Virus record (IMG/VR): IMGVR_UViG_3300030673_000004
Coordinates: 62,001-126,000 of that record
DNA: 64,000 nt
Reading direction: 5' to 3' (one strand)
Positions 1-64,000 of this stretch are shown in pieces. How positions within the stretch are numbered: the first letter of the stretch is position 1; each line of letters opens with the position of its first letter. The translations under genes and the position numbers were made by a program. The notes under the pieces were generated by a model that made no database searches, had not been told where the DNA came from, and saw nothing but the letters and a program-made list of their open reading frames with translations.

Positions 1-127
1 TACTGCTCAACTCGTTGCCCGACACACAGACAAGAGCAGCCAGATTGGGAACCGCATCAAACACAATCTCCATCGCGTCGATGGTATTGTTGCGAGAACA
101 GTTCCGGCTGCGAATGATCTTGACCAT
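1..127 (-). CDS. Partial hypothetical protein running off the left edge
   Basis: ATG at 127 with a TAGGAG RBS; frame open to base 1 (MVKIIRSRNCSRNN...). Confidence 0.6.
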   Translation of the reverse strand, partial: MVKIIRSRNCSRNNTIDAMEIVFDAVPNLAALVCVSGNELSS

Positions 128-180
128 TAGATATCTCCTAAATGCTTAAGGTTGAACAAAGTAGACTAACCAACAACCAA

Positions 181-209
181 AAGATAACCAATATTTGTAT
201 AGATGTCAA
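181..209 (-). promoter_or_regulatory. sigma70-type promoter
   Basis: TTGACA-17 nt-TATCTT on the minus strand, upstream of the ATG at 127. Confidence 0.7.
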
Positions 210-226
210 GGTCCTGCTTGCTAATT

Positions 227-2863
227 CTACAGTTTTGGTGCATCTAAAGACCATACCTGAGAAATTCCACCAGCAGCCAGAGCCTCTAAAACAGAGGATC
301 CCTTAAGGAAAGCACGCCGACCGGACTCGTAAGCCACGAGGTTTCTGCTGCCAACAGACAAAAGATCTGCAGAACTAAAAGAACTAAGAGATGCTTTTGA
401 AACAAAAGCACCAGAACGAGACATCAACTTATCCCCGTCATGATACATATAGACAGAAGACGGAATAAACTTAAACAGACGGGTACCGCGACCATTTCTA
501 CGATTCTCGGGGATATCTTTAACAAGCACACGGTGTGCTTGCCCAGCAGTATCCCACGCAACAAGAGTAGAACTATCTTGAGCGCTGAAGGCATAGCGTA
601 AGCCTGTTTTTGCTAAAGGGTAGTCAGAGCCACGAGCAGACAAAGCAACCTTCACCACAAAACCATCCTCAGTCACAGCCACAATATACGAAAAAGCATG
701 GGACGCAATCCCTACAATGTTCCTAAATGTTTTGCTTTGAACGCCAGAAGCATCACTAGACACATTTAGAGCAAGACCCGAAGCATCAACCAGAGTTATC
801 CCAGAATACGATCCAACAACATACATATCCGAAGTTGTTGTTGTACGAATTGGTTGGATATCACTAAAAACACGACCGTCACGTGTGACGCCAAATGCAA
901 GGGTGTCCCCTTGAGAGACTAAAGCTGCGACAGGTGCAGCATCCGGGCGAATCTGTGTTCGACGGGCATCTTGATATTTCCGAAGCGCCTGTAACTCCCT
1001 AATAACAACCGCAGCTAAATTAGCTTTATCTGCAGTTACAGAAGCAAGAGATGCCTCCAGCTTAACAATACGACCCCTCTGTACTGTTAGGTCAGCACGA
1101 CGTAAATCACGCAAACGCAGATCTAAAATAAAACGAGCGGCCTCCTTCGTACATTTAAGAACACTACATAATTCATCTATTGATGATGATACATCACCAT
1201 CGGTAGCAAGAATCTTAACAAGGACAGAAATATTCAACATAGCAAGTAATCGAGCATTCTCAATCATCAAATCATGTTCAATCTTATCACCCTGTAGACC
1301 AAGCAGCTTGGCTTCCTCACCCTCCCGCCAAGAGATCCAAGACTTAAGCAACGTGAGAAGATTTGTCGGACGAAAAGCTATATCATCGACACTGTTACGT
1401 ACTGTAATGTTCAAGTTATAAGAACTACGCGAATGCAGAGATTTGATAACAGCATCTAAAGCAGGTTTATTATCAACACCCACATGTATCTCTTTAATCG
1501 TACCATTATTCTCATCATAAATCAAATCAAACGAACGGATCATCCGAGCTTCAGTTAAAGCTGGAATTGTCTTTTCGGCAAATTTAGTAACTCGCCAGCT
1601 ATCAGGCCAACCTACAATTTTTATAGACGTAATCTTGGGGTCAAAATCATCAGGACCCACGGTATAGTCACAAGCGTATTCTAATCGACCAGACCCGCGT
1701 TCGTAAAGAGAATAAACATCATCAGGGGATGATAAAAGAATACCACCAGAAATACAGTCAGGTCCCTGTATATGCTTAAGAACAGTACGAAGTGTTGCAG
1801 ACTCACCAGATCTAGCTACATAAATCAAAGCATCAATCACTTCTTTCAGATTATGTGATGGTAGTGTGTTTTTTAGACCAACAGCAATACCGTCAGAACC
1901 ATTAAGTAGGATCAGTGGTAGGCGTGAGCTGAAAATCAAAGGTTCTTTCAATTCATCTGAGTAGTTAGGAACCATAGGCGCAACAGACAAACAAGAAAAT
2001 ACAGAATCTGTTATAGGAGCTAACCTAACCTCGGTATAGCGTTCTGCGGCAGGTGGATCAAATTCGTTACCGAAGGACCCCTGAGGTACAACCAAAGGGT
2101 ATCGTTGAAAGGCTAGTCGAACAAGAGTTGAATACGTACTACTATGTGGATGATATTTTCCAGAACAATTATGAACCAACATACCATTTGCATAAAATTC
2201 ATGCACAGACCCTACACCTATATCATAGGTTACTTGTGGCTCAGCTACCTCAACGGACAACACAGGAACTACGTGTAGATTACAATCAAGAACATACCCA
2301 GGCACATCCAAGTCACATTTATACAAAGCCGCATTAAGATTAGGACGCACACAAACAAGATCATCAGGCTTAAGATTGGCAGCAGACACCCACGCAAAAT
2401 CCAGAGTCCTTGAACATATAACACGGAATTTTTGGTTACTAGTACAGGTCACCAAAGAACCCGAGGAAAGCTTTACCTGCAATAAAGTCTTTTCAGGCTG
2501 CTCAAATAAACCAGTCACAGGCTGTACACCTGTTGATGTACATACTAAAGAACCAAGAACTAAATCTTCTATAGGCACAAGCCCCGTAGGCGTAGAAACT
2601 AAAGTCCCGGCGACAAAACAATCTCCGGTCACACGCGCACTCTTTTTGAAGCATTTATCTGGTAAAGCACCAAGTTCATACATAGAATACAAAATACGAC
2701 GTTGCGCAGGCTTTAGGCCATCACGATACTCGGGAATGGCCCTATCCTCAATTACATGGCAGCCATAACGATACATGGAAGATCTAACAAAATGCCCAAT
2801 CTTCTGCTCTGTGATATCATTATCAGAAATAACACACTTTGGAGCTTTAGCTTTAGATCTCAT
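227..2863 (-). CDS. gyrA: Type IIA topoisomerase/gyrase subunit A, intein-containing
   Basis: [47 protein letters not shown] (catalytic Tyr), GIAVG..T.LPSHNL, HIQGPD. Gyrase versus Topo IV cannot be resolved. Confidence 0.95.
2168..2620 (-). mobile_element. Mini-intein (151 aa, no homing endonuclease) in gyrA
   Basis: Starts CFVAGTLV (block A) at aa 82 and has TSNQKF (block B-like), VTYDIGV (block F) and [12 protein letters not shown] (block G) ending at aa 232; +1 residue is Cys. Confidence 0.92.
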
Positions 2864-4785
2864 ACAGCATCACCATCTTCCTCGGTATCACCAGCGTCAA
2901 TTCCCAACAATTCACGACGATACTGAACTTCACTACCCATCATGTGATCTATTTCCATATCATCATCGTCATCAATAGTCAACCGCACAAGTCTACGTTT
3001 TGAAGGATCCATTGCAATCAGTCTCAGTTGATCCGGACGAAGCTCTCCCCAGCCTTTAGCTCTAGTCAAAAGTACGCTACTTCGAGGCGTTGCCTTGAAC
3101 TGAGAATACACGTCATCAGGAGTATCACCAAAAAACTTTTGGTCCTTATATGAACCTAAGTACAAAGGAGCATTTATAAAATATACGCGACCCTGCTCAA
3201 CCCAGGGACGAAAGTATAAAACAAAAAGAGCAGAAAGTAACGATGCAATGTGATATCCATCATCATCAGCATCAGTCAACATGGCAATCTTACCTACCCT
3301 GCCCTTAGATGGGTCACAACGAGAACCAACAGGCGTACCTATTGTTGTAATAATATCCATCACAGAGGGACTCTTAAGAACTTTAGCCAAAGATACCCTA
3401 CCTGTATTTAAGATCTTACCACGAATGGGTAGTATCTCCTGCCAATCAAAAGATGCAGGTTTTGCTGTGGTCCCCGCACTATCACCCTCAACGATAATAA
3501 GTTCACGATCCTCAGGACGAACCCAAGGCTTAGCTTGCTTAAGCTTTATAGGAAGATCAACACGAGCATCGCGTGCAACAATCTTCATAGATTTCACAGC
3601 TTTATTATCTTCAGATAACCGAGTAAAATTAGACTGAAATCTTTGAGATCTATCTAAGATAGCTTTAACAAGAGTCTTATTACGGGTAAAGAACTCAATA
3701 AGAGCAGGCTCTAACATATCACGAATAGGCTTAACTACGTCAGGACTCATTAATTTATTCTTTGTCTGACCCTCATAGACAGGATCCTGCATCTTAATCT
3801 GAATAGCAGCACGTAAACCAAACACTAGAAAACGAGCATCAATATCAACCTTACTATCCGTATTTACTGCTGAGGCTAAAGCAGCCTTCAAAGCACTGAC
3901 ATGAAAACCTGCCTCTTTTGTAAACGAGGAATTACAGTACGAACGTATATCAATTAAATCATTATCATACCAACATAGAGCCACAGACAAAGAAATCTGA
4001 CACTTAGCATAAGATTCTATCAAAGCAGCTCGTGAATCTAAAACAGATGCCTCTAAGAAGAAGGGCTTGCCTAAAGCATCGGGTTCTTCATCACAAGATG
4101 AAACAAAATCAAGCATACCCCGCGATGATTTGTAAGTAGTTGAAACACCATCAACAACAACATCTAAAGTTAAACCAGGATTTAGATATGAAAGATCCCG
4201 AGCTTCTTCTTGCAACCTATCCAAACTAGGATGATAATCAGCAAATAATACTTTATCTAACCGAAACGCAATCACAGTACCGCACCCAAGGCTAATATTC
4301 TTATCAGGCACAGTTTTCTTTATATCACCTAAGGCCATGCCTTGACAAAAACTCTGATAATGCCATCTATTTGAACGAAAAGTCCAAAAAGCGAAATACT
4401 CAGACAAAGCATTTGTAGCCGAGGCACCAACACCGTTCATGCCAGAAGATGTTTTATAGCTATCAGCATCAAATTTAGCACCAGCATGAATACGAGTAAA
4501 CACCGTAGTAGCTGCAGGGAGACCTGTTGCTTCATGAATATCTACAGGTATGCCACGCCCCTTGTCTGCAACATAAAATGTCCACGTAGTTGTATCAACC
4601 GTGATTTTAATATAATCACCATGGCCATCTAAGTACTCATCAATAGCGTTATCAATAACCTCACGAAGACATCGAAAAGCACCCTCATGCTCGGTAGAAC
4701 CAACATACATACCAGGTCGTCTACGAATAGCTTCAGGGAAATCAAGAACACGAATAGACTTAGCTGAGTATTTATCAGCAGGCAT
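2860..4785 (-). CDS. gyrB: Type IIA topoisomerase/gyrase subunit B
   Basis: [87 protein letters not shown]. Confidence 0.95.
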
Positions 4786-4804
4786 ATATCTCCTTAAAAG
4801 CTAG

Positions 4805-5548
4805 TTATCTGACACGAAGAGCAGGTATAGTAAATACCTGAGTTAGATCATGTACATTTGTAACAATGATCTCTTCTCCAGATTTACGTTGAAAACCAAC
4901 AACGCGAACCTGAATCGGCCTACCAGCTTTTCTAACAGAAATAACGTCACCTAACTGATATCCAAAGCGCTCTCCATGCTTTTTTGCCAAGAACGAGCGA
5001 TGAACTTCAAAACCAACAACAGAAGTCTCTTCAAAAGATAACGAATCTAACTGTTCTATAATTTCGGCCACAGCGGCAGGAGCTTGATCATGATCTAATA
5101 AAAAAGCGTCACAACCAGACTGATCGGCCTGAGGTATAAATTCCTCAAGAGGGAGTGTAACAGGAATTGGCTGCTCTGTAAGGGTCAAACGAGGACAGTG
5201 CTCCCGCTGTTTCAAATCACCCATAAACACAGCGTCACGCCTTCTCGGATCATTCCACGAAAGAAACTTAATGCAGGAGCCACAAAAAAAGCCAAAAGGA
5301 ACATCACGTTTATCTGGACCAGCATCAAAATAGCGCAAGTCTAAAGAACTAACATCATGACAAGGCACTGCGTCTGGAACATGATCTTTAGATATTTCGT
5401 CATCTACAAGAACGGACGTATCTTTAACACCCATCCTACGAGATAAAGCTGCAAGCTTTGACAAGGTATCGGTAGTGCTAACACCTTCAGCAGAAGTAGG
5501 TGTTAGCACTAATCCAGGTCTAGGACGGGGAAAGGCTGATGGTAACAT
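4805..5548 (-). CDS. Hypothetical protein
   Basis: 247-aa ORF packed in the minus-strand gene run. Confidence 0.65.
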   Translation of the reverse strand: MLPSAFPRPRPGLVLTPTSAEGVSTTDTLSKLAALSRRMGVKDTSVLVDDEISKDHVPDAVPCHDVSSLDLRYFDAGPDKRDVPFGFFCGSCIKFLSWNDPRRRDAVFMGDLKQREHCPRLTLTEQPIPVTLPLEEFIPQADQSGCDAFLLDHDQAPAAVAEIIEQLDSLSFEETSVVGFEVHRSFLAKKHGERFGYQLGDVISVRKAGRPIQVRVVGFQRKSGEEIIVTNVHDLTQVFTIPALRVR

Positions 5549-6257
5549 TACGAACCGCCATGGCGTCTAAAGAGCTGTAGCGCTCAATAAAATTTGCTTC
5601 CAACAAACGACGCCTACGGAATGATTTTTTACAGGATCCTCTGTATGAAATACCCTTGCGCTTTAACAAACACGCAATTTCCTTAGACGACATATCCTTT
5701 AATTTACGTCTATCCTCAGGAAGATGACCGGTATGATAAGCATAGCTTAACAGTGAAGCCTGCGCAGCCGGGGAACATGCATGTAATTCGTCTCCATGAA
5801 CACTCTGCCAAATAAGAGCCAAGGCACGCCTGAAAACAGCACGCTGTGTGCTATCTGATAGCTTTATATGCGTATCATGGACCCAACGACGAGCATGAGC
5901 ACCTCGATATTTAGAGGCATGCACAATAGACTTCAAAGTAGATGGAGATACCAACCCAACAAAAATAGCCTGAACATTATCAGATCCAAGAGCGTTCAGG
6001 TCTACACCACAACTAATTGTCGGGCCACTCCGATGAGAAGGCACAATAAATGTATCAGTACACCCCTCAAGCAGAACAATCAAAGAACTGTCCGGAAGAG
6101 GAAATGTATCTAAAGGATTAACATCTTGCACGAGTACAGGCTTCTTTGGAACACCAGGGGCCAAAGAAACATGAAAAACTCTTTCTGCTCTAGGACTATG
6201 AAATGAAGATGATACGAGCATAGCCACAACGGGCACACAAATAGCAAATCTACGCAC
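5520..6257 (-). CDS. Putative pesticin-C/T4-lysozyme-like muramidase with N-terminal hydrophobic signal
   Basis: LLEG...SGPTISCGVDL pattern, LLSYAYHTG, C-terminal RRRLLEANF; hydrophobic N-terminus. Confidence 0.6.
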   Translation of the reverse strand: MRRFAICVPVVAMLVSSSFHSPRAERVFHVSLAPGVPKKPVLVQDVNPLDTFPLPDSSLIVLLEGCTDTFIVPSHRSGPTISCGVDLNALGSDNVQAIFVGLVSPSTLKSIVHASKYRGAHARRWVHDTHIKLSDSTQRAVFRRALALIWQSVHGDELHACSPAAQASLLSYAYHTGHLPEDRRKLKDMSSKEIACLLKRKGISYRGSCKKSFRRRRLLEANFIERYSSLDAMAVRNVTISLSPS

Positions 6258-6364
6258 AAATTTCCTTCCTGTCGTGCAGGCAGCTCTGTAACCGGGAACA
6301 CACCGCCTACAGACCGACCTCCTTAGTACCTAATTATTAAAGGCGTTAATGGGTGAGTGTACAA

Positions 6365-6398
6365 ATATAAAAGAGGTTGTCACTTCTGGCAACCTCTT
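6365..6398 (-). terminator. Probable intrinsic terminator
   Basis: AAGAGGTTG / CAACCTCTT 9-bp inverted repeat followed by a T-rich run on the minus strand. Confidence 0.55.
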
Positions 6399-6430
6399 AA
6401 ATTAAGTTATCTATACCAAAACGATAAGAG

Positions 6431-6925
6431 TCAAACAGAATTACGCTGTCTCAACGAGTAGATCGTATGATAGGGCTGCCCCAGTTCCTGGGCTATCTGC
6501 ATTGTCGTCATACCTTTGGCAACTAATTCAAGCACTCGTGGAAGTTCTTCAGAGGGCTTCTTACGCGCCTTAGACGTACCGGAGATCAACCTACTGCGAC
6601 GAGGCACCCGCAGGCGATTTTGACGGCAGTAATGGTCTACATAGGAAAAATCACGACCAACCTCAGAAGCAATCTCACCGACGGTACGACCTTCAGTAGC
6701 TAACGCCTCAATACGTTGATGAAGTTGTGAAATGCTCTCTTGTCGAAAGATACCGTAGCTCTGAACAATCTGACGAACACGCTCACGGGACAAGGAAACG
6801 CAGCACCCAATATCGTCATAAGTAGCACCACTCTTAGCTAGTGCTAATATAAAAGAATCTCGCGAATAGCTACTAGAAGCGCTACCACCAGAAGAGTCTA
6901 CCCTATTCTTATCAAGTGTATCCAT
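6431..6925 (-). CDS. Multi-HTH DNA-binding protein
   Basis: GATYDDIGCCVSLSRERVRQI (sigma region 4-like HTH) plus two further HTH-like segments (GRTVGEIASEVG, GMTTMQIAQELG). Confidence 0.75.
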   Translation of the reverse strand: MDTLDKNRVDSSGGSASSSYSRDSFILALAKSGATYDDIGCCVSLSRERVRQIVQSYGIFRQESISQLHQRIEALATEGRTVGEIASEVGRDFSYVDHYCRQNRLRVPRRSRLISGTSKARKKPSEELPRVLELVAKGMTTMQIAQELGQPYHTIYSLRQRNSV

Positions 6926-6969
6926 GATTACCCCAAAATAGATGTTGCACTAAAATACCAGTAACATAT

Positions 6970-6998
6970 AAAATACACTTTTTATGTGTGATTGTCAA
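6970..6998 (-). promoter_or_regulatory. sigma70 promoter with palindromic-spacer variant
   Basis: TTGACA-17-TATTTT; contains ACACA-N7-TGTAT. Confidence 0.6.
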
Positions 6999-7528
6999 GA
7001 GCAATTATGCTTGTATGCCTGAATGGGCAAACCCGTATAACGAGACACATACGAGGCACCAACCGGAAAAAATCCAAGATTATTAACCAGGTGGATAGAA
7101 GAGTTATTTGTAGTATGAACAGTTGAATACATATCCTTAGTGGGTATATAATCAAGCAGCATATTACACATAGTCGTGGCTATATGTTTACCGGCGTAAT
7201 CTGGTGCGACAACCACATAGCCAAGTTCTATAACATTTGGACAATTCTGTAATAACCAAACATAAAACAAAGAGGAGCGTCTAAAAAGAGCACGAGAAGA
7301 TGTTTGTGACAAAAATTTTAATGAGGCTGTACCAACAATACGAGACCCCTCCTTAGCTAAAACAATAAAGCTAGATCTCTGCATAAAATGATCATAATAC
7401 TCTTGGAGCGAAGCATTCGCAGCAAGAACACCCAAAAGTGTACGAGAGCCAGATCTAATCAACTGCATAACATGGAGTGCTGATAGGGCATCCAGACTAT
7501 CCGTAGGAACAAGAAAATATGTCACCAT
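6995..7528 (-). CDS. GNAT-family acetyltransferase
   Basis: ELGYVVVAPDYAGKHIAT (motif A), NNSSIHLVNNLGF (motif B). Confidence 0.75.
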   Translation of the reverse strand: MVTYFLVPTDSLDALSALHVMQLIRSGSRTLLGVLAANASLQEYYDHFMQRSSFIVLAKEGSRIVGTASLKFLSQTSSRALFRRSSLFYVWLLQNCPNVIELGYVVVAPDYAGKHIATTMCNMLLDYIPTKDMYSTVHTTNNSSIHLVNNLGFFPVGASYVSRYTGLPIQAYKHNCS

Positions 7529-8136
7529 TACGCACCGACCGATCTTACGTACACAACAAGATACCCATTGTCCTGTTTAACAGTACGAAAATGACTAAAC
7601 GCAGACATCTCACCAAAGGGTATCTGTGATGATAAAAAATTCCTCTTATGCTCCGTGGCCTGCTGAAAAGCACAATCAACGGATGAGTCAGACAACAAGG
7701 AATCACTACTAGCAGTACAGGAAAAAACATAATGATATCTAGTACCAACAAAAATAGACAGATTACGATACACGTCAAAAAATGTTGTCAGGGATGTCTT
7801 AATTAAAAAGACATTAAATGACAAAAAACCCAGCTTTATTTGGGCAATAGATCTAAACAAGGCAAAAACAAAACAAAAGCTTTCAGAAAAACAACAAAAA
7901 GCCAAATCATAAAACCCATACACGGCTAGAGCACCTTGACGCAGTTGCACAGAATGCGAGGAGGAACACAAATAAGGACGCCCCTCTGAACTATACAGAA
8001 AACATGAATGAAACAGCAGTAAACAAACCTTAGAAAGGAAACCACGAAAATCACGAATATGTACTACAAGGAGCACCTTGTGCAGGTACTCCCGTGAGAT
8101 AAACAACGGAAACAAGTAAACAGACTCAAAAGACAA
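7528..8136 (-). CDS. Hypothetical membrane protein
   Basis: TTG start preceded by an AGGAGG RBS; hydrophobic segments. Confidence 0.5.
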   Translation of the reverse strand: MSFESVYLFPLFISREYLHKVLLVVHIRDFRGFLSKVCLLLFHSCFLYSSEGRPYLCSSSHSVQLRQGALAVYGFYDLAFCCFSESFCFVFALFRSIAQIKLGFLSFNVFLIKTSLTTFFDVYRNLSIFVGTRYHYVFSCTASSDSLLSDSSVDCAFQQATEHKRNFLSSQIPFGEMSAFSHFRTVKQDNGYLVVYVRSVGA

Positions 8137-8139
8137 ATT

Positions 8140-8934
8140 CTACCCCCTCCTCAGGATTGAGAGCAGATTAAGCCCATGATCCAAAGCGCCACCAACAAAA
8201 TGATTAATAGCACGCAGAAAGATCTTCTGCACTACCAAAAAACCCTGGAAACCGCAAAAAACAAAAAGAACCACCAACAGATCTCTTGGAGCATCTCCAG
8301 AAAAATTCATGGTCTCGTGCAAATACAGCAACTGAGCACCAAGGGACAAACCAGAAGGAACCTGAGTTAGGGCAACCAAAGAATGGACATACAGAAAGAT
8401 CAAAGGAAATACCACAGATCCACCAACAAAAAAGAACATAGTCTTAGACGCAAGAGCATGCATCAAAAGATAGCCACGGACAGTCTGTTTGTCATCAGGA
8501 TCTACCGAAACCTTATAGCAGTAGGGCATAAAATTGCGGTCATTATAAATAGCTGAATCTAAATTTTCGGCTGCAAACTCAGCCATCCGCGATTCTTCTG
8601 TCTCAGGAGCAACCACAGTATGAGGAACGTCAGGTAGTTCAACACAGGACTCAGACGAAGATCCAGAGCAAGCAAGCAACGTTGACGAATGAAGTCCTGC
8701 CATCTTGGCTACCTGCATATAGTTCATACCGAAACAAGCGTCTACATGCTTCATGCAGTAACTAACAATAACACCACTTTTGATACCCAAATCATTACGA
8801 AGAAATGCTAAGATATCAGTATCAGACATACCAGGACAGACTTCCCGCGTCTTTTCCATAAGAGAAGTTTCCCACGAAGAACGCTCAATATCCTCAAACA
8901 TTTCCTGATCAAGAGCATCATTCGTAGTTGACAT
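8140..8934 (-). CDS. Hypothetical membrane protein
   Basis: ATG with a TAGGAG RBS downstream of two promoters; C-terminal hydrophobic helices. Confidence 0.7.
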   Translation of the reverse strand: MSTTNDALDQEMFEDIERSSWETSLMEKTREVCPGMSDTDILAFLRNDLGIKSGVIVSYCMKHVDACFGMNYMQVAKMAGLHSSTLLACSGSSSESCVELPDVPHTVVAPETEESRMAEFAAENLDSAIYNDRNFMPYCYKVSVDPDDKQTVRGYLLMHALASKTMFFFVGGSVVFPLIFLYVHSLVALTQVPSGLSLGAQLLYLHETMNFSGDAPRDLLVVLFVFCGFQGFLVVQKIFLRAINHFVGGALDHGLNLLSILRRG

Positions 8935-8973
8935 TGTATACTCCTAGAAAGACGACCAAACTGACCTATCTTT

Positions 8974-9002
8974 AATATACATTAACTTTGTATAAAAGTC
9001 AA
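8974..9002 (-). promoter_or_regulatory. sigma70 promoter with ATACA-N7-TGTAT palindrome
   Basis: TTGACT-tttatacaaagttaatg-TATATT. Confidence 0.75.
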
Positions 9003-9115
9003 GTAGTTTTGCTCAAGTTTGCATAGTTTTGCGTAGATTTATTGGAGCAGCTACGAACCCTATCATATGATTTAGCAGCAAACTTCATGACAGCCTCTTA
9101 ACTAAGTATACAAAC

Positions 9116-9144
9116 GATATACATTAATTTTGCATATTTGTAAA
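9116..9144 (-). promoter_or_regulatory. sigma70 promoter, same spacer family
   Basis: TTTACA-aatatgcaaaattaatg-TATATC. Confidence 0.6.
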
Positions 9145-9200
9145 ATAATAAAAAGCACAGGTACAATATGCACCTGCGCTCCATTTACACAAGCAAAAAC

Positions 9201-9956
9201 TTAATTTTTACCGTAGATCATCTCGCCGTTTTCAAACACAAGCAAAGAACCAGAAGAGATTGGTTCCCATGCCTTATTTTGTGTAAGACCATGAGTAGTG
9301 ACAACATAACCAGTCAGAGGCTCATCTGATGGCTCTGCATCAGCGATAGTACCATCAGCGAGGAGGGGCTCAACAGGGCAAATATCCAGCCCAAAAGCAC
9401 TACCCTTATCCTTGTAAACAAAAGTACAGGCCCCATCGCTGAACACGAGATTCATGTTCCCATCATCGTTGAAAGTACGGAGAAAGGACTCAAGCTCAGT
9501 AAAATTGTAAAAATCAAGATCCAACTGATGCAAAACAGTAGCGACAGAGCAAAGCAATTGCTCTGAATCAGTCTCGCCCTTGACCGGGTATGTCAGCTTG
9601 TTAGGTTCAATCAATCCAAAAAGTGTACCATTATGAGCAAACACCCAATGATGCTCACGATAATCCAACTCAAAAGGATGTGTGTTTAGAAGAGTATGAC
9701 TGCCACAAGAAGCAAACCGAACATGACCCAAAACAATATCAGAAACCCAAGTAGGATCAGTCGCAATCTTAGTTGCGGCTGCACTTGTAACAGCACTAAC
9801 AGGCTCTTTAGCGATATCCCACACATTACCGCCAACACGATTGACCCGAGCAAATCCCCATCCGTGAGGATTACCCTTAGCACGAGCCTGAAACAACGGC
9901 ATAATACCATTCAGGCGAGCAGCCTTGTTGAAATTCATAGCAAGAAGCTCACACAT
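9201..9956 (-). CDS. Class II glutamine amidotransferase (YafJ/EgtC-like)
   Basis: Start re-set to MCELL (N-terminal Cys nucleophile); NPHGWG, GHVRFAS, NTHPF, FAHNGTL, GETDSE. Confidence 0.88.
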   Translation of the reverse strand: MCELLAMNFNKAARLNGIMPLFQARAKGNPHGWGFARVNRVGGNVWDIAKEPVSAVTSAAATKIATDPTWVSDIVLGHVRFASCGSHTLLNTHPFELDYREHHWVFAHNGTLFGLIEPNKLTYPVKGETDSEQLLCSVATVLHQLDLDFYNFTELESFLRTFNDDGNMNLVFSDGACTFVYKDKGSAFGLDICPVEPLLADGTIADAEPSDEPLTGYVVTTHGLTQNKAWEPISSGSLLVFENGEMIYGKN

Positions 9957-10011
9957 AGCAAATCTTTCGGTTGAGAGTTCTAATACAATATACGAAAAAC
10001 ATGTACGTTTG

Positions 10012-10773
10012 TCAAGGCTCGGGAAGCGCAGATACAAAAGCATCTCGAAGAACCGAGTCTGTTATAGAGGCATCAGAACACAACAACGCCTTAGTCTCGT
10101 CAAACGCATTTCGTACTGTGTCTTGAACAGCCTGAAGCACAATAGGATCCATAACACGGAAAGATGTGCCAGACACTTGCGGACATATACGCTGTATATG
10201 TGACATTATGGAAAGTAAACAAAAACTACTCAGATGATTCGCAGAATCTATAGCAAAATCATAAAGCCAAGCATACACCGATTGATAAATACGCTCTGAC
10301 ACAAATAAAACAGTAGGATCCAACGCACCGTGCGGACGTAACAGAGCCATCACGATATTAAAAGAACATTGTAGAGCTAAAGGCAAATCAGATATTGAAT
10401 TAGAACAAAAACCAACTAAAGCATCTCTCAAGATCTGAACTAAAGATATACCAGTACTAGTAGAATATGGGCTCAGATCACACATATGTGGAAATAGAGG
10501 CTGCTCTAACAAATCAGGAGTAGCACAAGCAGCAAAAACAATATAAGTAGGATCAGTAGTACCCAAATCAGCCTCAGCAACAAAATTAGATGCACCTATG
10601 CGAACATGAGAAAAATGAGAAGCTATCTGAGGATCAACAGAGGATAAATAAACAGATTTATACAAAAACAATAAAACATTAGCATAAGCACAATCAGATA
10701 CACTAAGAAAATATAGTTCATCCCCATCTGTATGCATCCCAGCAAAATGCAAACTCATGTTTTGGTCATACAC
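10012..10773 (-). CDS. Hypothetical protein
   Basis: 253-aa ORF in the gene run; no recognised motif. Confidence 0.6.
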   Translation of the reverse strand: MYDQNMSLHFAGMHTDGDELYFLSVSDCAYANVLLFLYKSVYLSSVDPQIASHFSHVRIGASNFVAEADLGTTDPTYIVFAACATPDLLEQPLFPHMCDLSPYSTSTGISLVQILRDALVGFCSNSISDLPLALQCSFNIVMALLRPHGALDPTVLFVSERIYQSVYAWLYDFAIDSANHLSSFCLLSIMSHIQRICPQVSGTSFRVMDPIVLQAVQDTVRNAFDETKALLCSDASITDSVLRDAFVSALPEP

Positions 10774-10870
10774 AAAAGCAGACCTGCTGGAATCAAGAGA
10801 AAAACAATAATCTGTAGAGTGACTTAGAGTAACATCCTGATACTCAAGCGAGGGAGTAGGAGAATCATAC

Positions 10871-10911
10871 TCCTGTTTGTATTGAGGTGTTCCACCTCAA
10901 TACAAACAGGA
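10871..10911. repeat. Perfect 19-bp inverted repeat with 3-nt loop
   Basis: TCCTGTTTGTATTGAGGTG-TTC-CACCTCAATACAAACAGGA in an intergenic gap. Confidence 0.95.
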
Positions 10912-11053
10912 CGCAGAACAAATAAATGCTCATGCGCCCTATTAGAACTACCGTCAGGATTAAAGGATAAAACATTACGGCTGTACTTAGTTAGTCTCAA
11001 AGCAAGTAAGTGCATCCTTTAATAATACAACACCTCTGCCATAAATGCAAGGA

Positions 11054-11881
11054 TCAACCTCGTAAACGAGACTCTACATCTGTGACATCTCGTGTATCCA
11101 CGGCGTAACCTGGACGAATAAAGCCAATAAAACCATCAACCTTTGCCTGTTCCTCATTATAAAACTTACCAGCAGGACCATCCAAGTAATGCACAAGACC
11201 AGTCTTTGCTTTAACGGAAGCAGGCAGAGTAACTAGATCTGTATAGTGCGCATGCACGCCTGACTTGAAAGCAGCCGTCTCGCAGTCATGAAAAATCAAG
11301 TCAGCCTGTTCATAGAACACTTTTATCTGACTAGGACAAAACTGGGTATCTGTTGTAAAGAAAACACGATACCCTTCCTCGGATGTCACCAAAATGCCAA
11401 ATGAGTCAGTCAAGGCTCGTCCATTCATGACATGAACAGTCTGAACAGGATCAAACGAAATACCTTCCCAAGTAAACGACTCATTAGGCTCAATAGGATG
11501 TAGATCAAAGTAATCAGCAAAAGTATTCACATGACCTTCAATAGACTCCAACGTACCGCGAAGAACATGCGCCCATAGCTTCGTAAGAACGGTACTAATA
11601 CCATAAAGCTTTGGCTTAGGTGCCCGAGAAACACCTCCCCAAGGATAGCGGTTAAACGCCAACCACTCAAGCCCATGGACATGGTCACCGTGCAAATGAC
11701 TGATATAGACACCATCTACATCAAAAGCACCCAGATTAGCGTATTGTGCTAGCGAGTAGGGCGCTGTAGCACCACAGTCAACCAACAAACGCTTACCTGT
11801 ATTTGATTGAATCACAGCCTGACACTGCCATAGACCAGCAGGAGCAAACGCGGAACCAGCACCAGCCCAAAGAATTTTCAT
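11054..11881 (-). CDS. MBL-fold metallo-hydrolase, Apyc1-like (putative cyclic-nucleotide phosphodiesterase)
   Basis: GAGSAF, LLVDCG, SHLHGDHVHGLE, TDT, FHDC, GVHAHY..L..LP...K.K..LVHY. Confidence 0.8.
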   Translation of the reverse strand: MKILWAGAGSAFAPAGLWQCQAVIQSNTGKRLLVDCGATAPYSLAQYANLGAFDVDGVYISHLHGDHVHGLEWLAFNRYPWGGVSRAPKPKLYGISTVLTKLWAHVLRGTLESIEGHVNTFADYFDLHPIEPNESFTWEGISFDPVQTVHVMNGRALTDSFGILVTSEEGYRVFFTTDTQFCPSQIKVFYEQADLIFHDCETAAFKSGVHAHYTDLVTLPASVKAKTGLVHYLDGPAGKFYNEEQAKVDGFIGFIRPGYAVDTRDVTDVESRLRG

Positions 11882-11955
11882 AAAAATACCTCCAAGAACA
11901 AAGATACGTCAAAATCTAAAAATCAACAGATGCAAAAATAAAGATGTGATATTAA

Positions 11956-12774
11956 TCACAACGGTACATCTAAACCAGCAAGATCCTCGGGTATACTGTA
12001 AGCTACAGACAATTTACGAGCCAAATAAGAATCCACTAACTCAGAATTATCGGATATAGCCAATTTAGAGAATATAAAATCACTACCAGCTAAGGACAGC
12101 AAGCCAAAAAGATCTAAAACGTTTAGCTCACAACCTAGCCCAACAACTCGCGTTGTGCCCACCAAGGTATCATGGTACATATGGTAATGACCATGTAAAA
12201 TAAGTCGTGGCTGTATCGCAGCAGCTACGTTATCTAACGTAGCACGATTAGCCTCCCCTGCACTATATAAGTGCTTCAAATTAAAATCAATTGAAGTAGG
12301 AGCATCATGACAGACAAGAACATCACACCTAGGAGCACACAAAGTATGCATAATATCCTTGTAGCCAATACACTCCAGACCAGGAAAAACAGTAGCGCCA
12401 AGGACACGAGAAATGGCATCAATGGAATAAGCACCACCTAAAAAGACAAAATGTAACTTCTCAAAGATAAAATGAAATCCACGCGCTGCCCAAAACAACG
12501 AGGGTAATAGCTCATGAAAAGATAATACATCAGCGCGATGAGGCAGCATATAATGATCTTCATGATTACCATCAATAAAAACAACAGGTATCCCTGTCTC
12601 TTGAGCTAGCCGAGAACAAACACGAAGAAATCTACGAAACGCGGGAATACGCGGAAAATAACCAAAATCACCAACCTGAAGAATCCTATCAACAGATTGG
12701 AGACAAGCCAACTTAAACGCTAGCTCTATAGCAGCGATATCACCATGAATGTCACCAACGACTAAAATCTTCAT
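11956..12774 (-). CDS. Calcineurin-like metallophosphoesterase
   Basis: GDIHG, VGDFG, DGNHE, CHDAP, HGHYH. Confidence 0.9.
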   Translation of the reverse strand: MKILVVGDIHGDIAAIELAFKLACLQSVDRILQVGDFGYFPRIPAFRRFLRVCSRLAQETGIPVVFIDGNHEDHYMLPHRADVLSFHELLPSLFWAARGFHFIFEKLHFVFLGGAYSIDAISRVLGATVFPGLECIGYKDIMHTLCAPRCDVLVCHDAPTSIDFNLKHLYSAGEANRATLDNVAAAIQPRLILHGHYHMYHDTLVGTTRVVGLGCELNVLDLFGLLSLAGSDFIFSKLAISDNSELVDSYLARKLSVAYSIPEDLAGLDVPL

Positions 12775-13325
12775 ACAAAAATATCAGATAATGATGTTTG
12801 ACGCGCAGTCGTTAAACCCGACTCCTGCATTAAAACAGCAAGAACATACGAATTAGGCATAATATGAGGATTTAGTTTATTAAATTCCTGTTCAGATAAC
12901 CCAAAATAACGACAAAGAAACAGACCAACAGCACCACTACGAGAGACACCAGCAGCACAATGAACATAAATAGGAGTTTCTGATACATCAGAAACATAGT
13001 CTAAAATATTACGGGCCTGAGCCGAAGTAAACAATATAGAGGCACCATCAGCTATATTAGGCGTAGAGTCAGTAAAAACAAGAGACAGTACAGAATCAAC
13101 TCCAAGACAAGATAAACCAAGCTTAGCTGTCTCTGTGTCTGCCCAAATACCTCCACTATATGATGCATATGCCAAATCTGTATCTAAGGTTACTTCATCA
13201 CAAATAGAAATAAGTTTAGCTCCTGGCACATATAAAGCAGGAAATGCCCACCTATGATGCAGCACAGACAACACCATCGCGGCACGAGGTACCACACGAA
13301 CAAAAGTAGGCTTAGCTCTAAGCAT
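12771..13325 (-). CDS. Cys-dependent protein-tyrosine/dual-specificity phosphatase-like protein
   Basis: HCAAGVSRS (CX5R) P-loop; downstream PNSYV. Confidence 0.85.
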   Translation of the reverse strand: MLRAKPTFVRVVPRAAMVLSVLHHRWAFPALYVPGAKLISICDEVTLDTDLAYASYSGGIWADTETAKLGLSCLGVDSVLSLVFTDSTPNIADGASILFTSAQARNILDYVSDVSETPIYVHCAAGVSRSGAVGLFLCRYFGLSEQEFNKLNPHIMPNSYVLAVLMQESGLTTARQTSLSDIFV

Positions 13326-13361
13326 ACTGACAAGTATACAAAAAAGTAACCATAAATGAAA

Positions 13362-14621
13362 CTATTTAGTTGGTGCTTTTGTTGTTGGAACTTTAACAGG
13401 CAGTTCTTTTGGAACCTGAAGCATAGCAACAGGAACACGCAAACGACGAATCTCACCAAATTCAGAGTGGTAGTCTACAACCTCAGTGGCTCGCTGCGCC
13501 CTGTAACCCTCACCGGCAGCATAAGCGTCACGTGGGGGCATGATAGGATGATTCTCAACAAGAAGCCCTTCGGACTCATCACGAGTAGTCAAATAAGTAC
13601 CACCTTGACGTGTCTGATGAATATGGCCACAATGACCATATCGGTACTTAGTCTGCCCCCACAATTCAGGGAAATCTGCAGATACAACAGATTGCAACCT
13701 GCGTGCCTGTATGCGGTCACCATGGGTAAACACAAGAAAGGTCTTTCCATGTACAATAGGGATTATGTTACTCGTAGGAACAACAATATGTACCTGAGGA
13801 GATTTCTCGTAAGCAGCCGCCAAAATCATAGAGGCAGCACAACTTGTATGATAATCATGATTACCAGGAACAAAAACAACTTCAACTTCAGGAGCGCGAC
13901 GAGCTGCTTCTTCTATAATAGAACGAAAAGCGAGCACGCCAAGCTGCAATGTATGCATCCAGCGACTGTCAACATCAAGGATATTCCCAGAACGCTCTGT
14001 GACAGGTGTGCGTGAATCTGCGTGCCAAAAATCGCCTAAGGAAGCTATGAGTATTTTCTGGACTTCACCGGGCGCAGGTAAACAATACTCAGCAGCACGC
14101 TTCAGTAAATTAAGACCTGCTTTAGTATCGTAGTCATCATCATTTGTTTCCTTACCCCAAGCGCGCATACCTAAATGATGATCGCTAAGCATCCAAGTGC
14201 GTAATATATTTTCTCTAGGTAGCTTTCGACAAACAGGTATCTTGGGAGCGGCACCCCGGACCTGATCTGCAAATTCTTGAGCCCACGCCTCAAATTCAGC
14301 TACATCAGGATGAAGACGACGCCACTCTTCTATAATACCCTTTTCGGAATGCACATGAACAGTTGTTTTGCTCATACGCATGCTTAGTGGGATAGGTACT
14401 TTAACTAATGATGAGTGCTCACCAGCATTTATGCAACGCTGCTCTACTCGCTTGTAGACATCGCGAACAGTACTACGAGCAAGCCCAAGCTGAGTCGCAG
14501 CGGTCCTTATAGCACCTGTAGAAATCACAGCAGCTATAATATCACGCTCTTTGGATGTCTCAACAAAGTGACTCAACTCAACAGGTATACTAACGCTAGA
14601 ACGACTCATGGATACCCCCAT
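13362..14621 (-). CDS. Metallophosphoesterase with N-terminal HTH
   Basis: IRTAATQLGLARSTVRD (HTH); SDHHLG, LGDFWH, PGNHD, THGD, GHIH. Confidence 0.85.
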   Translation of the reverse strand: MGVSMSRSSVSIPVELSHFVETSKERDIIAAVISTGAIRTAATQLGLARSTVRDVYKRVEQRCINAGEHSSLVKVPIPLSMRMSKTTVHVHSEKGIIEEWRRLHPDVAEFEAWAQEFADQVRGAAPKIPVCRKLPRENILRTWMLSDHHLGMRAWGKETNDDDYDTKAGLNLLKRAAEYCLPAPGEVQKILIASLGDFWHADSRTPVTERSGNILDVDSRWMHTLQLGVLAFRSIIEEAARRAPEVEVVFVPGNHDYHTSCAASMILAAAYEKSPQVHIVVPTSNIIPIVHGKTFLVFTHGDRIQARRLQSVVSADFPELWGQTKYRYGHCGHIHQTRQGGTYLTTRDESEGLLVENHPIMPPRDAYAAGEGYRAQRATEVVDYHSEFGEIRRLRVPVAMLQVPKELPVKVPTTKAPTK

Positions 14622-14660
14622 GAGTCGTTATTTACGTATAGGAAGAATGTCCAATCAGAT

Positions 14661-16940
14661 TTAATACAAATCTGGGCAAATCGAACACACAGGTGCTGCC
14701 ATAAAGGCATTGAACTTTCGGATAGCTCGATCATTCAGGCACGTTTTCAATGTATCCATAGAACAATTCTGGACATCAAACACATGAAGTATATGATATA
14801 CAAACGACAAACGTGATGGGTGTGACCAAGAATTATCATTTGCAGATATGGCAGAAATGAAACACTGCAGAAATTGGATCTGAAAATAAGTGGAAAAAGC
14901 TATAACACGAGAAGATACGCTGCTGTACCGACTATGAGACATAACATAAGAAGGCACATCATCAATACGCCTCTTAAGCGTCTTAAGATACGCACCTGCG
15001 ATAACTTTATACAAATGTGATATATCATCTGTAGAGTAAACAAGAGATGGACGTTCAAAACCAACAGCATCAAACCAGATATCGTTAAAGTAGCCGAGCA
15101 TCTCAATACCAGGCGCAATGAACTTACGGTCTGAAATCTCAAAAAACCTAGTCACACTCTCATACAATTTTGACGCAATGTGACGTGCAACGGTATCTGC
15201 ATCATGATTACTTAGAAGCTCTACAATTTCTTGAGTATACTCAGATTTCACAGTCTTATCCAAATAAGACAAAGTGTCTTCTTCAGAAGCTCCAGTTAAA
15301 ACAGTCACAGCAACAGCAGGAATAAAACCACGAGATACTTCACCGAAAAGGTCCTGACGTGCATCCACGACATCAGAATACTGACTCAAATTATCCATGT
15401 CCAAAAGACGATCAAAAATTGACGCCCCACTCACCCGACCATAGGAATAGGACAAAGTATGCAGTAACTCACGCTTATCCTCATTACCACGATAAGTAGT
15501 ACGAGAAGACTGAAATTCACGCAAGGTCCTGATAGACGAAGACCAAGGAGACACAGAAATCCGATGTACCATAACCTTAAAAATCTTTAAGCTCTTCAAA
15601 GCCAAAGGAAGCCAAATCCTTTGATACTCATGATAGTGCTGACGAGTAAAGAATAGCTTTAACAACTTAGGTACATCTAGAGCAGTAGCTCGGCACAAAC
15701 GAAACAATACAAGACCAACAAGTTCTGCAAAACCTGGCGTAGCTGCTCTTCTAGAGTCTTCAACACAAATACCGGGATACTCATCATTTCGGATATTGAT
15801 ATAACCAATAAAACGAATATCCTTATTATAGAAATTAAGACGCAAAAATGAATTGCGAGATAAGTTTCTAGCGTTTAAGCCAATCCAAAAATCACCAAAC
15901 TTAGCTACAGGCATGTCAATATCAGGAAGAGATCCCGACCCAGGTAAGGGTTTATTATTCCCAATATAACCAATATCTAAATCAGAAGGAATCCCATGAA
16001 GGCAGCGACGATATGCGGGACGATCATGGAAGGATAGCTGCGTATCCAAGGCTACTAGCCATGACAGTAATACATCTTTATTAGCTGCAATCCACACAGG
16101 ATCACATGCTAAATGAGCACACGTCATATACTCCTTCATTATAGCATAAACATATGAAGGATTTACAGAATTTAAGTAATCACCACCAATACCACGATAT
16201 TCAATAACACCATGAGATTGAAATTTAACTAAATTAATACTGACATGCCTATGCTTCGCAGCTAACCCTGTAAGACGTAAAATACCCCGAGCAGCCTCAG
16301 GCAAAAGAATATGATCTAAGCCTAATGAGGCAATACCGCAAAAAGATTTCAAGCGGGCTAGGGCATAAGAAAACAAGGACATGGTTGGAAAGCAATAGCT
16401 GTTTCCAAGGCGATTTACATGACGTAGATCACGCTGATCCAAGCAAGAAGTCAGCAACAAAAAAACCAAAGGATTAAAGTCATCACGAGTAATGGAAGAG
16501 GACGAAAATGTAAAATGGAGACCACAACTATCATTTGTTAAGCCGTTAACACGTTTTAACAAATCAAAAGATCTGCACAGTAACTTCTCACTATCTAAAA
16601 TAGAAACAACAGGGCTAACAACTTCAACAGGTAAGAAACGTGACCCATCAGTCAAATCCTCATAGTCTTCCTGCTGAGGATCAATAGATCCATCACGAGT
16701 AAAATGCCAGCATGTATAGTCAGCTTCCCCTTGATGCTTGTGACCAGCATAAACATTACAGACAGCCCCAATAGGCTGATCAAACTCACGCTGAAAAGCC
16801 GATGCTAAATCTTCACGAGAAGCACCAGGAACAGCAATAACGGTTTCAAACTCGAAACCGCAAGAATAACCGGCACGAGATAATTCAAGATCACTCATGA
16901 CAGGTACATCAAGGCTTTTATGTGCAAGAGTCAGACGCAT
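14661..16940 (-). CDS. Putative amidoligase (COOH-NH2 ligase, Amidoligase_2-like), paralog 3
   Basis: CGFEFE, WHFTRDGSI, VEVVSP, SCGLHF, HVSINL, IEYRGIGG; long unique C-terminus. Confidence 0.78.
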   Translation of the reverse strand: MRLTLAHKSLDVPVMSDLELSRAGYSCGFEFETVIAVPGASREDLASAFQREFDQPIGAVCNVYAGHKHQGEADYTCWHFTRDGSIDPQQEDYEDLTDGSRFLPVEVVSPVVSILDSEKLLCRSFDLLKRVNGLTNDSCGLHFTFSSSSITRDDFNPLVFLLLTSCLDQRDLRHVNRLGNSYCFPTMSLFSYALARLKSFCGIASLGLDHILLPEAARGILRLTGLAAKHRHVSINLVKFQSHGVIEYRGIGGDYLNSVNPSYVYAIMKEYMTCAHLACDPVWIAANKDVLLSWLVALDTQLSFHDRPAYRRCLHGIPSDLDIGYIGNNKPLPGSGSLPDIDMPVAKFGDFWIGLNARNLSRNSFLRLNFYNKDIRFIGYINIRNDEYPGICVEDSRRAATPGFAELVGLVLFRLCRATALDVPKLLKLFFTRQHYHEYQRIWLPLALKSLKIFKVMVHRISVSPWSSSIRTLREFQSSRTTYRGNEDKRELLHTLSYSYGRVSGASIFDRLLDMDNLSQYSDVVDARQDLFGEVSRGFIPAVAVTVLTGASEEDTLSYLDKTVKSEYTQEIVELLSNHDADTVARHIASKLYESVTRFFEISDRKFIAPGIEMLGYFNDIWFDAVGFERPSLVYSTDDISHLYKVIAGAYLKTLKRRIDDVPSYVMSHSRYSSVSSRVIAFSTYFQIQFLQCFISAISANDNSWSHPSRLSFVYHILHVFDVQNCSMDTLKTCLNDRAIRKFNAFMAAPVCSICPDLY

Positions 16941-16969
16941 AGATTCCTTATATATTTAAGCAACAACTG

Positions 16970-18256
16970 TCAAGTGTTACCTGCAACAATAGACTGAAGA
17001 TCAGAAATAATGCTAGTAGTATGCACAATATTCTTCACATAGTTATAAACTACATGCAGATCTCGCATCTCTTGATGCCGACTGTGAACAAGAGCACGCA
17101 GAATAGAAACAAAATGAGATGATGTTAAAAAGTCAAGCAAAGATTTTGCCCAAACAACGCGCTCTTCCGGTGTTCTTCCAGCAGTCAACCAGCGTCGAGG
17201 AGATACTGCAATCTGATGCAAGGGAAGAAAAGAACCAACAGTAGAGTGTCCTAAATGCTCTTTCCTAAAAGACAGCACTAAACCATGAACGGTATCTTTA
17301 GTGCAACGCATTTTAATACTGGGTTCCTGCGGTGAAGACCTAGGGTGAGGACCATCAAGGTCACAAACAGGGTATGTATTACTAGCAGCAGAACTAGTTG
17401 GGATCAACTCCTGCTCTGCAAAATAACGAGCAACAACTAAAGAGAGGCGCTCATGCTTAAGATGAGTAGCAGCAATCAAAGCACCCGATAAATGCTTCGC
17501 AATACCAATCAGAAGCTCCGGTGTTAGTAAAGTCAGCCAAGCACCGCCAATACCACGATACTCAACTAACTTGTTGTTGTTAGACAACTTGCAAGTATTC
17601 ACAGATACATACTTACCATAGTTGTGTAAAATTCGCTGCGACTCACATAAAGTAGCAACACTCTCCTTGCGGGTCAATGTATGATGTTTTCTATGTGCAT
17701 CAAAGCCGCCAACAGCGGATAAGGTCAGCCGTGTTGTTGCCTGACAGTAATGATTTGAAGAACGCCCAAAGTAGTTAAGTAACCCCATATCATCAGCCAG
17801 AGCACAAAACACATTAGGACGAAAAGTATCCCGTGAAAGACCAAGACACGAAAGTGATATATGTAACCCAGTAGATGGTCCTGTTTTACCACCAATACTC
17901 TGAACTAAGGCAAAAACAGACGTTAATTCGGCCAAAGCCTGATCATCCAGGACTGAAAATGTAGGAGAAATCAATTCAACAGGGCATGAACAACGATGAG
18001 ATGTTGTTATTGAACTATCTGATGTAACAGACCACTTATCATAGCTACGCGGACCATTATGATGAACACCATAGCCACCAGCTTGATCTGATACGCGACT
18101 AGACCCAAGAACAGCCAGAAGTCTATCTCGCACAGCAGTCCAATCAAGAGGGCTCGCAAACTCCAATTCCACACCAAATTTGGATTTGAATGTCTCCAAA
18201 TTTGTAAGTATGGATGGTAACGTAGCTACACGAGCATAGGACTCTAAAAAGTTCAT
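16970..18256 (-). CDS. Putative amidoligase, paralog 2
   Basis: FGVELEF, WSVTSDSSI, VELISP, STGLHI, YVSVNT, VEYRGIGG; ATG overlaps the upstream TGA. Confidence 0.8.
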   Translation of the reverse strand: MNFLESYARVATLPSILTNLETFKSKFGVELEFASPLDWTAVRDRLLAVLGSSRVSDQAGGYGVHHNGPRSYDKWSVTSDSSITTSHRCSCPVELISPTFSVLDDQALAELTSVFALVQSIGGKTGPSTGLHISLSCLGLSRDTFRPNVFCALADDMGLLNYFGRSSNHYCQATTRLTLSAVGGFDAHRKHHTLTRKESVATLCESQRILHNYGKYVSVNTCKLSNNNKLVEYRGIGGAWLTLLTPELLIGIAKHLSGALIAATHLKHERLSLVVARYFAEQELIPTSSAASNTYPVCDLDGPHPRSSPQEPSIKMRCTKDTVHGLVLSFRKEHLGHSTVGSFLPLHQIAVSPRRWLTAGRTPEERVVWAKSLLDFLTSSHFVSILRALVHSRHQEMRDLHVVYNYVKNIVHTTSIISDLQSIVAGNT

Positions 18257-20280
18257 GCAAATTCTCCCAAAAGGATTGGCTTTATCGCACGACAACCCAA
18301 CTGACGAGACAACTCATGAACAGCGCCCGTAACATACCAAGCACGTCGCATCGTTGTTGACAACTGAGCACCTGACTGTACTAGAGACTTCCTCAAAGAA
18401 CGAGTAATTCCTACCGTGTCGGAGTCAAACGAGCGCATTAGAAAGGGTGCAAGAAGTCTGCGAAGTTCTGCATAGGGAGTGAAATCAGTAGGCTGTGCAA
18501 AAACAGACATCACGTTCTCAACAGTAACAAAACTGAGTGCATCATTCCTAATGTAGTCAGAAAGGGTCGTGCAGTTCAAAGAACACTCAGGAAACAAGCA
18601 AACAAGAAGCATGTTGCGCGATACAATTTTCGTATCTTCCATACCAACCTGACGGAAAACACGATGAATATCCGAAGGACCGCAAGGATTTCCCTGGTGC
18701 AGAGCATCATCCATTATCTGAGTAACAACACGCTGAGTCATCGCAGGAAATGTTGTAGTACTCATATAGAACAAGACAGAATCCTTAGAACGTTGCATAG
18801 CAACACGTCGGACTCTATCTGACACGGAAGATACCCAGAGAGTATGGAGAGAAGCACGGTACATCTGGCGATATCGCGAAGTGCGCAGCACACGATTCAG
18901 AGAGGCTACAGAAGTCACCAACGGGGTAGCAGCAGAGGCATACTCACGCAAGAGACGCCCAGGGCTACAAGAACGCAGGGCTGCAATCAAAGAAGAAGAA
19001 AAGTCATTAGGGACAAAAGTCACCTGTGACCACTGATACAAAGACTCAAGTGCGCAAAAAATATCAAGCGCCTGACTCCGGTTTACACCAGAAGTAGATT
19101 GACGGATATTCCAGGATTCACCCGTCTTCTCCAAAGTTACCAAAGATGTACCAGAAGGCTCACTAAAACCAACAGAGGACAATGCACGAGGAGCCTTCAT
19201 AATAAACAACGAATTATCTCGCAGGTAAGCAGCATATGAAACACCCCGTACACGAGGCAACTTCCAGTAAAGGCCGCGAGAAGCTTCTGCATCAAGCAAA
19301 GAAGGAAAAACAGTTACGCGAGACGAGGGGAATAAAGAGTTTGATGGGTCCGTAGCTTGCAAAGCATAGCACAAGCGAGACTCGTAGATCGCAGACAGCA
19401 AGGGATGATCCAAAACACCACTAGCCACAAGAAAAGCTACACCAATACGACGAAACAAATCCTGCATAAAGGGCTCAGGATGCTCCAACCAGTTACCACC
19501 AGGAGAACGATACTCCATATAACCACGGCTAGATAAATTACTGGTATTAACAGAGTACCTGTCACTATAACCACTATCTCTAATAGCCTGTGCCATGCGT
19601 GTTCGCAAAGAACCACCCGACGCATTTAGAGCAGTTCGTACCAAATCAGGATTGTTACCCAACAATGACGTATAGAATACGTTAGCATAGCTATTATTCA
19701 AACGCCCACACTGAGACAAAACAAAGTGATCATCAACCAAAAGGCTAAAAAGCAGAGGATCAAAGTTTTCTCGATGAGGTGTATGAGCAGAAGAGACACC
19801 GACATGCATGCCACAGGATTCGTTTGTGTATGCCCTAATAGGTGTTTCACCATGTGCCCACCTATGGACTTTTAGATAAGTAGAAAACATATCCTGATAA
19901 TCCATCACAGGAGATACCAGTTCCAAATCAAAGGAACCAGTATCCCCATCGTCATCAAAATCAACATCATCCGGATCTAGCGAGCCATCACCTGTGAAAT
20001 GCCACTTAGTGTAACCATCGCCACGATGATCACCATACTCACGTGTAACGTGTCCAACCTCGCCACCAACAGCAGGAATGAAACTCTCAACACAATGCTG
20101 CAGATAACCACGCTCAGAATCAAAATCAGAACGATCTGGGTGCGTACCCGCAAGAATCATCTCATACTCGGCACCCAAACGAATTCCATGATGAGTAAGA
20201 TCTGCGTCAGACACGCTATCAAAGAGCTTAAGAGGAGAACGAAACAACTCGGGTGTGATTACAGAAGTAGGCATAGACAA
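18253..20280 (-). CDS. Putative amidoligase, paralog 1
   Basis: LGAEYE, WHFTGDGSL, LELVSP, SCGMHV, RYSVNT, MEYRSPGG. Confidence 0.78.
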   Translation of the reverse strand: MSMPTSVITPELFRSPLKLFDSVSDADLTHHGIRLGAEYEMILAGTHPDRSDFDSERGYLQHCVESFIPAVGGEVGHVTREYGDHRGDGYTKWHFTGDGSLDPDDVDFDDDGDTGSFDLELVSPVMDYQDMFSTYLKVHRWAHGETPIRAYTNESCGMHVGVSSAHTPHRENFDPLLFSLLVDDHFVLSQCGRLNNSYANVFYTSLLGNNPDLVRTALNASGGSLRTRMAQAIRDSGYSDRYSVNTSNLSSRGYMEYRSPGGNWLEHPEPFMQDLFRRIGVAFLVASGVLDHPLLSAIYESRLCYALQATDPSNSLFPSSRVTVFPSLLDAEASRGLYWKLPRVRGVSYAAYLRDNSLFIMKAPRALSSVGFSEPSGTSLVTLEKTGESWNIRQSTSGVNRSQALDIFCALESLYQWSQVTFVPNDFSSSLIAALRSCSPGRLLREYASAATPLVTSVASLNRVLRTSRYRQMYRASLHTLWVSSVSDRVRRVAMQRSKDSVLFYMSTTTFPAMTQRVVTQIMDDALHQGNPCGPSDIHRVFRQVGMEDTKIVSRNMLLVCLFPECSLNCTTLSDYIRNDALSFVTVENVMSVFAQPTDFTPYAELRRLLAPFLMRSFDSDTVGITRSLRKSLVQSGAQLSTTMRRAWYVTGAVHELSRQLGCRAIKPILLGEFA

Positions 20281-20448
20281 AAAATAAGTTAACTATGCGA
20301 GCCTGTCAAGGCCAAAACCAAAAACATACAAGTATTGGAACAAAAACACGTATATGTGGATAAAATGTTGATAAAATGTTTACTAATACTGATAGCCCGC
20401 ACAAAATACATTGAAAATGTTGACAGTGGGGGTAAATGTACGTAGTTT

Positions 20449-21525
20449 ATGCGAACGATGCCGTTCACCATAGTTACATGCTTCTATAAACTGTTTCAGG
20501 ATGCAGGTATCCGAGAAACTGTCAGAAACGAAGTAGCACGAGCTATTATACGTGGATGTGTCCGCATAAAATCCTATAGAGATCAGCGCAAAGCTATCAA
20601 AAACTTGATAGGTGACACTAGCGAACATCAAGTATATATAAAAGTTCAAGAACTCAAGCACTGCTATGAGATGCAGGTGCTTCTATGGAGAGCACTTTAC
20701 TGTTACATTGATACACAAGATATCTCCAAAGCAGCCTACCTATACCAGATGTCTCTGGCCGATCTAACTTGGGTCATACAACTACTATCAGAAACGCACG
20801 AGTTACAGCAAATACCCGATGTAGCACCAGCACACTGGACAACAACCCCAATAACACAACAAGATGTCTACGACATTGTACAGCACAGACGGGTACAAAG
20901 TACAATCCAAGGTCTACTACGCTACTCCAAAAGCGGTGTTGTTTGGGCGTTTGATCAAGGTATAACTAAAGAAGACTTAAAAGCGGATTTAGAATATAAG
21001 GCTATTGCTACTATACTTAGATATGAAGCAAGTCGCAGAGCAAAATGGCATCTCATAAATGTAGTTGTAATTTCTATGGGAAATGAACTAAACAACAAAA
21101 CACGTAAGTCTACATCGTTAGAATCCGGAAGAATTGTTGAAGAAACAGTAGCTGGGCCAAAAGAAAATGAACCCCAGCACACCCATGCGGCAGCTATGCA
21201 ACGCATAGTATCATTGGTTAGTACAAATGATGAAGGTGATGAATTTGAAATATCACGTGTGCCGTCAGATAATGATTTTGCAAGCCTAAGAAAAGTAACA
21301 GACATTATTGAGTGCATGAAAGAATCCCTCAATAAGCGCATACTTGACTACTTAGACGTAACAGTACTCGGAACACATAATGAACCATTTGAAACGTGGA
21401 TTGAACAGCAAGAAATAGAACATAAGCACCAACTAACTGATGATGCTATTGTCAAAAAAGCACGACAATTCTTCAAACTGACAGCTAAAGATATCAAACT
21501 AATGCAAGAGGCCCTAGTTGTCTGA
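20449..21525 (+). CDS. Hypothetical protein; weak sigma-factor region-2-like segment
   Basis: 358-aa ORF, first gene of the divergent unit; EDLKADLEYKAIATILRYE loosely resembles sigma region 2. Function is weak inference. Confidence 0.6.
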   Translation: MRTMPFTIVTCFYKLFQDAGIRETVRNEVARAIIRGCVRIKSYRDQRKAIKNLIGDTSEHQVYIKVQELKHCYEMQVLLWRALYCYIDTQDISKAAYLYQMSLADLTWVIQLLSETHELQQIPDVAPAHWTTTPITQQDVYDIVQHRRVQSTIQGLLRYSKSGVVWAFDQGITKEDLKADLEYKAIATILRYEASRRAKWHLINVVVISMGNELNNKTRKSTSLESGRIVEETVAGPKENEPQHTHAAAMQRIVSLVSTNDEGDEFEISRVPSDNDFASLRKVTDIIECMKESLNKRILDYLDVTVLGTHNEPFETWIEQQEIEHKHQLTDDAIVKKARQFFKLTAKDIKLMQEALVV

Positions 21526-23017
21526 GATACCTGTTACAGATGCTCCCATTCACCAAGTACTCAATGCCCTTAACCGTATTGAAGCAGAAAAGCATAGAAC
21601 TAAAAAAATTGAAATTTTACAAGAGCTCAAAGATAATCAAATAGCTCAGTGGATGTTCTATATAGACAGTCCTGTTAATAGACACTTTGGTATTAAAGTG
21701 TCTACAGAGGCTACACGACTATACTCAGGAACAGCTAAACCCGACGAAATGCTGACAAGGTTTGAGCAGTTTCAACAAATACTTGAAAAATTACTACAAT
21801 TAAAAATCACAAAACAAGATGCACTAGAACAGCTAGAACATTTATTAGAATCCTGCTCATACACAGAGCTATTCCGTGAAGGTGTTTGGTACACCCGTTT
21901 AATAAACAACGGACTCAGATTGGGCCTGCCTACATCAGCAGTAACAGAATGCTGGCCAGACCTCAAAATCACATCAACACTACCATACGCTCGATCTATA
22001 CTTGATACAACAGGATCTGTATCCGAGCACAAAAGAAAACAAATACAATATCCTTGCGTAGCAGAGCCTATTGTTGGTGGCATCCTCGCATCTGTAATCG
22101 TAGTTAACAGCAATTCATATGTTACAGCATTTGGAAGCCGTAAAATACCATGTTTGCAGCCATGGGCAGACACACTTGCTAGTTTTCTTATGGACGCACC
22201 ACCACTTGTAATTAATGGTGAGTTTATTACAAAAAAAGCATATGATGGGCTATCACGAACAAAACAACGAGAGCGCGTAATACAGCTATGCAAAACAAGT
22301 ATTTTTAATCAAGATGATAATACAGATCAGGCTAAGCAAGAACTCGTATTTATAATCTATGATATATTTACACTAGTATCTCTTCATACAGGTATGTTCA
22401 CACTACCCTATGGGCATGCTAAGGAGTCTTCCTTTTGCCGCTCTACAATACTATCAGCTTTAGCAAAAAAAGCTAGCCACCTAGACGTAACAATTAGATG
22501 TGTACATCAAATACTATGTTTTAACTTTGACGACTTAGAAGAAGCTCATAGGTTTTATTTAACACAAGGCTTCGCAGGAAGCATAATAAAGCCCTGTAAG
22601 GCACCCATAGTATTTAGACCATCTGAGTGCTTATTCAAATGGAAAGAAACAAAAAAGCAGATAGGATATATATTATCTATCTTCCACATCAAAGAAACTA
22701 TAGGAATTGAAGTTTTTGTACCCGATACAGGAATGACAGAACATCTGTACATACCGAATAAAGATGTGCGTGACTGGTTTCAAGAACACAAAAATAACCT
22801 AAACGGATACGCAGTTGAATTTAAGGCCACATCCACAGAAGGTACAGCAAAACTATGTGTACTAACTAAGTTAGTAGCTACACAAGAACCACTATCAGAT
22901 GTGCAAATTGCTGCCTTGAGTGAACGCTTCGGGATAGCACTAAATAGTGCAGAACAAATGTCCTTAAAGCAGTTTCAGACAGCGGCATATGACCTAACAG
23001 AGGAAGATAATGTCTAA
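21518..23017 (+). CDS. T4-type ATP-dependent DNA ligase homolog lacking the catalytic Lys (pseudoenzyme)
   Basis: N-terminus LNRIEAEKHRTKKIEILQELKDN; motif I reads AEPIVGG (not KxDG); INGEF, IIYDIF, GFAGSIIK, LFKWK. Confidence 0.85.
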   Translation: MSEIPVTDAPIHQVLNALNRIEAEKHRTKKIEILQELKDNQIAQWMFYIDSPVNRHFGIKVSTEATRLYSGTAKPDEMLTRFEQFQQILEKLLQLKITKQDALEQLEHLLESCSYTELFREGVWYTRLINNGLRLGLPTSAVTECWPDLKITSTLPYARSILDTTGSVSEHKRKQIQYPCVAEPIVGGILASVIVVNSNSYVTAFGSRKIPCLQPWADTLASFLMDAPPLVINGEFITKKAYDGLSRTKQRERVIQLCKTSIFNQDDNTDQAKQELVFIIYDIFTLVSLHTGMFTLPYGHAKESSFCRSTILSALAKKASHLDVTIRCVHQILCFNFDDLEEAHRFYLTQGFAGSIIKPCKAPIVFRPSECLFKWKETKKQIGYILSIFHIKETIGIEVFVPDTGMTEHLYIPNKDVRDWFQEHKNNLNGYAVEFKATSTEGTAKLCVLTKLVATQEPLSDVQIAALSERFGIALNSAEQMSLKQFQTAAYDLTEEDNV

Positions 23018-24485
23018 ATCATATCTAGAATACGTAAGTGAAGCTATTGAGGCATATAAAAACAAAGATGCAAAGACATTAGCTGCCTGTAAGCAATTAG
23101 CATTTACAGCACGAAGGTACCAAAAACAGAATAGCCAAAGCACAGATACAGTACTTAATCTCTACCCAATACTAGGTATTCATCAGTTAACAGAACTCAC
23201 TTGTAAGTATGAAGTCACATCAATTGAACAGTTCTATCAAGCCGTTCAGTCATATCAGCTAACAGATGTTATCGCTACAAATGCCTTGTGGCAGTGGCGT
23301 GCAGCGAAACAACGAATCCTGCGCACTAGCACCACAAATATTGTTGAACACATCAAACGTACACTCGCCAGAGTAGGCATAAAAACAACTGTAGTAGGGG
23401 AGTTCTCTAGACACAAGGATACAATAGCTAATCTAGAGTTTTGTATTGAAGTAGGATCACAAGATGAAATACTTTTAGCAAAAGCTACACTACAACAAGA
23501 ATTGCTAGCTGAAACTAAAATTACAGATATAGGTCTGAGTATAGATCTCAAAACAGACATATTTGATATTAACTGTTTCCTATATTTTGGAACACATCAA
23601 AATTTCTGCACGTGTTCAATATATCATATTGGACCTAAATGTTTTATTGATAAATTAAATCATAAGCTAGTTAGTCGTGGCTATGAATTAACAAGCACAG
23701 GATTACAAACACTAGAAGGCTTGCAAGTACCGTGTAGGTCGGAGAAGACTATATGGGATATAGTTGGATCTACCATACCCCCAACATCAGCACGTGATAG
23801 TATTGATGACATCATGTATGATACTACAAATCTCGTAACATATAAAACGAGTACAGGTGACACAGGAATAACCTATAGAGCAAAAGACTCAGCAAAAATA
23901 AAGCATTGCTTAGAAAATAAGAGTTTAACGCATGTAGCACTTATTATACAAGAGAATTCCTTAGATGCAGTAACACAAGCTATAGACCAGATACACATAC
24001 TAGTCAAAGATAGTGCTATTCCTGTCTATACAGGACTACTAGTAACATCAAACACACTAGAACATCTAAGTCTTGCAGCTAAAGTAGATTTTCTTATCAT
24101 AGAAGATGATGAAATCAATGCTCTATACAAAATAACACTACCCAAAGCAAGAAAGGTAGCTAAAAACATTATCATACGAAATCCCTTCATGTTCTCCCAA
24201 GGGATGTGTCTGACCAACTCATCTTTCCCAAAAGATGAAATTCTTACTATTCTAAACAAAAACAAAATAGCTATTGAGATAACAGGTAACTGCAACTACG
24301 CAGGAACGCCTGTTGACGCATGGAAAGACGTAATACAGACAAGGTGCGCTATAACCATAGGTTCGGCACAGTACGCAAAACAACAAACACAAAGCATAGT
24401 CTCAGCTAGAATAAAGTGCTGTCAAGCTCTCATAAGCCAACAACGTTTAATGGATGCGGCAGCCTTTGAAGAGTGGCTTAGGTAA
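23010..24485 (+). CDS. DNA polymerase X-PHP homolog with degenerate active sites
   Basis: VVGEFSRHKDTIANLEF (DxD changed to NLE), YHIGPKCF, GYELTSTGL, SEKTIW...IPPTSARD; PHP-like C-half lacks the HxH metal motif. Confidence 0.82.
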   Translation: MSKSYLEYVSEAIEAYKNKDAKTLAACKQLAFTARRYQKQNSQSTDTVLNLYPILGIHQLTELTCKYEVTSIEQFYQAVQSYQLTDVIATNALWQWRAAKQRILRTSTTNIVEHIKRTLARVGIKTTVVGEFSRHKDTIANLEFCIEVGSQDEILLAKATLQQELLAETKITDIGLSIDLKTDIFDINCFLYFGTHQNFCTCSIYHIGPKCFIDKLNHKLVSRGYELTSTGLQTLEGLQVPCRSEKTIWDIVGSTIPPTSARDSIDDIMYDTTNLVTYKTSTGDTGITYRAKDSAKIKHCLENKSLTHVALIIQENSLDAVTQAIDQIHILVKDSAIPVYTGLLVTSNTLEHLSLAAKVDFLIIEDDEINALYKITLPKARKVAKNIIIRNPFMFSQGMCLTNSSFPKDEILTILNKNKIAIEITGNCNYAGTPVDAWKDVIQTRCAITIGSAQYAKQQTQSIVSARIKCCQALISQQRLMDAAAFEEWLR

Positions 24486-24517
24486 AATAGACTACACCTC
24501 CTATCAGGAGGTGTCTT

Positions 24518-24907
24518 ATGGACTTAGAATCTGAGCTGCAACAGAAAAAGAGTAGTTTAATACGCATTGGAGTAATCGGTGTTATCCTGGTAGTACTGGG
24601 TGCTGTTATAGGACGAACATCCGCGCCTCTTGAAGGAGTTTATAGCTCCAAATGGGCACGAACCATAGACAGCTTAAAAGTTGTCAATGAACAACAGAAA
24701 AAACTTGCAGATACGGCTAAGATCCGCATTGACTCCCTACAGATCATTCTAAAAAAACAAAAAGAGCTAACTGCTAGCTTGTATGCCGATGTAGTTAATG
24801 CTAAGTCAAATAGGACAGTAGAACATAACAAAGTCCTTGTACTAAATGATGCAGATCTCATTGCTAAATTTCAAGATGAGATAAGCAAAGTTAAACAAGG
24901 ACACTAA
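24518..24907 (+). CDS. N-terminal TM plus coiled-coil protein (i-spanin-like)
   Basis: RIGVIGVILVVLGAVIG transmembrane helix followed by a long helical Lys/Gln-rich region. Confidence 0.5.
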   Translation: MDLESELQQKKSSLIRIGVIGVILVVLGAVIGRTSAPLEGVYSSKWARTIDSLKVVNEQQKKLADTAKIRIDSLQIILKKQKELTASLYADVVNAKSNRTVEHNKVLVLNDADLIAKFQDEISKVKQGH

Positions 24908-25551
24908 TGGGTGCTCCACACAAACGTGAGGGCCATACTGTTAAAAAGTATGAAAATGGCCGTTTCACATGTGAAATCTGTGGTAGAAACTATAGCCTTA
25001 CAGCTTTAGATGAGCACCACAAAATACCCCAAGAGATTGGTGGCCCCAACACAGATGACAACATAGCATCTCTCTGTGATGGCTGCCACCAGACATTACA
25101 TCGCATTGCATTTGATCTAGTGTCTCTTAGCAAAAAGAAACGCTCCGCCCAAGAAGAAGCCACAGATTACTTAACAGCGCTTGAAGTATCTGATGTAGGA
25201 ACAAGTACAGCAAAATTACTTGAGTTTGCTGTTTACCTAGCGCAAGCTAAGACACTAAAAAAAGATAAGTCATTAGCTGTTCCTGATGGCGATGTAACTA
25301 TTGAACTACCTCAAAGGTACAAAGCCTTACTCATACAAGCAGGTAGAGAAGTCAAAGATGGTGCAGGAAAACGACTAGGTATGAAGGGCATAGTCACACT
25401 GGCAGCACTAGACTATCTAAAAAAGAGGCATCCCGAGCTTAAAGCTGAAATAGAAAAATACATATTTGATGGAATTATCTATGCACAACGCTCTAAAGTA
25501 GACATAGAACAAACTGCAAACAAATATCAGTTTGAAGTACAAAACCTTTAG
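24907..25551 (+). CDS. HNH endonuclease domain protein
   Basis: CEICG...LDEHHKIPQEIGGPNTDDNIASLCDGCH. Confidence 0.85.
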   Translation: MGAPHKREGHTVKKYENGRFTCEICGRNYSLTALDEHHKIPQEIGGPNTDDNIASLCDGCHQTLHRIAFDLVSLSKKKRSAQEEATDYLTALEVSDVGTSTAKLLEFAVYLAQAKTLKKDKSLAVPDGDVTIELPQRYKALLIQAGREVKDGAGKRLGMKGIVTLAALDYLKKRHPELKAEIEKYIFDGIIYAQRSKVDIEQTANKYQFEVQNL

Positions 25552-25735
25552 CTGTTGACAAGCAGACAAAAGTTAACTAAATTAGTTCTATGAAAGAACT
25601 AATTGAAGTAGACAAAGCTACTTGGGAAGCTCTAGTTGAGCTTCTTAATGCTACGGAACTGGCTCGATTCAGTTACACAACTCAAGAATCTGTGAACCAG
25701 AAAAGCGAAGCTGCCAGAAAAGCTCTCCAAGCCTC

Positions 25736-26386
25736 GTGAGTCGCTTTGAAGAAACTCTTGATGCGGAGCAGCTAAAAGAACTAGATCGCCGCTCAGGGAG
25801 GCTTGTGGCCGCTCTGACACCTGTTGCGAACAGTGGCTGGATCTCCAATATGAGACCATCACAAGCGATCCTGTGCTGCATAGGTTCAGGACCGTGGCGA
25901 ATTGAGCGACGAACGCTTATAGAAAAAGGCGCTTTAGATATTTTAGGTAAAAATGACCTAGTAGAAAAATCTATAGAGCTAGATGCATATTTTCCATTAG
26001 AGTGGCAAAAATATTTAGTACAAGACATTGTTCTATATACAGTAAGTACAAAATACCATAAATTTGATACTCTTGTACAGTATCAGCCGTCTAGGGATGC
26101 GTTACGGGACTTAGAAAATGCTCTCAATAAAGACCTGTACAACTTTCCTAAAGTCATATGTATGTTTGTTCGTGATTACTTAGAGTTACCCATAGTTCCA
26201 CGAGATAGACATGTCAACGCTAAACTAAAAGAGTACGGGATACCTCAAAACACACGTTTAGTCACAGAATCTCTTATCCGCATAGTCAATACTATGTCTG
26301 TGAACTCTTATGCTAGAGCTTTGTTTGAAGAAAAGAGTAGTAATCCTCAACATCTTTTGATAGAAGATCATCCTCTTTACTCTTAG
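25736..26386 (+). CDS. HhH-type DNA glycosylase-like protein
   Basis: FPKVICMF...IVPRDRHV resembles the HhH/PVDxHV signature of EndoIII/Ogg families. Confidence 0.5.
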   Translation: MSRFEETLDAEQLKELDRRSGRLVAALTPVANSGWISNMRPSQAILCCIGSGPWRIERRTLIEKGALDILGKNDLVEKSIELDAYFPLEWQKYLVQDIVLYTVSTKYHKFDTLVQYQPSRDALRDLENALNKDLYNFPKVICMFVRDYLELPIVPRDRHVNAKLKEYGIPQNTRLVTESLIRIVNTMSVNSYARALFEEKSSNPQHLLIEDHPLYS

Positions 26387-26917
26387 TAGTTCTTAGTTAC
26401 TCTTTACAGTAATCTTAACTACTTATATTTACTTACATATGCTGGAAGGGTTTGTTAGATTCAAGGAGATTGATGCGCCTCCCCAAACCCCTCCATAACT
26501 TTCCTTGCCCAGAGATGGCTAAAAGCTCAACTCTGTAAGTAATAATTAAGGATGGTAAGGTGGCGCATCGCTCTGCCCTCAGATCTAACAAGCCTTCCGG
26601 ATATGCCGTATAGGGCTTGCTGAGTTCTTAGGCTAACCCACCCGCCTCCCGCCGTTAGATCGGCATGTACCCAAGACTTTTTCAAGTCGCCGCAAGCTTC
26701 TGAGAAGTCCTTTGCGTGTAGAGGTGCCTGTAGTTTCCTACAGAGGGGTGTTGTATCACCCCAGATAGTGATCCGTAGGCCATCTACGGCAGCAGACAGG
26801 GCTCGTCCCTGTTGGTGGGTTCCAGTGTCTCCCACGCGGCTGTTAAGAATTTACAGCAATCATTTCCAAAATCTCGGGCTTCTTCAATTTTTTTTATTTT
26901 ACATGTAAATCTATAAG
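26374..26917. other. Candidate bidirectional replication origin
   Basis: Non-coding gap where the plus strand switches from A/C-rich to T/G-rich; AT-rich periodic tract at 26374-26440. Confidence 0.6.
26624..26646 (+). repeat. 23-bp direct repeat, copy 1
   Basis: GTTCTTAGGCTAACCCACCCGCC, identical to 28184-28206. Confidence 0.95.
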
Positions 26918-27898
26918 ATGAAAACAGTAAAAGCTCTTACACGAAATACACAACTAACTCATGATTTTGACGTGTCTTTTCATGGACCCGATGCGACCTT
27001 ATCTTGTGAGTCTGGAGGCTTTGAAGATAATACTTCATTGGTACTGTTTTTGTTTCTGCTCTTGCGTGATCATTTGCCCTCCGGTGTTGTTGAGGAACTT
27101 GTGCGTGAGAGCAGCGTTGCTCCTGAGGCTGGTGTGCGTTACAGTAATGCGTACTTAGCCCAGTACGCTACTAACTTAGCATTACGTCTATTGTGTATAG
27201 ATGTACCTGAAGTTACACCTATTTTTGATGGTGTTAAGATAACAGAATGGTTGAATCAGAACCAGATAAGCATCATTAATAGATTTCATCGTCATCAGCC
27301 GAAGGGATTGGAGCTGTGTCCAAAAGCTGTTGATGGCTCTGGTTGGGCTTTAGTTACATTTTCTTCTGCTCATCTTAGTTTCCCTTTTCCCTGCGTGCTT
27401 GTTGGTCGGAACTATATTTTAGTACCATCTGGGACTACTAATCTTCGCATTGAGTGGGACAGCGCTTCTAGTTTATGGACTCTTTGGAACCCTACAACTG
27501 AAGATACTCATGTACAAGAGAAACATAAAATCAACTATGTGCTGAAACCTAATAACACGCAAGATGAGTGTCGTCAGTTAAGTAATTTGTTAGGTGTTGC
27601 TGTTGATAGACTATCCTCTATGAGGATTTTAGATGCTCGTGGTTGTAGCATTCCTCGTGTTATACGGCTAGATTTATCAACAGGTGCTGCCTTAGTTGGA
27701 ATTTCTGCGTTTCCTGAAAGTAAGGCCGATCATCCTAAACCTACTACGGATGTTCCTGGCTGCACAGATGCTGTCCTGGGTACTTTATTAGAAGCACATG
27801 TTAATCTTTCTGGGTGCTTTTTGCACTTCCCTCAATATGAGCCCTCATGGGAGCCTATTGCTGATATAGTTATTCCTTTATGTACATCTGCAGGTTGA
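26918..27898 (+). CDS. Hypothetical protein
   Basis: 326-aa ORF between the two direct repeats. Confidence 0.7.
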   Translation: MKTVKALTRNTQLTHDFDVSFHGPDATLSCESGGFEDNTSLVLFLFLLLRDHLPSGVVEELVRESSVAPEAGVRYSNAYLAQYATNLALRLLCIDVPEVTPIFDGVKITEWLNQNQISIINRFHRHQPKGLELCPKAVDGSGWALVTFSSAHLSFPFPCVLVGRNYILVPSGTTNLRIEWDSASSLWTLWNPTTEDTHVQEKHKINYVLKPNNTQDECRQLSNLLGVAVDRLSSMRILDARGCSIPRVIRLDLSTGAALVGISAFPESKADHPKPTTDVPGCTDAVLGTLLEAHVNLSGCFLHFPQYEPSWEPIADIVIPLCTSAG

Positions 27899-27928
27899 TG
27901 CTTGTTTTATTTTGAAAGGATTTCATGA

Positions 27929-28117
27929 GTGAGCTGTCTTAAGGGATGGGGGATTCTGTACGCAGACCACTCAGACGTGACGGATTCCACTGAGACAAAC
28001 GTTGAACGAGCTGTAGCATGTCTGAAAACTCATTTCAGTGAGGTCACTGATGTTCCTATGGAGTACTCCTGTGCTGTTATGGGCGAGTGCTGTGAAGAAG
28101 AATGTTGCGATGAATAA
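27929..28117 (+). CDS. Small acidic Cys-rich protein
   Basis: 62 aa ending GECCEEECCDE; AAGGA RBS upstream. Confidence 0.5.
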   Translation: MSCLKGWGILYADHSDVTDSTETNVERAVACLKTHFSEVTDVPMEYSCAVMGECCEEECCDE

Positions 28118-28183
28118 ATAAAATTGATGTCTAACAAGTGGTGTAGCTGACACAACCGAGATACACGCATCTCATACATGTGG

Positions 28184-28206
28184 GTTCTTAGGCTAACCCA
28201 CCCGCC
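28184..28206 (+). repeat. 23-bp direct repeat, copy 2
   Basis: GTTCTTAGGCTAACCCACCCGCC. Confidence 0.95.
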
Positions 28207-28270
28207 GTCGCACTTCTCACGCTTGCGTGAGGCTCTGGTATAAGAAAAGTTTTGTTCTTTTGAAAAAATC

Positions 28271-28298
28271 TTGACTTCTTCAATTTTTTGTGTATACT
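28271..28298 (+). promoter_or_regulatory. sigma70 promoter
   Basis: TTGACT-16-TG.TATACT. Confidence 0.75.
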
Positions 28299-28305
28299 TA
28301 TGTTT

Positions 28306-28434
28306 ATGAGAACGACAACACAAGCACAGGCGGCTAAAGCCGAACAAGGTAATACAATTACCAGTGCTCAGACATGTGGGTATAATAGCTTACGTGTCCG
28401 TGTGGGTCAAAGTTCTCAGGTTGATCTGCCTTAA
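28306..28434 (+). CDS. 42-aa leaderless micro-ORF
   Basis: MRTTTQAQAAKAEQGNTITSAQTCGYNSLRVRVGQSSQVDLP; ATG 7 nt after the -10 box; terminator follows. Confidence 0.55.
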   Translation: MRTTTQAQAAKAEQGNTITSAQTCGYNSLRVRVGQSSQVDLP

Positions 28435-28461
28435 AGAAAGGCAACAAATCTAAGAGACCTT

Positions 28462-28490
28462 GGCCCACTTCTCCGGAAGCGGGCCTTTTT
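28462..28490 (+). terminator. Intrinsic terminator
   Basis: GGCCC.CTTC-TCCG-GAAG.GGGCC followed by TTTTTGTTTTT. Confidence 0.8.
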
Positions 28491-28534
28491 GTTTTTGTGC
28501 ATTCTTGAAACAAAAGAAGATAAAAACAAAACTC

Positions 28535-28563
28535 TTGACAAATCTACATAAATTGAGTATCTT
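28535..28563 (+). promoter_or_regulatory. sigma70 promoter at the head of the RNA island
   Basis: TTGACA-17-TATCTT. Confidence 0.75.
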
Positions 28564-28569
28564 TAGAAT

Positions 28570-29530
28570 ATCAGCACAGAGCAAGAGCATCGACAGCGTC
28601 ACAAGACAATATCGGTAATCAAGCGAAGTGTCATTCATCTTTGACAGTTTTGGTGGGCGCATTGCCCAAGTGAGTGTTAAGCAATCATCTTCATTGGGAG
28701 GTTGGCCTAAAAGCAGCCATCCTATAATGAGTGACGAGCAGAACCGAACAGTAAAGGCTTTAGAGGAAACATCCTGTGACTGGGAGAGCTCACATGTCTT
28801 GAAAGACAGCACGTGGGTGTTGACACCGAATATGAAGCAGGGTGCTAAAGTTCTTGGGGAAGGTTGATAGGAAAGTCGCATGGGAGTCGCGTCCCTGGCA
28901 ACGTCAAAATGGCTAAGACTGAAACTATCTTTTAATGTGAAGTCCATCATAGCAATATGTTCACCTTAGTGACAGCCTGTCTATTCCGATGCACTCGGAC
29001 GGCAGAGAGACTTGATTTGTGGTTGGTTTGTCTCTTTCTGTCGGACTCGGTCAATCAATCTTGTGTAGTCTTTGGCGTATAAGCACACCAATGGAAGTGA
29101 TCGTAGATTACAGTACTTGTGAAACTAAACGCTCGGGTGGTAGCCAACCCACAGAGGCGCTAAGGGGTACAATGGAAAGTTGTACCTGTCGATAGGGACC
29201 TAAGCTACCCCTACAGGGAAATGAGTCGGGTGATCCGAATGATACCTTGTACAGCCGTAGTAATACGGTCTTCTCGGAACTTGCGTGAAATTAAACCACA
29301 CGGGAAGAGAAGCGTAAGTGCGCTTTGAAATAAGCTAGACAATAAGTACTGTTTTTTACTGCAGGCTCACGCTTGCGTGAGTCTGAAACGCCATCTCAGT
29401 GAGAGTGCTGATGGCATTATGCATGATAGAATGCTGGTATTGCATAACTTGTACCTTAGCCAACCTAGGGAATCAAGTCCAGAATCGTAGCGTTGGGACT
29501 CAACCGAGTCGGTGAAATTCCTGTCGGTTA
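28570..29530 (+). ncRNA. Large structured ncRNA candidate (family unassigned; GOLLD/ROOL-like context)
   Basis: About 960 nt after a promoter with no credible plus-strand gene; dense hairpins at 28795-28808, 29166-29186, 29255-29268 and 29362-29385; abuts the first tRNA. Confidence 0.6.
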
Positions 29531-29532
29531 TT

Positions 29533-29606
29533 TGGGGTATAGCTCAGTAGGTAGTAGCTCCGTGCTGTTAACACGGTGGTCAAAGGTTCGAGTCCTTTTA
29601 CCCCAG
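29533..29606 (+). tRNA. tRNA-Asn(GTT)
   Basis: TGGGGTA/TACCCCA acceptor; CCGTG-CTGTTAA-CACGG; AAAGG-TTCGAGT-CCTTT. Confidence 0.92.
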
Positions 29607-29659
29607 CTATCGAACTTTAGTTTTAGTTCGTGGTCAAACTTTGTATAAATCTGGTAAAA

Positions 29660-29720
29660 CGGGAAGGTAGGACGCTGGGTCTGAAAACCCTGGGTATCAG
29701 TTCGATTCTGATAGTGTGCT
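29660..29720 (+). pseudogene. Degenerate tRNA-Phe(GAA) fragment
   Basis: GGGT-CTGAAA-ACCC arm and ATCAG-TTCGATT-CTGAT T-arm; no pairable D-arm or acceptor 5' strand. Confidence 0.45.
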
Positions 29721-29723
29721 TTT

Positions 29724-29877
29724 GTTCTTCCGCTGAAATGGACACTAAGCGGACGTGGTGCTGGGACCTTTAAGTTACAGGTAATGCTGGGCGGCGGTCA
29801 AAATCGGACAGAACCTTGTAGGTTGTATTGGGTCGCTCCCTATACAGCAAGTGGACTGGGCACCGCAGCGGAGGAAC
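29724..29877 (+). ncRNA. Unassigned structured RNA (~154 nt)
   Basis: 12-bp closing helix GTTCTTCCGCTG/CAGCGGAGGAAC; internal GGTGC/GCACC and a 29822-29848 hairpin. Confidence 0.55.
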
Positions 29878-29886
29878 TTTGTTGCT

Positions 29887-29960
29887 GGTCCTATCGTCTA
29901 ATTGGTTAGGACACCACCCTCTCACGGTGGGAGTGTGGAGTTCAAGTCTCCCTAGGACTA
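29887..29960 (+). tRNA. tRNA-Glu(CTC)
   Basis: GGTCCTA/TAGGACT; CCACC-CTCTCAC-GGTGG. Confidence 0.92.
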
Positions 29961-30187
29961 TAAATAAGTGTAGTTTTGCATTAAGCAGACTTTGAAATAA
30001 GAGTGCTTAATGTTTAGCTGCATGAAGTCCGGTAGTCGCCCTGAGTAGCCAGCGGAGACGTTGACCTTTGGGTGAAGCTGAAATAATTGCTTCCTACCGG
30101 CATTTTGCTTTGCTTATATGTACAATGTAATAACGCTATACATATAAGTGAATTGTGACTAGTTCTTCGTTAGGAGAATCCTCACAA

Positions 30188-30263
30188 GCCGCGCATTAGT
30201 CTAAATGGTAAAGACATTCCGGAATCATTCCGGAAAATGTTGGTTCGAATCCAGCACGTGGCA
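30188..30263 (+). ncRNA. Atypical tRNA-like RNA with TCA at the tip of a palindromic anticodon arm
   Basis: D-arm GTCT/AGAC, T-arm GTTGG-TTCGAAT-CCAGC, acceptor with a 2-nt bulge; anticodon arm TTCCGGAA-TCA-TTCCGGAA. Confidence 0.7.
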
Positions 30264-30264
30264 T

Positions 30265-30360
30265 GATGGGATAGCTCAATTGGTAGAGCGGCTCGCCCCC
30301 TTTAGGGATCGGGTGTGAAGGAGACTTCGTCGGTTGATGGTTCGAATCCATCGCTCATCT
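30265..30360 (+). ncRNA. Atypical tRNA-like RNA with expanded anticodon region and long variable arm
   Basis: GATGGGA..TAGCTCAATTGGTAGAGC; GCTCG[CCCCCTTTAGGGAT]CGGGT; variable arm GTGAAG-GAGA-CTTCGT; GATGG-TTCGAAT-CCATC. Confidence 0.7.
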
Positions 30361-30793
30361 ATCTGTATAATAAGTAGTTGCGAACTTATTATTGTGCGCT
30401 TGAGCACTAGCCTGTATAAGGTTTTCTTTATACAGAAAGCAGAGCAACTTGGGAGTAGCCAAGTTATATTAACCTACTCGCAATCATGATCAAGATTAAA
30501 TAGAATCCGTTCTTGCTCGGGGCATATTGCAGACCGCCCATAGGTTTCAGACGTTATTGAAAATCTATGAATGTTTCTGCTAGACAATAAGCATTTCATA
30601 TGGAGACTCTATGTCCCTGCACGCATGCATCTAGTTAGCGCTTGCTCTGCTTGCACGATATACAGAACAGTTGATATATGTGAATGCTGAGTTGCTGTTT
30701 CCTGTGTAAATAGGTTACAGTTTGGTAGCATTTTGTGAAAGCAACTTACTACCACGAGGATGATACAGGTAATCTCGTAAAAACTGTATCAAT

Positions 30794-30866
30794 GCCAGTG
30801 TAGCTCAGTTGGTAGAGCAGTTGCTTTGTAAGCATCAGGTCGCGAGTCCAAGTCTCGCCGCTGGCT
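30794..30866 (+). tRNA. tRNA-Thr(TGT)
   Basis: GCCAGTG/CGCTGGC; loop TTTGTAA. Confidence 0.92.
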
Positions 30867-30867
30867 C

Positions 30868-30996
30868 TTGTTCCTTGCTGTTAAGAATGAAGTTCATCTT
30901 ACCTAAAACAAGATATTTTGGATTCGAATCCAAAATACGCTTAACCGCGTATGGCTTTGGTGCCAATTTCTTCATTTTGCTTGTTTGCAGGAACAA
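30868..30996 (+). ncRNA. Y-RNA-like element 1 (degenerate tRNA-mimic domain)
   Basis: TTGTTCCT/AGGAACAA stem; TGCTGTT...TTGTTTGC signature; inner hairpins in T-AS-D order (TTTTGGA-TTCGAA-TCCAAAA, TACGC/GCGTA, GGC-TTTGGT-GCC). Confidence 0.7.
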
Positions 30997-31001
30997 ACTT
31001 T

Positions 31002-31074
31002 TCAGTCATGCTGTTCTGACATCAGGTTCATCCTTTTAAGATATTTTCCCGATGTTGATTTGTTTGCTGACTGA
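31002..31074 (+). ncRNA. Y-RNA-like element 2 (minimal, 73 nt)
   Basis: TCAGTCA/TGACTGA stem; TGCTGTT...TTGTTTGC; GGTTCATC motif; no tRNA domain. Confidence 0.7.
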
Positions 31075-31087
31075 TTTACTGTAGAAA

Positions 31088-31227
31088 GGTCAGTGCTGTT
31101 AGAGATCGGTTACTTCCAATTTCAAGGACGAGGTCACAGGTTCGAGTCCTGTTCCTGGCTTTTAATGCCGGGATAGCTCAGTTGGTTAGAGCGCGTAAAC
31201 TATCCGGTTTCGTTTGTTTGCCTGACT
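31088..31227 (+). ncRNA. Y-RNA-like element 3 (YrlA-type, full tRNA-mimic domain)
   Basis: GTCAG/CTGAC stem and signature; T-arm ACAGG-TTCGAGT-CCTGT precedes acceptor TCCTGGC-loop-GCCGGGA, then D-arm GCTC-AGTTGGTTA-GAGC. Confidence 0.85.
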
Positions 31228-31232
31228 GTTAA

Positions 31233-31305
31233 TGGCCCTTAGCTCATCTGGTAGAGCGCTACTCTGATATGGTAGAGGTGCTTGGTTCGAGTCCAAGAGG
31301 GCCAA
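31233..31305 (+). tRNA. tRNA-Ile(GAT)
   Basis: TGGCCCT/AGGGCCA; CTACT-CTGATAT-GGTAG. Confidence 0.92.
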
Positions 31306-31311
31306 TTCTTT

Positions 31312-31377
31312 ATACTTGCTGTTAGTCTTCAGATACATCTTTGGCTTGTAAAACCTGAAGACAGTTGTTTGCAGTAT
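31312..31377 (+). ncRNA. Y-RNA-like element 4 (minimal, 66 nt)
   Basis: ATACT/AGTAT stem; TGCTGTT...TTGTTTGC; GTCTTCAG/CTGAAGAC; GATACATC motif. Confidence 0.7.
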
Positions 31378-31385
31378 GAAGATAT

Positions 31386-31457
31386 GCACGAGTAGGTCAG
31401 TGGTAGACCACCTGCTTGCCAAGTAGGATGTCGTGGGTCCGAAACCCATCTCGTGCT
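31386..31457 (+). tRNA. tRNA-Gly(GCC)
   Basis: GCACGAG/CTCGTGC, U73; loop TTGCCAA. Confidence 0.92.
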
Positions 31458-31581
31458 TAGATGCGTAAATGAAATATGTCAACAAATGCTTCTATCATAT
31501 CTAGTAATCCGTGTATTCCATCTGGAGTTTATCCTGTGAAATCACCATCACCAGCCACACCTCCGAAGCATACATAAAAGT

Positions 31582-31706
31582 CCTATCTCAGTATAACCTT
31601 ACGAGCTAGCTGCCCTTGTTAGTGATAATAAGGAAGGTCAGGTCAAAGTCCTGGAGCGCCCCCGTTAGGCACAATAAGGAGCTTACGGTAACGGTACTGA
31701 GATAGG
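31582..31706 (+). ncRNA. Unassigned rod/multibranch RNA (125 nt)
   Basis: Perfect 12-bp helix CCTATCTCAGTA/TACTGAGATAGG enclosing further helices and CAGG-TCAAAGT-CCTG. Confidence 0.55.
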
Positions 31707-31710
31707 CAAT

Positions 31711-31782
31711 GCACCAGTAATTCAGTGGTAGAATCTCTGCCTTCCAAGCAGTTGGTCCCCAGTTCGATCCTGGGTTGGTGCT
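31711..31782 (+). tRNA. tRNA-Gly(TCC)
   Basis: GCACCAG/TTGGTGC, U73; loop CTTCCAA. Confidence 0.92.
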
Positions 31783-31966
31783 TTTGTTCATGGTGATGCT
31801 TGAGCAATAAATAGTATACTTTCATCACAGAGTATAATATAAATCTCCCGTGCATAAGAAGATGCGGAAATTCGGATAACGCAGCTTATGTGCTAACGGA
31901 CACTGGTGTTGATCGCACCCTGTTAGGGAGTTTTTGATCAGTACGTTTTCAGATCAAAACATTATT

Positions 31967-32050
31967 GGGTTGGATTGTAGTACGGCTACTACAGATGGAC
32001 TGTAAATCCATTGCCTTTCGGCTTTGCCTGTTCGAATCCGGAGCAACCCA
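31967..32050 (+). tRNA. tRNA-Tyr(GTA), imperfect T-stem
   Basis: ATGGA-CTGTAAA-TCCAT; variable arm GCC-TTTC-GGC; GGGTTG/CAACCC acceptor. Confidence 0.8.
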
Positions 32051-32089
32051 CTTCATTTTTCATAATCACCATTGTTAAGGGAGTTACTT

Positions 32090-33478
32090 ATGCCTACCAT
32101 CGTTGAGAATGCTCACGGTGTTCGGGCTTACGAATTTGGAGATGAAGTGTCTCTTCGTAGGCTTGTTCTTGCGTCCTTGCTGACTGAAGATTCTTCAGAC
32201 ATGCAAAAGCAAATCGCTGACTTGGTGCCTCGTGTAAGTCCTACGTCTGTGATGAATCTGGCGATCACAGCTCGTAAGGATTATGCGCTACGCAAGGTTC
32301 CCTTGTTTTTGGTTCGTGAGATGTCTCGCTATGAAAACCATCGTCCCTATGTAGCAGATACTCTAGCTCAAGTTATTGAGCGTGCTGATGAGATGAGCAC
32401 TTTTCTATCCATGTATTGGGCAGGAAAGAATGTAGGCGAGGGGCGTGAGCCTCTTGCTAGGCAGGTTAAGCTTGGGTTGGGGCGTGCTTTTGGGAAGTTC
32501 AATGCTTTCTCTTTGGCTCGTTATGATCGTAATAGTGCTGCATTTTCCATGCAGGATGTTATTAGGATCGCGCATCCTCGACCTGAGTCTCCTGAGCAGG
32601 AAGTACTCTTTCGACAGATTGCTAAGGGTGAAGCTCTTCCTCCTGTAAAGGATTGGGAACACGAGCTATCTCAGTCAAAGGACAAGAAGGCTTCATGGGT
32701 TTCTCTTTTGGAGAACAAGCAGCTTGGTGGCCTTGCTCTGTTGAAGAACTTGCGTAACATGCTGCAAGCCGGTGTCTCTCAAAGTTTGATTGTCTCAACT
32801 ATTGCTCAGCATCCGTTCAAGTATGTTTTGCCCTTTCGGTTCATCTCTGCTCTTCGTGAGCTTGTGCTATCTGATGTAGTTGTCTCTAACGAACTGCGGG
32901 ATGCTTTAGAACAAGCAATGTTTCGCGGTTTGGTGGATTTTCCTAAGCTTGACGGAGATACCGTGTTCCTTGTTGATGTGTCTGGGTCTATGAGTCATCC
33001 TCTTGGGATGTCTTTCTCAGATCGGCACGGTAGGACTCATGCTAGCTCTATGACTCGATCTGATGGCGCTGCTGCTTTGACTATGATGCTGAATGAAATT
33101 TGTGATGTACCTCACATCTTTAAGTTTCATACGCGAATCATTCCAATTTCCGGGTCTCGCGGTTTTGCTCTAGGGTCTCAAGTTAACTATGCGCGGCAAA
33201 ACACACGTCTGGGTGACTGCTTAAAGCAGGCTCAGCATGAGATGTTGGTTAAGGGAATCACTCCTAAGCGTTTGATTGTTTTAACGGATGAGGAGTCTCA
33301 GGATCCTGTTGGGGAAGGATTCGCTCAGTATAACTACATGATCAACGTGAAGTCGGCTTCTTACAGTATTGCTTATAAGTCATGGATCCGCATGACTGGC
33401 TTTAGTGAGCATATTGTTAAGCTGCTTGTTGGGCATGAGCGGTTAGATAAGTATGTTAAGGAACATGTAGCATTGTGA
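32090..33478 (+). CDS. rsr: Ro60/Rsr TROVE-vWA RNA-binding protein
   Basis: LRRLVLASLL, LRKVPLFLVREM, VIERADEM, KFNAFSLARYDR, WEHELS, LALLKNLRNM, VLPFRFISA, VDVSGSM (MIDAS), LIVLTDEESQD; ATG with an AAGGGAG RBS. Confidence 0.93.
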   Translation: MPTIVENAHGVRAYEFGDEVSLRRLVLASLLTEDSSDMQKQIADLVPRVSPTSVMNLAITARKDYALRKVPLFLVREMSRYENHRPYVADTLAQVIERADEMSTFLSMYWAGKNVGEGREPLARQVKLGLGRAFGKFNAFSLARYDRNSAAFSMQDVIRIAHPRPESPEQEVLFRQIAKGEALPPVKDWEHELSQSKDKKASWVSLLENKQLGGLALLKNLRNMLQAGVSQSLIVSTIAQHPFKYVLPFRFISALRELVLSDVVVSNELRDALEQAMFRGLVDFPKLDGDTVFLVDVSGSMSHPLGMSFSDRHGRTHASSMTRSDGAAALTMMLNEICDVPHIFKFHTRIIPISGSRGFALGSQVNYARQNTRLGDCLKQAQHEMLVKGITPKRLIVLTDEESQDPVGEGFAQYNYMINVKSASYSIAYKSWIRMTGFSEHIVKLLVGHERLDKYVKEHVAL

Positions 33479-33529
33479 ATTTCTGCCTGCAGTGCCTTGA
33501 GGGGAGGGTATTGTGGGTAGATTTTGTTC

Positions 33530-33603
33530 GGGCGAGTAGCTCAGATGGCTAGAGCAGTTGGTTCTTAACCAACGGGTCGTGGGTTCGAGTCCCACCTCGC
33601 CCA
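33530..33603 (+). tRNA. tRNA-Lys(CTT)
   Basis: GGGCGAG/CTCGCCC; GTTGG-TTCTTAA-CCAAC. Confidence 0.93.
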
Positions 33604-33606
33604 TAG

Positions 33607-33750
33607 CTTGAATACATGCTGTTTGACTTCGGATACATCAACTAGATGGTCGCAGGTTCGAATCCTGTTAAGGCTTTGAAAGAAGCTTTATAGCTCAGTT
33701 GGTAGAGCACCAAGCTAAATTTCCGATTTCTTTTGTTTGCTGTATTTGAG
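33607..33750 (+). ncRNA. Y-RNA-like element 5 (YrlA-type, full tRNA-mimic domain)
   Basis: AATACA/TGTATT stem and signature; GCAGG-TTCGAAT-CCTGT, then TAAGGCTTT-GAAA-GAAGCTTTA, then GCTC-AGTTGGTA-GAGC. Confidence 0.85.
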
Positions 33751-33755
33751 TTTTT

Positions 33756-33819
33756 GGGGATGTCGTCTAGTGGTCTAGTTTTCATGGTGGCTACTTGAGT
33801 TCGAATCTCAGCCTCCCTA
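33756..33819 (+). pseudogene. tRNA-Glu(TTC)-like pseudogene with internal deletion
   Basis: GGGGATGTCGTCTAGTGGTCTAG joins directly to TTTTCATGGTGG; the D-stem 3' strand and anticodon-stem 5' strand are missing; T-arm intact. Confidence 0.7.
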
Positions 33820-33832
33820 TTACTTAGATCTG

Positions 33833-33861
33833 TTGACACAAATCTTTGACTGTTGTATATT
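33833..33861 (+). promoter_or_regulatory. sigma70 promoter
   Basis: TTGACA-17-TG.TATATT. Confidence 0.75.
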
Positions 33862-33872
33862 TGGTTGTGTTA

Positions 33873-33957
33873 GCCCAGATGGTGGAACTAGGTAGACACT
33901 GGGGTCTTAAAAACCCTTGACTGTAATGTCGTGCGGGTTCAAATCCCGCTTTGGGCA
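33873..33957 (+). tRNA. tRNA-Leu(TAA)
   Basis: GCCCAGA/TTTGGGC A73; loop CTTAAAA; long variable arm. Confidence 0.92.
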
Positions 33958-34028
33958 CTTTATATAATGTGGTGCATTGCCCTCTAGGCGTGGTTACTAG
34001 GCTAAGTTGCGGGCATCTCAGAAGACAC

Positions 34029-34057
34029 TTGACATCCATGCAATAGTATAGTATATT
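34029..34057 (+). promoter_or_regulatory. sigma70 promoter
   Basis: TTGACA-17-TATATT upstream of a tRNA and tmRNA. Confidence 0.75.
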
Positions 34058-34066
34058 TGTTTTACT

Positions 34067-34137
34067 GGGGCTATAGGCTAGGGGTAAACCTGCGCGTCTG
34101 CAACGCGCCTTCCCCGGTTCGATTCCGGGTGGCTCCA
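34067..34137 (+). tRNA. tRNA-Ala(TGC) with C33, or Cys(GCA) anticodon on an Ala acceptor (ambiguous)
   Basis: Acceptor GGGGCTA/TGGCTCC-A gives G3-U70 and A73; arm GCGCG-TCTGCAA-CGCGC, alternative register CTGCAAC. Confidence 0.7.
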
Positions 34138-34159
34138 CTTCTTTGATATCTTTGAATTC

Positions 34160-34512
34160 GGGGGTGTATTGGTTTCGACAGATTCTGTGAGAATGATAGC
34201 GCGTGTCGAGGGTCCAGGTGGCCTCGTAAAAACCTGGAAAAAGTCAAACGGCGAAGAGATCTACTCTTACGCTCTGGCTGTCTGAGAAATCAGATACCAG
34301 AACCTTGCAATGAGATGCTGTTGTAGTTGCTTGGTATAATCTAGACGGCTGGGTTACAGTAATGTTTGTAGTCTGTAACTAAGAAAATCAAACTACGGTG
34401 TGTATGAGTCTGTTCTTCGACGCATGCGCAGTTAAGATCAAAAGAAGAACTACACACGTAGTGTTTTCATTTAAGTAGTTTTTGGACGCGGGTTCGAGTC
34501 CCGCCACCTCCA
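34160..34512 (+). ncRNA. ssrA: tmRNA; tag (A)GEEIYSYALAV at 34250-34285
   Basis: GGGGGTG TATTGGTTTCGAC 5' end; GACGCGGGTTCGAGTCCCGCCACCTCCA 3' end with G3-U; internal tag ORF ending ALAV-stop. Confidence 0.95.
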
Positions 34513-34545
34513 TTGTGTAAATGAGATCTATTTAAGGAGATCTCT

Positions 34546-34878
34546 ATGTCGGATGTAGTAAAAGATTTGTTACCTGATGAATATAACAGGGTACTTTCTT
34601 CAAATTCTGTGTCTGTAGTTGATTTTTGGGCTTCATGGTGTGGTCCGTGTACCGCGTTAGCTCCTGTCTACGAGGATATTGCCTCGGAGTATCAGACGAA
34701 AGCTAATTTTTACAAACTTGATGCTGGAGAACATACTGCTTTCGCAAAACAATTAGGGATACGAACGATTCCTACCTTGCAATTTCTGAGTAAAGGTACT
34801 ATTGTTCAAACCCTTACAGGTGCTACTACGAAAGACGCTATCATGGCTGCTCTTTTGCAGGCACTCTCTCTCATTTAA
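34546..34878 (+). CDS. trxA: Thioredoxin
   Basis: VDFWASWCGPC, IRTIPTL; AAGGAG RBS. Confidence 0.95.
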   Translation: MSDVVKDLLPDEYNRVLSSNSVSVVDFWASWCGPCTALAPVYEDIASEYQTKANFYKLDAGEHTAFAKQLGIRTIPTLQFLSKGTIVQTLTGATTKDAIMAALLQALSLI

Positions 34879-35006
34879 CTCTGCTTTTAGCAGATATAGA
34901 CTTGCCTAGATTAGTTTCTAGACAGCATTCGAGTGAAATCGAATGGCCCATACAGGGCAAAATAGCAGCAGAACTGCTATTCACCAACTTAGAGAAAGTA
35001 GATACT

Positions 35007-35576
35007 ATGAGCACCAAGATTGCTCTTGCAAATGTTCTTCGCATCGTTGCCGAGAACAAGGATTCGCTGACCAAGGAGATCCTTGCGGATGTTCTTGATG
35101 GTGTTGCTGATGGCTTGGAGTCGGATGTTACTGTTGGAATCTCGCTTCAGCGTGCTCCGCAGGCTCCTGGAACCAAGGCACCTACCGCTCCAGCTACTTC
35201 TGCTTCTGACACGGATGCCACTTCTGAAGAAGGCTATGAAGCTGTCACCGAAGGCTTCATCGAGGCTGGTGACGAGTGGAAACTTCGTGATGGTTTGACG
35301 CACACTGATGGTCGTGAGGTCACCTGGCGTGAAGTTACTGCTGACCTTGTTGGAAAGCCTGTCACTGACTTTAGCAAGTCACTCCTTCGTCGTCCTGATG
35401 AGGACGCTTTTGAGGATGTCACCGAAGGCTTCATCGAAGCTGGTGACCAGTGGAAGCTCAGTGCTGGTTTGAAGCACCGCGATGGCCGTCCCACTGTGTG
35501 GCGCACTGTGGAAGATTCTCTTGTCGGCAAGGACGTTGCCGAGTTCGAGAAGTCTCAGTTCCGTCGCAAGGCTTAA
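35007..35576 (+). CDS. Hypothetical protein with two tandem 58-aa domains
   Basis: Start re-set to MSTKIALA; repeats VTEGFIEAGD.WKL..GL.H.DGR...WR.V...LVGK.V..F.KS..RR, 174 nt apart. Confidence 0.8.
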   Translation: MSTKIALANVLRIVAENKDSLTKEILADVLDGVADGLESDVTVGISLQRAPQAPGTKAPTAPATSASDTDATSEEGYEAVTEGFIEAGDEWKLRDGLTHTDGREVTWREVTADLVGKPVTDFSKSLLRRPDEDAFEDVTEGFIEAGDQWKLSAGLKHRDGRPTVWRTVEDSLVGKDVAEFEKSQFRRKA

Positions 35577-35582
35577 GCCTCT

Positions 35583-35631
35583 TTCCCTTGTTATACTACG
35601 GGTTTTACTCTTAGTGTAGCAAGGGATTTTT
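35583..35631 (+). terminator. Probable intrinsic terminator
   Basis: TCCCTTGTTATACTA...TAGTGTAGCAAGGGA followed by TTTTT. Confidence 0.55.
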
Positions 35632-35638
35632 GTATACT

Positions 35639-35724
35639 GCCGAGGTGGTGGAATTGGTAGATCACGGTAGACTCAAAATCTACTGCCTGTAATGGGCGTG
35701 AGGGTTCAAGTCCCTCTCTCGGTA
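35639..35724 (+). tRNA. tRNA-Leu(CAA)
   Basis: GCCGAGG/TCTCGGT A; GTAGA-CTCAAAA-TCTAC; long variable arm. Confidence 0.92.
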
Positions 35725-35819
35725 CTACTTGTAGTTCAGCAGTTTGTTAAGATGGATTCTCAAGAATATGATTGGTCATAATTTAATAGGCCGTACATTT
35801 GAGAAAATAGGAGATCTCA

Positions 35820-36011
35820 ATGAGTAACAGGAGAAAGACTTTGGTGGATGTTAGGCGAGAGTTCAACATCACAATTCCAGGTCCTGTTCCGAAGCAGCCG
35901 GAATTCAATGATCACATCCAATGTACTTGTGATCATTGCAAGGCTTATCTTGGGACATACCAAGTAGATCCTGTAGATCAGGATGAATTTGGAATTGACT
36001 TAGTTCAGTGA
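35820..36011 (+). CDS. Small hypothetical protein
   Basis: AGGAG RBS; H.QCTCDHC motif. Confidence 0.6.
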   Translation: MSNRRKTLVDVRREFNITIPGPVPKQPEFNDHIQCTCDHCKAYLGTYQVDPVDQDEFGIDLVQ

Positions 36012-36039
36012 ATATCGCAGGTTGTCGGTACTAATTGTT

Positions 36040-36122
36040 GGAGAGTTCGCATAACTGGTAGTGCAGCACTGTGCTAAGGTGCCGTCCGCAAGGATATGAG
36101 GGTCCGAATCCCTCACTCTCCG
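36040..36122 (+). tRNA. tRNA-Ser(GCT)
   Basis: GGAGAGT/ACTCTCC G73; loop GTGCTAA; variable arm GTCC-GCAA-GGAT. Confidence 0.9.
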
Positions 36123-36475
36123 TTTCTTTGAAAGGTTGGTCATGGAAAATGTTGTAGTGGATTCTCCTTGTGAGAAGCTGGCAGATTTTGCGTTAAGTAT
36201 GCTTGAGTTTAATTTCTCTTTAGGTCCGTTTCCTCTTCAAGGTTTGCTTGATCGCGGTATTTATCTTGATGATGTCCTTCGTGATCCTTTGTGTGTTTTT
36301 AATGAACGCTAAGGTGGTGTAGAATGCCAATGTCTGAAGAAGAAATCCGTGAATGGGAAGAAACTCGTGATCTTGAGAAAGAGATCATAGCTGGTGTTGA
36401 TGAGTTCCTTAAGACGGGACCTGCTCGTATTACTCAAGTTCGTCGTGAGATTAAGCAAGAGTCCTAAGAACTAAC

Positions 36476-36547
36476 TGGGGCGTAGTTCAATGGCAGTAAC
36501 AACGGTTTTTGGAGCCGTATATGCAGGTTCGATCCCTGCCACCCCAA
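36476..36547 (+). tRNA. tRNA-Gln(TTG)
   Basis: TGGGGCG/CACCCCA; ACGGT-TTTTGGA-GCCGT. Confidence 0.9.
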
Positions 36548-36562
36548 CTTTTACGTTACTGA

Positions 36563-36633
36563 TGCCCTTTCGTCCAATGGCAAGACACTGCTCTCTGGAA
36601 GCAGCTATCCTCGTTCGAATCGGGGAAGGGCAA
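36563..36633 (+). tRNA. tRNA-Gln(CTG)
   Basis: TGCCCTT/AAGGGCA; CTGCT-CTCTGGA-AGCAG. Confidence 0.92.
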
Positions 36634-36841
36634 TTCTTTTGGTGTGCTGGAATAAGACAGTAAGAGATGGTTATGAGTCAGAGTAGCTGCTGATTACTTA
36701 GCCTGTAAGCTACTGCTACAAAGAAATATTTAGTAGTTTGGATACGGCAGTATGTTCAGCTATCCTACTAGAGCAACGAACGGTATCCTGCCGGGTATTG
36801 GTTTACTTTGTCGAGATGCCTAGCGTGCTGAGGTGTGGGTT

Positions 36842-36914
36842 GGGTTTATAACACAATTGGTTAGTGTAGCGCCCTTTTAAGGCGCGAATCTGAGTTCAAA
36901 CCTCAGTGGACCCA
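36842..36914 (+). tRNA. tRNA-Lys(TTT)
   Basis: GGGTTTA/TGGACCC; GCGCC-CTTTTAA-GGCGC. Confidence 0.92.
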
Positions 36915-37125
36915 TTATTTGTGATTAAGCTACGCAGTGTCTAAGCAGTTAGACAAAATGTGAAAAGATTGGCGCACTTTTGTCGTTAATCTGGAGTAGC
37001 AAGATTAGCGTGCTGTACGTGCGATTGGTATTTAGGATATTACCTATCTTCCTTCCTACTTGTCCGGCTGTTCTTTTCTGTTGGTTTCCTGGGCCAACAT
37101 TAACGTATAACTTAGGTACTTATCT

Positions 37126-37434
37126 ATGGATATCTTAAATAAGCGTATTAGTCCAGAAGCATTTGGGGTATACGTGGGTCGTCCTTCTCGTTGGGGAAAT
37201 CCTTTTGAGATATGTCCTGGAGTAACTAGGGAAGCTGCTTGTTCAGCGTTTGAATCTTGGGCGTTTTCTCCAGAACAAGCATCGTTTCGGGAAGATGTTC
37301 GTCAACATCTTCGAGGTAACAATTTAATTTGTTGGTGCTTTCCTAAACGTTGTCATGCAGAAACGTTACGGAAAATAGCGTTAACAAAAACAGATGCTGA
37401 CTTGTTTAGAGTTGCACCTCTGTTTGGTTTGTAA
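37126..37434 (+). CDS. DUF4326-like protein
   Basis: YVGRPSRWGNPF...LRGNNLICWCFPKRCHAETL. Confidence 0.85.
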   Translation: MDILNKRISPEAFGVYVGRPSRWGNPFEICPGVTREAACSAFESWAFSPEQASFREDVRQHLRGNNLICWCFPKRCHAETLRKIALTKTDADLFRVAPLFGL

Positions 37435-37438
37435 ATGC

Positions 37439-37512
37439 GCCTTGTTAGCTCAATCGGATAGAGCACCTGATTACGAATCAGGAGGTTGAGCGTTCGAATC
37501 GCTCATAAGGCA
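37439..37512 (+). tRNA. tRNA-Arg(ACG)
   Basis: GCCTTGT/ATAAGGC; CCTGA-TTACGAA-TCAGG. Confidence 0.93.
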
Positions 37513-37532
37513 TTTTGTAGGAGGAGGTATAC

Positions 37533-37913
37533 ATGAATCCGAATGGTCGTAAGCGTAAGCCTCGCACAACAGGTGGAGAGATTAGTGGCTTTGCTTTGGA
37601 TTGTCATGGGAATCCTTGGGGATTGAGTCCACGTATTCGACGCAAGCTGAATGCGCGTATCGCTCAAGGTCTCTGTGCCGCTTGTGGAAAGAACCCTTGC
37701 GCGTGTAAATCTTTTCGCGTTGATACTGAAGAGCGTACTTTCTTTTACGGTGAGACGGAGAGGGAACGCCTGCAACGGAAGGTACTTAAGCCCGAACTAC
37801 AAGGCATTAACGGTTGTGATCATTTTCGAGCTGGTGGCTTTGGACAGCGTGACCCGAACGATTTGCCTGCACAATATCTAAGACAGGATCCGCGCACACC
37901 TATAGAGGAATGA
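37533..37913 (+). CDS. Basic hypothetical protein with Cys cluster
   Basis: GGAGG RBS; CAACGKNPCAC. Confidence 0.55.
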   Translation: MNPNGRKRKPRTTGGEISGFALDCHGNPWGLSPRIRRKLNARIAQGLCAACGKNPCACKSFRVDTEERTFFYGETERERLQRKVLKPELQGINGCDHFRAGGFGQRDPNDLPAQYLRQDPRTPIEE

Positions 37914-37916
37914 TAT

Positions 37917-38201
37917 ATGTCAAAAGTAACCGTTGAACAGGCTGTGACTGTTCTAAATGAAGCTCTTGCTTTAGATCCAAAGGCCATAGGTGCCTTACTG
38001 GCTACACGCATTTCCTGTAATGCCGAGTTGTCTGAACATCCAACAGTTCAAGTTTGCGAGGATGCTCCTGGTAAAACTACTGTAGGTATTCTAGGTTTGC
38101 TCAATGGTATTTTTGGTGTTACATCTAAGGGAAATGGTTTTATTAAGGCATCCCTTAGCGATTCTGGTGCTGTAGAATCATTTCATGCTAGTGGTTCCTA
38201 A
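37917..38201 (+). CDS. Hypothetical protein
   Basis: GAGGA RBS; 94 aa. Confidence 0.7.
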   Translation: MSKVTVEQAVTVLNEALALDPKAIGALLATRISCNAELSEHPTVQVCEDAPGKTTVGILGLLNGIFGVTSKGNGFIKASLSDSGAVESFHASGS

Positions 38202-38252
38202 TTACGCTGGTGGAGCTCGATGAGACGGGGATAGCATCATCACTATTACTAC

Positions 38253-38325
38253 TGGCTTGTAGCTCAGTGGATAGAGCAACGGACTTCTAATCCGTGGGTC
38301 GAGAGTTCAAGTCTCTCCAGGCCAA
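38253..38325 (+). tRNA. tRNA-Arg(TCT)
   Basis: TGGCTTG/CAGGCCA; ACGGA-CTTCTAA-TCCGT. Confidence 0.93.
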
Positions 38326-38328
38326 TTT

Positions 38329-38402
38329 GTCTGCATAGCTCAACTGGATAGAGCGCAAGTTTCCTAAATTTGAGGTTGATCGTTCAATTCGATCTGCAGA
38401 CA
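38329..38402 (+). tRNA. tRNA-Arg(CCT)
   Basis: GTCTGCA/TGCAGAC; CAAGT-TTCCTAA-ATTTG. Confidence 0.92.
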
Positions 38403-38450
38403 TGTTTGTAAATTAACGGTAGAGACACTCACTTGGACTGGAGTTAACTA

Positions 38451-39038
38451 GTGACCTACCCGAACGAAAAATATGTTGAAAAGTTTCAAAGCCTGATGCA
38501 CAGTAACCGTGGTCAGGCTTCTGTTGTTTCTGGGATACTGGGTCTCCCTTTAACTCAAGTTATTTATGCTTGTTTTTATTTGCGGGGTTTGCCTACAATT
38601 CTTAGTGATATATTTCCACAAGCTGCTGAGCGTGATACGTCAGGTATTGATTTTTACTGGGAATTCACAGATGAGCATAAATCTGTTCTTTCTACATTTT
38701 ATCTTGAATCTGGATTTAAGCGTAATGATATATGTACATTTTTTAATATAGCTCGTGGTAGTGCTACATCTTTTTTCTCGCGACAATTAGGTACTTTGCG
38801 TAAGCAAGGTAACGCCTACATGACAGATGATCACAAGATTATTCGGCATAAGTTAGCTTTTGATATGAGAATAGCCTTTACAGATTTGATTGATAGGTTA
38901 TCTTTATTAGAAACCGCTGCTGAGCGGGCTAGTAATGCAACACATGCATCTGACGTAGTTGTTACTCCTGATGCACCAGCAGTACCTAAGCAGAAGTCTT
39001 GGTATTCGCGATTCTTGGAGGTTATTCATGTACGATGA
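38451..39038 (+). CDS. Hypothetical protein (possible HTH)
   Basis: TGGAG RBS with GTG start; GFKRNDICTFFNIARGSA is HTH-like. Confidence 0.6.
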   Translation: MTYPNEKYVEKFQSLMHSNRGQASVVSGILGLPLTQVIYACFYLRGLPTILSDIFPQAAERDTSGIDFYWEFTDEHKSVLSTFYLESGFKRNDICTFFNIARGSATSFFSRQLGTLRKQGNAYMTDDHKIIRHKLAFDMRIAFTDLIDRLSLLETAAERASNATHASDVVVTPDAPAVPKQKSWYSRFLEVIHVR

Positions 39039-39267
39039 TATTAAGGCCAAGGTACTATCCTTGGCCTCTGATGTTTCTGGGATGCCTGAGGAGACTATTC
39101 GTAAAAGTGGTTACTTATGTAACGTCATGGAGTATGAAGTTTACATACAGCTACTTCCTGTTTTAGAAGCATTTTTTCATATTAAGTACGATATGCGTAA
39201 GTATGAAATAGATAGCATTGAGGGCTTGTGTCTTTTGACGCGGGATTTGATTTTGATACCCGCTTAA
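39028..39267 (+). CDS. Small protein with acyl-carrier-like N-terminus
   Basis: GGAGG RBS; MYDDIKAKVLSLASDVSG loosely ACP-like but lacks the DSL motif. Confidence 0.55.
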   Translation: MYDDIKAKVLSLASDVSGMPEETIRKSGYLCNVMEYEVYIQLLPVLEAFFHIKYDMRKYEIDSIEGLCLLTRDLILIPA

Positions 39268-39281
39268 CGTAAATTTAATCT

Positions 39282-39911
39282 ATGATTTTCACACAAGCTA
39301 TTTTAGACCTACAGACAGCCTTGCGTGCTGCTGGTTATCATGTTGAAGAGACACCTGCTGAGTCTTCTGGGTGGCTTGCCTATTTGCCGGATCGGGATAC
39401 GACATTAAAGTGCTGTCATAGCAGTGGTAAACCACCTGCTCTATGCATTACAGCCGATGATATCCAGCTTCCGACTACTTCTTACAAGGCTGCTACCTTC
39501 TCTATTCGTGGGCAGGCTGGTGAGTCGGAAGATACATGGATGCAGATTCAGGTATACAGTGTAGCCTTTAAGGCACCTGACGATGTCATGCGTGCTATTC
39601 CGCTCTCTGCTGAATTGTGCCGTTCTGCGTGGAATGCTGTCGTAACTGCTGTAACTCCCGTTTTGCCCGTTCAGGATACATCTATCTGTTATGACGATTA
39701 TCCTGATGTTGTATATGATGAGTGTTTTAATTCTTATCGTAAACCGCGACAATGTACACTTGGTTTTGACTTGGCTCTCCCTAGTAGTTGTACTGAGTGC
39801 CACAAACCTCTACTTTGGAATCGTCCCACTAATAGGCGTCCACCTCATTTGCCATTTTGTAGTAAGGTTTGTGCTTCGAACTTTAATGGTCATGATTTTG
39901 GGCGCAGATAA
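39282..39911 (+). CDS. Hypothetical protein with C-terminal Cys4 zinc finger
   Basis: CTECHKPLLW...PFCSKVC. Confidence 0.65.
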   Translation: MIFTQAILDLQTALRAAGYHVEETPAESSGWLAYLPDRDTTLKCCHSSGKPPALCITADDIQLPTTSYKAATFSIRGQAGESEDTWMQIQVYSVAFKAPDDVMRAIPLSAELCRSAWNAVVTAVTPVLPVQDTSICYDDYPDVVYDECFNSYRKPRQCTLGFDLALPSSCTECHKPLLWNRPTNRRPPHLPFCSKVCASNFNGHDFGRR

Positions 39912-39917
39912 GCATTT

Positions 39918-40133
39918 GTGTTTTTTGACGATAGGAAATATATGCTTGAATTCAAAACTGCTGCTGAGGAAGCTGCCTATTATGAACGCGAGAAGATACA
40001 GAAAGCCTTAATGGGCTTAGATCTTGATCGTTCTGTTTCTGTGATTATGCGAGACGTGCTGGTTAAACTGCACGGCAAGATAAATCCAGCGTCTGTTCAA
40101 AAGTATTTAGTGACAGAGTTGGGTATACTGTAA
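39918..40133 (+). CDS. Small hypothetical protein (weak GatB/YqeY C-terminal resemblance)
   Basis: VIMRDVLVKLHGKINPASVQKYL. Confidence 0.45.
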   Translation: MFFDDRKYMLEFKTAAEEAAYYEREKIQKALMGLDLDRSVSVIMRDVLVKLHGKINPASVQKYLVTELGIL

Positions 40134-40433
40134 GTGCTTGGTTTGCTCTTCTGTGATCTAAAGTTTTGTTTTTTGTAGAAAACTCTTGCATCTGTCTAAA
40201 TTTTGTTGTATACTTCTTTCTGTAGACACGACCTTGTGTCTCAGCACACTTTACTAGATAAAAGAAAATGACTCTCTCACATCCAACAGTCCCGACAATG
40301 CATCTAAGCTCCTGGCTTATGTTGCTATCGTTTATGCTGTTTATTTGTGTGAGTCCTTCATTTTCTTGTTGATCTAGCTAACCTAGTCATCTAAGAAGAA
40401 AGAGGGAGCCTCACACAAGCCTCCCTCCCAACT

Positions 40434-40505
40434 GACGTTGTGGTTGAGTGGCTTAAACAGCAGTCTGCAAAACTGTCTACGCGGGTTCGAATCCCGCCAA
40501 CGTCT
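40434..40505 (+). tRNA. tRNA-Cys(GCA)
   Basis: GACGTTG/CAACGTC U73; GCAGT-CTGCAAA-ACTGT. Confidence 0.93.
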
Positions 40506-40561
40506 TGCGAGATATCCGAGATATCTTATTACAATTTAGGTTACATAGTAACCTTCCGGGT

Positions 40562-40634
40562 GTGGCCGTAGCTCAATTGGTAGAGCTTCTGTTTGTGGAA
40601 CAGACGGTTATGGGTTCAAATCCCATCGGTCACC
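40562..40634 (+). tRNA. tRNA-His(GTG)
   Basis: GTGGCCG/CGGTCAC C73; TCTGT-TTGTGGA-ACAGA; the genomic -1 base is T, not G. Confidence 0.9.
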
Positions 40635-40687
40635 TGATACGGGAGTATCGTCTTTGACATTTTTGACTCTGTTTGGAGTTAGTGTTT

Positions 40688-40769
40688 GCGCAGATGGTGA
40701 AACTGGTAACCACGTTCGTTTCAGAGGCGAATGGAGCAATCCTTGAGGGTTCAAGTCCCTCTCTGTGCA
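40688..40769 (+). tRNA. tRNA-Leu(CAG)
   Basis: GCGCAGA/TCTGTGC A; loop TTCAGAG; variable arm GGA-GCAA-TCC. Confidence 0.92.
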
Positions 40770-40779
40770 ATCTAGATAT

Positions 40780-40851
40780 GCCCTCGTAGCTGAGGTGGTT
40801 TAGCGCTGGACTGAAAATCCGGGTACATTGGTTCGATTCCAATCGTGGGCA
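40780..40851 (+). tRNA. tRNA-Phe(GAA)
   Basis: CTGGA-CTGAAAA-TCCGG; ATTGG-TTCGATT-CCAAT. Confidence 0.92.
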
Positions 40852-40860
40852 CTTGTTACT

Positions 40861-40942
40861 GCGGAGATGGTGAAATTGGTAACCACGCTGCCCTAAGAAG
40901 GCGGTGGAGCAATCCTTGAGGGTTCAAGTCCCTCTTTCCGCA
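40861..40942 (+). tRNA. tRNA-Leu(AAG)
   Basis: GCGGAGA/TTTCCGC A; CTGCC-CTAAGAA-GGCGG; body nearly identical to Leu(CAG) at 40688. Confidence 0.92.
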
Positions 40943-40953
40943 CTTGTTGTGAT

Positions 40954-41027
40954 AGACGTGTAGCTCAATTGGCTAGAGTTGCAGACTCCAAATCTGCCGG
41001 ATGTAGGTTCAACTCCTACTGCGTCTG
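40954..41027 (+). tRNA. tRNA-Trp(CCA)
   Basis: AGACGTG/TGCGTCT G73; GCAGA-CTCCAAA-TCTGC. Confidence 0.92.
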
Positions 41028-41083
41028 TTTTATTGTAAATGAAGTCTTGCCAGGTGTCTGGCGTCTTCTTAACTTAGGAATGT

Positions 41084-42331
41084 ATGCCTGATACAAAAGT
41101 TGCTTTGCATGTAGAAATTCCTGATGATATTCTGAAGTTGATCCAAGGTAAAGCAAACATATTGATTCATGGTCGTGCTGGTACAGGTAAGTCAACTATT
41201 TTGCGAGCAATAACTGCTAAATACCAAAATAGTGTTGTTTTGTCTCCTACGGGCATAGCAGCATTAAATGTGGGTGGTCAAACGATTCATTCATTTTTTG
41301 GTTTAGGCTTTGGTTTTCTGCAGCCTAAAGATGTGCGTTCTTGCTATCGTCAAAAATCCGTGCTGGAGAAGCATCCGATCATTATTATTGATGAAGTATC
41401 TATGGTACGCTCTGATGTCTTTACCGCGATAGACGTAGCCTTAAGGAAGACTCTTGGTGTTAAGCGTCCTTTTGGTGGCCTTCAGGTAATACTGCTTGGT
41501 GATACAGGTCAACTACCTCCTGTTGTTGTTTCAAACGAAAAAGCATTCTTTCCTGATGGAACATCTATGTTTTTTCGTTCTCAGTCTTTTGCCGATGCTC
41601 TTTTTGAGCATGTTGAACTAAACCATGTGTATAGGCAGACACATGCCGGGTTTATTGAGTTTTTGACCCGTATTAGGAATCTGTCTGTGACTCCTCGTGA
41701 CATGCACGATTTTAATGCACGTGTTTCTGTGTGTAATACAGAAGAGTCTTTAGGTGATCATATAATTCTATGTTTAACCAATAGAGCTGCCGAAGAGGTG
41801 AATGCTTCTAGATATCAAGAAATCCAATCTCCTGAGCATGTGTATCATGCAAACATCACAGGTTCTATAGCTGAAAGGGATTTTCCTACAGCCGAGTCCT
41901 TGAGATTGAAATGTGGCACTAAAGTGCTGATGCTTAGAAATGATAGTGATGGTCGTTGGGTTAATGGTACCATGGCTGTTGTTAGTAAGCTTTTGCCTCG
42001 TCAGATCTGGGTGACGATAAAAGGTAAGGAACATGAAGTTACTAAAGAAGTTTGGGAGAAGTTTAAGTACGACGTATCTGGTCAGGCTATACGTAAAACA
42101 GTAGCGGGGTCATTTGAACAATTTCCCTTGAAGCTTGCTTGGGCAATTACGGTACATAAGTCGCAAGGTATGACTTTAAGTCGTTTTCATTTGGATTTAA
42201 GTACTCCTCCTTTTGAGCACGGGCAACTTTACGTGGCCCTATCGCGTGCTGAGGGTCTTGATAGTATCTCATTGTCCCGTGCTCTTGAGATGACTGATGT
42301 AAAAGTTGATCGTGACTTGCTTTTAACCTAA
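41084..42331 (+). CDS. PIF1/RecD-like SF1B helicase
   Basis: GRAGTGKS, SPTGIAA, GQTIHSFF, IIDEVSM, GDTGQLPPV, YRQ, LRNDS..WVNG, QFPLKLAWAITVHKSQG, GQLYVALSR. Confidence 0.95.
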   Translation: MPDTKVALHVEIPDDILKLIQGKANILIHGRAGTGKSTILRAITAKYQNSVVLSPTGIAALNVGGQTIHSFFGLGFGFLQPKDVRSCYRQKSVLEKHPIIIIDEVSMVRSDVFTAIDVALRKTLGVKRPFGGLQVILLGDTGQLPPVVVSNEKAFFPDGTSMFFRSQSFADALFEHVELNHVYRQTHAGFIEFLTRIRNLSVTPRDMHDFNARVSVCNTEESLGDHIILCLTNRAAEEVNASRYQEIQSPEHVYHANITGSIAERDFPTAESLRLKCGTKVLMLRNDSDGRWVNGTMAVVSKLLPRQIWVTIKGKEHEVTKEVWEKFKYDVSGQAIRKTVAGSFEQFPLKLAWAITVHKSQGMTLSRFHLDLSTPPFEHGQLYVALSRAEGLDSISLSRALEMTDVKVDRDLLLT

Positions 42332-42349
42332 TTTTAGTTTGGAGTAACT

Positions 42350-42559
42350 ATGTCAGTTGAATTTATCTATGAAGAAGGATGTCTTCAGGCTGAAGAGGAA
42401 ATCATTTCTGAAGTACGTGAAATTCTACGTGCTCGGGTGAAGGCAGAGGCTATTAAGTCTGATGCCCGAGATGCCAAAAATAGACTTGTTGTTAAGAAAG
42501 AACATGTTCCTGATCTATCTAAGATAGGTTCTCATCTATTTGACGTGATTTGCTTGTAA
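42350..42559 (+). CDS. Small hypothetical protein
   Basis: GGAG RBS; 69 aa. Confidence 0.65.
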   Translation: MSVEFIYEEGCLQAEEEIISEVREILRARVKAEAIKSDARDAKNRLVVKKEHVPDLSKIGSHLFDVICL

Positions 42560-42572
42560 ATTTTAGACTTAA

Positions 42573-42645
42573 CGGGATGTAGCTCAACTGGTAGAGTACC
42601 TGCTTTGGGAGCAGGTTGTTGCAGGTTCAAATCCTGTCATCCCGA
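42573..42645 (+). tRNA. tRNA-Pro(TGG)
   Basis: CGGGATG/CATCCCG A; CCTGC-TTTGGGA-GCAGG. Confidence 0.93.
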
Positions 42646-42708
42646 CTTTTCTGGAGGTGCTTGTTTGTATTTTGATCTTACTTGGTAAATTGTTTTATAT
42701 TGGGTTAT

Positions 42709-42791
42709 GCCTAGGTGGTGGAATTTGGTAGACACATGCGCCTTAGGAGCGCACGCCGCGAGGTATGAGGGTTCAAGTCCCTCCCTGGGTA
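42709..42791 (+). tRNA. tRNA-Leu(TAG)
   Basis: GCCTAGG/CCTGGGT A; TGCGC-CTTAGGA-GCGCA. Confidence 0.93.
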
Positions 42792-42808
42792 CTCGTTGAA
42801 AGGATACA

Positions 42809-43414
42809 TTGATGCCTGATGATGTGTTTGACACTACAGAGACGCTGGTAATTAATTTATTCGGCGGTCCTTGTTCCGGTAAGTCTACGCTAGCTGCTCA
42901 ACTCTTTAGTTCTCTGAAAGCTCGTGGCGTGTCTTGCGAGTATAACGTGGAATACGCTAAGCGAAAAACGTGGGAGCGCTCCTTGTTTATGCTTCAGGAT
43001 CAATTTTACGTATCGGCAAAACAGCATCATGAGCTCCTTATGGCATCACAGGGATGTTCTGTTATTGTCACAGATTCTCCTTTGATTCTTGGTGCTGCCT
43101 ATATGTCTCCTCGGGATGCTGAATCTGGCTTAGCTGATACTCTTTGTCAGTATTCTCGTCTCTTCAAGAACTTCAACGTTTTCCTTGATAGATCCACACT
43201 TAAATACGATACTGTTGGTAGAAATCAAGAATATACTGAAGCCATTGCGTTGGATCGTAGAATCTTACAAATCCTTCATGATTATCCTATAATGGCTGGC
43301 TGTCCTTGGACAAATGCTGAAGGTATCGCTATGGTCCTTACAAATAATAAAACACCTCCTGAACTGGCTGCTCATGTGATAAATACTTTGAGTACCTATG
43401 GTGTGATTTTGTAA
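42809..43414 (+). CDS. P-loop kinase (NadR/AAA_28-like)
   Basis: INLFGGPCSGKST, EYAK, IVTDSPL, GRNQ. Confidence 0.85.
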   Translation: MMPDDVFDTTETLVINLFGGPCSGKSTLAAQLFSSLKARGVSCEYNVEYAKRKTWERSLFMLQDQFYVSAKQHHELLMASQGCSVIVTDSPLILGAAYMSPRDAESGLADTLCQYSRLFKNFNVFLDRSTLKYDTVGRNQEYTEAIALDRRILQILHDYPIMAGCPWTNAEGIAMVLTNNKTPPELAAHVINTLSTYGVIL

Positions 43415-43443
43415 ATAGTTTGTGTTTGAGTTTGGAGGAACAT

Positions 43444-43713
43444 ATGCCTGATGTATCTGTTGGTGTTGCGATAACATTGAAAATTGGAGATAGCTCGTTT
43501 GAACTATCTAGAGATGATGCTTTAGCTGTATATACTACTCTTGGGGCTGCTCTAGGTATTCCTGCTGTGCAAAGTTCCCTGCCTGCTTTTGCTCCCTGTA
43601 CAACTCCTTGGAAGTATCCTATGTATCCTGCGCCGTATTCGCCGGATATTGTTTATACTACTGCAGGTCCTGTAACTGTATCTGTGTCCGCTCCTGTGAT
43701 GCAGCAAGATTAG
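43444..43713 (+). CDS. Hypothetical protein
   Basis: GGAGG RBS; 89 aa. Confidence 0.6.
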   Translation: MPDVSVGVAITLKIGDSSFELSRDDALAVYTTLGAALGIPAVQSSLPAFAPCTTPWKYPMYPAPYSPDIVYTTAGPVTVSVSAPVMQQD

Positions 43714-43723
43714 TTTTGAGTTT

Positions 43724-43806
43724 GGAGGGATAGGCTAATTGGTAAGTCAGTTCTCTTGAAAAGAACCGTCCTAACGGACTTGGGGGTTCGAGACCCTCTC
43801 CCTCCG
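43724..43806 (+). tRNA. tRNA-Ser(TGA)
   Basis: GGAGGGA/TCCCTCC G73; GTTCT-CTTGAAA-AGAAC; variable arm GTCC-TAAC-GGAC. Confidence 0.93.
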
Positions 43807-43874
43807 CTGTAAGTAGCTTGATTCGAAGAGTTTCAATAGTACCTATTGGTTATGTAAAGTTATAACATCTTATT

Positions 43875-44081
43875 ATGGTTACTTCCTTTTTGATTTTCAA
43901 ATTGTGGTTGGCTCCTCTATCCGTTAATTCAGATGATGCTTTTGGAGCTAAGCTTACATTACAAGTTGGTTCAGATCTGTGGTTAAAGGTTCGTGTGAAA
44001 GATGAGGGTGTTGATCTGAATAAACTGCAGCTCAAAGATGGCACACCTAAATTTCGCTTCTGGGCAGAAACGGATTTTTAG
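43875..44081 (+). CDS. Small hypothetical protein
   Basis: 68-aa ORF between tRNAs; start uncertain. Confidence 0.4.
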   Translation: MVTSFLIFKLWLAPLSVNSDDAFGAKLTLQVGSDLWLKVRVKDEGVDLNKLQLKDGTPKFRFWAETDF

Positions 44082-44138
44082 TATGGTTTATATCAGTATT
44101 GAAGAAACACCAATAGAATTACTCGATGCTTTAGATGA

Positions 44139-44333
44139 ATGCTTTTGGGATATTTTAGCATGACGGCTACTCTCCAAAATATAAAGTATTGGTTGATCTA
44201 TTCTTCTGTGATTTTTATTTTGCTTTTAGGTTTGTTGCACTATTTAGATATCTTGAGCCTTTTAGGCATATCTGTTGTTCTCAGGTACTTGTGCGGTATT
44301 TGCAATAGTATTTATAGGAATACCTGTCGTTAG
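44139..44333 (+). CDS. Small hydrophobic protein
   Basis: 64 aa, two hydrophobic stretches. Confidence 0.4.
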   Translation: MLLGYFSMTATLQNIKYWLIYSSVIFILLLGLLHYLDILSLLGISVVLRYLCGICNSIYRNTCR

Positions 44334-44338
44334 CCTTT

Positions 44339-44421
44339 GGAGAAGTCGCTCAATTGGTAGAGCAGCACTCTCGAAAAGTGCCGTCCTAACGGATCTGTGG
44401 GTTCAAGTCCCTCCTTCTCCG
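44339..44421 (+). tRNA. tRNA-Ser(CGA)
   Basis: GGAGAAG/CTTCTCC G73; GCACT-CTCGAAA-AGTGC. Confidence 0.93.
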
Positions 44422-44545
44422 CTCTGTGTGCCAAAGGTGCTATCCACGCATTTTCGACATATTTTGTGTTTTTGCCTTGACAAGCCTACATGTTTACTCT
44501 ATTTTTCAAGTATCGTTCACCCTAACCTTACTCGAAAGTTGGTTC

Positions 44546-45226
44546 ATGTACGCTGCTAAGGTAGTTAAACTTGATTTGGATAATGCTGGTATTCGTGTTA
44601 TCCCGTGGGAAGAGGCGGAGAGGCTGCAGGTTGCTATGAAGGAGCAGTTTGGTACTTCCTTGCGTGGCTTTTCTCATATTTCAAAGAAAGCCTGTCCTAC
44701 ATTGGAGACGATGTGCTCTTTGAAGCTGTCGTGTGGCACCGTGAGCATCCCCTTTGCTTCTGTGCCTGAGTTGTACGAGCATATCACCCGAGCTGTTGAT
44801 CGCAAGACTTGGAAGCATCGGTCTACTAAGGAACTCCTGAAAGACTCTAAGTGGCGTGCTGCTCATCCGGAGCGTGTTAAGAGTCTTAACACCTCATTAC
44901 GCAGCGAACACACTGCTGTCGTTACAACCGCTCCTACTCAGACGGCTGCTGACTCTACACCAAGGGCCGACGTTCTGTCTCTGGCTACTGCTATTAGCGA
45001 CTCAGGAACATCCGCTCTTTTTGATGCCCTGTCTCGTTCTGAGCAGGAACGTCTTGTTTTTGTTGTGTACAAGACGGGTGCTTATACCTATGATGGTCTT
45101 GCTGAGTACCTCCATGTGTCTACTCAGGTGATCAAGAACAACCTGTGTCAGTATAGGAAGCATCACGGTATTCCCCCTCTGCCATCTGGAAAGAAATCTA
45201 TGAATGTTCTTTCGCTGAACATTTAA
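44546..45226 (+). CDS. Hypothetical protein with C-terminal HTH, paralog A
   Basis: Start re-set to MYAAKVVKLDLDNAG; GAYTYDGLAEYLHVSTQVIK HTH. Confidence 0.75.
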   Translation: MYAAKVVKLDLDNAGIRVIPWEEAERLQVAMKEQFGTSLRGFSHISKKACPTLETMCSLKLSCGTVSIPFASVPELYEHITRAVDRKTWKHRSTKELLKDSKWRAAHPERVKSLNTSLRSEHTAVVTTAPTQTAADSTPRADVLSLATAISDSGTSALFDALSRSEQERLVFVVYKTGAYTYDGLAEYLHVSTQVIKNNLCQYRKHHGIPPLPSGKKSMNVLSLNI

Positions 45227-45232
45227 GTCGTT

Positions 45233-45319
45233 GGAAGCGTAAAGCGTAATTGGTTGACCGCCCTGGTTTAGAAAACCAGTATCCGAAAGGGTTTGTAGGT
45301 TCGAGTCCTACCGCTTCCG
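45233..45319 (+). tRNA. tRNA-Ser(AGA)
   Basis: GGAAGCG/CGCTTCC G73; CTGGT-TTAGAAA-ACCAG; variable arm ATCC-GAAA-GGGT. Confidence 0.9.
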
Positions 45320-45349
45320 TTTTTAATTCACCTGAACTTGAGGTATCAG

Positions 45350-46000
45350 ATGCGTATCAATAAACTTATCCAGTTTGACTTGGATAATGCTGGAACTTAT
45401 GTTGTTAGCTGGGATGAGGCTTGCGCTCTCCATACGGCATTACAGCCGGTTGCGTTCCAAGTCCGTAAGCTTCCTACAAGTGTCGATACTAAGGTGTGTT
45501 TGGCTACATCCTGTACTCTACAGTTGGCTACTACATCTACTGTAATTCCTTATGAGCAAGTTCCTGCATTGTATAATGCTCTGTCTGAGGAACTGGGTAT
45601 CAAAACTGCGCGTAAGGGCCGACGCAGATCTTATGATGAGTTGCTTGCTGATGTCTCTTGGTGCTCTAAGAATCCAGATCGTGTCAAAAAGGCTCGTGAG
45701 TATGTTCAGAGACGCCGCTTGTCTGCAGTGGTTCCTAAACGATCAGCACCCACAATTGCTCTAGCTCAACAGATTCACGAATCGGGCTCATCTCTTTTGT
45801 TTCACTCGTTGTCTCAAGGTGATCGTGATGCTATGATTTCCGGGTTGTATAGCACAGGATCCTATACATATAAAGAGCTTGCTGCTTATCTCTGGGTGTC
45901 TATTAGTACCATTCAGAAACACTTACAGCAGTATCGTCGGTGCTCTGGGCTGCCTAAGTATATAAGACCTACTAGAGCTGATCTCACTCTGGCTTTGTGA
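45350..46000 (+). CDS. Hypothetical protein with C-terminal HTH, paralog B
   Basis: MRINKLIQFDLDNAG; GSYTYKELAAYLWVSISTIQK; colinear with paralog A. Confidence 0.75.
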   Translation: MRINKLIQFDLDNAGTYVVSWDEACALHTALQPVAFQVRKLPTSVDTKVCLATSCTLQLATTSTVIPYEQVPALYNALSEELGIKTARKGRRRSYDELLADVSWCSKNPDRVKKAREYVQRRRLSAVVPKRSAPTIALAQQIHESGSSLLFHSLSQGDRDAMISGLYSTGSYTYKELAAYLWVSISTIQKHLQQYRRCSGLPKYIRPTRADLTLAL

Positions 46001-46007
46001 TATTCTT

Positions 46008-46306
46008 GGGCCTTTAGCTCAGTTGATTTGTAAACATGAGCTTGGAATCAAGATGTAGGTAACGCATACGAAAAGTGCAGAGACTAACGCCCTATGCAAT
46101 TCGCAGTAACAACTACATTAGTGCTGACATCTATACCCGTTGTGCTGCTGTAGTTTATTAGTCTTCAATAATGCACAAGTTTCTGTAAATAATAAGTGTG
46201 GGGATTGCAGCTCAATGGTTCGTAGCACCGGCCTTATAAGCCGTTGGTTGTGGGTTCGACTCCCATCAGTCCCACTTGGTCCTGGGTTCAAGTCCCAGAA
46301 GGCCCA
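46008..46306 (+). pseudogene. Split tRNA: 5' piece 46008-46025 and 3' piece ~46277-46306 around a ~250-nt insert
   Basis: GGGCCTT-TA-GCTCAGTTG pairs with TGGTC-CTGGG-TTCAAGT-CCCAG-AAGGCCC-A; its own anticodon arm is absent. Confidence 0.8.
46201..46274 (+). tRNA. tRNA-Ile(TAT), nested inside the split tRNA
   Basis: GGGATTG/CAGTCCC A; CGGC-CTTATAA-GCCG; GTGGG-TTCGACT-CCCAT. Confidence 0.85.
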
Positions 46307-46348
46307 CTTGGATTGTAAATAACTCTTAACTTTATGTTTGGAGTTTTT

Positions 46349-46741
46349 ATGATGCCTCTTACGTTTACAATAGATTTTGATGGTACTTGTGTAGATCACA
46401 GGTTTCCTAGGATAGGTCCATCGCTACCTGATGCTGTAGAAACAATGCAGGAGATGGCTCGTAGAGGTCACCGGCTGATCTTAGATACTATGCGCTCTGA
46501 TTTTGAGGGTCCCTATCTAACTGAGGCTATTGCTTGGTTTCGCTCTAATGACATTCCACTGTTCGCTGTTAATGAAAATAAGGAACAGTTATCTTGGACA
46601 ACAAGTCCAAAGATTCACTGTGACTACAGCATAGATGATCGAAATTTGGGATCACCTTTAATGCAGGTACCTTGGATGAAGAGCCCTGGTGTTGACTGGG
46701 AGCAAGTACATGCTTTGTTGTTGCAGGATACTCGGTACTAG
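46349..46741 (+). CDS. HAD-superfamily hydrolase
   Basis: IDFDGTC, LILDTMR, AVNEN, SPKIHCDYSIDDRNLG. Confidence 0.88.
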   Translation: MMPLTFTIDFDGTCVDHRFPRIGPSLPDAVETMQEMARRGHRLILDTMRSDFEGPYLTEAIAWFRSNDIPLFAVNENKEQLSWTTSPKIHCDYSIDDRNLGSPLMQVPWMKSPGVDWEQVHALLLQDTRY

Positions 46742-46744
46742 CTT

Positions 46745-47038
46745 ATGGCACGCTCTACGTTTCCTATAAATTCAGCTATCCTTGTATTTGAACAAGGATC
46801 TTCTGATTTTAAGCGTGCTACATCTGCTGATAGCTTGGTAGCATCTATGTCCGATGTGCTTCAAGATTTGCGCAACGTAGTAAAGCATGATAGGTTACAG
46901 TCTGGTGCCTTTGACTTCAGTCGGCTATCTGAGAAATATGATGTCTCCTTAGCTACTATCCAGTGTATTGTTGATGAGGTTCGTCGTGGCATGTATGAAA
47001 CTCTAAGTAATCAAGGTATTGATATAGATTCAATTTAA
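46745..47038 (+). CDS. Hypothetical protein
   Basis: 97 aa in the gene run. Confidence 0.65.
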   Translation: MARSTFPINSAILVFEQGSSDFKRATSADSLVASMSDVLQDLRNVVKHDRLQSGAFDFSRLSEKYDVSLATIQCIVDEVRRGMYETLSNQGIDIDSI

Positions 47039-47325
47039 TGAAAATCTGGGAGGACTTGATGTCACACGATTCTTTACACATGCCAGAGTGTAACTTTCCG
47101 CATGGTGACTTAGGTCAGCCCGGTTGCATTTGTATTGTTGCAAATCGTAATTATGTCAAAGATCTTGAGGATAAAGCTTGTGCTTTTGAGCAGATTAAAT
47201 CTGTTGTTGAAAAGCTGCAGCAGGATTTAACGCAGAAGCATTATAATCGCTGGGATTGCTTAGACGCAGCTATGCGAATAATTGATGTTGCTTCTGTTGC
47301 TACAACAGGAAAGTACGTAGACTAA
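47038..47325 (+). CDS. Hypothetical protein
   Basis: 95 aa, overlapping stop/start. Confidence 0.6.
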   Translation: MKIWEDLMSHDSLHMPECNFPHGDLGQPGCICIVANRNYVKDLEDKACAFEQIKSVVEKLQQDLTQKHYNRWDCLDAAMRIIDVASVATTGKYVD

Positions 47326-47326
47326 A

Positions 47327-47399
47327 CGCGCATTAGCTCATTAGGTAGAGCGGGATTTTCATAAGGTCTAGGTGGCAAGTTCGAATCTTGCATGCGCGA
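47327..47399 (+). tRNA. tRNA with CAT anticodon (elongator Met or Ile2)
   Basis: CGCGCAT/ATGCGCG A, paired 1-72; loop TTCATAA; weak anticodon stem. Confidence 0.8.
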
Positions 47400-47449
47400 C
47401 TTTAGTTGTAAATAAGCCTTGTACCATTAACTACGAGGCACATATATAT

Positions 47450-47887
47450 ATGTCAGATGAGTCCCTTACAAAAGTTCAGCATCGTGTATCTTCTATCCTG
47501 CATGTGCAGGTGGGTGAATCAGGTGTCTGGGAGCCTACTACAGATCAGCTTGATGCTCTAGTCAGTCAGTTTGTTTCGGCAGTAAACACAAATGTAGCTC
47601 TTGCAGTAGTAGCTACTCGTAAGGGCGTGACTGCTCAGTGTATCCATATTCCAGATACCGATGCTGCTATACTGCATGTTGAGGCAGGCGCACCTGGATG
47701 GGAGCCGTTACCATCCGAGCTTAAAGATCTAACAGATTTGTTTGAGAAAGCAGCTACTTCTGACGGTAGTATTGCTGTAGTAGCTACTCGTACCGGTGTG
47801 ACTGCTCATGTTGTGGATTTATCCAATCCTGATTCTGAGGCATTTCCTGAGTTTCTATATGACACTGATTGCGAGGATGCGTCATGA
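47450..47887 (+). CDS. Protein with two tandem ~60-aa repeats
   Basis: ILHV..G..G.WEP....L..L...F..A.....AVVATR.GVTA occurs twice. Confidence 0.8.
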   Translation: MSDESLTKVQHRVSSILHVQVGESGVWEPTTDQLDALVSQFVSAVNTNVALAVVATRKGVTAQCIHIPDTDAAILHVEAGAPGWEPLPSELKDLTDLFEKAATSDGSIAVVATRTGVTAHVVDLSNPDSEAFPEFLYDTDCEDAS

Positions 47888-48561
47888 ATCTCTATGAACA
47901 TGCTGTGAGCGAATTTGAGTTGCTTGAGCAGAATTTGGACAGTGATCCAGATAAGCATCCTATCATTTTAGAATTCAAAGCTGAAATTCTTTCTCTAGTT
48001 AAGCGTTTTGCGGACTCTGGTCCATCTGGTGGTTCTGCTCCCTTTTATGCGTCTGCCGTATCTCGGGCTATTAAAGATCTCTTTATGTTTGATCCTATTG
48101 GTCCCCTCACAGGAGATGATAGTGAGTGGGTAGATACATCTGAAATTAGTGGCCTGTCTGAAGGAACGCTATGGCAGAATAAGCGGCTATCTTCTGTGTT
48201 TAAGGATGGTAATGATCCGGCTCATTACTTGGATGCTGTTGTATTCCAAGGTGAGTCTGATTATGATCGTTTCAGTGGTCATGTTGATAATGTTTCCAGT
48301 GTTTGGTGTATTAAGAGTTTTCCTTTTAGACCCAAAACATTCACAATAGACGTGTATCGTGTTCCTAGTGAGACAGATCCAGATCGTGTCAGTTGCCGTG
48401 AAGGTGATTATTTATACCACATTAAAGATCCTTCACAGTTAGAGGCTGTTCGCGACTACTATGATGAGAAGATATCTCGGATATCTTCAATAGACTCAAC
48501 ATCGGCTGTAGGCGCGCAAGTTGATGCTGTTTGCTGCCCAAAGACAGTAAAGTTGGACTAA
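47884..48561 (+). CDS. Hypothetical protein
   Basis: GAGG RBS; GPSGGSA, PIGPLTGDDSEW, WQNKRLSSVFK. Confidence 0.75.
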   Translation: MNLYEHAVSEFELLEQNLDSDPDKHPIILEFKAEILSLVKRFADSGPSGGSAPFYASAVSRAIKDLFMFDPIGPLTGDDSEWVDTSEISGLSEGTLWQNKRLSSVFKDGNDPAHYLDAVVFQGESDYDRFSGHVDNVSSVWCIKSFPFRPKTFTIDVYRVPSETDPDRVSCREGDYLYHIKDPSQLEAVRDYYDEKISRISSIDSTSAVGAQVDAVCCPKTVKLD

Positions 48562-48574
48562 TTTTGTTTGCATC

Positions 48575-48603
48575 TTGACATTTTCAGATATTGGTAGTAT
48601 ATT
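48575..48603 (+). promoter_or_regulatory. sigma70 promoter
   Basis: TTGACA-17-TATATT directly upstream of tRNA-fMet. Confidence 0.75.
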
Positions 48604-48609
48604 TCTTTT

Positions 48610-48682
48610 AGCGGGATAGAGCAGTTGGTAGCTTGCTTGGTTCATACCCAAGAGGTCGTTGGTTCAAATCCAACTCCCGCAA
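48610..48682 (+). tRNA. Initiator tRNA-fMet(CAT)
   Basis: A1:A72 mismatch, GAGCAG..GGTAGC D-arm; CTTGG-TTCATAC-CCAAG (only two of the three G-C pairs). Confidence 0.85.
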
Positions 48683-48704
48683 CTTTTCTTAGTGCATACT
48701 TAAA

Positions 48705-48793
48705 CTCAATATACTGTTAGTTTTCGGATACATCTTCGCCATACATGAAGACCTCCTGAAAGGGTAATCCGATTACGTAAGTTTGTTATTGAG
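48705..48793 (+). ncRNA. Y-RNA-like element 6 (divergent, remote)
   Basis: CTCAATA/TATTGAG stem; TACTGTT..TTTCGGATACATC...TCCGAT..TTTGTT matches elements 4 and 5. Confidence 0.55.
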
Positions 48794-48802
48794 GTTACTT
48801 GA

Positions 48803-48875
48803 GGGCGGATAGATTAGCGGCTAAATCCATACGTTTACACCGTATTGACCGTGGGTTCGAGTCCCACTTCGCCCA
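48803..48875 (+). tRNA. tRNA-Val(TAC)
   Basis: GGGCGGA/TTCGCCC A; ATACG-TTTACAC-CGTAT. Confidence 0.92.
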
Positions 48876-48894
48876 TTAAGTGTAAATAGTACCT

Positions 48895-49725
48895 ATGGCT
48901 AAATGTTTGAATTGTGGTACTGATTTGCTTGGAAAATATCAAAGAAAATTTTGTTCTCACTCATGTTCTGCTACGTATAACCAAACAGGTCGTTCTAGCA
49001 ACAATAAAAATACACGAGTTAACAAGATTTGTTTTCAGAAAGCGCATATAGCACAATGTTCTATATGCGGAAAGACAATTAAACGCGAATCAACATGTTG
49101 TGCCCCTTGTGCTAAGCGTCAGCGTAGATGTAATTCATATATCTCACATGGTCCCTATGCTGGGTGTTTAACATCCTTGCCATACATTGCGTCGATACAT
49201 GGACGACGTATTGTTCGGTATACTGATGCTTTAGGTAAGAAAAGAAGTACATCTTTAGCGCGCTATCTAATGTCACTTTACCTTGGTTATATACCAACTA
49301 ATGCGTGGGATGTAGATCATATAGATCAAGATCCTACAAATGATCGTATATCTAATCTACAGTTGATATCAAAACAAGCTAATCTGTCTAAGGGTGGTAA
49401 ACATAATTCACGGCATGTTATTCATGCAACGTGCGCTGTATGTGGCGCTGTTGTTCAAAAACCGGGTCTTATTGCTTATTATCCGAGGGATACTATTTTT
49501 ACTTGTTCTCGTATGTGTGCTGGTCATATCTCACACATGCGAAAAACTATGTCTCTTTCAGAGCTTCATTTACGTAATGCTGCTTTTGATGTTGATGTGC
49601 CTAGACAAAGTGTTCCTATCATTGAATATAAGCGTATTGAGAGATTATCACCAGATTTAGAATTCGTATTGAATATCCTGCTTGCTTATGGGCAGGACTA
49701 CTATCCTAGTAAATGTTCTGCTTGA
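48895..49725 (+). CDS. HNH (homing-type) endonuclease with Zn fingers
   Basis: CLNCG..KFCSHSC; SLARYLM; WDVDHIDQDPTNDRISNLQLIS; CAVCG..FTCSRMC. Confidence 0.88.
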   Translation: MAKCLNCGTDLLGKYQRKFCSHSCSATYNQTGRSSNNKNTRVNKICFQKAHIAQCSICGKTIKRESTCCAPCAKRQRRCNSYISHGPYAGCLTSLPYIASIHGRRIVRYTDALGKKRSTSLARYLMSLYLGYIPTNAWDVDHIDQDPTNDRISNLQLISKQANLSKGGKHNSRHVIHATCAVCGAVVQKPGLIAYYPRDTIFTCSRMCAGHISHMRKTMSLSELHLRNAAFDVDVPRQSVPIIEYKRIERLSPDLEFVLNILLAYGQDYYPSKCSA

Positions 49726-49746
49726 AGTAACTACGACTGGTCCTAA

Positions 49747-49780
49747 GGGGAGGTAGCTTCGGTTGCCTCCCTTTTCTTTT
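49747..49780 (+). terminator. Intrinsic terminator
   Basis: GGGAGGTAGC-TTCG-GTTGCCTCCC-TTTTCTTTT. Confidence 0.85.
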
Positions 49781-49790
49781 GAGTATTGTC

Positions 49791-49819
49791 TTGACATACA
49801 TACAAAATTAATGTATATT
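49791..49819 (+). promoter_or_regulatory. sigma70 promoter with ATACA-N7-TGTAT
   Basis: TTGACA-tacatacaaaattaatg-TATATT. Confidence 0.85.
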
Positions 49820-49903
49820 GTGATTACTGCTCTACCGGTGAACACTCGTACTTATGGGTATTTTACAGTGGCTTTAGTCATAACAAAACAGCAATTTAAG
49901 TCT

Positions 49904-50314
49904 ATGGTTCTGGCTATGCCGACTAGGGCCTCATCAGGTAGTCGGTCTGCTGCTTGGTATAGTTTTTTGGATTTTCATATAAATGCTTACATTAAAATAC
50001 TTCCATTAAAATTTAGTTTTATGAATCTTGGTGATCGCTATAAGGGCATAGATGACCCTACTCTTATTCTAGCTAATGTTGCTCTTGTATCAGAGTCTTG
50101 GCTGCATCAAGGTTATTTTACAGCTTTTCGCGAGTATCTTGAGGATGTCACTGATGTAGCTGATCGTGTTTTTGTTGTAGAGGATATAATGAATCCCGTT
50201 CTTTTGGCTTCATTAGGCTGTCATGGTTATTCACCTGTTATATCTACTGTACATTATGATTCAACTACTATTGTGTATCCAACATTAGCTCGAATGTATA
50301 AACAATCAAAGTGA
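49904..50314 (+). CDS. Hypothetical protein (possible GNAT-like fold); start uncertain
   Basis: LANVAL...HQGYFT...VEDIMNP.L..GY. Confidence 0.5.
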   Translation: MVLAMPTRASSGSRSAAWYSFLDFHINAYIKILPLKFSFMNLGDRYKGIDDPTLILANVALVSESWLHQGYFTAFREYLEDVTDVADRVFVVEDIMNPVLLASLGCHGYSPVISTVHYDSTTIVYPTLARMYKQSK

Positions 50315-50327
50315 GAGGTGCTTGATA

Positions 50328-50549
50328 ATGGCGGCTGTTGACGTTCGTTCTTTCATAGGAAAGCCTGTTGAGTTGCGTAAGGTCTCTGGTGCTCTCTACC
50401 GAGGAACCTTTTGGCGCACAGGTATTAATCGCTATGCATTAGTGCATGTTACATTTATCAGCAAGCACGGTACAGAGACTACTCCTGGGAGTAGTGAGAC
50501 TCGTAGAATTAAGCTGGAAGATATTTCTACAATAAAGTTCCTTGCTTAG
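50328..50549 (+). CDS. Small hypothetical protein
   Basis: GAGG RBS; 73 aa. Confidence 0.65.
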   Translation: MAAVDVRSFIGKPVELRKVSGALYRGTFWRTGINRYALVHVTFISKHGTETTPGSSETRRIKLEDISTIKFLA

Positions 50550-50578
50550 TTGACAAACATACAAAATTAATGTATATT
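50550..50578 (+). promoter_or_regulatory. sigma70 promoter with ATACA-N7-TGTAT
   Basis: TTGACA-aacatacaaaattaatg-TATATT. Confidence 0.85.
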
Positions 50579-50610
50579 GTGTTTATCACTTTAGCAAAAA
50601 GGATACTCTA

Positions 50611-50988
50611 ATGTCTCTTCGTCGGTTTACCTGGATGCTTGCTAATCTCAACGAAATTCATCCTGTGCGCGGGGTCTCCTTTCAAGGTTCGGAGGACCAC
50701 GGGCAGATTGAGATTAAGTTCAACACAGAGTCCGTTTCAGACAGTTTCACTCTAGTTCTTTATGGCAAGAGCACCAAGAATACCATCAATGTTGGTCTTG
50801 ACCGTGTTAGTGCGCCACGTATGGATAACATTCATCCGAATACCCTTGGTCGTATCTTCTCTACTGTCGGGTCGTTCTCGCACAAGAACCTCAGCCTCCC
50901 TCGTAATTATGTAAGTGTTCGGAAAGCAATTATGTCTGCTGGTTTTTCGTCCTATTTGTGGGCTGGTTCCATGTTTAATAAAGCCTAA
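50611..50988 (+). CDS. Hypothetical protein
   Basis: AAGGA RBS; 125 aa. Confidence 0.75.
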   Translation: MSLRRFTWMLANLNEIHPVRGVSFQGSEDHGQIEIKFNTESVSDSFTLVLYGKSTKNTINVGLDRVSAPRMDNIHPNTLGRIFSTVGSFSHKNLSLPRNYVSVRKAIMSAGFSSYLWAGSMFNKA

Positions 50989-51020
50989 TTCAACTACACC
51001 ACGAAACCTAGGAACTCATC

Positions 51021-51422
51021 ATGGCACGCTTTGATCTTACCCAGTTCGAGACACTCTCCGGATCTGTCAACGCAATTCGTTACGAGGCAGGCGAGCGCCT
51101 CACCAAGTTGGGTGTACCGAAGGCTCCCTTCTCCCTGTCCGTGTCGAAGCTCAAGCACATCCTCCGGAACATGGAAGAGCACAACCGTGCTACTGTGCAG
51201 GAGGTTCGGATTCTTAAGCGCGAATTCGATCTTGTTGATAAGCACGATCAGTACGAAACCGCAGCGGAACGTATCATCCGCTATCACATGATGCGGCGTT
51301 TCTTGGCGGCTGCGGAGTTCCACGCCCAGCTCTGGACCACCATTCACGAACTGCGCAGGCGGCTGGAGATCCTTGAAGCTGAAGGTGCCACGCAGTTTTC
51401 GGAGGGTTCTCATGTCAACTGA
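51021..51422 (+). CDS. Hypothetical helical protein
   Basis: AGGA RBS; C/G-ending codons. Confidence 0.75.
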   Translation: MARFDLTQFETLSGSVNAIRYEAGERLTKLGVPKAPFSLSVSKLKHILRNMEEHNRATVQEVRILKREFDLVDKHDQYETAAERIIRYHMMRRFLAAAEFHAQLWTTIHELRRRLEILEAEGATQFSEGSHVN

Positions 51423-51693
51423 AGCAGGTCGTTTGATCGACATGAAGCAGCGCAGGAAGTACCTTCGCACTCGGTACAAGGTCTTGCTTGACGAAGCGTC
51501 TCGCGTGTACAAGCCATACACTGGTCGCTTCTGTGATCCGGACGATGACCCCACGTTTGACCGCAATATGGCTATTTACGAGCACGCACAGGAGCGTCTC
51601 CGTGAAGCTAAGTGCGAACTGGATGCCTTTGAGTTGGAATTTGCTTGTTGCTATCCGCAGTGTGTTAATCTGACACAGATAAAATTAATGTAA
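51412..51693 (+). CDS. Hypothetical protein (MSTEAGRLID start)
   Basis: GGAGG RBS; 93 aa. Confidence 0.7.
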   Translation: MSTEAGRLIDMKQRRKYLRTRYKVLLDEASRVYKPYTGRFCDPDDDPTFDRNMAIYEHAQERLREAKCELDAFELEFACCYPQCVNLTQIKLM

Positions 51694-51768
51694 CTTTACT
51701 TAGGAGTTATTATGGTTGAGTTTCAAGCCCAATTCACTCTCGCACACCAATCTATCCGGAGAGTTCTT

Positions 51769-51975
51769 ATGTCAACTGAAGCTGGTCGTTTGATCAACAA
51801 GCACGGATTTCAGATCACCGACAAGCACGTGTCTTGTGGTGAGTCTGTTCCTGTGTCGCTGTTCCGTCACAGCCTCGGTCACATGTCCATTGCCGAAGCC
51901 AGAACTCTTCTATCCGACCTCGGCAAGGTCATCGCGGTCGCTGATAGTCTCAACTCCAAATCAACTCCGAGGTAA
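51769..51975 (+). CDS. Hypothetical protein (MSTEAGRLIN start)
   Basis: GGAG RBS; 5' end duplicated from the 51412 gene. Confidence 0.65.
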   Translation: MSTEAGRLINKHGFQITDKHVSCGESVPVSLFRHSLGHMSIAEARTLLSDLGKVIAVADSLNSKSTPR

Positions 51976-51978
51976 TAC

Positions 51979-52578
51979 ATGGGAACCATCGTCATCTGTC
52001 GAGGTAAGTCGAACTCGTCTCTCATCTTCCCTGTTGAGCTATCTGTCAGCCACGGACTGATCTCGTTGGTTAACGAGGAGTTTCGTGTTCTCAACGAGAA
52101 CCTCGCCTCGCTCCAGTTTGACGGCATTGTTCCCATGTTCTCTATCCACGACATGGACGACAGCTTTAACTTCAATAAGGAGAATCTGGGGTTCTTCGGT
52201 GTTAGCTGCGGCATCCTCATGTCGCTCACTGAGTTTGTGTCTCACGTCTCCCATGCGGAGATCTCACGTGTGACCGAGCAGTATGTCCTTGCCAAGTCCA
52301 TGCTCAAGCTCCATATTGGTGGGAAGCCCCAGGTGGTTAGGCGTATCATCAATGGGAATCGTGTGCGCGTGGCATACTCCGAGGCTGAACTTGTTGCTGC
52401 CGTTGGTAAGACACAGTTTTCTCGGGACGCTGTGCTTCGCAAGTATGCGGCCATCTTCAAGGCCTTCGTTCAAGCCGGGGCACACGTCAACTTTGGTGCA
52501 TTTGATAAGGAAGTCGGCAGAATACTCATTCGCGCTGTTGAGTGCAGGGAGCGTGAACTTGCTCGTGGAAATAGTTGA
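51979..52578 (+). CDS. Hypothetical protein
   Basis: GAGG RBS; 199 aa. Confidence 0.75.
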   Translation: MGTIVICRGKSNSSLIFPVELSVSHGLISLVNEEFRVLNENLASLQFDGIVPMFSIHDMDDSFNFNKENLGFFGVSCGILMSLTEFVSHVSHAEISRVTEQYVLAKSMLKLHIGGKPQVVRRIINGNRVRVAYSEAELVAAVGKTQFSRDAVLRKYAAIFKAFVQAGAHVNFGAFDKEVGRILIRAVECRERELARGNS

Positions 52579-52603
52579 CAATAATACAAAATTAATGTAT
52601 ATT
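52575..52603 (+). promoter_or_regulatory. sigma70 promoter with ATACA-N7-TGTAT
   Basis: TTGACA-ataatacaaaattaatg-TATATT. Confidence 0.85.
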
Positions 52604-52632
52604 GTGTTTATCACTTCAGCAAGGAGTTACGA

Positions 52633-52986
52633 ATGATTACGAAGCAGCAGTTGACAGATGCTTTAATTACTACTTGGGGTACACTTGAAGATGCTGGTGA
52701 CAGCCTTGCTGTCATTATGCCTGTACCTAAGGAATCATCGGATGCTCGTATAATGCTCACGTTTTCTGTGTTTTCTGATGATGCTGTGGATTTTGCTATA
52801 TCTGGCATACCTGTGGAGACTCTTGATTACTTTAAGGAGACTCTTAAGTGCTTGTTGTCTATCTCAGCAGTTGAGGATAACTTTAAGCCTTACGAAAATT
52901 CAGATATCCGTATTTTTATTCAAACGGACGTGGATACAGGTTTAGTTGTCAAATGTATCATTTATTGCGAATTGAACTATAAATAA
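52633..52986 (+). CDS. Hypothetical acidic protein
   Basis: AAGGAG RBS; 117 aa. Confidence 0.75.
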   Translation: MITKQQLTDALITTWGTLEDAGDSLAVIMPVPKESSDARIMLTFSVFSDDAVDFAISGIPVETLDYFKETLKCLLSISAVEDNFKPYENSDIRIFIQTDVDTGLVVKCIIYCELNYK

Positions 52987-53009
52987 ATAAATTTAATAAA
53001 GGAAATCCT

Positions 53010-53222
53010 ATGTCGATTGCTATTTGTAGGTTGACTCTTCGGGCTCATTGGTTGTTTCCTCTTGTGCTTGGGGATGCTATTAGCACTTTAGAGGAAGCAC
53101 AGCGTGTCATTAAGGATCTTAATGTACACATTCCTGGTGCTGATACCATTACGCTGCTTTATTTTTTGTCAGGCACGAATGCGGCGATTATATCTGAGTC
53201 CCCTTCGTCCTGTGCTCCATGA
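53010..53222 (+). CDS. Small hypothetical protein
   Basis: AAGGA RBS; 70 aa. Confidence 0.55.
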   Translation: MSIAICRLTLRAHWLFPLVLGDAISTLEEAQRVIKDLNVHIPGADTITLLYFLSGTNAAIISESPSSCAP

Positions 53223-53580
53223 ATTGCTTGCAGGAAGTATTTCTTGTTTAGCTAAAAATTTTGCGGTTGACCAATATCGCTTGAATAGTTCTTTGCAGGG
53301 ACACTCTTACTATAAGAAAACAAACTCCTCTCGTATTAAGCTGACTGAGGCAGATTTGCGTCGAGCCCTGCTTGTATCTCGACAGGCATTTAACACTAAG
53401 TTTCAAGAACTACTCCTTAGTACTAATAAACTGGCAGATATTGTTCCTATGTCTACTGATTCTGTTGCTGGGGTGCTTCATCAAGTATACCTTAAAGCTT
53501 ATGACGCAGAGTGCAATGCGGCTGCTCGTCACGCTGTGGCCTGTGTCGCAGGTGCGGGTGTTCGTCGTAGGCGCACTTAA
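53104..53580 (+). CDS. Hypothetical protein; true start probably downstream
   Basis: Open frame filling the gap before the next promoter. Confidence 0.45.
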   Translation: MSLRILMYTFLVLIPLRCFIFCQARMRRLYLSPLRPVLHELLAGSISCLAKNFAVDQYRLNSSLQGHSYYKKTNSSRIKLTEADLRRALLVSRQAFNTKFQELLLSTNKLADIVPMSTDSVAGVLHQVYLKAYDAECNAAARHAVACVAGAGVRRRRT

Positions 53581-53593
53581 GATTAATTTCATG

Positions 53594-53622
53594 TTGACAA
53601 GTATACATTAGAAATGTATACT
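53594..53622 (+). promoter_or_regulatory. sigma70 promoter with extended GTATACA-N7-TGTATAC palindrome
   Basis: TTGACA-agtatacattagaaatg-TATACT. Confidence 0.85.
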
Positions 53623-53660
53623 TGTTTTTGTACTTAAACTTTAACTGTGGCTGTACTTTA

Positions 53661-54317
53661 ATGTCTGTTCAAAAATATCCACGAACGTATCATGCGCCCT
53701 GGTCTGATTGTCTTGCTTCAGATGACAAGTACATCGGGTCGTTGGTTGCCTTTGATGGTAAGCGTGTTATTGTTACAGAGAAAATGGATGGTGAGAACAC
53801 TACGCTTATGTCTGACCGGGCTTTTGCTCGCAGCATTGATTCCGTTCATCATTACAGTCGTGATTGGGTTAAGGCATTTTGGGCTACAATCAAAAATGAT
53901 ATTCCTAAGGACTGGCGTATCTGTGGTGAGAATTTGTGGGCACAACACGCTATTGCCTACAACGACCTCAAGTCTTTCTTTATGGGGTTTTCTGTCTGGG
54001 ATGACAGGAACATCTCATTGTCCTGGGATGCTACTCTTGAGTGGTTTGACCTTCTGGGTGTTACTCCAGTAACAGCCATCTATGATGGCCTCTACGATGT
54101 TGCTGCTATCATGGATGCTTTTGATGCTTATAAGAAAACAGCAGGTCATGACGTAGAGGGGTATGTCATTCGCGTGGCAGATGAGATTGCTTATGCTGAT
54201 TTCAGGACGCACATGTGCAAGTACGTTCGTAAGAATCTTGTTCAGCTTGATACGGCTCATTGGCTGTATGGCGGTCGTGCTGTCATTCCAAATAAACTCT
54301 ATACTGAAAGCACCTAA
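53661..54317 (+). CDS. ATP-dependent RNA ligase (Rnl2-like)
   Basis: KYPRTYH.PWS, VIVTEKMDGENT (intact KxDG), ICGENL, GFSVWD, EGYVIR, KYVR. Confidence 0.9.
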   Translation: MSVQKYPRTYHAPWSDCLASDDKYIGSLVAFDGKRVIVTEKMDGENTTLMSDRAFARSIDSVHHYSRDWVKAFWATIKNDIPKDWRICGENLWAQHAIAYNDLKSFFMGFSVWDDRNISLSWDATLEWFDLLGVTPVTAIYDGLYDVAAIMDAFDAYKKTAGHDVEGYVIRVADEIAYADFRTHMCKYVRKNLVQLDTAHWLYGGRAVIPNKLYTEST

Positions 54318-54616
54318 TGCTCAAGTTTCTTCTGTTCCTTGGATTCTTTACTGTACTGACCGGGTGCGATACATCGGATCATGCTATAAAGGCACCTTGT
54401 TCTAGCTATACAATTAAAATTGATTCCGTGCTTTTTCGTGAGGCATATATCACTTTGGTTCCTACCTGCAGTTTGGCTGTGCCTATTAAATGTATTCAAA
54501 ACCAAGATCACTTTGGTTACGGAGATACGGTTATTGGTGTAGAGACTCGGGACCTAAGCGATTCTTCTTTTAGCGGGTATGCTATCTGGGATACGCTAAA
54601 GCGGTATCATAAGTGA
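54317..54616 (+). CDS. Putative lipoprotein
   Basis: MLKFLLFLGFFTVLTGC lipobox. Confidence 0.7.
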   Translation: MLKFLLFLGFFTVLTGCDTSDHAIKAPCSSYTIKIDSVLFREAYITLVPTCSLAVPIKCIQNQDHFGYGDTVIGVETRDLSDSSFSGYAIWDTLKRYHK

Positions 54617-54942
54617 GTCCACATGTAATAAATGCTACTGTGGACAACATTTTGATGGTTGTTTCTACACCGACAACTATTACACTGCTTGCTTCAAATA
54701 ATCCGAAGCTGCGTCGTTGGAGTGGATTGACAGGTATGTTTGGGCAGATCTTTTGGATCACATCTAACTGTACTTGGGAGCGTTGGGGGATGTGTTTGGT
54801 ATCTTTCTATATGGCTTTGATCTATGTTAGGTCTTTCCTTACTTATTGGTTGATTCCACATAAGCATGATTTTTATGATATGTGGATGCAGTATATACAT
54901 GCTCCTCATATTTTAGTTCATTTCAAACACGGGAGGCACTGA
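54613..54942 (+). CDS. Small membrane protein
   Basis: WSGLTGMFGQIFW...WGMCLVSFYMALIY hydrophobic helices. Confidence 0.65.
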   Translation: MSPHVINATVDNILMVVSTPTTITLLASNNPKLRRWSGLTGMFGQIFWITSNCTWERWGMCLVSFYMALIYVRSFLTYWLIPHKHDFYDMWMQYIHAPHILVHFKHGRH

Positions 54943-55018
54943 TGGGTTGCTGGGATGGAATATGCGCTCTTTCTAACTTAAGTATCCCTGGGGGTGCTAA
55001 GGTTACGGAGGAATTCTA

Positions 55019-55540
55019 GTGGCTATTACTTATATGGTGGGTGATCTAGTAGATCTTGCCGCTAATGGTACCTTTAGTGTTGTGGTTCACGGCGCGAATT
55101 GCAAACAAACTATGAATAGTGGTGTGGCTAAAGCGCTACGTGATAAGTGGCCTCAGGTATATGCTGCTGACCTTGCATATAGTACGGCAGGTAATCCTTT
55201 GAAGCTTGGCCGTTATTCTCAGGCATATGTAGATTGTGGCACCATAAAAATTGCTATTATCAACGCTTATATTCAGTTTGACTTTGGATACGATGGAGCA
55301 CGTTACGTAGAGTACTGCGCTATTCACGATGTATTTTCTGGGCTTGCTGCTCACTATAGGTCGTGTGCAGCACAACCCGTGATTGGATTGCCTCGTATTG
55401 GTTGTGGTCGTGCTGGTGGGAAGTGGGACATCGTATCTGGTATTTTAGATGCAACTATGCCTGATTTTGATCTACGTGTCGTAGATTTACCTCAACCTGA
55501 AGTATGGTACAATCGGGTTTTAGCTGGAGGTAGGTCGTGA
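55019..55540 (+). CDS. Macro domain (ADP-ribose hydrolase) protein
   Basis: VGDL, VVHGANCKQTMNSGVAKALRDKWP, IINAYIQ, IGLPRIGCGRAGGKW. Confidence 0.9.
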   Translation: MAITYMVGDLVDLAANGTFSVVVHGANCKQTMNSGVAKALRDKWPQVYAADLAYSTAGNPLKLGRYSQAYVDCGTIKIAIINAYIQFDFGYDGARYVEYCAIHDVFSGLAAHYRSCAAQPVIGLPRIGCGRAGGKWDIVSGILDATMPDFDLRVVDLPQPEVWYNRVLAGGRS

Positions 55541-55598
55541 TGCTATGTTATCAAAACAATAAAGTTTTGTAAAACTTGGGATTTTCTTGTTTTGACTC

Positions 55599-55627
55599 TT
55601 GACATAGATACTTCTTTATAGTATATT
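55599..55627 (+). promoter_or_regulatory. sigma70 promoter with ATACT-N7-AGTAT variant palindrome
   Basis: TTGACA-tagatacttctttatag-TATATT. Confidence 0.8.
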
Positions 55628-55641
55628 GTACTTACTGTTGA

Positions 55642-55732
55642 ATGCAGCAAGTTTTGACGGGTCACCCACGCAATGGGTTCGAGCCTAATTAGTAGGTAAA
55701 CTACTATCGTCAGATTGCGAAACAAACTGCAT
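55642..55732 (+). ncRNA. Unassigned structured RNA (~90 nt) ahead of tRNA-Asp
   Basis: ATGCAG/CTGCAT and TTTGACGG/TCGTCAGA helices enclosing CCCA-CGCAA-TGGG and AGTAG-GTAAA-CTACT. Confidence 0.5.
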
Positions 55733-55744
55733 GACACGGTAACC

Positions 55745-55818
55745 GGGTGGTTAACTCAATTGGTTAGAGTACCTGCCTGTCTCGCAGGATGTTAAGAGTT
55801 CGAATCTCTTACCGCTCG
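55745..55818 (+). tRNA. tRNA-Asp(GTC)
   Basis: GGGTGGT/ACCGCTC G73; CCTGC-CTGTCTC-GCAGG (pyrimidine at position 37). Confidence 0.9.
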
Positions 55819-55821
55819 TAT

Positions 55822-55857
55822 AAGACCTCTAGGTTTTCCTGGGGGTCTTTTTTTGTT
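55822..55857 (+). terminator. Intrinsic terminator
   Basis: AAGACCTCTAGG-TTTT-CCTGGGGGTCTT followed by a T-run. Confidence 0.85.
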
Positions 55858-55894
55858 TTGGTAGTAAATCAGAAGAAAACCACTGGAGGTCTTC

Positions 55895-56665
55895 GTGAAA
55901 TATGCTATCAGCTACCGTGATCTAAACGGTACCAAGTTTACTACAGTTGTTGCTGAGACATCTTTGAAAGTTGAGCCTGTTTATCTGCTTCGGATCTTTG
56001 AAGAGCGGGTACGTAAAATACCTGATTTATTGGCATCTAAGAATTTTCGTCTTGCTGATGCTGACATTATTTTGGATACAAATACAGTACACACCAGTCG
56101 CGGTGATGTTATTCTGAACGCTCCTTCTGTTCTTTTATTTGTTCAGGTGAACTCTTCCGATTATTGTACTCTTGCACTTTATGTTGCAGCCGTACTGTTT
56201 GAGACAGTGGGCGTGTCATGGAGTGGGGACTCTACTCGTGATTCGCTGGAAGAGTTATTAGATCTTCAAGCCAGTATGAATGATGTTGCTTTTGCAAAAC
56301 AGAACATACATTCTGTTGCATCTGGCGAAGCGATGCAGACATCGTTCTTTTTTCGTAACTTGACTGATCCAGCAAAGAAGCTGACATCAAACTCCGACAC
56401 TTGTGTGTGGCTCCGTAACTATCTGTGGGCCGCTAAGGAGGAGCTTGGGGAGCTGGCTGAACTGATACCTCAGAAGTGGTGGTCTAAGAATGAATTTGAT
56501 ATGGAGTCTGCTCGGGAAGAATTTATTGATGTTGTCCATTTTGTCCTTAGCATTGGATTAGCTCTGGGACTAGACAAAGATGGTATTCTTGCTGTGTACC
56601 GTAAAAAGAATGCGGTTAACTTAAAGCGTCAAGCTGGCGGTTACACGGCTCGTGGTAATGGTTGA
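55895..56665 (+). CDS. Dimeric all-alpha dUTPase/dCTPase with N-terminal extension
   Basis: EELGELAELIPQKWW, EEFIDVVHFVLS, YRKKNAVNLKRQAGGY. Confidence 0.85.
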   Translation: MKYAISYRDLNGTKFTTVVAETSLKVEPVYLLRIFEERVRKIPDLLASKNFRLADADIILDTNTVHTSRGDVILNAPSVLLFVQVNSSDYCTLALYVAAVLFETVGVSWSGDSTRDSLEELLDLQASMNDVAFAKQNIHSVASGEAMQTSFFFRNLTDPAKKLTSNSDTCVWLRNYLWAAKEELGELAELIPQKWWSKNEFDMESAREEFIDVVHFVLSIGLALGLDKDGILAVYRKKNAVNLKRQAGGYTARGNG

Positions 56666-56690
56666 CAATAATACATTTTTAATGTATCTT
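56662..56690 (+). promoter_or_regulatory. sigma70 promoter with ATACA-N7-TGTAT
   Basis: TTGACA-ataatacatttttaatg-TATCTT. Confidence 0.8.
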
Positions 56691-56696
56691 TAATCC

Positions 56697-57083
56697 ATGA
56701 CTATCTTGTATCTTCTGATGATGTCGTTCTCTGCTCTTCTCTGTACCAAGGAAGAGCATTTGTTTGTTCATACTTTGGATGCTCAACTCTCTTCTGCTGA
56801 CGGTCAATATCATCGCACGGCTTTCCCTCGTGCGGATCTTGCCTTTGATAGTAGCGCTGATTTGTTTGAGAGTTTGGTACATCGTGATTCTGGATACATC
56901 CTACAGGGCGTAACTTGGATGTGGGATCTTAAACCGGGGCATGTGCTGGTTCTTCGTGTTCGTCCGTTTAAGACAGAGGGTGCTTGTATTGAACTATATG
57001 AGGCACAGGTTGTTGTTTACTATGCTGATGTTTTCAGGTTGCCTGCAGTGAGGCGTAATATTGAACGATCTTTCGCCAAGTGA
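56697..57083 (+). CDS. Hypothetical protein
   Basis: 128 aa; ATG immediately after the promoter (possibly leaderless). Confidence 0.55.
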   Translation: MTILYLLMMSFSALLCTKEEHLFVHTLDAQLSSADGQYHRTAFPRADLAFDSSADLFESLVHRDSGYILQGVTWMWDLKPGHVLVLRVRPFKTEGACIELYEAQVVVYYADVFRLPAVRRNIERSFAK

Positions 57084-57441
57084 AACACTAGAACTGGCTG
57101 AGTTTCTTTCTTGCTACTCGAAAGATGAACAGGGTGCGGCTTTGTCTTTAGATGATGCTCTGCGTGTTGTTGAATCTACCGATGCTTATGCTCTGCAATT
57201 GTCACCTAATGATTACTTGGTTTATTTGAAGCTTATTCAATCAATCCAAGAAAATGGTCCCCTGATGCCTGTAAGTAAATTACCAGATGCTATATCTAAG
57301 TTTATACTAGATATGTTTAATCATGGTTATACGCTTATGGAGCAGCAGGTCTTGTTGCGATCGGTGCATCGTGTGCAGTTAATTTGGTTTATTTTAGGTG
57401 CTTCCTTGACATTCGGGCTCTGTTTCTTTATATTTCGATGA
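57061..57441 (+). CDS. Hypothetical protein with C-terminal TM helix
   Basis: LIWFILGASLTFGLCFFIF C-terminus. Confidence 0.6.
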   Translation: MNDLSPSETLELAEFLSCYSKDEQGAALSLDDALRVVESTDAYALQLSPNDYLVYLKLIQSIQENGPLMPVSKLPDAISKFILDMFNHGYTLMEQQVLLRSVHRVQLIWFILGASLTFGLCFFIFR

Positions 57442-57938
57442 TGCCTCTTTCTACTCCTTTGGGAAATTTAGACCCATCATCTACTATGTTTTCTGTGTTT
57501 GTTTACGGAAGTTTACTTCCTGGATTACACAATCACATCCTGATTAGGCACGCCGAGTGTATTGGGGATGGTGAGATTTCCGGCGTCTTGTTTTCTATGG
57601 GTGCTTTTCCTGCTATTGTCCCTTTGCGCTTCTTTAAGGATAAGACGCTTACAAACACAGTAAAAGGTAAAGTCTATCAGGTAGATAGAGATACCATGTC
57701 TGATTTAGATACTCTTGAGGGTTACACGCCTGGGTCTCATAGCAATTTATATGATCGGGCTATTGTTCCTGTTCACATGAAGAGTGGATCTACCTTGGAT
57801 GCTTTTGTTTATCAAGCATCTCATTATATTGTATCTAATATCGCTCAAGGACAGAATCCTATTGTGCCTGAGGGTGACTGGGCTACGTATGCTCGGCACT
57901 ACGTTACACCTGCTATGGTTAAGCACCAAAGGTCTTAA
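57438..57938 (+). CDS. Gamma-glutamylcyclotransferase (AIG2-like)
   Basis: VFVYGSLLPGLHNH, FPAIV, VKGKVYQV, LDTLEGY, LYDR, AFVY. Confidence 0.9.
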   Translation: MMPLSTPLGNLDPSSTMFSVFVYGSLLPGLHNHILIRHAECIGDGEISGVLFSMGAFPAIVPLRFFKDKTLTNTVKGKVYQVDRDTMSDLDTLEGYTPGSHSNLYDRAIVPVHMKSGSTLDAFVYQASHYIVSNIAQGQNPIVPEGDWATYARHYVTPAMVKHQRS

Positions 57939-57940
57939 TA

Positions 57941-58573
57941 ATGTCTCGTGCTGTAATTGATATTGCTACAAGTGGTACCGATCCTAAGTTGCATGCTATC
58001 TTGGAACTTTGTATTATCAAAGTTGATGAAAGTTACAATGTAATAGATACTTTATCCTTGCGTATTAGGCATAAGAATCTTGTTGTAGCTCCAGAGGCTG
58101 TTGCTTTTAACGGGTTAGATCTCCGTGAATCTATTGATTGGACTGATGAGTCGGCTGCACGAGATACAATTTGTTTATTTCTTTCTCATAGTTCGTTTGA
58201 TGCGATTCAGTCCGGTGCTCGTATTGCAAAGTGTACATATACAGGTTTAGGCGCGGCTCAGGATGCTTTGTTTTTGCGCTCTTTTCTTGGTGAGACTGTG
58301 TACACTGCCTTGTTTATGCCTCGTATTTCTGAGTTAGGTACTTTAGCTGAGGCTTGTGTTATAGAAGGACTGATACCACAACCCAGGTCTTCGTCTATGT
58401 TAGAGTTGGCTTATGCTGCTGGTGTTGATGTTCCTGATGAAGGTACACACTCTGCTAATTTGGATGCTCAGATGGCACGTGACTTAGGCCGAGCTCTCTT
58501 TTTGCAGTTACGTAATGCGGGATCTCGTTTGCGTGGTGAGGAACCCTGTGCTACATTTGATGTGAATGTATAA
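57941..58573 (+). CDS. DEDDh 3'-5' exonuclease homolog with ExoI Glu lost
   Basis: VIDIATSGTDP (normally DxETTG), AILELC, NG, QDALFL, THSANLDA. Confidence 0.75.
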   Translation: MSRAVIDIATSGTDPKLHAILELCIIKVDESYNVIDTLSLRIRHKNLVVAPEAVAFNGLDLRESIDWTDESAARDTICLFLSHSSFDAIQSGARIAKCTYTGLGAAQDALFLRSFLGETVYTALFMPRISELGTLAEACVIEGLIPQPRSSSMLELAYAAGVDVPDEGTHSANLDAQMARDLGRALFLQLRNAGSRLRGEEPCATFDVNV

Positions 58574-58599
58574 CTAACTTATAGTGTTTGTCAAATACT

Positions 58600-58630
58600 A
58601 AAACCCGCTTAATGCGGGTTTTTTGTTTTC
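58600..58630 (+). terminator. Intrinsic terminator
   Basis: AAAACCCGC-TTAAT-GCGGGTTTT followed by a T-run. Confidence 0.8.
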
Positions 58631-58672
58631 AAGTTTTGCATAAATGTGATTTCGCGATGATTCTCTCTGTTT

Positions 58673-59509
58673 TTGAACAAAAGTCTTTTTGTCATGACAG
58701 ATGCAACATCACACATTCTGGATCCTTATAGTCGTTCGCTTAGTATTGCGAGTGATACTTTTGAGGTTACTGGGTCTGTTGCAACTCATGAGGGTCGTCT
58801 TGTTGAAGCCCGTAGTCTGTTTTCGGATTTCTCATCTGAGAGAAAGCGTATTGGGACAGATTTTTTTGAGGTTAACGCTGCTGAGGAAGACGCCTCTGCT
58901 TTTAGGAATCGTGTTGATATTTCATGGTTAGCTTCCGCTGCTGATACATTTAAGGTCAGCCCGGACATTGGTGATTATGTATTAACCACCGTAGGCATTG
59001 TGACGAGTGATCTCCCTAATAAGAATATGCAGGGATTCACCAAGCAAGAGCTTACTTATTTTGACCCCATAATTGGAAGACCTACATATAAAACATTCGT
59101 TGGTGCTGGTTTGCACTACGAGCACCAGAATAAGGATCCCTTAAAAGCTAAGGGGGTAATCCTTGATTCTATGATTACATATATACCTAAATACGATGTA
59201 TTTAAGGTATTAGTTCTTGCTGCTTGGGATCGCACTAAAGATGTGGATCTTGTAAAGCAGATTATGAGTGGCGAACGCAGTGGCTACTCAATGGGATGCT
59301 TAGTTAAAGCATTTGTTTGTTCTGTATCTGGTCAGATTGTAACTCCGGATAAAGGACCCTATCGTAGAGGCCAAATCGTATATGTCGATGGGCAGCCTCG
59401 TTTATGCTACCACTTATGCACGGGTAGCAACTTTTTTGAGATGTCCTCCGTTGGCAACCCCGCAGATGTTTCTGCCATTGGAGATCGTCTTGGTGTTTTG
59501 AAGTCTTGA
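58673..59509 (+). CDS. Probable prohead (maturation) protease
   Basis: PNKNMQGF..EL, LHYEH (His), GVILDS, GYSMG (Ser), FFEMSSVGNPAD; sits upstream of scaffold and capsid genes. Confidence 0.75.
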   Translation: MNKSLFVMTDATSHILDPYSRSLSIASDTFEVTGSVATHEGRLVEARSLFSDFSSERKRIGTDFFEVNAAEEDASAFRNRVDISWLASAADTFKVSPDIGDYVLTTVGIVTSDLPNKNMQGFTKQELTYFDPIIGRPTYKTFVGAGLHYEHQNKDPLKAKGVILDSMITYIPKYDVFKVLVLAAWDRTKDVDLVKQIMSGERSGYSMGCLVKAFVCSVSGQIVTPDKGPYRRGQIVYVDGQPRLCYHLCTGSNFFEMSSVGNPADVSAIGDRLGVLKS

Positions 59510-59606
59510 ATTTTTGAGGGCAGACAGCCACGCCCAGAACTTTCGATAGCAGTGGCCTACAAGTTAATACGAAGGCTATCGGAATAGTCAACAAGGAAAC
59601 CATACG

Positions 59607-61532
59607 ATGAGGCAATCATCTAAGATTCAGAAAGGCTTCGCAGAGTTTGAACGACTCATGCTTGCTGAAGCCGCTGGTGAAGCCCCTGAGTCGGTTCCTG
59701 CTCCTGCGCCTGCTCCTGTAGCAGAGCCTGCTCCTGTAGAAACAGCTCCAGCACCTACTGCTGATCCTGCTGCTCTTCCATCGGAACCTGCTCCAGCTCC
59801 TGTAGCAGATCCTGCTGCTCTTCCACCAGAACCTGCTCCTGTAGCAGATCCTGCTTTGGAAGCTCCAGCACCTGTTGAGCCGGTTACCGCCCCTGTAGCT
59901 GAAAACCAGACAAATGATATTGATGCAGATCTAGATCTGTCCGATCTAGAGGGATTAGAGCCTGCTGAGCCCGCTCCTGCGGCATTGGCACCAGAAGCTC
60001 CGGCACCTACTGCTGATCCTACTGCTCTTCCACCAGAACCTGCTCCTGTAGCGGATCCTGCTTTGGAAGCTCCAGCACCCGCACCTGCACAAGAAAATCC
60101 TGCTAATTTTACAGTTGCTTGTGCTTCTGTCGAAGATGTTATGGAGCACTTGGAAGCTCTTGCTTCTGCTGGTTCCGAGGATCCTGTAGCACAATTAGTT
60201 GCTACTGGTGCTGTTCATCGTATTGAAGTTCCTTCGGCTGACGTAGACATGGTTGCTTTTGCTTCCGCTATTGATGCTCTGGAAGATGAAGATGACGACG
60301 ACAAGGAGAATGTAGAAGTCTCTGAGGATGGTACAAATCATGTACACGTCACTACAGTTGACGCAGATCTAGAAGACGAAGATGACTACCGTGAGCTAGA
60401 TCGCATTCTTAATGAGCTGTTTAATGGCGGTGATAGTGCTGAGGTATTTGATGAAGGTTCTGATGAGGGTGCAATCCCTACAGAAGAGCCCGAAACTACT
60501 GAGGATTCTGAGGTTGGGGATGAGGTAACTCCCTCTACAGACGAATCTGAAGAGGCTGAAGCTGAGACCGATCCCATAGTTCCCGAGGGTGATGAGTCTG
60601 CTACCCCCGAAGTTTCTGATGAAGAAGAGCAGGCTAATGCTTCAACACAATCTGGCGCGGGTGAAGCCGTTGCCAAGGAGGATAACGACATGGTTGTTCG
60701 ACCTGTGGCTGATGAAGAGGCAATTGCCTCGGCCACCCCTGATCAAGTACAGCTTGTACTAAGTAACACACCTGAGCCAACTTGGAATGTGATTGTTGCT
60801 GGCGTAGCCGCTGCTTCAATTGCACTCAAAGATCAGGCAGATCCAGCACGTTCCGCTACTGTTTTTGGTACTCAGAAGTATCATGACGGTTTGCTGCGGG
60901 CCATGGCTTCTCAGGGAATTCTTCCTGTGTTGCAAAGTGTTAATGCGACACTTTATGGGAATGAATTCCGTAAGTCAGAGTTGGCTCAAGAAATTCGTGC
61001 CTCTGTTGAGCAAGAGAGTTTGGAAGCTACTGCTTCTACTCTTGTTGATATGCGTGATAAGTTTCTTGATCGTTGCAACTTGGTAGCTGTGGGATCCTCC
61101 AAGGGATTCTTTGCCAAGGTAAAGAATCCTATGACAGGTAAGCTGGCTTTTGCTCTAGCGTCTGTCGGGGTACCTGATGCTGATGCTAACCGTATGGCTA
61201 AGGCTTTAGTTCTGGCTTCTGCTCCTGAGATGTTCAAGGTTATCGCTGATGAAGCTACTAATCTGATGGACAAGCCGGATGATACTGTTGAAGCACTCCG
61301 CGAGAATATTGATGACTCGTCTGACATTGATCGTGATGAGGTAAAGGCTACACCCGATTCTGTCACAGATGAAGAGTGCGATGCTTGCAATACACGTGCT
61401 ACTGCATCCGCTAGCTTTGCTTCTCGCTTGAGTCGCCAGGCTGGTGCTTTTGGGGTTCCCGCTGCTCAAACTACTACTGCTAGTGCTCAACCAAGTTTTG
61501 CCAAGATATTTGGCAAGCTTAGCATGCACTAA
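59607..61532 (+). CDS. Acidic Pro/Ala-rich head scaffold-like protein
   Basis: APAP/ADPAALP repeats, Asp/Glu-rich linker, helical C-terminus; between protease and capsid genes. Confidence 0.7.
   Translation: MRQSSKIQKGFAEFERLMLAEAAGEAPESVPAPAPAPVAEPAPVETAPAPTADPAALPSEPAPAPVADPAALPPEPAPVADPALEAPAPVEPVTAPVAENQTNDIDADLDLSDLEGLEPAEPAPAALAPEAPAPTADPTALPPEPAPVADPALEAPAPAPAQENPANFTVACASVEDVMEHLEALASAGSEDPVAQLVATGAVHRIEVPSADVDMVAFASAIDALEDEDDDDKENVEVSEDGTNHVHVTTVDADLEDEDDYRELDRILNELFNGGDSAEVFDEGSDEGAIPTEEPETTEDSEVGDEVTPSTDESEEAEAETDPIVPEGDESATPEVSDEEEQANASTQSGAGEAVAKEDNDMVVRPVADEEAIASATPDQVQLVLSNTPEPTWNVIVAGVAAASIALKDQADPARSATVFGTQKYHDGLLRAMASQGILPVLQSVNATLYGNEFRKSELAQEIRASVEQESLEATASTLVDMRDKFLDRCNLVAVGSSKGFFAKVKNPMTGKLAFALASVGVPDADANRMAKALVLASAPEMFKVIADEATNLMDKPDDTVEALRENIDDSSDIDRDEVKATPDSVTDEECDACNTRATASASFASRLSRQAGAFGVPAAQTTTASAQPSFAKIFGKLSMH
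59700..60090 (+). repeat. Imperfect coding repeats (PAPTADP.ALP.EPAPVADPALEAPAP)
   Basis: GCTCTTCCACCAGAACCTGCTCCTGTAGC.GATCCTGCTTTGGAAGCTCCAGCAC occurs near 59815 and 60025. Confidence 0.85.
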
Positions 61533-61636
61533 TTGATTCTTTAATGCAATAAAAATTGCATAAAGTTTTGCACACCGTATAAACACCGAATTACACCGTT
61601 TTTTAATAAAACTTCTGCTCAAAGGAGAACATTACA

Positions 61637-62341
61637 ATGTTCAATCTAGCGAATTTCCGTCATCTTCAGACAGTTACTCGTTCTGTAACTCCCGGTGCTT
61701 CGATCACCGCAGAGGGACAGATCTTGAAGTCCATTCTTACTCAGGGTCAGGAGACTCTGCAGCCCGCTACTGGTGCAGCCGGTGAAGTTCTTGTTGGATT
61801 TGCTATCCAGCGTAATCTTCGTCCTAGCACTAAGGTTGTGGTTGAGACTCTCGCTGTAAGCGTTGCTGCTGGTGGCACTGTTACCCTGTCTCACTCGAAC
61901 TTGGTTTCGAGTACTCTGCGCGTTCATAACGAAGCCACGGGTACAGACGTAGTTGTTACAACAGGCTACACTGTGAATTTGACTTCCGGTGTTGTGACTT
62001 TTGTTGCTGCTACGACTGCAAGCGTTACCTTCACCTATGTCTACAATCTGACTGCTGTTGAAGCTGACATTCTGTTTAAGAATGCTCCTATTGGCTCCAA
62101 TGCTTCCTCTGTCTGGGGAACTGCTACAGTTGCTGTTGGCTTCGGTGAGATCAGCACAGATCAGTATGATACCACTAAGGATTACACCGTTGCCGGTACT
62201 TTGCGTGTTGGCGCTGCTGGTGTAATCACTCTGGATACCGCTGGTACTGGAACAGCCACTGCAATTCCTGGTGGTCGCGTTATCAAGGCCCCGACCTCTG
62301 ATGATCCGCTGCTCACTATCGGTTTCAACTTCGCTGGCTGA
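61637..62341 (+). CDS. Probable capsid decoration/cement protein
   Basis: Thr/Gly/Val-rich beta protein with an AAGGAG RBS, directly upstream of the major capsid gene. Confidence 0.65.
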   Translation: MFNLANFRHLQTVTRSVTPGASITAEGQILKSILTQGQETLQPATGAAGEVLVGFAIQRNLRPSTKVVVETLAVSVAAGGTVTLSHSNLVSSTLRVHNEATGTDVVVTTGYTVNLTSGVVTFVAATTASVTFTYVYNLTAVEADILFKNAPIGSNASSVWGTATVAVGFGEISTDQYDTTKDYTVAGTLRVGAAGVITLDTAGTGTATAIPGGRVIKAPTSDDPLLTIGFNFAG

Positions 62342-62380
62342 TAATAACCTGAGCAAAAATTCACCAAGGAGAATATTACA

Positions 62381-63496
62381 ATGAAAAAGACATGGATTGC
62401 TACTAAGAATCAGGCCCCTGTATCGGGCAATGCGGCGTTTTCGCCTGAAAGTATTGCTCGCGCTGTTGGCGCTGAGGGTACTTGGTCGGCGGAAGCTGCT
62501 GTCGCTAATGATGGCGAGTTGAATGCTGGCAGCAAGCAGGAGCTTATGCGCCTTGCTGGCTTGCTTGCACAGGCAGCCGGTGCCGGTGTGGCTCAGGCTC
62601 ACGTAGAAGAAGATACTTCTGCCGACGAAGCAAAGCAAGCAATTGCTTCTGCTTTCTCCGATAAGGAAGGCCATCAGTGGCAGGCAGTTGGTGAGTATCT
62701 TGGTGACCAGGTCGAACAGACTCTTGGTCGTGTTGGATTTACTCGTCGTCTTCTGCAGTTCAAGCAGTTGGCTAAGGGTGAAGTGCCCCGTGTTCGCTTC
62801 CGTGAGCGTGACTCTGATGTGTACTTCTTGACCGATGACCCAACTGTTGTGGCTTCACAGCCTCGTCAGCAGTTTGAGTTCCCGCCCATTTTCAAGTTGG
62901 CCTTCCGCGCTAACATTGATGTGCAAGAAATTGCTCTTGATCCGGGTGACATCCTGGAAGATCGTTACAATGACGGTCTTGAGCAGTTGATGGTTGGTGA
63001 AGACCGTGCATTCAAGCGCTTGGCTGATACCGTTGCTCCTATGTACAACCCTTACGTGTTCTTCCCCTCATTGACTCCTGCAGTCTTCATGGGAATGAAG
63101 AACGAAGTTGAGAAGTGGGGTGGACTTCCTGTGACCAATACTCTTCTGAGCATTGATCTGTGGAATGATATCACAACTGATCAGGAGTTTGTATCATGGT
63201 GGTCCGAGATCTCGAAGCACGAGATCAACTTGGAAGGTAACTTGGGTCGTATCGGTGGTGTTGAGATCATCACTGATGGCTGGCGCAACAAGCGTTTCCA
63301 GGTGTTGAACAGCGGCGAAATCTATATGCTTTCGCACCCGAAGACCCTTGGTATGATCCTTCAGTTGGATCAGTTGGATGTTCAGTCCACCAATGGCTTC
63401 AACCTGGGACAGACATGGAAGGGCTGGCTGATGACTCAGATGGAGTCTATCGTCCTCCCCAACCCGTATGGTATCATTCGCGGTCAGCGCACCTGA
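62381..63496 (+). CDS. Probable major capsid protein
   Basis: AAGGAG RBS, strong codon bias, HK97-like layout (GFTRRLL..KQL..GEVPR, GNLGRIGGVEII, SGEIYML), followed by a terminator. Confidence 0.8.
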   Translation: MKKTWIATKNQAPVSGNAAFSPESIARAVGAEGTWSAEAAVANDGELNAGSKQELMRLAGLLAQAAGAGVAQAHVEEDTSADEAKQAIASAFSDKEGHQWQAVGEYLGDQVEQTLGRVGFTRRLLQFKQLAKGEVPRVRFRERDSDVYFLTDDPTVVASQPRQQFEFPPIFKLAFRANIDVQEIALDPGDILEDRYNDGLEQLMVGEDRAFKRLADTVAPMYNPYVFFPSLTPAVFMGMKNEVEKWGGLPVTNTLLSIDLWNDITTDQEFVSWWSEISKHEINLEGNLGRIGGVEIITDGWRNKRFQVLNSGEIYMLSHPKTLGMILQLDQLDVQSTNGFNLGQTWKGWLMTQMESIVLPNPYGIIRGQRT

Positions 63497-63518
63497 TATT
63501 AAGTTTGATATTTTTTAC

Positions 63519-63552
63519 AAGGGGCATTTGGGAAACCAAATGTCCTTTTTTG
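63519..63552 (+). terminator. Intrinsic terminator
   Basis: AAGGGGCATTTGG-GAAA-CCAAATGTCCTT followed by a T-run. Confidence 0.85.
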
Positions 63553-63590
63553 TTTTCACTTCTATTGGAAAACATATGTGAGGATTTGCC

Positions 63591-63890
63591 ATGGTTACAG
63601 AACGTGATATTTGTGTTCTTACAACGTATCTTAAAGATGCCGGTTGTTCTGACGTAGCTTTAGCTATGGAAATGGCTTTGTTCTCAGAAGAGTCTGCTGA
63701 TCTTGGTGAGGGTGTTACTGAGGCTGCTGCCGATACATCTGACGTGTCTTTAGGTTCTTTATCTTTAAGAATACCCCAGATATCTAGTGAGACAAAAGAT
63801 AGTTATCGTGTTATTGCGTCATCTCTGTTAAAAAACAGTAGTGTTGATGTACAGAAGCGTGCTCGTACTCTCTTGAAGGTTCTTGGTTAA
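63591..63890 (+). CDS. Hypothetical protein
   Basis: GAGGA RBS; 99 aa. Confidence 0.7.
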   Translation: MVTERDICVLTTYLKDAGCSDVALAMEMALFSEESADLGEGVTEAAADTSDVSLGSLSLRIPQISSETKDSYRVIASSLLKNSSVDVQKRARTLLKVLG

Positions 63891-63891
63891 T

Positions 63892-64000
63892 ATGGCAGGT
63901 CGTGGCTTTAGTGGATCTGTTCCTGTAGGTACTCCTGTATTTGTAAATGTTACAGGTACTAAAACTACATCTTTACTTGATTCTTATGGTAAACGAAATG
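63892..64000 (+). CDS. Partial protein running off the right edge
   Basis: ATG 1 nt after the previous stop; frame open (MAGRGFSGSVPVGTP...). Confidence 0.6.
   Translation, partial: MAGRGFSGSVPVGTPVFVNVTGTKTTSLLDSYGKRN

What the first reader, a model, noticed from the sequence alone, without database searches (positions are those of the whole stretch)
40861..45319. Rare A34 tRNAs: Leu(AAG) and Ser(AGA) replace the usual GAG/GGA
Seen: intact Leu-AAG (40861) and Ser-AGA (45233) and no Leu-GAG or Ser-GGA in the window. Leu-AAG shares most of its body with Leu-CAG, implying recent anticodon switching. CTT and TCT codons are visibly frequent in the T-rich genes. Established: most bacteria use A34 (inosine) only for Arg-ACG, with Leu-AAG in a few lineages. 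Inference: adaptation to skew-driven codon bias and/or escape from anticodon nucleases.
Basis: partly seen in the sequence, partly recalled or inferred. Interest (0 to 1): 0.62.

Follow-up and report, generated by a model that had tools for sequence, protein, structure and literature searches.

The report
A34 Leu and Ser tRNAs in phage
A 375 kb jumbo phage from peat and freshwater carries tRNA-Leu(AAG) and an oddly built tRNA-Ser(AGA) in place of the usual G-starting anticodons, and a survey shows that such supposedly forbidden tRNAs recur in uncultivated phages, so this case is real but not unique.

Summary
The observation mostly holds. The window lies in a complete 375,537 bp phage genome whose 34 or more tRNA genes all sit at window 29533-55819.

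- **Leu(AAG), 40861-40943:** a clean class II tRNA.
- **Ser(AGA), 45233-45319:** real but atypical. ARAGORN misses it and Rfam tRNA scores it at threshold. It has three extra bases in the D region, yet it is the window's best hit to a model built from 64 phage Ser(AGA) genes.
- **G34 partners:** no Leu(GAG) or Ser(GGA) exists anywhere in the genome.
- **Deaminase:** no tadA-like gene is present.

Leu(AAG) and Leu(CAG) are diverged paralogs, not the product of a recent anticodon switch. The T-ending codon bias is real, but it is equal in all eight four-codon boxes and on both gene strands, so it is not driven by skew. Escape from anticodon nucleases could not be tested.

These tRNAs are also not unique to this phage. 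Capped IMG/VR scans gave 124 Leu(AAG) and 88 Ser(AGA) genes, whereas reviews call them absent from phages.

Most likely they act as Watson-Crick readers of CUU and UCU. Ser(AGA) probably stays unmodified, because its loop fits no known TadA motif. Modification state, charging and host were not determined.

The parts
40861..40943 (+). tRNA-Leu(AAG), class II, anticodon loop CUAAGAA, discriminator A, no encoded CCA
   Evidence: ARAGORN; Rfam tRNA 52.8 bits; cloverleaf MFE fold; loop read; unchanged in a freshwater contig spanning 40755-41230
45233..45319 (+). tRNA-Ser(AGA), class II, loop UUAGAAA, discriminator G, with a 3-base excess in the D region (one base before the D stem, two in the D loop)
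   Evidence: Rfam tRNA 29.5 bits; fold; nearest relatives and indels; custom model R1 57.6 bits, top hit in the window; not called by ARAGORN
40687..40770 (+). tRNA-Leu(CAG), paralog of Leu(AAG) sharing its D, variable and T arms
42709..42792 (+). tRNA-Leu(UAG), third reader of the CUN box
43724..43807 (+). tRNA-Ser(UGA), UCN-box partner
44339..44422 (+). tRNA-Ser(CGA), UCN-box partner
37439..37512 (+). tRNA-Arg(ACG), the canonical A34 tRNA, loop UUACGAA, sole CGN-box tRNA
29533..55819 (+). The phage's whole tRNA array (34 ARAGORN genes plus Ser(AGA)), interspersed with small ORFs, a tmRNA, a Ro60/TROVE protein, an RNA ligase and an HNH endonuclease

Best explanation
Both genes are working phage tRNAs. 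They give the phage a Watson-Crick reader (A34 pairing with U3) for CUU and UCU, the most used codons of the Leu CUN and Ser UCN boxes. They stand alongside U34 and C34 tRNAs that read the A- and G-ending codons, and they take the place of the usual G34 tRNAs.

The tRNAs are probably transcribed with the array, finished by the phage's own CCA-adding enzyme, and charged by host LeuRS and SerRS, which do not read the anticodon.

Ser(AGA) most likely keeps an unmodified A34. Leu(AAG) stays unmodified unless the unknown host has a TadA with relaxed specificity.

Shown: the genes, their folds, the absence of G34 partners, the codon counts, the absence of a phage deaminase, the presence of a CCA-adding enzyme, and the recurrence of such tRNAs in other phages. 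Inferred: expression, charging, modification state and decoding range.
For: - Gene calls and folds.
- No Leu(GAG) or Ser(GGA) in the 375 kb genome.
- The CUN box is served by UAG+CAG+AAG and the UCN box by UGA+CGA+AGA. U-ending codons are 37% and 49% of those boxes and C-ending only 13% and 16%.
- The phage encodes a PF01743 nucleotidyltransferase (88 bits), while none of its tRNA genes encodes CCA. It therefore invests in maturing these tRNAs.
- No cytidine-deaminase or TadA-fold deaminase appears in six-frame searches of the genome, with positive controls in 12-13 of 14 genomes.
- Loop motifs: Ser(AGA) UUAGAAA fits neither the E. coli-type TadA motif YUACGAA nor the streptococcal YUAMGRA. 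Leu(AAG) CUAAGAA fits only the latter (PMC11472039). E. coli TadA does not modify tRNA-Leu(AAG) in vitro.
- In E. coli an engineered Ser(AGA) matures, is unmodified at A34 and is tolerated (bioRxiv 10.64898/2026.05.15.725136).
- 88 Ser(AGA) and 124 Leu(AAG) genes sit in other phage tRNA arrays, with Ser(GGA) and Leu(GAG) nearly absent beside them. This argues for selection rather than accident.
Against: - There are no RNA data. No RNA run holds the phage, so expression, charging and the state of A34 are unobserved.
- The U3 preference is equally strong for Ala, Pro, Val, Thr and Gly, where the phage has no A34 tRNA. Codon bias alone does not explain the choice of boxes.
- Ser(AGA) has a non-standard D region and scores only at threshold on the general tRNA model. 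It could be impaired.
- In most other phage arrays Ser(AGA) is the only UCN reader: 38 of 49 large arrays. That implies broader decoding there, through inosine or superwobble, than simple A:U pairing.
- The host and its TadA are unknown.
Confidence: 0.55

Rival explanations
1. Both A34 tRNAs are deaminated to inosine by the host's TadA, as Arg(ACG) is. Each then reads U-, C- and A-ending codons, which closes the gap at CUC and UCC left by the missing G34 tRNAs.
For: - The phage relies on host TadA anyway for its sole CGN tRNA, Arg(ACG).
- The Leu(AAG) loop CUAAGAA fits the relaxed YUAMGRA motif of streptococcal TadA, which fully edits tRNA-Leu(AAG).
- In many other phage arrays Ser(AGA) or Thr(AGU) is the only tRNA of its box. 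That is easier to understand if it reads three codons.
Against: - The Ser(AGA) loop UUAGAAA fits no known bacterial TadA motif.
- E. coli TadA does not edit Leu(AAG) in vitro, and four-box ANN tRNAs stay unmodified in E. coli.
- There is no phage deaminase here. Among five other records carrying Leu(AAG) and/or Ser(AGA) (four with both), three of which are at least 90% complete, the only deaminase found is a dCMP deaminase.
- The capsid's nearest relatives infect Proteobacteria, where a relaxed TadA is not known.
Confidence: 0.25
2. The A34 anticodons are a counter-defence. They replace G34 tRNAs so that the phage's Leu and Ser decoders are not recognised by host anticodon nucleases that deplete the host's own tRNAs during infection.
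For: - The array sits with an RNA ligase (53622-54317), a Tad3-like Thoeris inhibitor (47869-48561) and a Ro60/TROVE protein, so an RNA repair and counter-defence setting is plausible.
- Phage tRNAs are proposed to evade anticodon nucleases through loop changes (PMC10264068).
Against: - No nuclease that targets Leu(GAG) or Ser(GGA) was identified, and the host is unknown.
- The hypothesis does not predict the match to U-ending codon use.
- Nothing in the sequence tests it.
Confidence: 0.1
3. Leu(AAG) works, but the Ser(AGA) copy in this phage is a decaying or non-functional gene. Its D-region insertions prevent proper folding, processing or charging.
For: - ARAGORN rejects it and Rfam tRNA is at threshold.
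- It has three extra bases relative to the closest ARAGORN-accepted phage Ser(AGA) genes.
- UGA and CGA tRNAs already cover much of the box.
Against: - All four stems are intact, with G1-C72, G2-C71, A3-U70 and G73 as in its siblings.
- D-stem pair 13-22 is kept by a compensatory change relative to relatives.
- It outscores the phage's other Ser tRNAs on the Ser(AGA) model.
- The sequence is identical in independent metagenomes.
- D-loop length is naturally variable in class II tRNAs (established knowledge).
Confidence: 0.15

Closest known systems
Bacterial tRNA-Leu(AAG) of Lactobacillales (Streptococcus, Lactococcus, Oenococcus)
   Same: Same anticodon. It replaces Leu(GAG), occurs in genomes that prefer U-ending codons, and has a loop matching YUAAGRA.
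   Different: There it is chromosomal and fully edited to I34 by a TadA with relaxed specificity. Here it is phage-encoded, the host is unknown, and the capsid's relatives infect Proteobacteria. The modification state is unknown.
Mycoplasma tRNA-Thr(AGU) with unmodified A34
   Same: A four-box tRNA that works with A34 left unmodified (literature cited). It is the closest model for Ser(AGA) here.
   Different: It serves a different amino acid. In Mycoplasma it reads the whole box in a reduced genome, whereas here Ser(AGA) sits beside UGA and CGA tRNAs.
Eukaryotic tRNA-Ser(AGA) and tRNA-Leu(AAG), edited by ADAT2/3
   Same: Same anticodons and the same logic of A34 replacing G34 in four-codon boxes.
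   Different: ADAT2/3 does not depend on loop sequence and is absent from bacteria. This virus is a tailed phage with a bacterial-type tmRNA and an HK97-type jumbo-phage capsid.
Large tRNA arrays of cultured phages (for example Streptomyces phage Alone3, Gordonia phage GMA2)
   Same: Dense arrays covering nearly all amino acids. Alone3 even shares the Ro-like protein and RNA ligase placed among its tRNAs.
   Different: The cultured phages checked use canonical anticodons: Ser(GGA) and Thr(GGU) in Alone3 and Ser(UGA) in the other four, with no non-Arg A34 tRNA in the regions examined.
Uncultivated phage arrays with Ser(AGA), Leu(AAG) or Thr(AGU) in IMG/VR
   Same: The same A34 anticodons with the G34 partners missing. 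Four loci (L167, L178, L195, L208) carry both Leu(AAG) and Ser(AGA). The window's Ser(AGA) shares a D-arm motif with L126, L207, L210, L217 and L195.
   Different: No capsid homology to this phage was found in L167, L178, L195, L208 or L217. In most of these arrays Ser(AGA) is the only UCN tRNA, whereas here it supplements UGA and CGA. The window's copy has extra D-region bases.

Membership tests
tRNA (Rfam RF00005), class II Leu | Cloverleaf scoring above the family threshold, with a long variable arm | tested here: met
   Leu(AAG): 52.8 bits vs 29; ARAGORN call; fold with a variable-arm hairpin
tRNA (Rfam RF00005), class II Leu | Discriminator A73, as in bacterial tRNA-Leu (established knowledge) | tested here: met
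   The base after the acceptor stem is A
tRNA (Rfam RF00005), class II Ser | Cloverleaf scoring above the family threshold | tested here: inconclusive
   Ser(AGA): 29.5 bits vs 29 in the whole-genome search. In the window scan the Sec model was kept instead, at 32.4 bits, below its threshold. ARAGORN gives no call.
tRNA (Rfam RF00005), class II Ser | Long variable arm, G73, and G1-C72, G2-C71, A3-U70 as in bacterial tRNA-Ser | tested here: met
   Alignment with the three sibling Ser tRNAs and fold
   57.6 bits, E about 1e-14, the best hit in the window. The model has only 14 base pairs because the 5' ends aligned poorly.
TadA substrates (I34 tRNAs), E. coli type | Anticodon loop YUACGAA | tested here: not met
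   Leu CUAAGAA and Ser UUAGAAA fail. Arg(ACG) UUACGAA passes (motif from PMC11472039).
TadA substrates (I34 tRNAs), streptococcal relaxed type | Anticodon loop YUAMGRA | tested here: inconclusive
   Leu(AAG) fits and Ser(AGA) does not. Whether the host has such a TadA is unknown.
TadA substrates (I34 tRNAs) | Inosine actually present at position 34 | not testable with these tools
   No RNA run holds the phage
Phage-encoded tRNA deaminase system | A TadA or cytidine-deaminase-fold gene in the phage genome | tested here: not met
   PF14437 and PF00383 searches of the whole genome found nothing, with controls positive

The most novel reading that the evidence does not exclude
Phage tRNA arrays make systematic use of A34 tRNAs for Ser, Thr and Leu that bacteria avoid, often as the only reader of a four-codon box. 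These tRNAs work with A34 unmodified, giving a decoding scheme that does not depend on host wobble modifications. This phage, with U34, C34 and A34 readers for both Leu CUN and Ser UCN plus Ile(UAU), would be a clear example. If so, the textbook 'prohibited anticodon' rule fails for a large class of viruses.
Probability: 0.3. Interest if true: 0.7.

Novelty: new member of a known kind. Interest (0 to 1): 0.5.

Why it matters
Two recent papers state that non-Arg A34 tRNAs are missing from phages as they are from bacteria, and treat this as evidence that such tRNAs are harmful (PMC8007984; bioRxiv 10.64898/2026.05.15.725136). This phage, and the hundreds of IMG/VR loci found while checking it, show that uncultivated phages do carry them.

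Ser(AGA) looks far denser in viral than in cellular DNA. That makes phages a natural test bed for a long-standing question: why is unmodified A34 avoided? It could now be tested by expressing a phage array and reading position 34.

For this single window the result is more modest. It is a real, uncommon tRNA pair in an otherwise typical jumbo-phage array.

Tried and rejected
- **Close relatives, to test conservation.** IMG/VR scans with the PIF1-like helicase and the capsid protein found none. GenBank phages share only about 30% capsid identity and have no DNA-level match beyond single tRNAs.
- **RNA evidence for editing.** No RNA run holds the phage. There was no informative variation.
- **Cultured phages with these anticodons.** S-BM3, Ruegeria V12, RaK2, GMA2 and Alone3 all proved canonical. 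Two further representative queries found nothing.
- **Host inference from the tmRNA.** BLAST matched only the universal T-arm and acceptor end. The first attempt failed on a handle error. The tag peptide was read by eye, and its likeness to Bacteroidota tags rests on memory only.
- **Giant-virus check.** The NCLDV capsid family search found nothing, but its controls were silent too, so it is uninformative.
- **A phage TadA in other double-A34 phages.** The one deaminase found is a dCMP deaminase.
- **Ruled out.** 'Recent anticodon switch' and 'replication-skew-driven bias' are both rejected.
- **Not used.** The costly protein searches were not needed, and no alternative genetic code was applied. 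All three stop codons are in use and the genome is 90% coding under table 11.
Full report
**What the window is.** The window is bases 62001-126000 of a 375,537 bp IMG/VR virus record with direct terminal repeats, rated complete.
- Near-identical DNA occurs in several peat and freshwater metagenomes. No RNA run holds it.
- The capsid protein (window 62381-63496; PHROG major head protein) is about 30% identical to capsids of jumbo phages of Proteobacteria such as NCTB, phiRSL1 and the Erwinia and Dickeya phages.
- IMG/VR scans with the helicase and the capsid protein found no close relative.
- Under table 11 the genome is about 90% coding with all three stop codons in use, so no other genetic code was invoked.
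- The host is unknown.

**The observation.** ARAGORN finds 34 tRNA genes, all on the + strand between 29533 and 55819. A whole-genome Rfam search places every tRNA of the phage in that stretch.

Leu(AAG) at 40861-40943 is a clean class II tRNA: 52.8 bits on Rfam and a cloverleaf MFE fold.

Ser(AGA) at 45233-45319 is less straightforward.
- ARAGORN does not call it, and at a relaxed threshold misfolds it.
- The Rfam tRNA model scores it 29.5 bits against a threshold of 29.
- It nonetheless folds with a 7-bp acceptor stem, a 5-bp anticodon stem with loop UUAGAAA, a variable-arm hairpin and a T arm. It shares G1-C72, G2-C71, A3-U70 and G73 with the phage's other three Ser tRNAs.
- Against its nearest relatives (L126, L207, L210, L217, L195) it has one extra base before the D stem and two in the D loop. 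D-stem pair 13-22 is kept by a compensatory change.
- A covariance model built from 64 distinct ARAGORN-confirmed phage Ser(AGA) genes ranks it first in the window at 57.6 bits. It is ahead of Ser(CGA) at 52.7 and Ser(UGA) at 51.2.
- Contigs from other metagenomes reproduce the region without change.

I conclude it is a true member of a phage Ser(AGA) family with an unusual D region. Whether it functions is not proven. No Leu(GAG) or Ser(GGA) exists in the genome.

Leu(AAG) and Leu(CAG) are 66/84 identical. The D arm (16/17), variable arm (13/13) and T arm (17/17) nearly coincide. Only 2 of 10 anticodon-stem bases agree, and the acceptor stems differ. They are paralogs that have diverged, or were recombined, around the anticodon arm. 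They are not the product of a recent point change, and a G34-to-A34 replacement would not start from CAG in any case.

The codon bias is real: third positions are 40% T and 16% C. CTT/CTC is 2.9 and TCT/TCC is 3.1. However, the T/C ratio is 2.5-3.8 in all eight four-codon boxes, and it is the same for genes on either strand. It is therefore a coding-strand preference, not a replication-skew effect. By itself it does not explain why only Leu, Ser and Arg have A34 tRNAs.

**How rare these tRNAs are.** Two papers say non-Arg ANN tRNAs are absent from phages. The 2019 survey they cite gives anticodons only as a figure. I tested the claim with structure-anchored patterns on IMG/VR.

| Scan | Loci | Main result |
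|---|---|---|
| Leu(AAG) pattern, IMG/VR | 118 | All confirmed by ARAGORN: 124 Leu(AAG) vs 4 Leu(GAG) among 1277 tRNAs |
| Ser(AGA) pattern, IMG/VR | 119 | 88 confirmed Ser(AGA) (64 distinct), 0 Ser(GGA), Thr(AGU) in 31 loci |
| Neutral Leu(UAG) anchor, IMG/VR | 119 (884 tRNAs) | Leu AAG 2 vs GAG 6; Thr AGU 5 vs GGU 6; Ser AGA 0 vs GGA 9 |
| Ser(AGA) pattern, 185,579 species genomes | 120 | 15 confirmed, 9 of them in dense arrays of 10-29 tRNAs |

- The neutral sample shows that A34 tRNAs are a minority, Ser(AGA) especially, but they recur.
- If unconfirmed hits are taken as chance background, Ser(AGA) is roughly twenty-fold denser in viral than in cellular DNA. This is a rough figure.
- Four loci (L167, L178, L195, L208) carry both Leu(AAG) and Ser(AGA). 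They and L217 have no detectable capsid homolog of this phage, so the combination arose or spread across lineages.
- The five cultured phages checked are canonical.

**Mechanism.** The phage serves the CUN box with UAG, CAG and AAG tRNAs and the UCN box with UGA, CGA and AGA. That gives a Watson-Crick reader for the U-, A- and G-ending codons. Only the rarest codons, the C-ending ones (13% and 16%), lack one.
- It encodes a CCA-adding-type nucleotidyltransferase, and none of its tRNA genes encodes CCA. This argues the array is meant to be used.
- It has no SerRS or LeuRS core. Host synthetases, which do not read these anticodons (established knowledge; see also the abstract of PMC11028032), would do the charging.
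- It has no TadA-like or other cytidine-deaminase-fold gene. The only deaminase found in the five other A34-bearing records checked is a dCMP deaminase.

Published motifs show that E. coli-type TadA needs YUACGAA and does not edit tRNA-Leu(AAG). Streptococcal TadA accepts YUAMGRA. The phage loops are UUACGAA for Arg, CUAAGAA for Leu and UUAGAAA for Ser. Arg(ACG) is therefore a normal substrate. Leu(AAG) is a substrate only for a relaxed TadA. Ser(AGA) fits no known bacterial specificity. In E. coli, an engineered Ser(AGA) matures unmodified and is tolerated.

My best reading is that these are dedicated readers of CUU and UCU, with Ser(AGA) unmodified and Leu(AAG) probably so (confidence 0.55).

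The main rival is inosine formation by a permissive host TadA (0.25). It gains some weight from the finding that in 38 of 49 large phage arrays Ser(AGA) is the only UCN tRNA, and Thr(AGU) the only ACN tRNA in 24 of 31. That implies broad decoding in those phages, by inosine or by A34 superwobble.

Escape from anticodon nucleases (0.1) is compatible with the neighbouring RNA ligase and Tad3-like gene, but nothing tests it. A decayed Ser(AGA) gene (0.15) cannot be excluded.

**Verdict.** It is wrong on recent switching and on skew, and untested on nucleases. The pair is uncommon but not unique: it belongs to a recurrent and seemingly undescribed habit of uncultivated phages. I rate it a new member of a known kind, of moderate interest. 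The wider pattern deserves a proper census.

Noticed in passing
window 34160-34515 (+), next to tRNA-Ala(UGC) at 34067-34138: A full-length phage-encoded tmRNA (Rfam 178.7 bits) that ARAGORN did not call. Read by eye from the alignment, the tag is about GEEIYSYALAV. From memory, a Gly-initiated tag resembles Bacteroidota tags, which is a weak host lead.
   Followed up: partly
window 32072-33478 (+), with 31128-31198 and 33626-33732: A Ro60/TROVE-domain protein inside the tRNA array, with two sub-threshold Y-RNA-like (YrlA) hits beside it. Streptomyces phage Alone3 likewise has a Ro-like protein and an RNA ligase among its tRNAs (L362).
   Followed up: partly
window 30188-30263 (+): A tRNA-like element with a UCA anticodon in an extended anticodon stem. 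Rfam tRNA gives 27 bits, below threshold; relaxed ARAGORN calls it SeC(tca); the cloverleaf fold has z = -4.2. It could be an opal suppressor or a tRNA mimic, yet TGA ends 115 of 363 long ORFs.
   Followed up: partly
window 30265-30360 (+): A 96-nt 'tRNA-???' (Rfam 36.8 bits) with normal acceptor, D and T arms but an enlarged, abnormal anticodon arm. The phage has Glu(CUC) but no Glu(UUC), although GAA is its commoner Glu codon.
   Followed up: partly
window 46201-46275 (+): tRNA-Ile(UAU), another anticodon that reviews call missing in bacteria. ATA makes up 30% of the phage's Ile codons. In the neutral IMG/VR sample Ile(UAU) occurred 9 times against Ile(GAU) 20.
   Followed up: partly
window 47869-48561, 53622-54317, 48895-49725 (+): A Tad3-like Thoeris inhibitor domain, an RNA ligase (PF09414) and an HNH endonuclease lie among the tRNA genes.
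   Followed up: no
G000:C1:9473-9856 (-), outside the window: The phage encodes a CCA-adding-type nucleotidyltransferase (PF01743, 88 bits), while none of its tRNA genes encodes CCA.
   Followed up: partly
window about 26000: Gene orientation and AT skew flip here: genes run on the - strand before it and on the + strand after it. The coding strand is T-rich on both sides.
   Followed up: partly
IMG/VR loci L119-L237: In most large arrays with Ser(AGA) it is the only UCN-box tRNA (38 of 49), and Thr(AGU) is the only ACN tRNA in 24 of 31. About half of the Ser(AGA) genes encode CCA. GC of these loci ranges from 0.38 to 0.60.
   Followed up: partly
L208 (193 kb IMG/VR contig): One array carries Leu(AAG), Ser(AGA), Pro(AGG), Arg(ACG), Ile(UAU) and a CUA-anticodon tRNA that ARAGORN labels Pyl.
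   Followed up: no
L300 (Nostoc linckia) and other genome loci L257, L271, L297, L329, L360: Ser(AGA) in cellular genome assemblies lies mostly inside dense arrays of 10-29 tRNAs, the long mobile-array type, not among ordinary chromosomal tRNA genes.
   Followed up: no

What the first reader, a model, noticed from the sequence alone, without database searches (positions are those of the whole stretch)
46008..46311. A tRNA nested inside a split tRNA, supplying Ile(TAT)
Seen: the outer 5' piece GGGCCTTTAGCTCAGTTG and outer 3' piece TGGTCCTGGGTTCAAGTCCCAGAAGGCCCA form a perfect 7-bp acceptor but lie about 250 nt apart. Between them are a 175-nt structured segment and a complete tRNA-Ile(TAT); CCCACTTGG follows both 3' ends (46271, 46303). 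Established: bacteria normally read AUA with lysidine-modified Ile2(CAT); Ile(UAU) is rare. Inference: the outer halves resemble Ile2/Ile genes, so an incoming cassette may have replaced a TilS-dependent tRNA with a TilS-independent one; alternatively the nested fold is processed into two products.
Basis: partly seen in the sequence, partly recalled or inferred. Interest (0 to 1): 0.75.

Follow-up and report, generated by a model that had tools for sequence, protein, structure and literature searches.

The report
Broken phage tRNA-Ile2 gene holding tRNA-Ile(UAU)
In a 375-kb phage, a gene for the AUA-reading tRNA that needs the host enzyme TilS has had its middle replaced by a gene for an AUA-reading tRNA that does not; the two outer ends are most likely dead leftovers, not a working split tRNA.

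Summary
An 18-nt tRNA 5' end (46008-46025) and a 30-nt 3' end (46277-46306) form a perfect 7-bp acceptor stem around 175 nt of spacer and a complete tRNA-Ile(TAT) (46201-46274). Independent assemblies give the same sequence, so it is not a chimera. An uninterrupted tRNA with identical outer halves, found in an apparently unrelated viral contig, has anticodon CAT. Its G3-C70, C4-G69 and C5-G68 pairs mark it as tRNA-Ile2, which needs TilS. Nucleotides 19-43 (D-stem 3' strand and the whole anticodon arm) are missing, so no processing can rebuild the outer tRNA.

The spacer folds no better than shuffled sequence, matches no Rfam family and is unique in the genome. A near-identical strain has deleted the 5' piece and kept the inner tRNA. 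Two sister lineages have erased or truncated the same Ile2 gene in other ways, and one carries a different tRNA-Ile(TAT) elsewhere.

Best reading: only the inner tRNA works, from its own promoter-like TGTAAATAAT motif, and it serves frequent AUA codons (31% of Ile codons). The phage encodes no TilS. This is a neat but ordinary case of tRNA turnover in a phage tRNA array.

The parts
45338..46000 (+). Upstream 220-aa ORF. It is a paralogue of 44426..45226 and has a weak sigma-70 region-4-like helix-turn-helix. Its stop codon is the left anchor of the variable locus.
   Evidence: About 85% nt identity to lineage C up to 46005.
46008..46025 (+). Outer 5' remnant of a tRNA-Ile2(CAT) gene: acceptor 5' strand, U8, A9, D-stem 5' strand and the start of the D loop (tRNA nt 1-18).
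   Evidence: 18/18 identical to the intact tRNA at L002:5301-5318. The same piece, 23 nt long, sits at the syntenic site in lineage D1.
46026..46200 (+). 175-nt spacer brought in with the inner tRNA. It is unstructured, unique in the genome and absent from relatives. It starts with a degenerate copy of the array's TTTGTAAA motif.
   Evidence: z = +0.63; no Rfam family; unique; no match elsewhere.
46184..46193 (+). Promoter-like motif TGTAAATAAT, 17 nt upstream of the inner tRNA. Function is inferred.
   Evidence: TGTAAAT is intergenic 22 times on the + strand against 6.4 expected. The same motif lies 18 nt upstream of tRNA-Pro and of lineage C's tRNA-Ile(TAT).
46201..46274 (+). Inner, complete tRNA-Ile(TAT). 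The anticodon is at 46235-46237, the discriminator is A73 and no CCA is encoded. It is the only AUA decoder the phage encodes.
   Evidence: (56.2 bits).
46277..46306 (+). Outer 3' remnant of the tRNA-Ile2(CAT) gene: variable loop, T arm, acceptor 3' strand and A73 (tRNA nt 44-73).
   Evidence: 28/28 identical to L002:5347-5374. Lineage C keeps only a decayed CAGA(C/A)GGCC(C/G).
46001..46145 (.). Segment missing in a near-identical strain from a freshwater metagenome (haplotype B). It is bounded by TTGTG microhomology, and its loss removes the outer 5' piece.
   Evidence: table 5 and record 18 (joint 46000->46146). Record 19 keeps 46264-46486 unchanged.
46314..46323 (+). Conserved TGTAAATAAC motif upstream of the 129/135-aa gene (46334..46741). 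It is the right anchor of the locus.
   Evidence: (conserved in lineages A, C and D).

Best explanation
The locus is a phage tRNA-Ile2(CAT) gene whose nt 19-43 (D-stem 3' strand and anticodon arm) were replaced by about 251 nt of foreign array DNA (46026-46276). That DNA is a spacer with a promoter-like TGTAAATAAT motif followed by a complete tRNA-Ile(UAU) gene. Only the inner tRNA is functional. It is probably transcribed from its own motif, cut by RNase P at 46201, trimmed and given CCA at 46274, charged by IleRS, and reads AUA without lysidine. The outer 5' and 3' pieces are a young pseudogene remnant. Both junctions lie at TTG/TTGG microhomologies (D-loop GTTG; CTTGG against the variable loop TGGTC), which suggests break repair or illegitimate recombination with a tRNA-array donor. 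Shown: the anatomy, the Ile2 identity of the outer gene, the absence of the anticodon arm, the dispensability of the 5' piece, and the variability among relatives. Inferred: promoter use, processing, Ile charging, the recombination mechanism, and that redundancy with tRNA-Ile(UAU) allowed the loss of Ile2.
For: The intact twin with identical outer halves has anticodon CAT. G3-C70, C4-G69 and C5-G68 are Ile(CAT) discriminators (PMC1635315). By the same rules the window's two CAT tRNAs are elongator Met (47327: C3-G70, no A11) and initiator (48610: A11-T24, G12-C23), so the phage has no working Ile2. ARAGORN with introns of up to 400 nt finds no outer tRNA. The spacer is unstructured, unique and matches no Rfam family. 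Haplotype B lacks 46001-46145 but keeps the inner tRNA end and the 3' piece. In lineage C (about 85% nt identity in the flanks), 290 nt are replaced by 22 nt, leaving only a decayed 10-nt 3' remnant, and a different tRNA-Ile(TAT) sits next to tRNA-Pro. Lineage D1 keeps 23 nt of the same 5' end, followed by an unrelated 88-aa ORF. D2 has no trace. Working tRNAs (Met1, Met2) differ at only one position each between A and C, so this locus is not behaving like a conserved RNA gene. The phage has no TilS domain. AUA is 17.5 per 1000 codons and 31% of Ile codons.
Against: Both remnants in the window are undecayed: no differences from an intact tRNA over 46 nt, and perfect acceptor and T stems. That fits either a very recent event or selection on the pieces. 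The predicted fold of 46008-46306 closes the outer acceptor stem. No donor of the cassette was found. No intact Ile2 gene was found at this site within the clade. Lineage C's 22-nt filler weakly resembles the window's left junction (18 of 500 shuffles score as well); if that is homology, the junction would be older than I assume. Haplotype B rests on one 246-nt contig at depth 4.8. No RNA data were available.
Confidence: 0.8

Rival explanations
1. The nested fold is functional. The outer halves pair into an acceptor/T-arm minihelix (a tRNA-like handle) around the inner tRNA. This handle either guides RNase P, RNase Z or the CCA-adding enzyme, or stabilises the precursor, or yields a second small RNA.
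For: The 7-bp acceptor and 5-bp T stem are perfect and undecayed. The minimum-free-energy fold closes the outer stem, and the whole 299 nt has z = -2.7.
Against: The outer gene has no anticodon arm and no D-stem 3' strand. The z-score is explained by the inner tRNA and the remnant stems, since the spacer alone has z = +0.63. A near-identical strain deleted the 5' piece. Lineages C, D1 and D2 lack the arrangement, and C's own tRNA-Ile(TAT) has no such frame.
Confidence: 0.07
2. The same relic arose by a different route, with no insertion. Two copies of Ile2(CAT) once flanked the tRNA-Ile(TAT). Two microhomology deletions (D-loop TTGG to trailer TTGG, and trailer CTTGG to variable-loop TTGG) then left a 5' stub of one copy and a 3' stub of the other.
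For: The sequence after the 5' piece (GTTGATTTGTAAAC) resembles the trailer after the outer 3' end (CTTGGATTGTAAAT). Microhomology deletion does occur at this locus (haplotype B).
Against: It needs two identical gene copies and two deletions. The shared TTGTAAA is a recurrent array motif, so the resemblance is weak evidence. Lineage D1 shows a single Ile2 5' end at the syntenic site.
Confidence: 0.1
3. The insert is an intron (group I or other), and splicing restores a working outer tRNA, as in the Azoarcus tRNA-Ile(CAU) gene.
For: GTGCAGAGACTAA at about 46073-46085 resembles the group I R element, and a TTAGT that could pair with its ACTAA follows a small hairpin (recalled consensus, a lead only).
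Against: No group I or other ribozyme family matches even at E <= 10. The space for a P4-P6 domain is about 23 nt. The break is in the D loop, not the anticodon loop. 25 nt of exon are missing, so splicing could not give a tRNA.
Confidence: 0.02
4. The arrangement is an assembly chimera.
For: tRNA repeats often break or misjoin metagenome assemblies.
Against: The sequence is identical in the IMG/VR record, an ENA assembly, a JGI assembly and two Logan run assemblies.
Confidence: 0.01

Closest known systems
tRNA-Ile(UAU) decoding of AUA without TilS (Mycoplasma mobile, Taniguchi et al. 2013, PMC3575796; Bacillus subtilis tilS-deletion suppressor, Koehrer et al. 2014, PMC3919564)
   Same: A tRNA-Ile with a TAT anticodon gene takes over AUA reading in place of the lysidine-dependent tRNA-Ile2(CAU). 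Here the replaced gene's remnant is still visible around it.
   Different: The carrier is a phage whose host presumably still has TilS and Ile2. The phage gene is an extra supply, not the sole cellular system. Wobble modification, IleRS charging and AUA/AUG discrimination are untested.
tRNA arrays of large phages, with gain, loss and truncated tRNA genes (established knowledge; seen here in the relatives)
   Same: The genome is 375 kb, with 34 tRNAs and a tmRNA clustered in about 27 kb. tRNA content differs between close lineages.
   Different: The displaced and incoming genes read the same codon by different chemistry, and the incoming gene sits inside the old one.
tRNA genes interrupted by insertion sequences (IS605- and IS607-type TnpB elements)
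   Same: In sister lineages of this phage, a TnpB element splits the Ser-like tRNA (L018). A resolvase+TnpB element splits tRNA-Met (L014).
   Different: Those are clean insertions that keep every tRNA nucleotide. In the window 25 nt are lost, there is no transposase, and the insert shows no similarity to those elements.
Bacterial tRNA group I introns (Azoarcus tRNA-Ile(CAU), cyanobacterial tRNA-Leu)
   Same: A tRNA-Ile(CAU)-type gene is interrupted by about 250 nt.
   Different: There is no ribozyme signature and the position is wrong (D loop to variable loop, not the anticodon loop). Exon sequence is missing.
Split or permuted tRNA genes of archaea and algae
   Same: Two tRNA halves with a complementary acceptor stem are separated in the DNA.
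   Different: Those halves together carry the whole tRNA and have processing motifs. Here the anticodon arm does not exist anywhere in the locus.

Membership tests
tRNA-Ile2(CAU), lysidine-dependent (outer gene) | Acceptor-stem discriminators G3-C70 (excludes Met and fMet), C4-G69 and C5-G68 | tested here: met
   GGGCCTT / AAGGCCC, judged by the rules of PMC1635315.
tRNA-Ile2(CAU), lysidine-dependent (outer gene) | Anticodon CAT | tested here: inconclusive
   The anticodon is absent from the window. It is CAT in the only intact tRNA with identical halves (L002), but that tRNA is not at a syntenic site.
tRNA-Ile2(CAU), lysidine-dependent (outer gene) | Complete cloverleaf (a working gene) | tested here: not met
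   nt 19-43 are missing, and ARAGORN with introns of up to 400 nt finds no outer tRNA. It is a pseudogene remnant.
tRNA-Ile2(CAU), lysidine-dependent (outer gene) | Substrate of TilS | not testable with these tools
   This needs an enzyme assay on the intact twin.
tRNA-Ile(UAU) (inner gene) | Canonical tRNA fold above the Rfam threshold | tested here: met
   56.2 bits against 29. It has C8 and two stem mismatches (C13xU22, C27xU43).
tRNA-Ile(UAU) (inner gene) | Anticodon TAT in a 7-nt loop, with an anticodon stem-loop like bacterial Ile(TAT) genes | tested here: met
   The loop is CTTATAA. GGCCTTATAAGCC is identical to that of Ile(TAT) genes in Gemmataceae, Pirellulales and Chloroflexi genomes.
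tRNA-Ile(UAU) (inner gene) | Charged with Ile; reads AUA and not AUG | not testable with these tools
   This needs aminoacylation and decoding assays.
Group I intron in a tRNA gene | Ribozyme core recognised by a covariance model; insertion in the anticodon loop; exons complete | tested here: not met
   No Rfam match at E <= 10. The break is in the D loop and 25 nt are missing.
Split or permuted tRNA gene | The halves together encode the whole tRNA | tested here: not met
   The anticodon arm is absent.
tmRNA-like RNA (acceptor and T arm around an insert) | tmRNA covariance-model match and a tag reading frame | tested here: not met
   The only tmRNA match is at 34160-34515. Nothing matches at 46008-46306.
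Insertion-sequence interruption (IS605/IS607) | Transposase or TnpB, or element ends, within the insert | tested here: not met
   No ORF of that kind is present, and the insert has no similarity to the elements found in relatives.

The most novel reading that the evidence does not exclude
The arrangement may be more than debris, in one of two ways. (a) In this phage clade, tRNA genes may be preferred landing sites for cargo. Four different insertions into three tRNA genes were seen, and two of them lie 5 nt apart in the Ile2 D loop. The promoter-plus-tRNA-Ile(UAU) unit would then be a small mobile cassette that targets the gene it makes redundant. (b) The undecayed outer minihelix may be kept because it helps the embedded tRNA to mature.
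Probability: 0.1. Interest if true: 0.6.

Novelty: new member of a known kind. Interest (0 to 1): 0.33.

Why it matters
The locus preserves both the old and the new solution to one decoding problem: a TilS-dependent AUA tRNA physically overwritten by a TilS-independent one. The phage uses AUA for almost a third of its isoleucine codons and encodes no TilS. With the sister lineages, it shows that AUA decoders in this phage clade are being exchanged and lost repeatedly, and that phage tRNA genes are frequent targets of insertions. This bears on how phages gain independence from host tRNA modification. It does not reveal a new mechanism, and tRNA-seq can settle the functional question.

Tried and rejected
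1. Group I intron. An R-element-like GTGCAGAGACTAA and a possible P7 pairing caught my eye, but Rfam gives no ribozyme match at E <= 10, there is no room for P4-P6, and exon sequence is missing.

2. An outer tRNA with a long intron. ARAGORN with -i0,400 and lowered thresholds finds only the inner tRNA and a spurious reverse-strand call.

3. tmRNA-like RNA. No match at this locus.

4. Integration (att) site. There is no integrase, and the 3' piece does not repeat the inner tRNA's end.

5. Insertion-sequence remnant. No similarity to the TnpB elements found in relatives.

6. Sigma-70 promoters or terminators in the spacer. No more than shuffles give.

7. Searches that found nothing. The 'phages' collection with 2.5 kb in distant mode. 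The search for related loci with both flanking proteins in viral contigs. Exact scans for the spacer core and for the inner anticodon arm in viral contigs. The intact outer tRNA in bacterial genomes. The metagenome scan returned only the same genome.

8. Homology between lineage C's 22-nt filler and the window's left junction. Suggestive only: 18 of 500 shuffles score as well. Left open.

9. Two D-loop breakpoints 5 nt apart in lineages A and D1 as evidence of a hot spot. I estimate the chance at about 14% for two random hits in a 74-nt gene, so this is not significant.

Full report
**Context.** The window is bases 62001-126000 of a 375,537-bp viral record with direct terminal repeats, rated complete. 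All 34 tRNA genes that ARAGORN finds in the genome lie inside the window. A tmRNA lies at 34160-34515 (178.7 bits). The DNA occurs in peat and freshwater metagenomes. It is a very large phage with a tRNA array.

**The observation.**
- Direct reading confirms GGGCCTTTAGCTCAGTTG at 46008-46025 and a 175-nt stretch at 46026-46200.
- A complete tRNA-Ile(TAT) lies at 46201-46274 (Rfam 56.2 bits against a 29-bit threshold; cloverleaf; anticodon at 46235-37).
- CTTGG follows, and then a tRNA 3' portion runs to 46306: variable loop TGGTC, T arm CTGGG/TTCAAGT/CCCAG, acceptor strand AAGGCCC and discriminator A.
- The two acceptor strands pair perfectly over 7 bp.
- CCCACTTGG stands at 46271-79 and at 46303-11.
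- The one descriptor that fails is 'structured'. The 175-nt spacer folds no better than dinucleotide shuffles (z = +0.63). It matches no Rfam family at E <= 10 and has no second copy in the genome.

**Not a chimera.**
- The 1404 nt at 45338-46741 are 100% identical in an ENA assembly (L012) and a JGI assembly (L013) of about 375.6-375.8 kb.
- Logan assemblies of two separate peat runs each give a 9683-nt contig that covers 44300-48700 without a difference.
- Some of these samples may be the source of the window.

**Identity of the outer gene.**
- A scan of viral contigs for the two outer halves separated by a normal tRNA distance found one hit, in an apparently unrelated, AT-rich 96.6-kb contig. 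It is a 74-nt tRNA whose first 18 and last 28 nt are identical to the window's pieces and whose anticodon is CAT.
- CAT tRNAs can be initiator, elongator Met or Ile2. Silva et al. 2006 (PMC1635315) report three rules. G3 or C70 excludes Met and fMet and indicates Ile. C4-G69 and C5-G68 are frequent in Ile(CAT). A11-T24 with G12-C23 marks initiators.
- The outer gene has G3-C70, C4-G69 and C5-G68, so it is Ile2 type.
- By the same rules, the window's CAT tRNA at 47327 (C3-G70, C11) is elongator Met and the one at 48610 (A11-T24, G12-C23, a 1x72 mismatch) is the initiator.
- The phage therefore has fMet, Met, Ile(GAT) and Ile(TAT), plus a broken Ile2.

**What is missing.** Compared with the intact twin, the window lacks nt 19-43: the rest of the D loop, the D-stem 3' strand and the entire anticodon arm. 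The replacing DNA (46026-46276) is about 251 nt. ARAGORN allowing anticodon-loop introns of up to 400 nt finds no outer tRNA. No cutting or joining of this transcript can therefore yield a decoding outer tRNA.

**Relatives.** The downstream 129/135-aa gene and the upstream 216/220-aa gene have homologues only in a narrow clade. Their contigs give five states of the same locus.
- **A.** The window, L012 and L013.
- **B.** A near-identical strain in a freshwater metagenome. One contig joins 46000 directly to 46146, at a TTGTG microhomology. This removes the 5' piece and 120 nt of spacer. Another contig keeps 46264-46486 unchanged.
- **C.** L007-L011 and L021, with flanks about 85% identical. 46006-46295 is replaced by 22 nt, and only a decayed CAGA(C/A)GGCC(C/G) survives from the tRNA's 3' end.
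- **D1.** L014, L015 and L017, whose 129-aa protein is 84% identical. The Ser-like tRNA is followed after 7 nt by the same 5' end, here 23 nt long (through GGTTAG). An 88-aa ORF found nowhere else follows, and no 3' piece is recognisable.
- **D2.** L019 and L020, with no trace of Ile2.

Working tRNAs (Met1, Met2) differ at only one position each between A and C. The behaviour of this locus is therefore that of dispensable DNA.

Lineage C carries a different, well-formed tRNA-Ile(TAT) (64.8 bits) between a PIF1-type helicase gene and tRNA-Pro. That site is empty in the window. The available 11 kb of D1 shows none.

**How it most likely works.**
- The motif TGTAAAT is enriched in intergenic DNA on the coding strand (22 observed, 6.4 expected).
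- It lies 17-18 nt upstream of the inner tRNA, of lineage C's tRNA-Ile(TAT) and of tRNA-Pro. It also lies upstream of the conserved 129-aa gene in all lineages.
- I infer that it is a phage promoter element, and that the inner tRNA is transcribed from its own copy (46184-93), matured by host RNase P and 3' processing with CCA addition, and charged by IleRS.
- AUA makes up 17.5 per 1000 codons and 31% of Ile codons in 191 long ORFs.
- The phage has no TilS-type PP-loop domain, while all 14 control genomes do.
- A UAU anticodon removes the need for host lysidinylation of a phage-made tRNA. These steps are inferred, not shown.

**Origin.**
- Both junctions sit at short TTG/TTGG matches: D-loop GTTG on the left, and CTTGG against the variable loop TGGTC on the right.
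- A C-T-T trailer is common after tRNAs of this array.
- This fits repair of a break in the Ile2 gene from a tRNA-array donor, or illegitimate recombination.
- A two-copy, two-deletion route cannot be excluded.
- No donor was found.
- The window's remnants are undecayed, whereas lineage C's are decayed. This suggests the event in lineage A is younger than the A/C split. A weak resemblance between C's filler and the window's left junction (18 of 500 shuffles) leaves that open.

**Comparison with known systems.**
- TilS-independent AUA reading by tRNA-Ile(UAU) is established in Mycoplasma mobile (PMC3575796) and in a B. subtilis suppressor (PMC3919564).
- Ile(TAT) genes with the same anticodon stem-loop occur in Planctomycetota and Chloroflexi genomes.
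- Group I tRNA introns, split or permuted tRNAs, tmRNA and insertion-sequence interruptions were each tested and not met (see the membership table).
- Relatives do show true IS interruptions of other tRNA genes.

**Verdict.** This is a new, tidy example of a known kind of event: turnover and pseudogenisation in a phage tRNA array, with a known alternative AUA decoder.

Noticed in passing
window 45235-45317: A long-variable-arm, Ser-like tRNA that only Rfam calls (29.5 bits, just over threshold). Its 7-nt anticodon loop reads TTAGAAA, giving anticodon AGA. It is conserved with 1-2 changes per 30 nt in lineages C and D while the flanks diverge by about 15%, so it is probably functional.
   Followed up: partly
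L018:23-80 and 1481-1510 (also L016:659-688): In a sister phage lineage the Ser-like tRNA is split in its variable arm by an IS605-type element. The element has a subterminal hairpin and a 428-aa TnpB (OrfB_IS605 / Cas12f1-like_TNB).
   Followed up: partly
L014:4463-4513 and 6441-6470 (= L024): In lineage D1 the elongator tRNA-Met is cleanly split between its variable loop and T stem by a resolvase + TnpB (IS607-type) element, with TGTGA at both junctions.
   Followed up: partly
window 30191-30263 and 30265-30360: Two odd adjacent tRNA-like genes. The first is sub-threshold (27 bits) and has an anticodon loop AATCATT (anticodon TCA, opal-suppressor-like). The second is 96 nt long with about 36 nt in place of a normal anticodon arm, and ARAGORN gives it an undetermined anticodon.
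   Followed up: partly
window 34160-34515: A phage-encoded tmRNA (Rfam 178.7 bits) inside the tRNA array. ARAGORN did not report it.
   Followed up: no
genome-wide; e.g. window 34516, 38407, 41034, 42555, 46184, 46314, 48881: The motif T(T/G)TGTAAAT(A) is enriched in intergenic DNA on the coding strand (22 against 6.4 expected). It typically lies just after tRNA/tmRNA genes or 17-35 nt before tRNAs and ORFs, and is probably a phage promoter element.
   Followed up: partly
window 44426-45226 and 45338-46000: Two paralogous ORFs (266 and 220 aa) with a weak sigma-70 region-4-like C-terminal helix-turn-helix. Each ends a few bases before a tRNA or tRNA remnant. The 220-aa query (45338-46000) found homologues only in this narrow phage clade (lineages A and C); the 266-aa copy was not searched. 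Lineage D lacks the second copy.
   Followed up: partly
window 47869-48561 and about 49276: A homologue of the Thoeris inhibitor Tad3 (Pfam E = 6e-24) and a free-standing HNH_3 endonuclease ORF (279 aa) lie within the tRNA array.
   Followed up: no
L021:6154-6227 versus window 42545-42572: Lineage C has its own tRNA-Ile(TAT) directly before tRNA-Pro. Both genes begin CGGG..T.TAGCTCA, so a deletion between these similar 5' ends could explain its absence from the window.
   Followed up: partly
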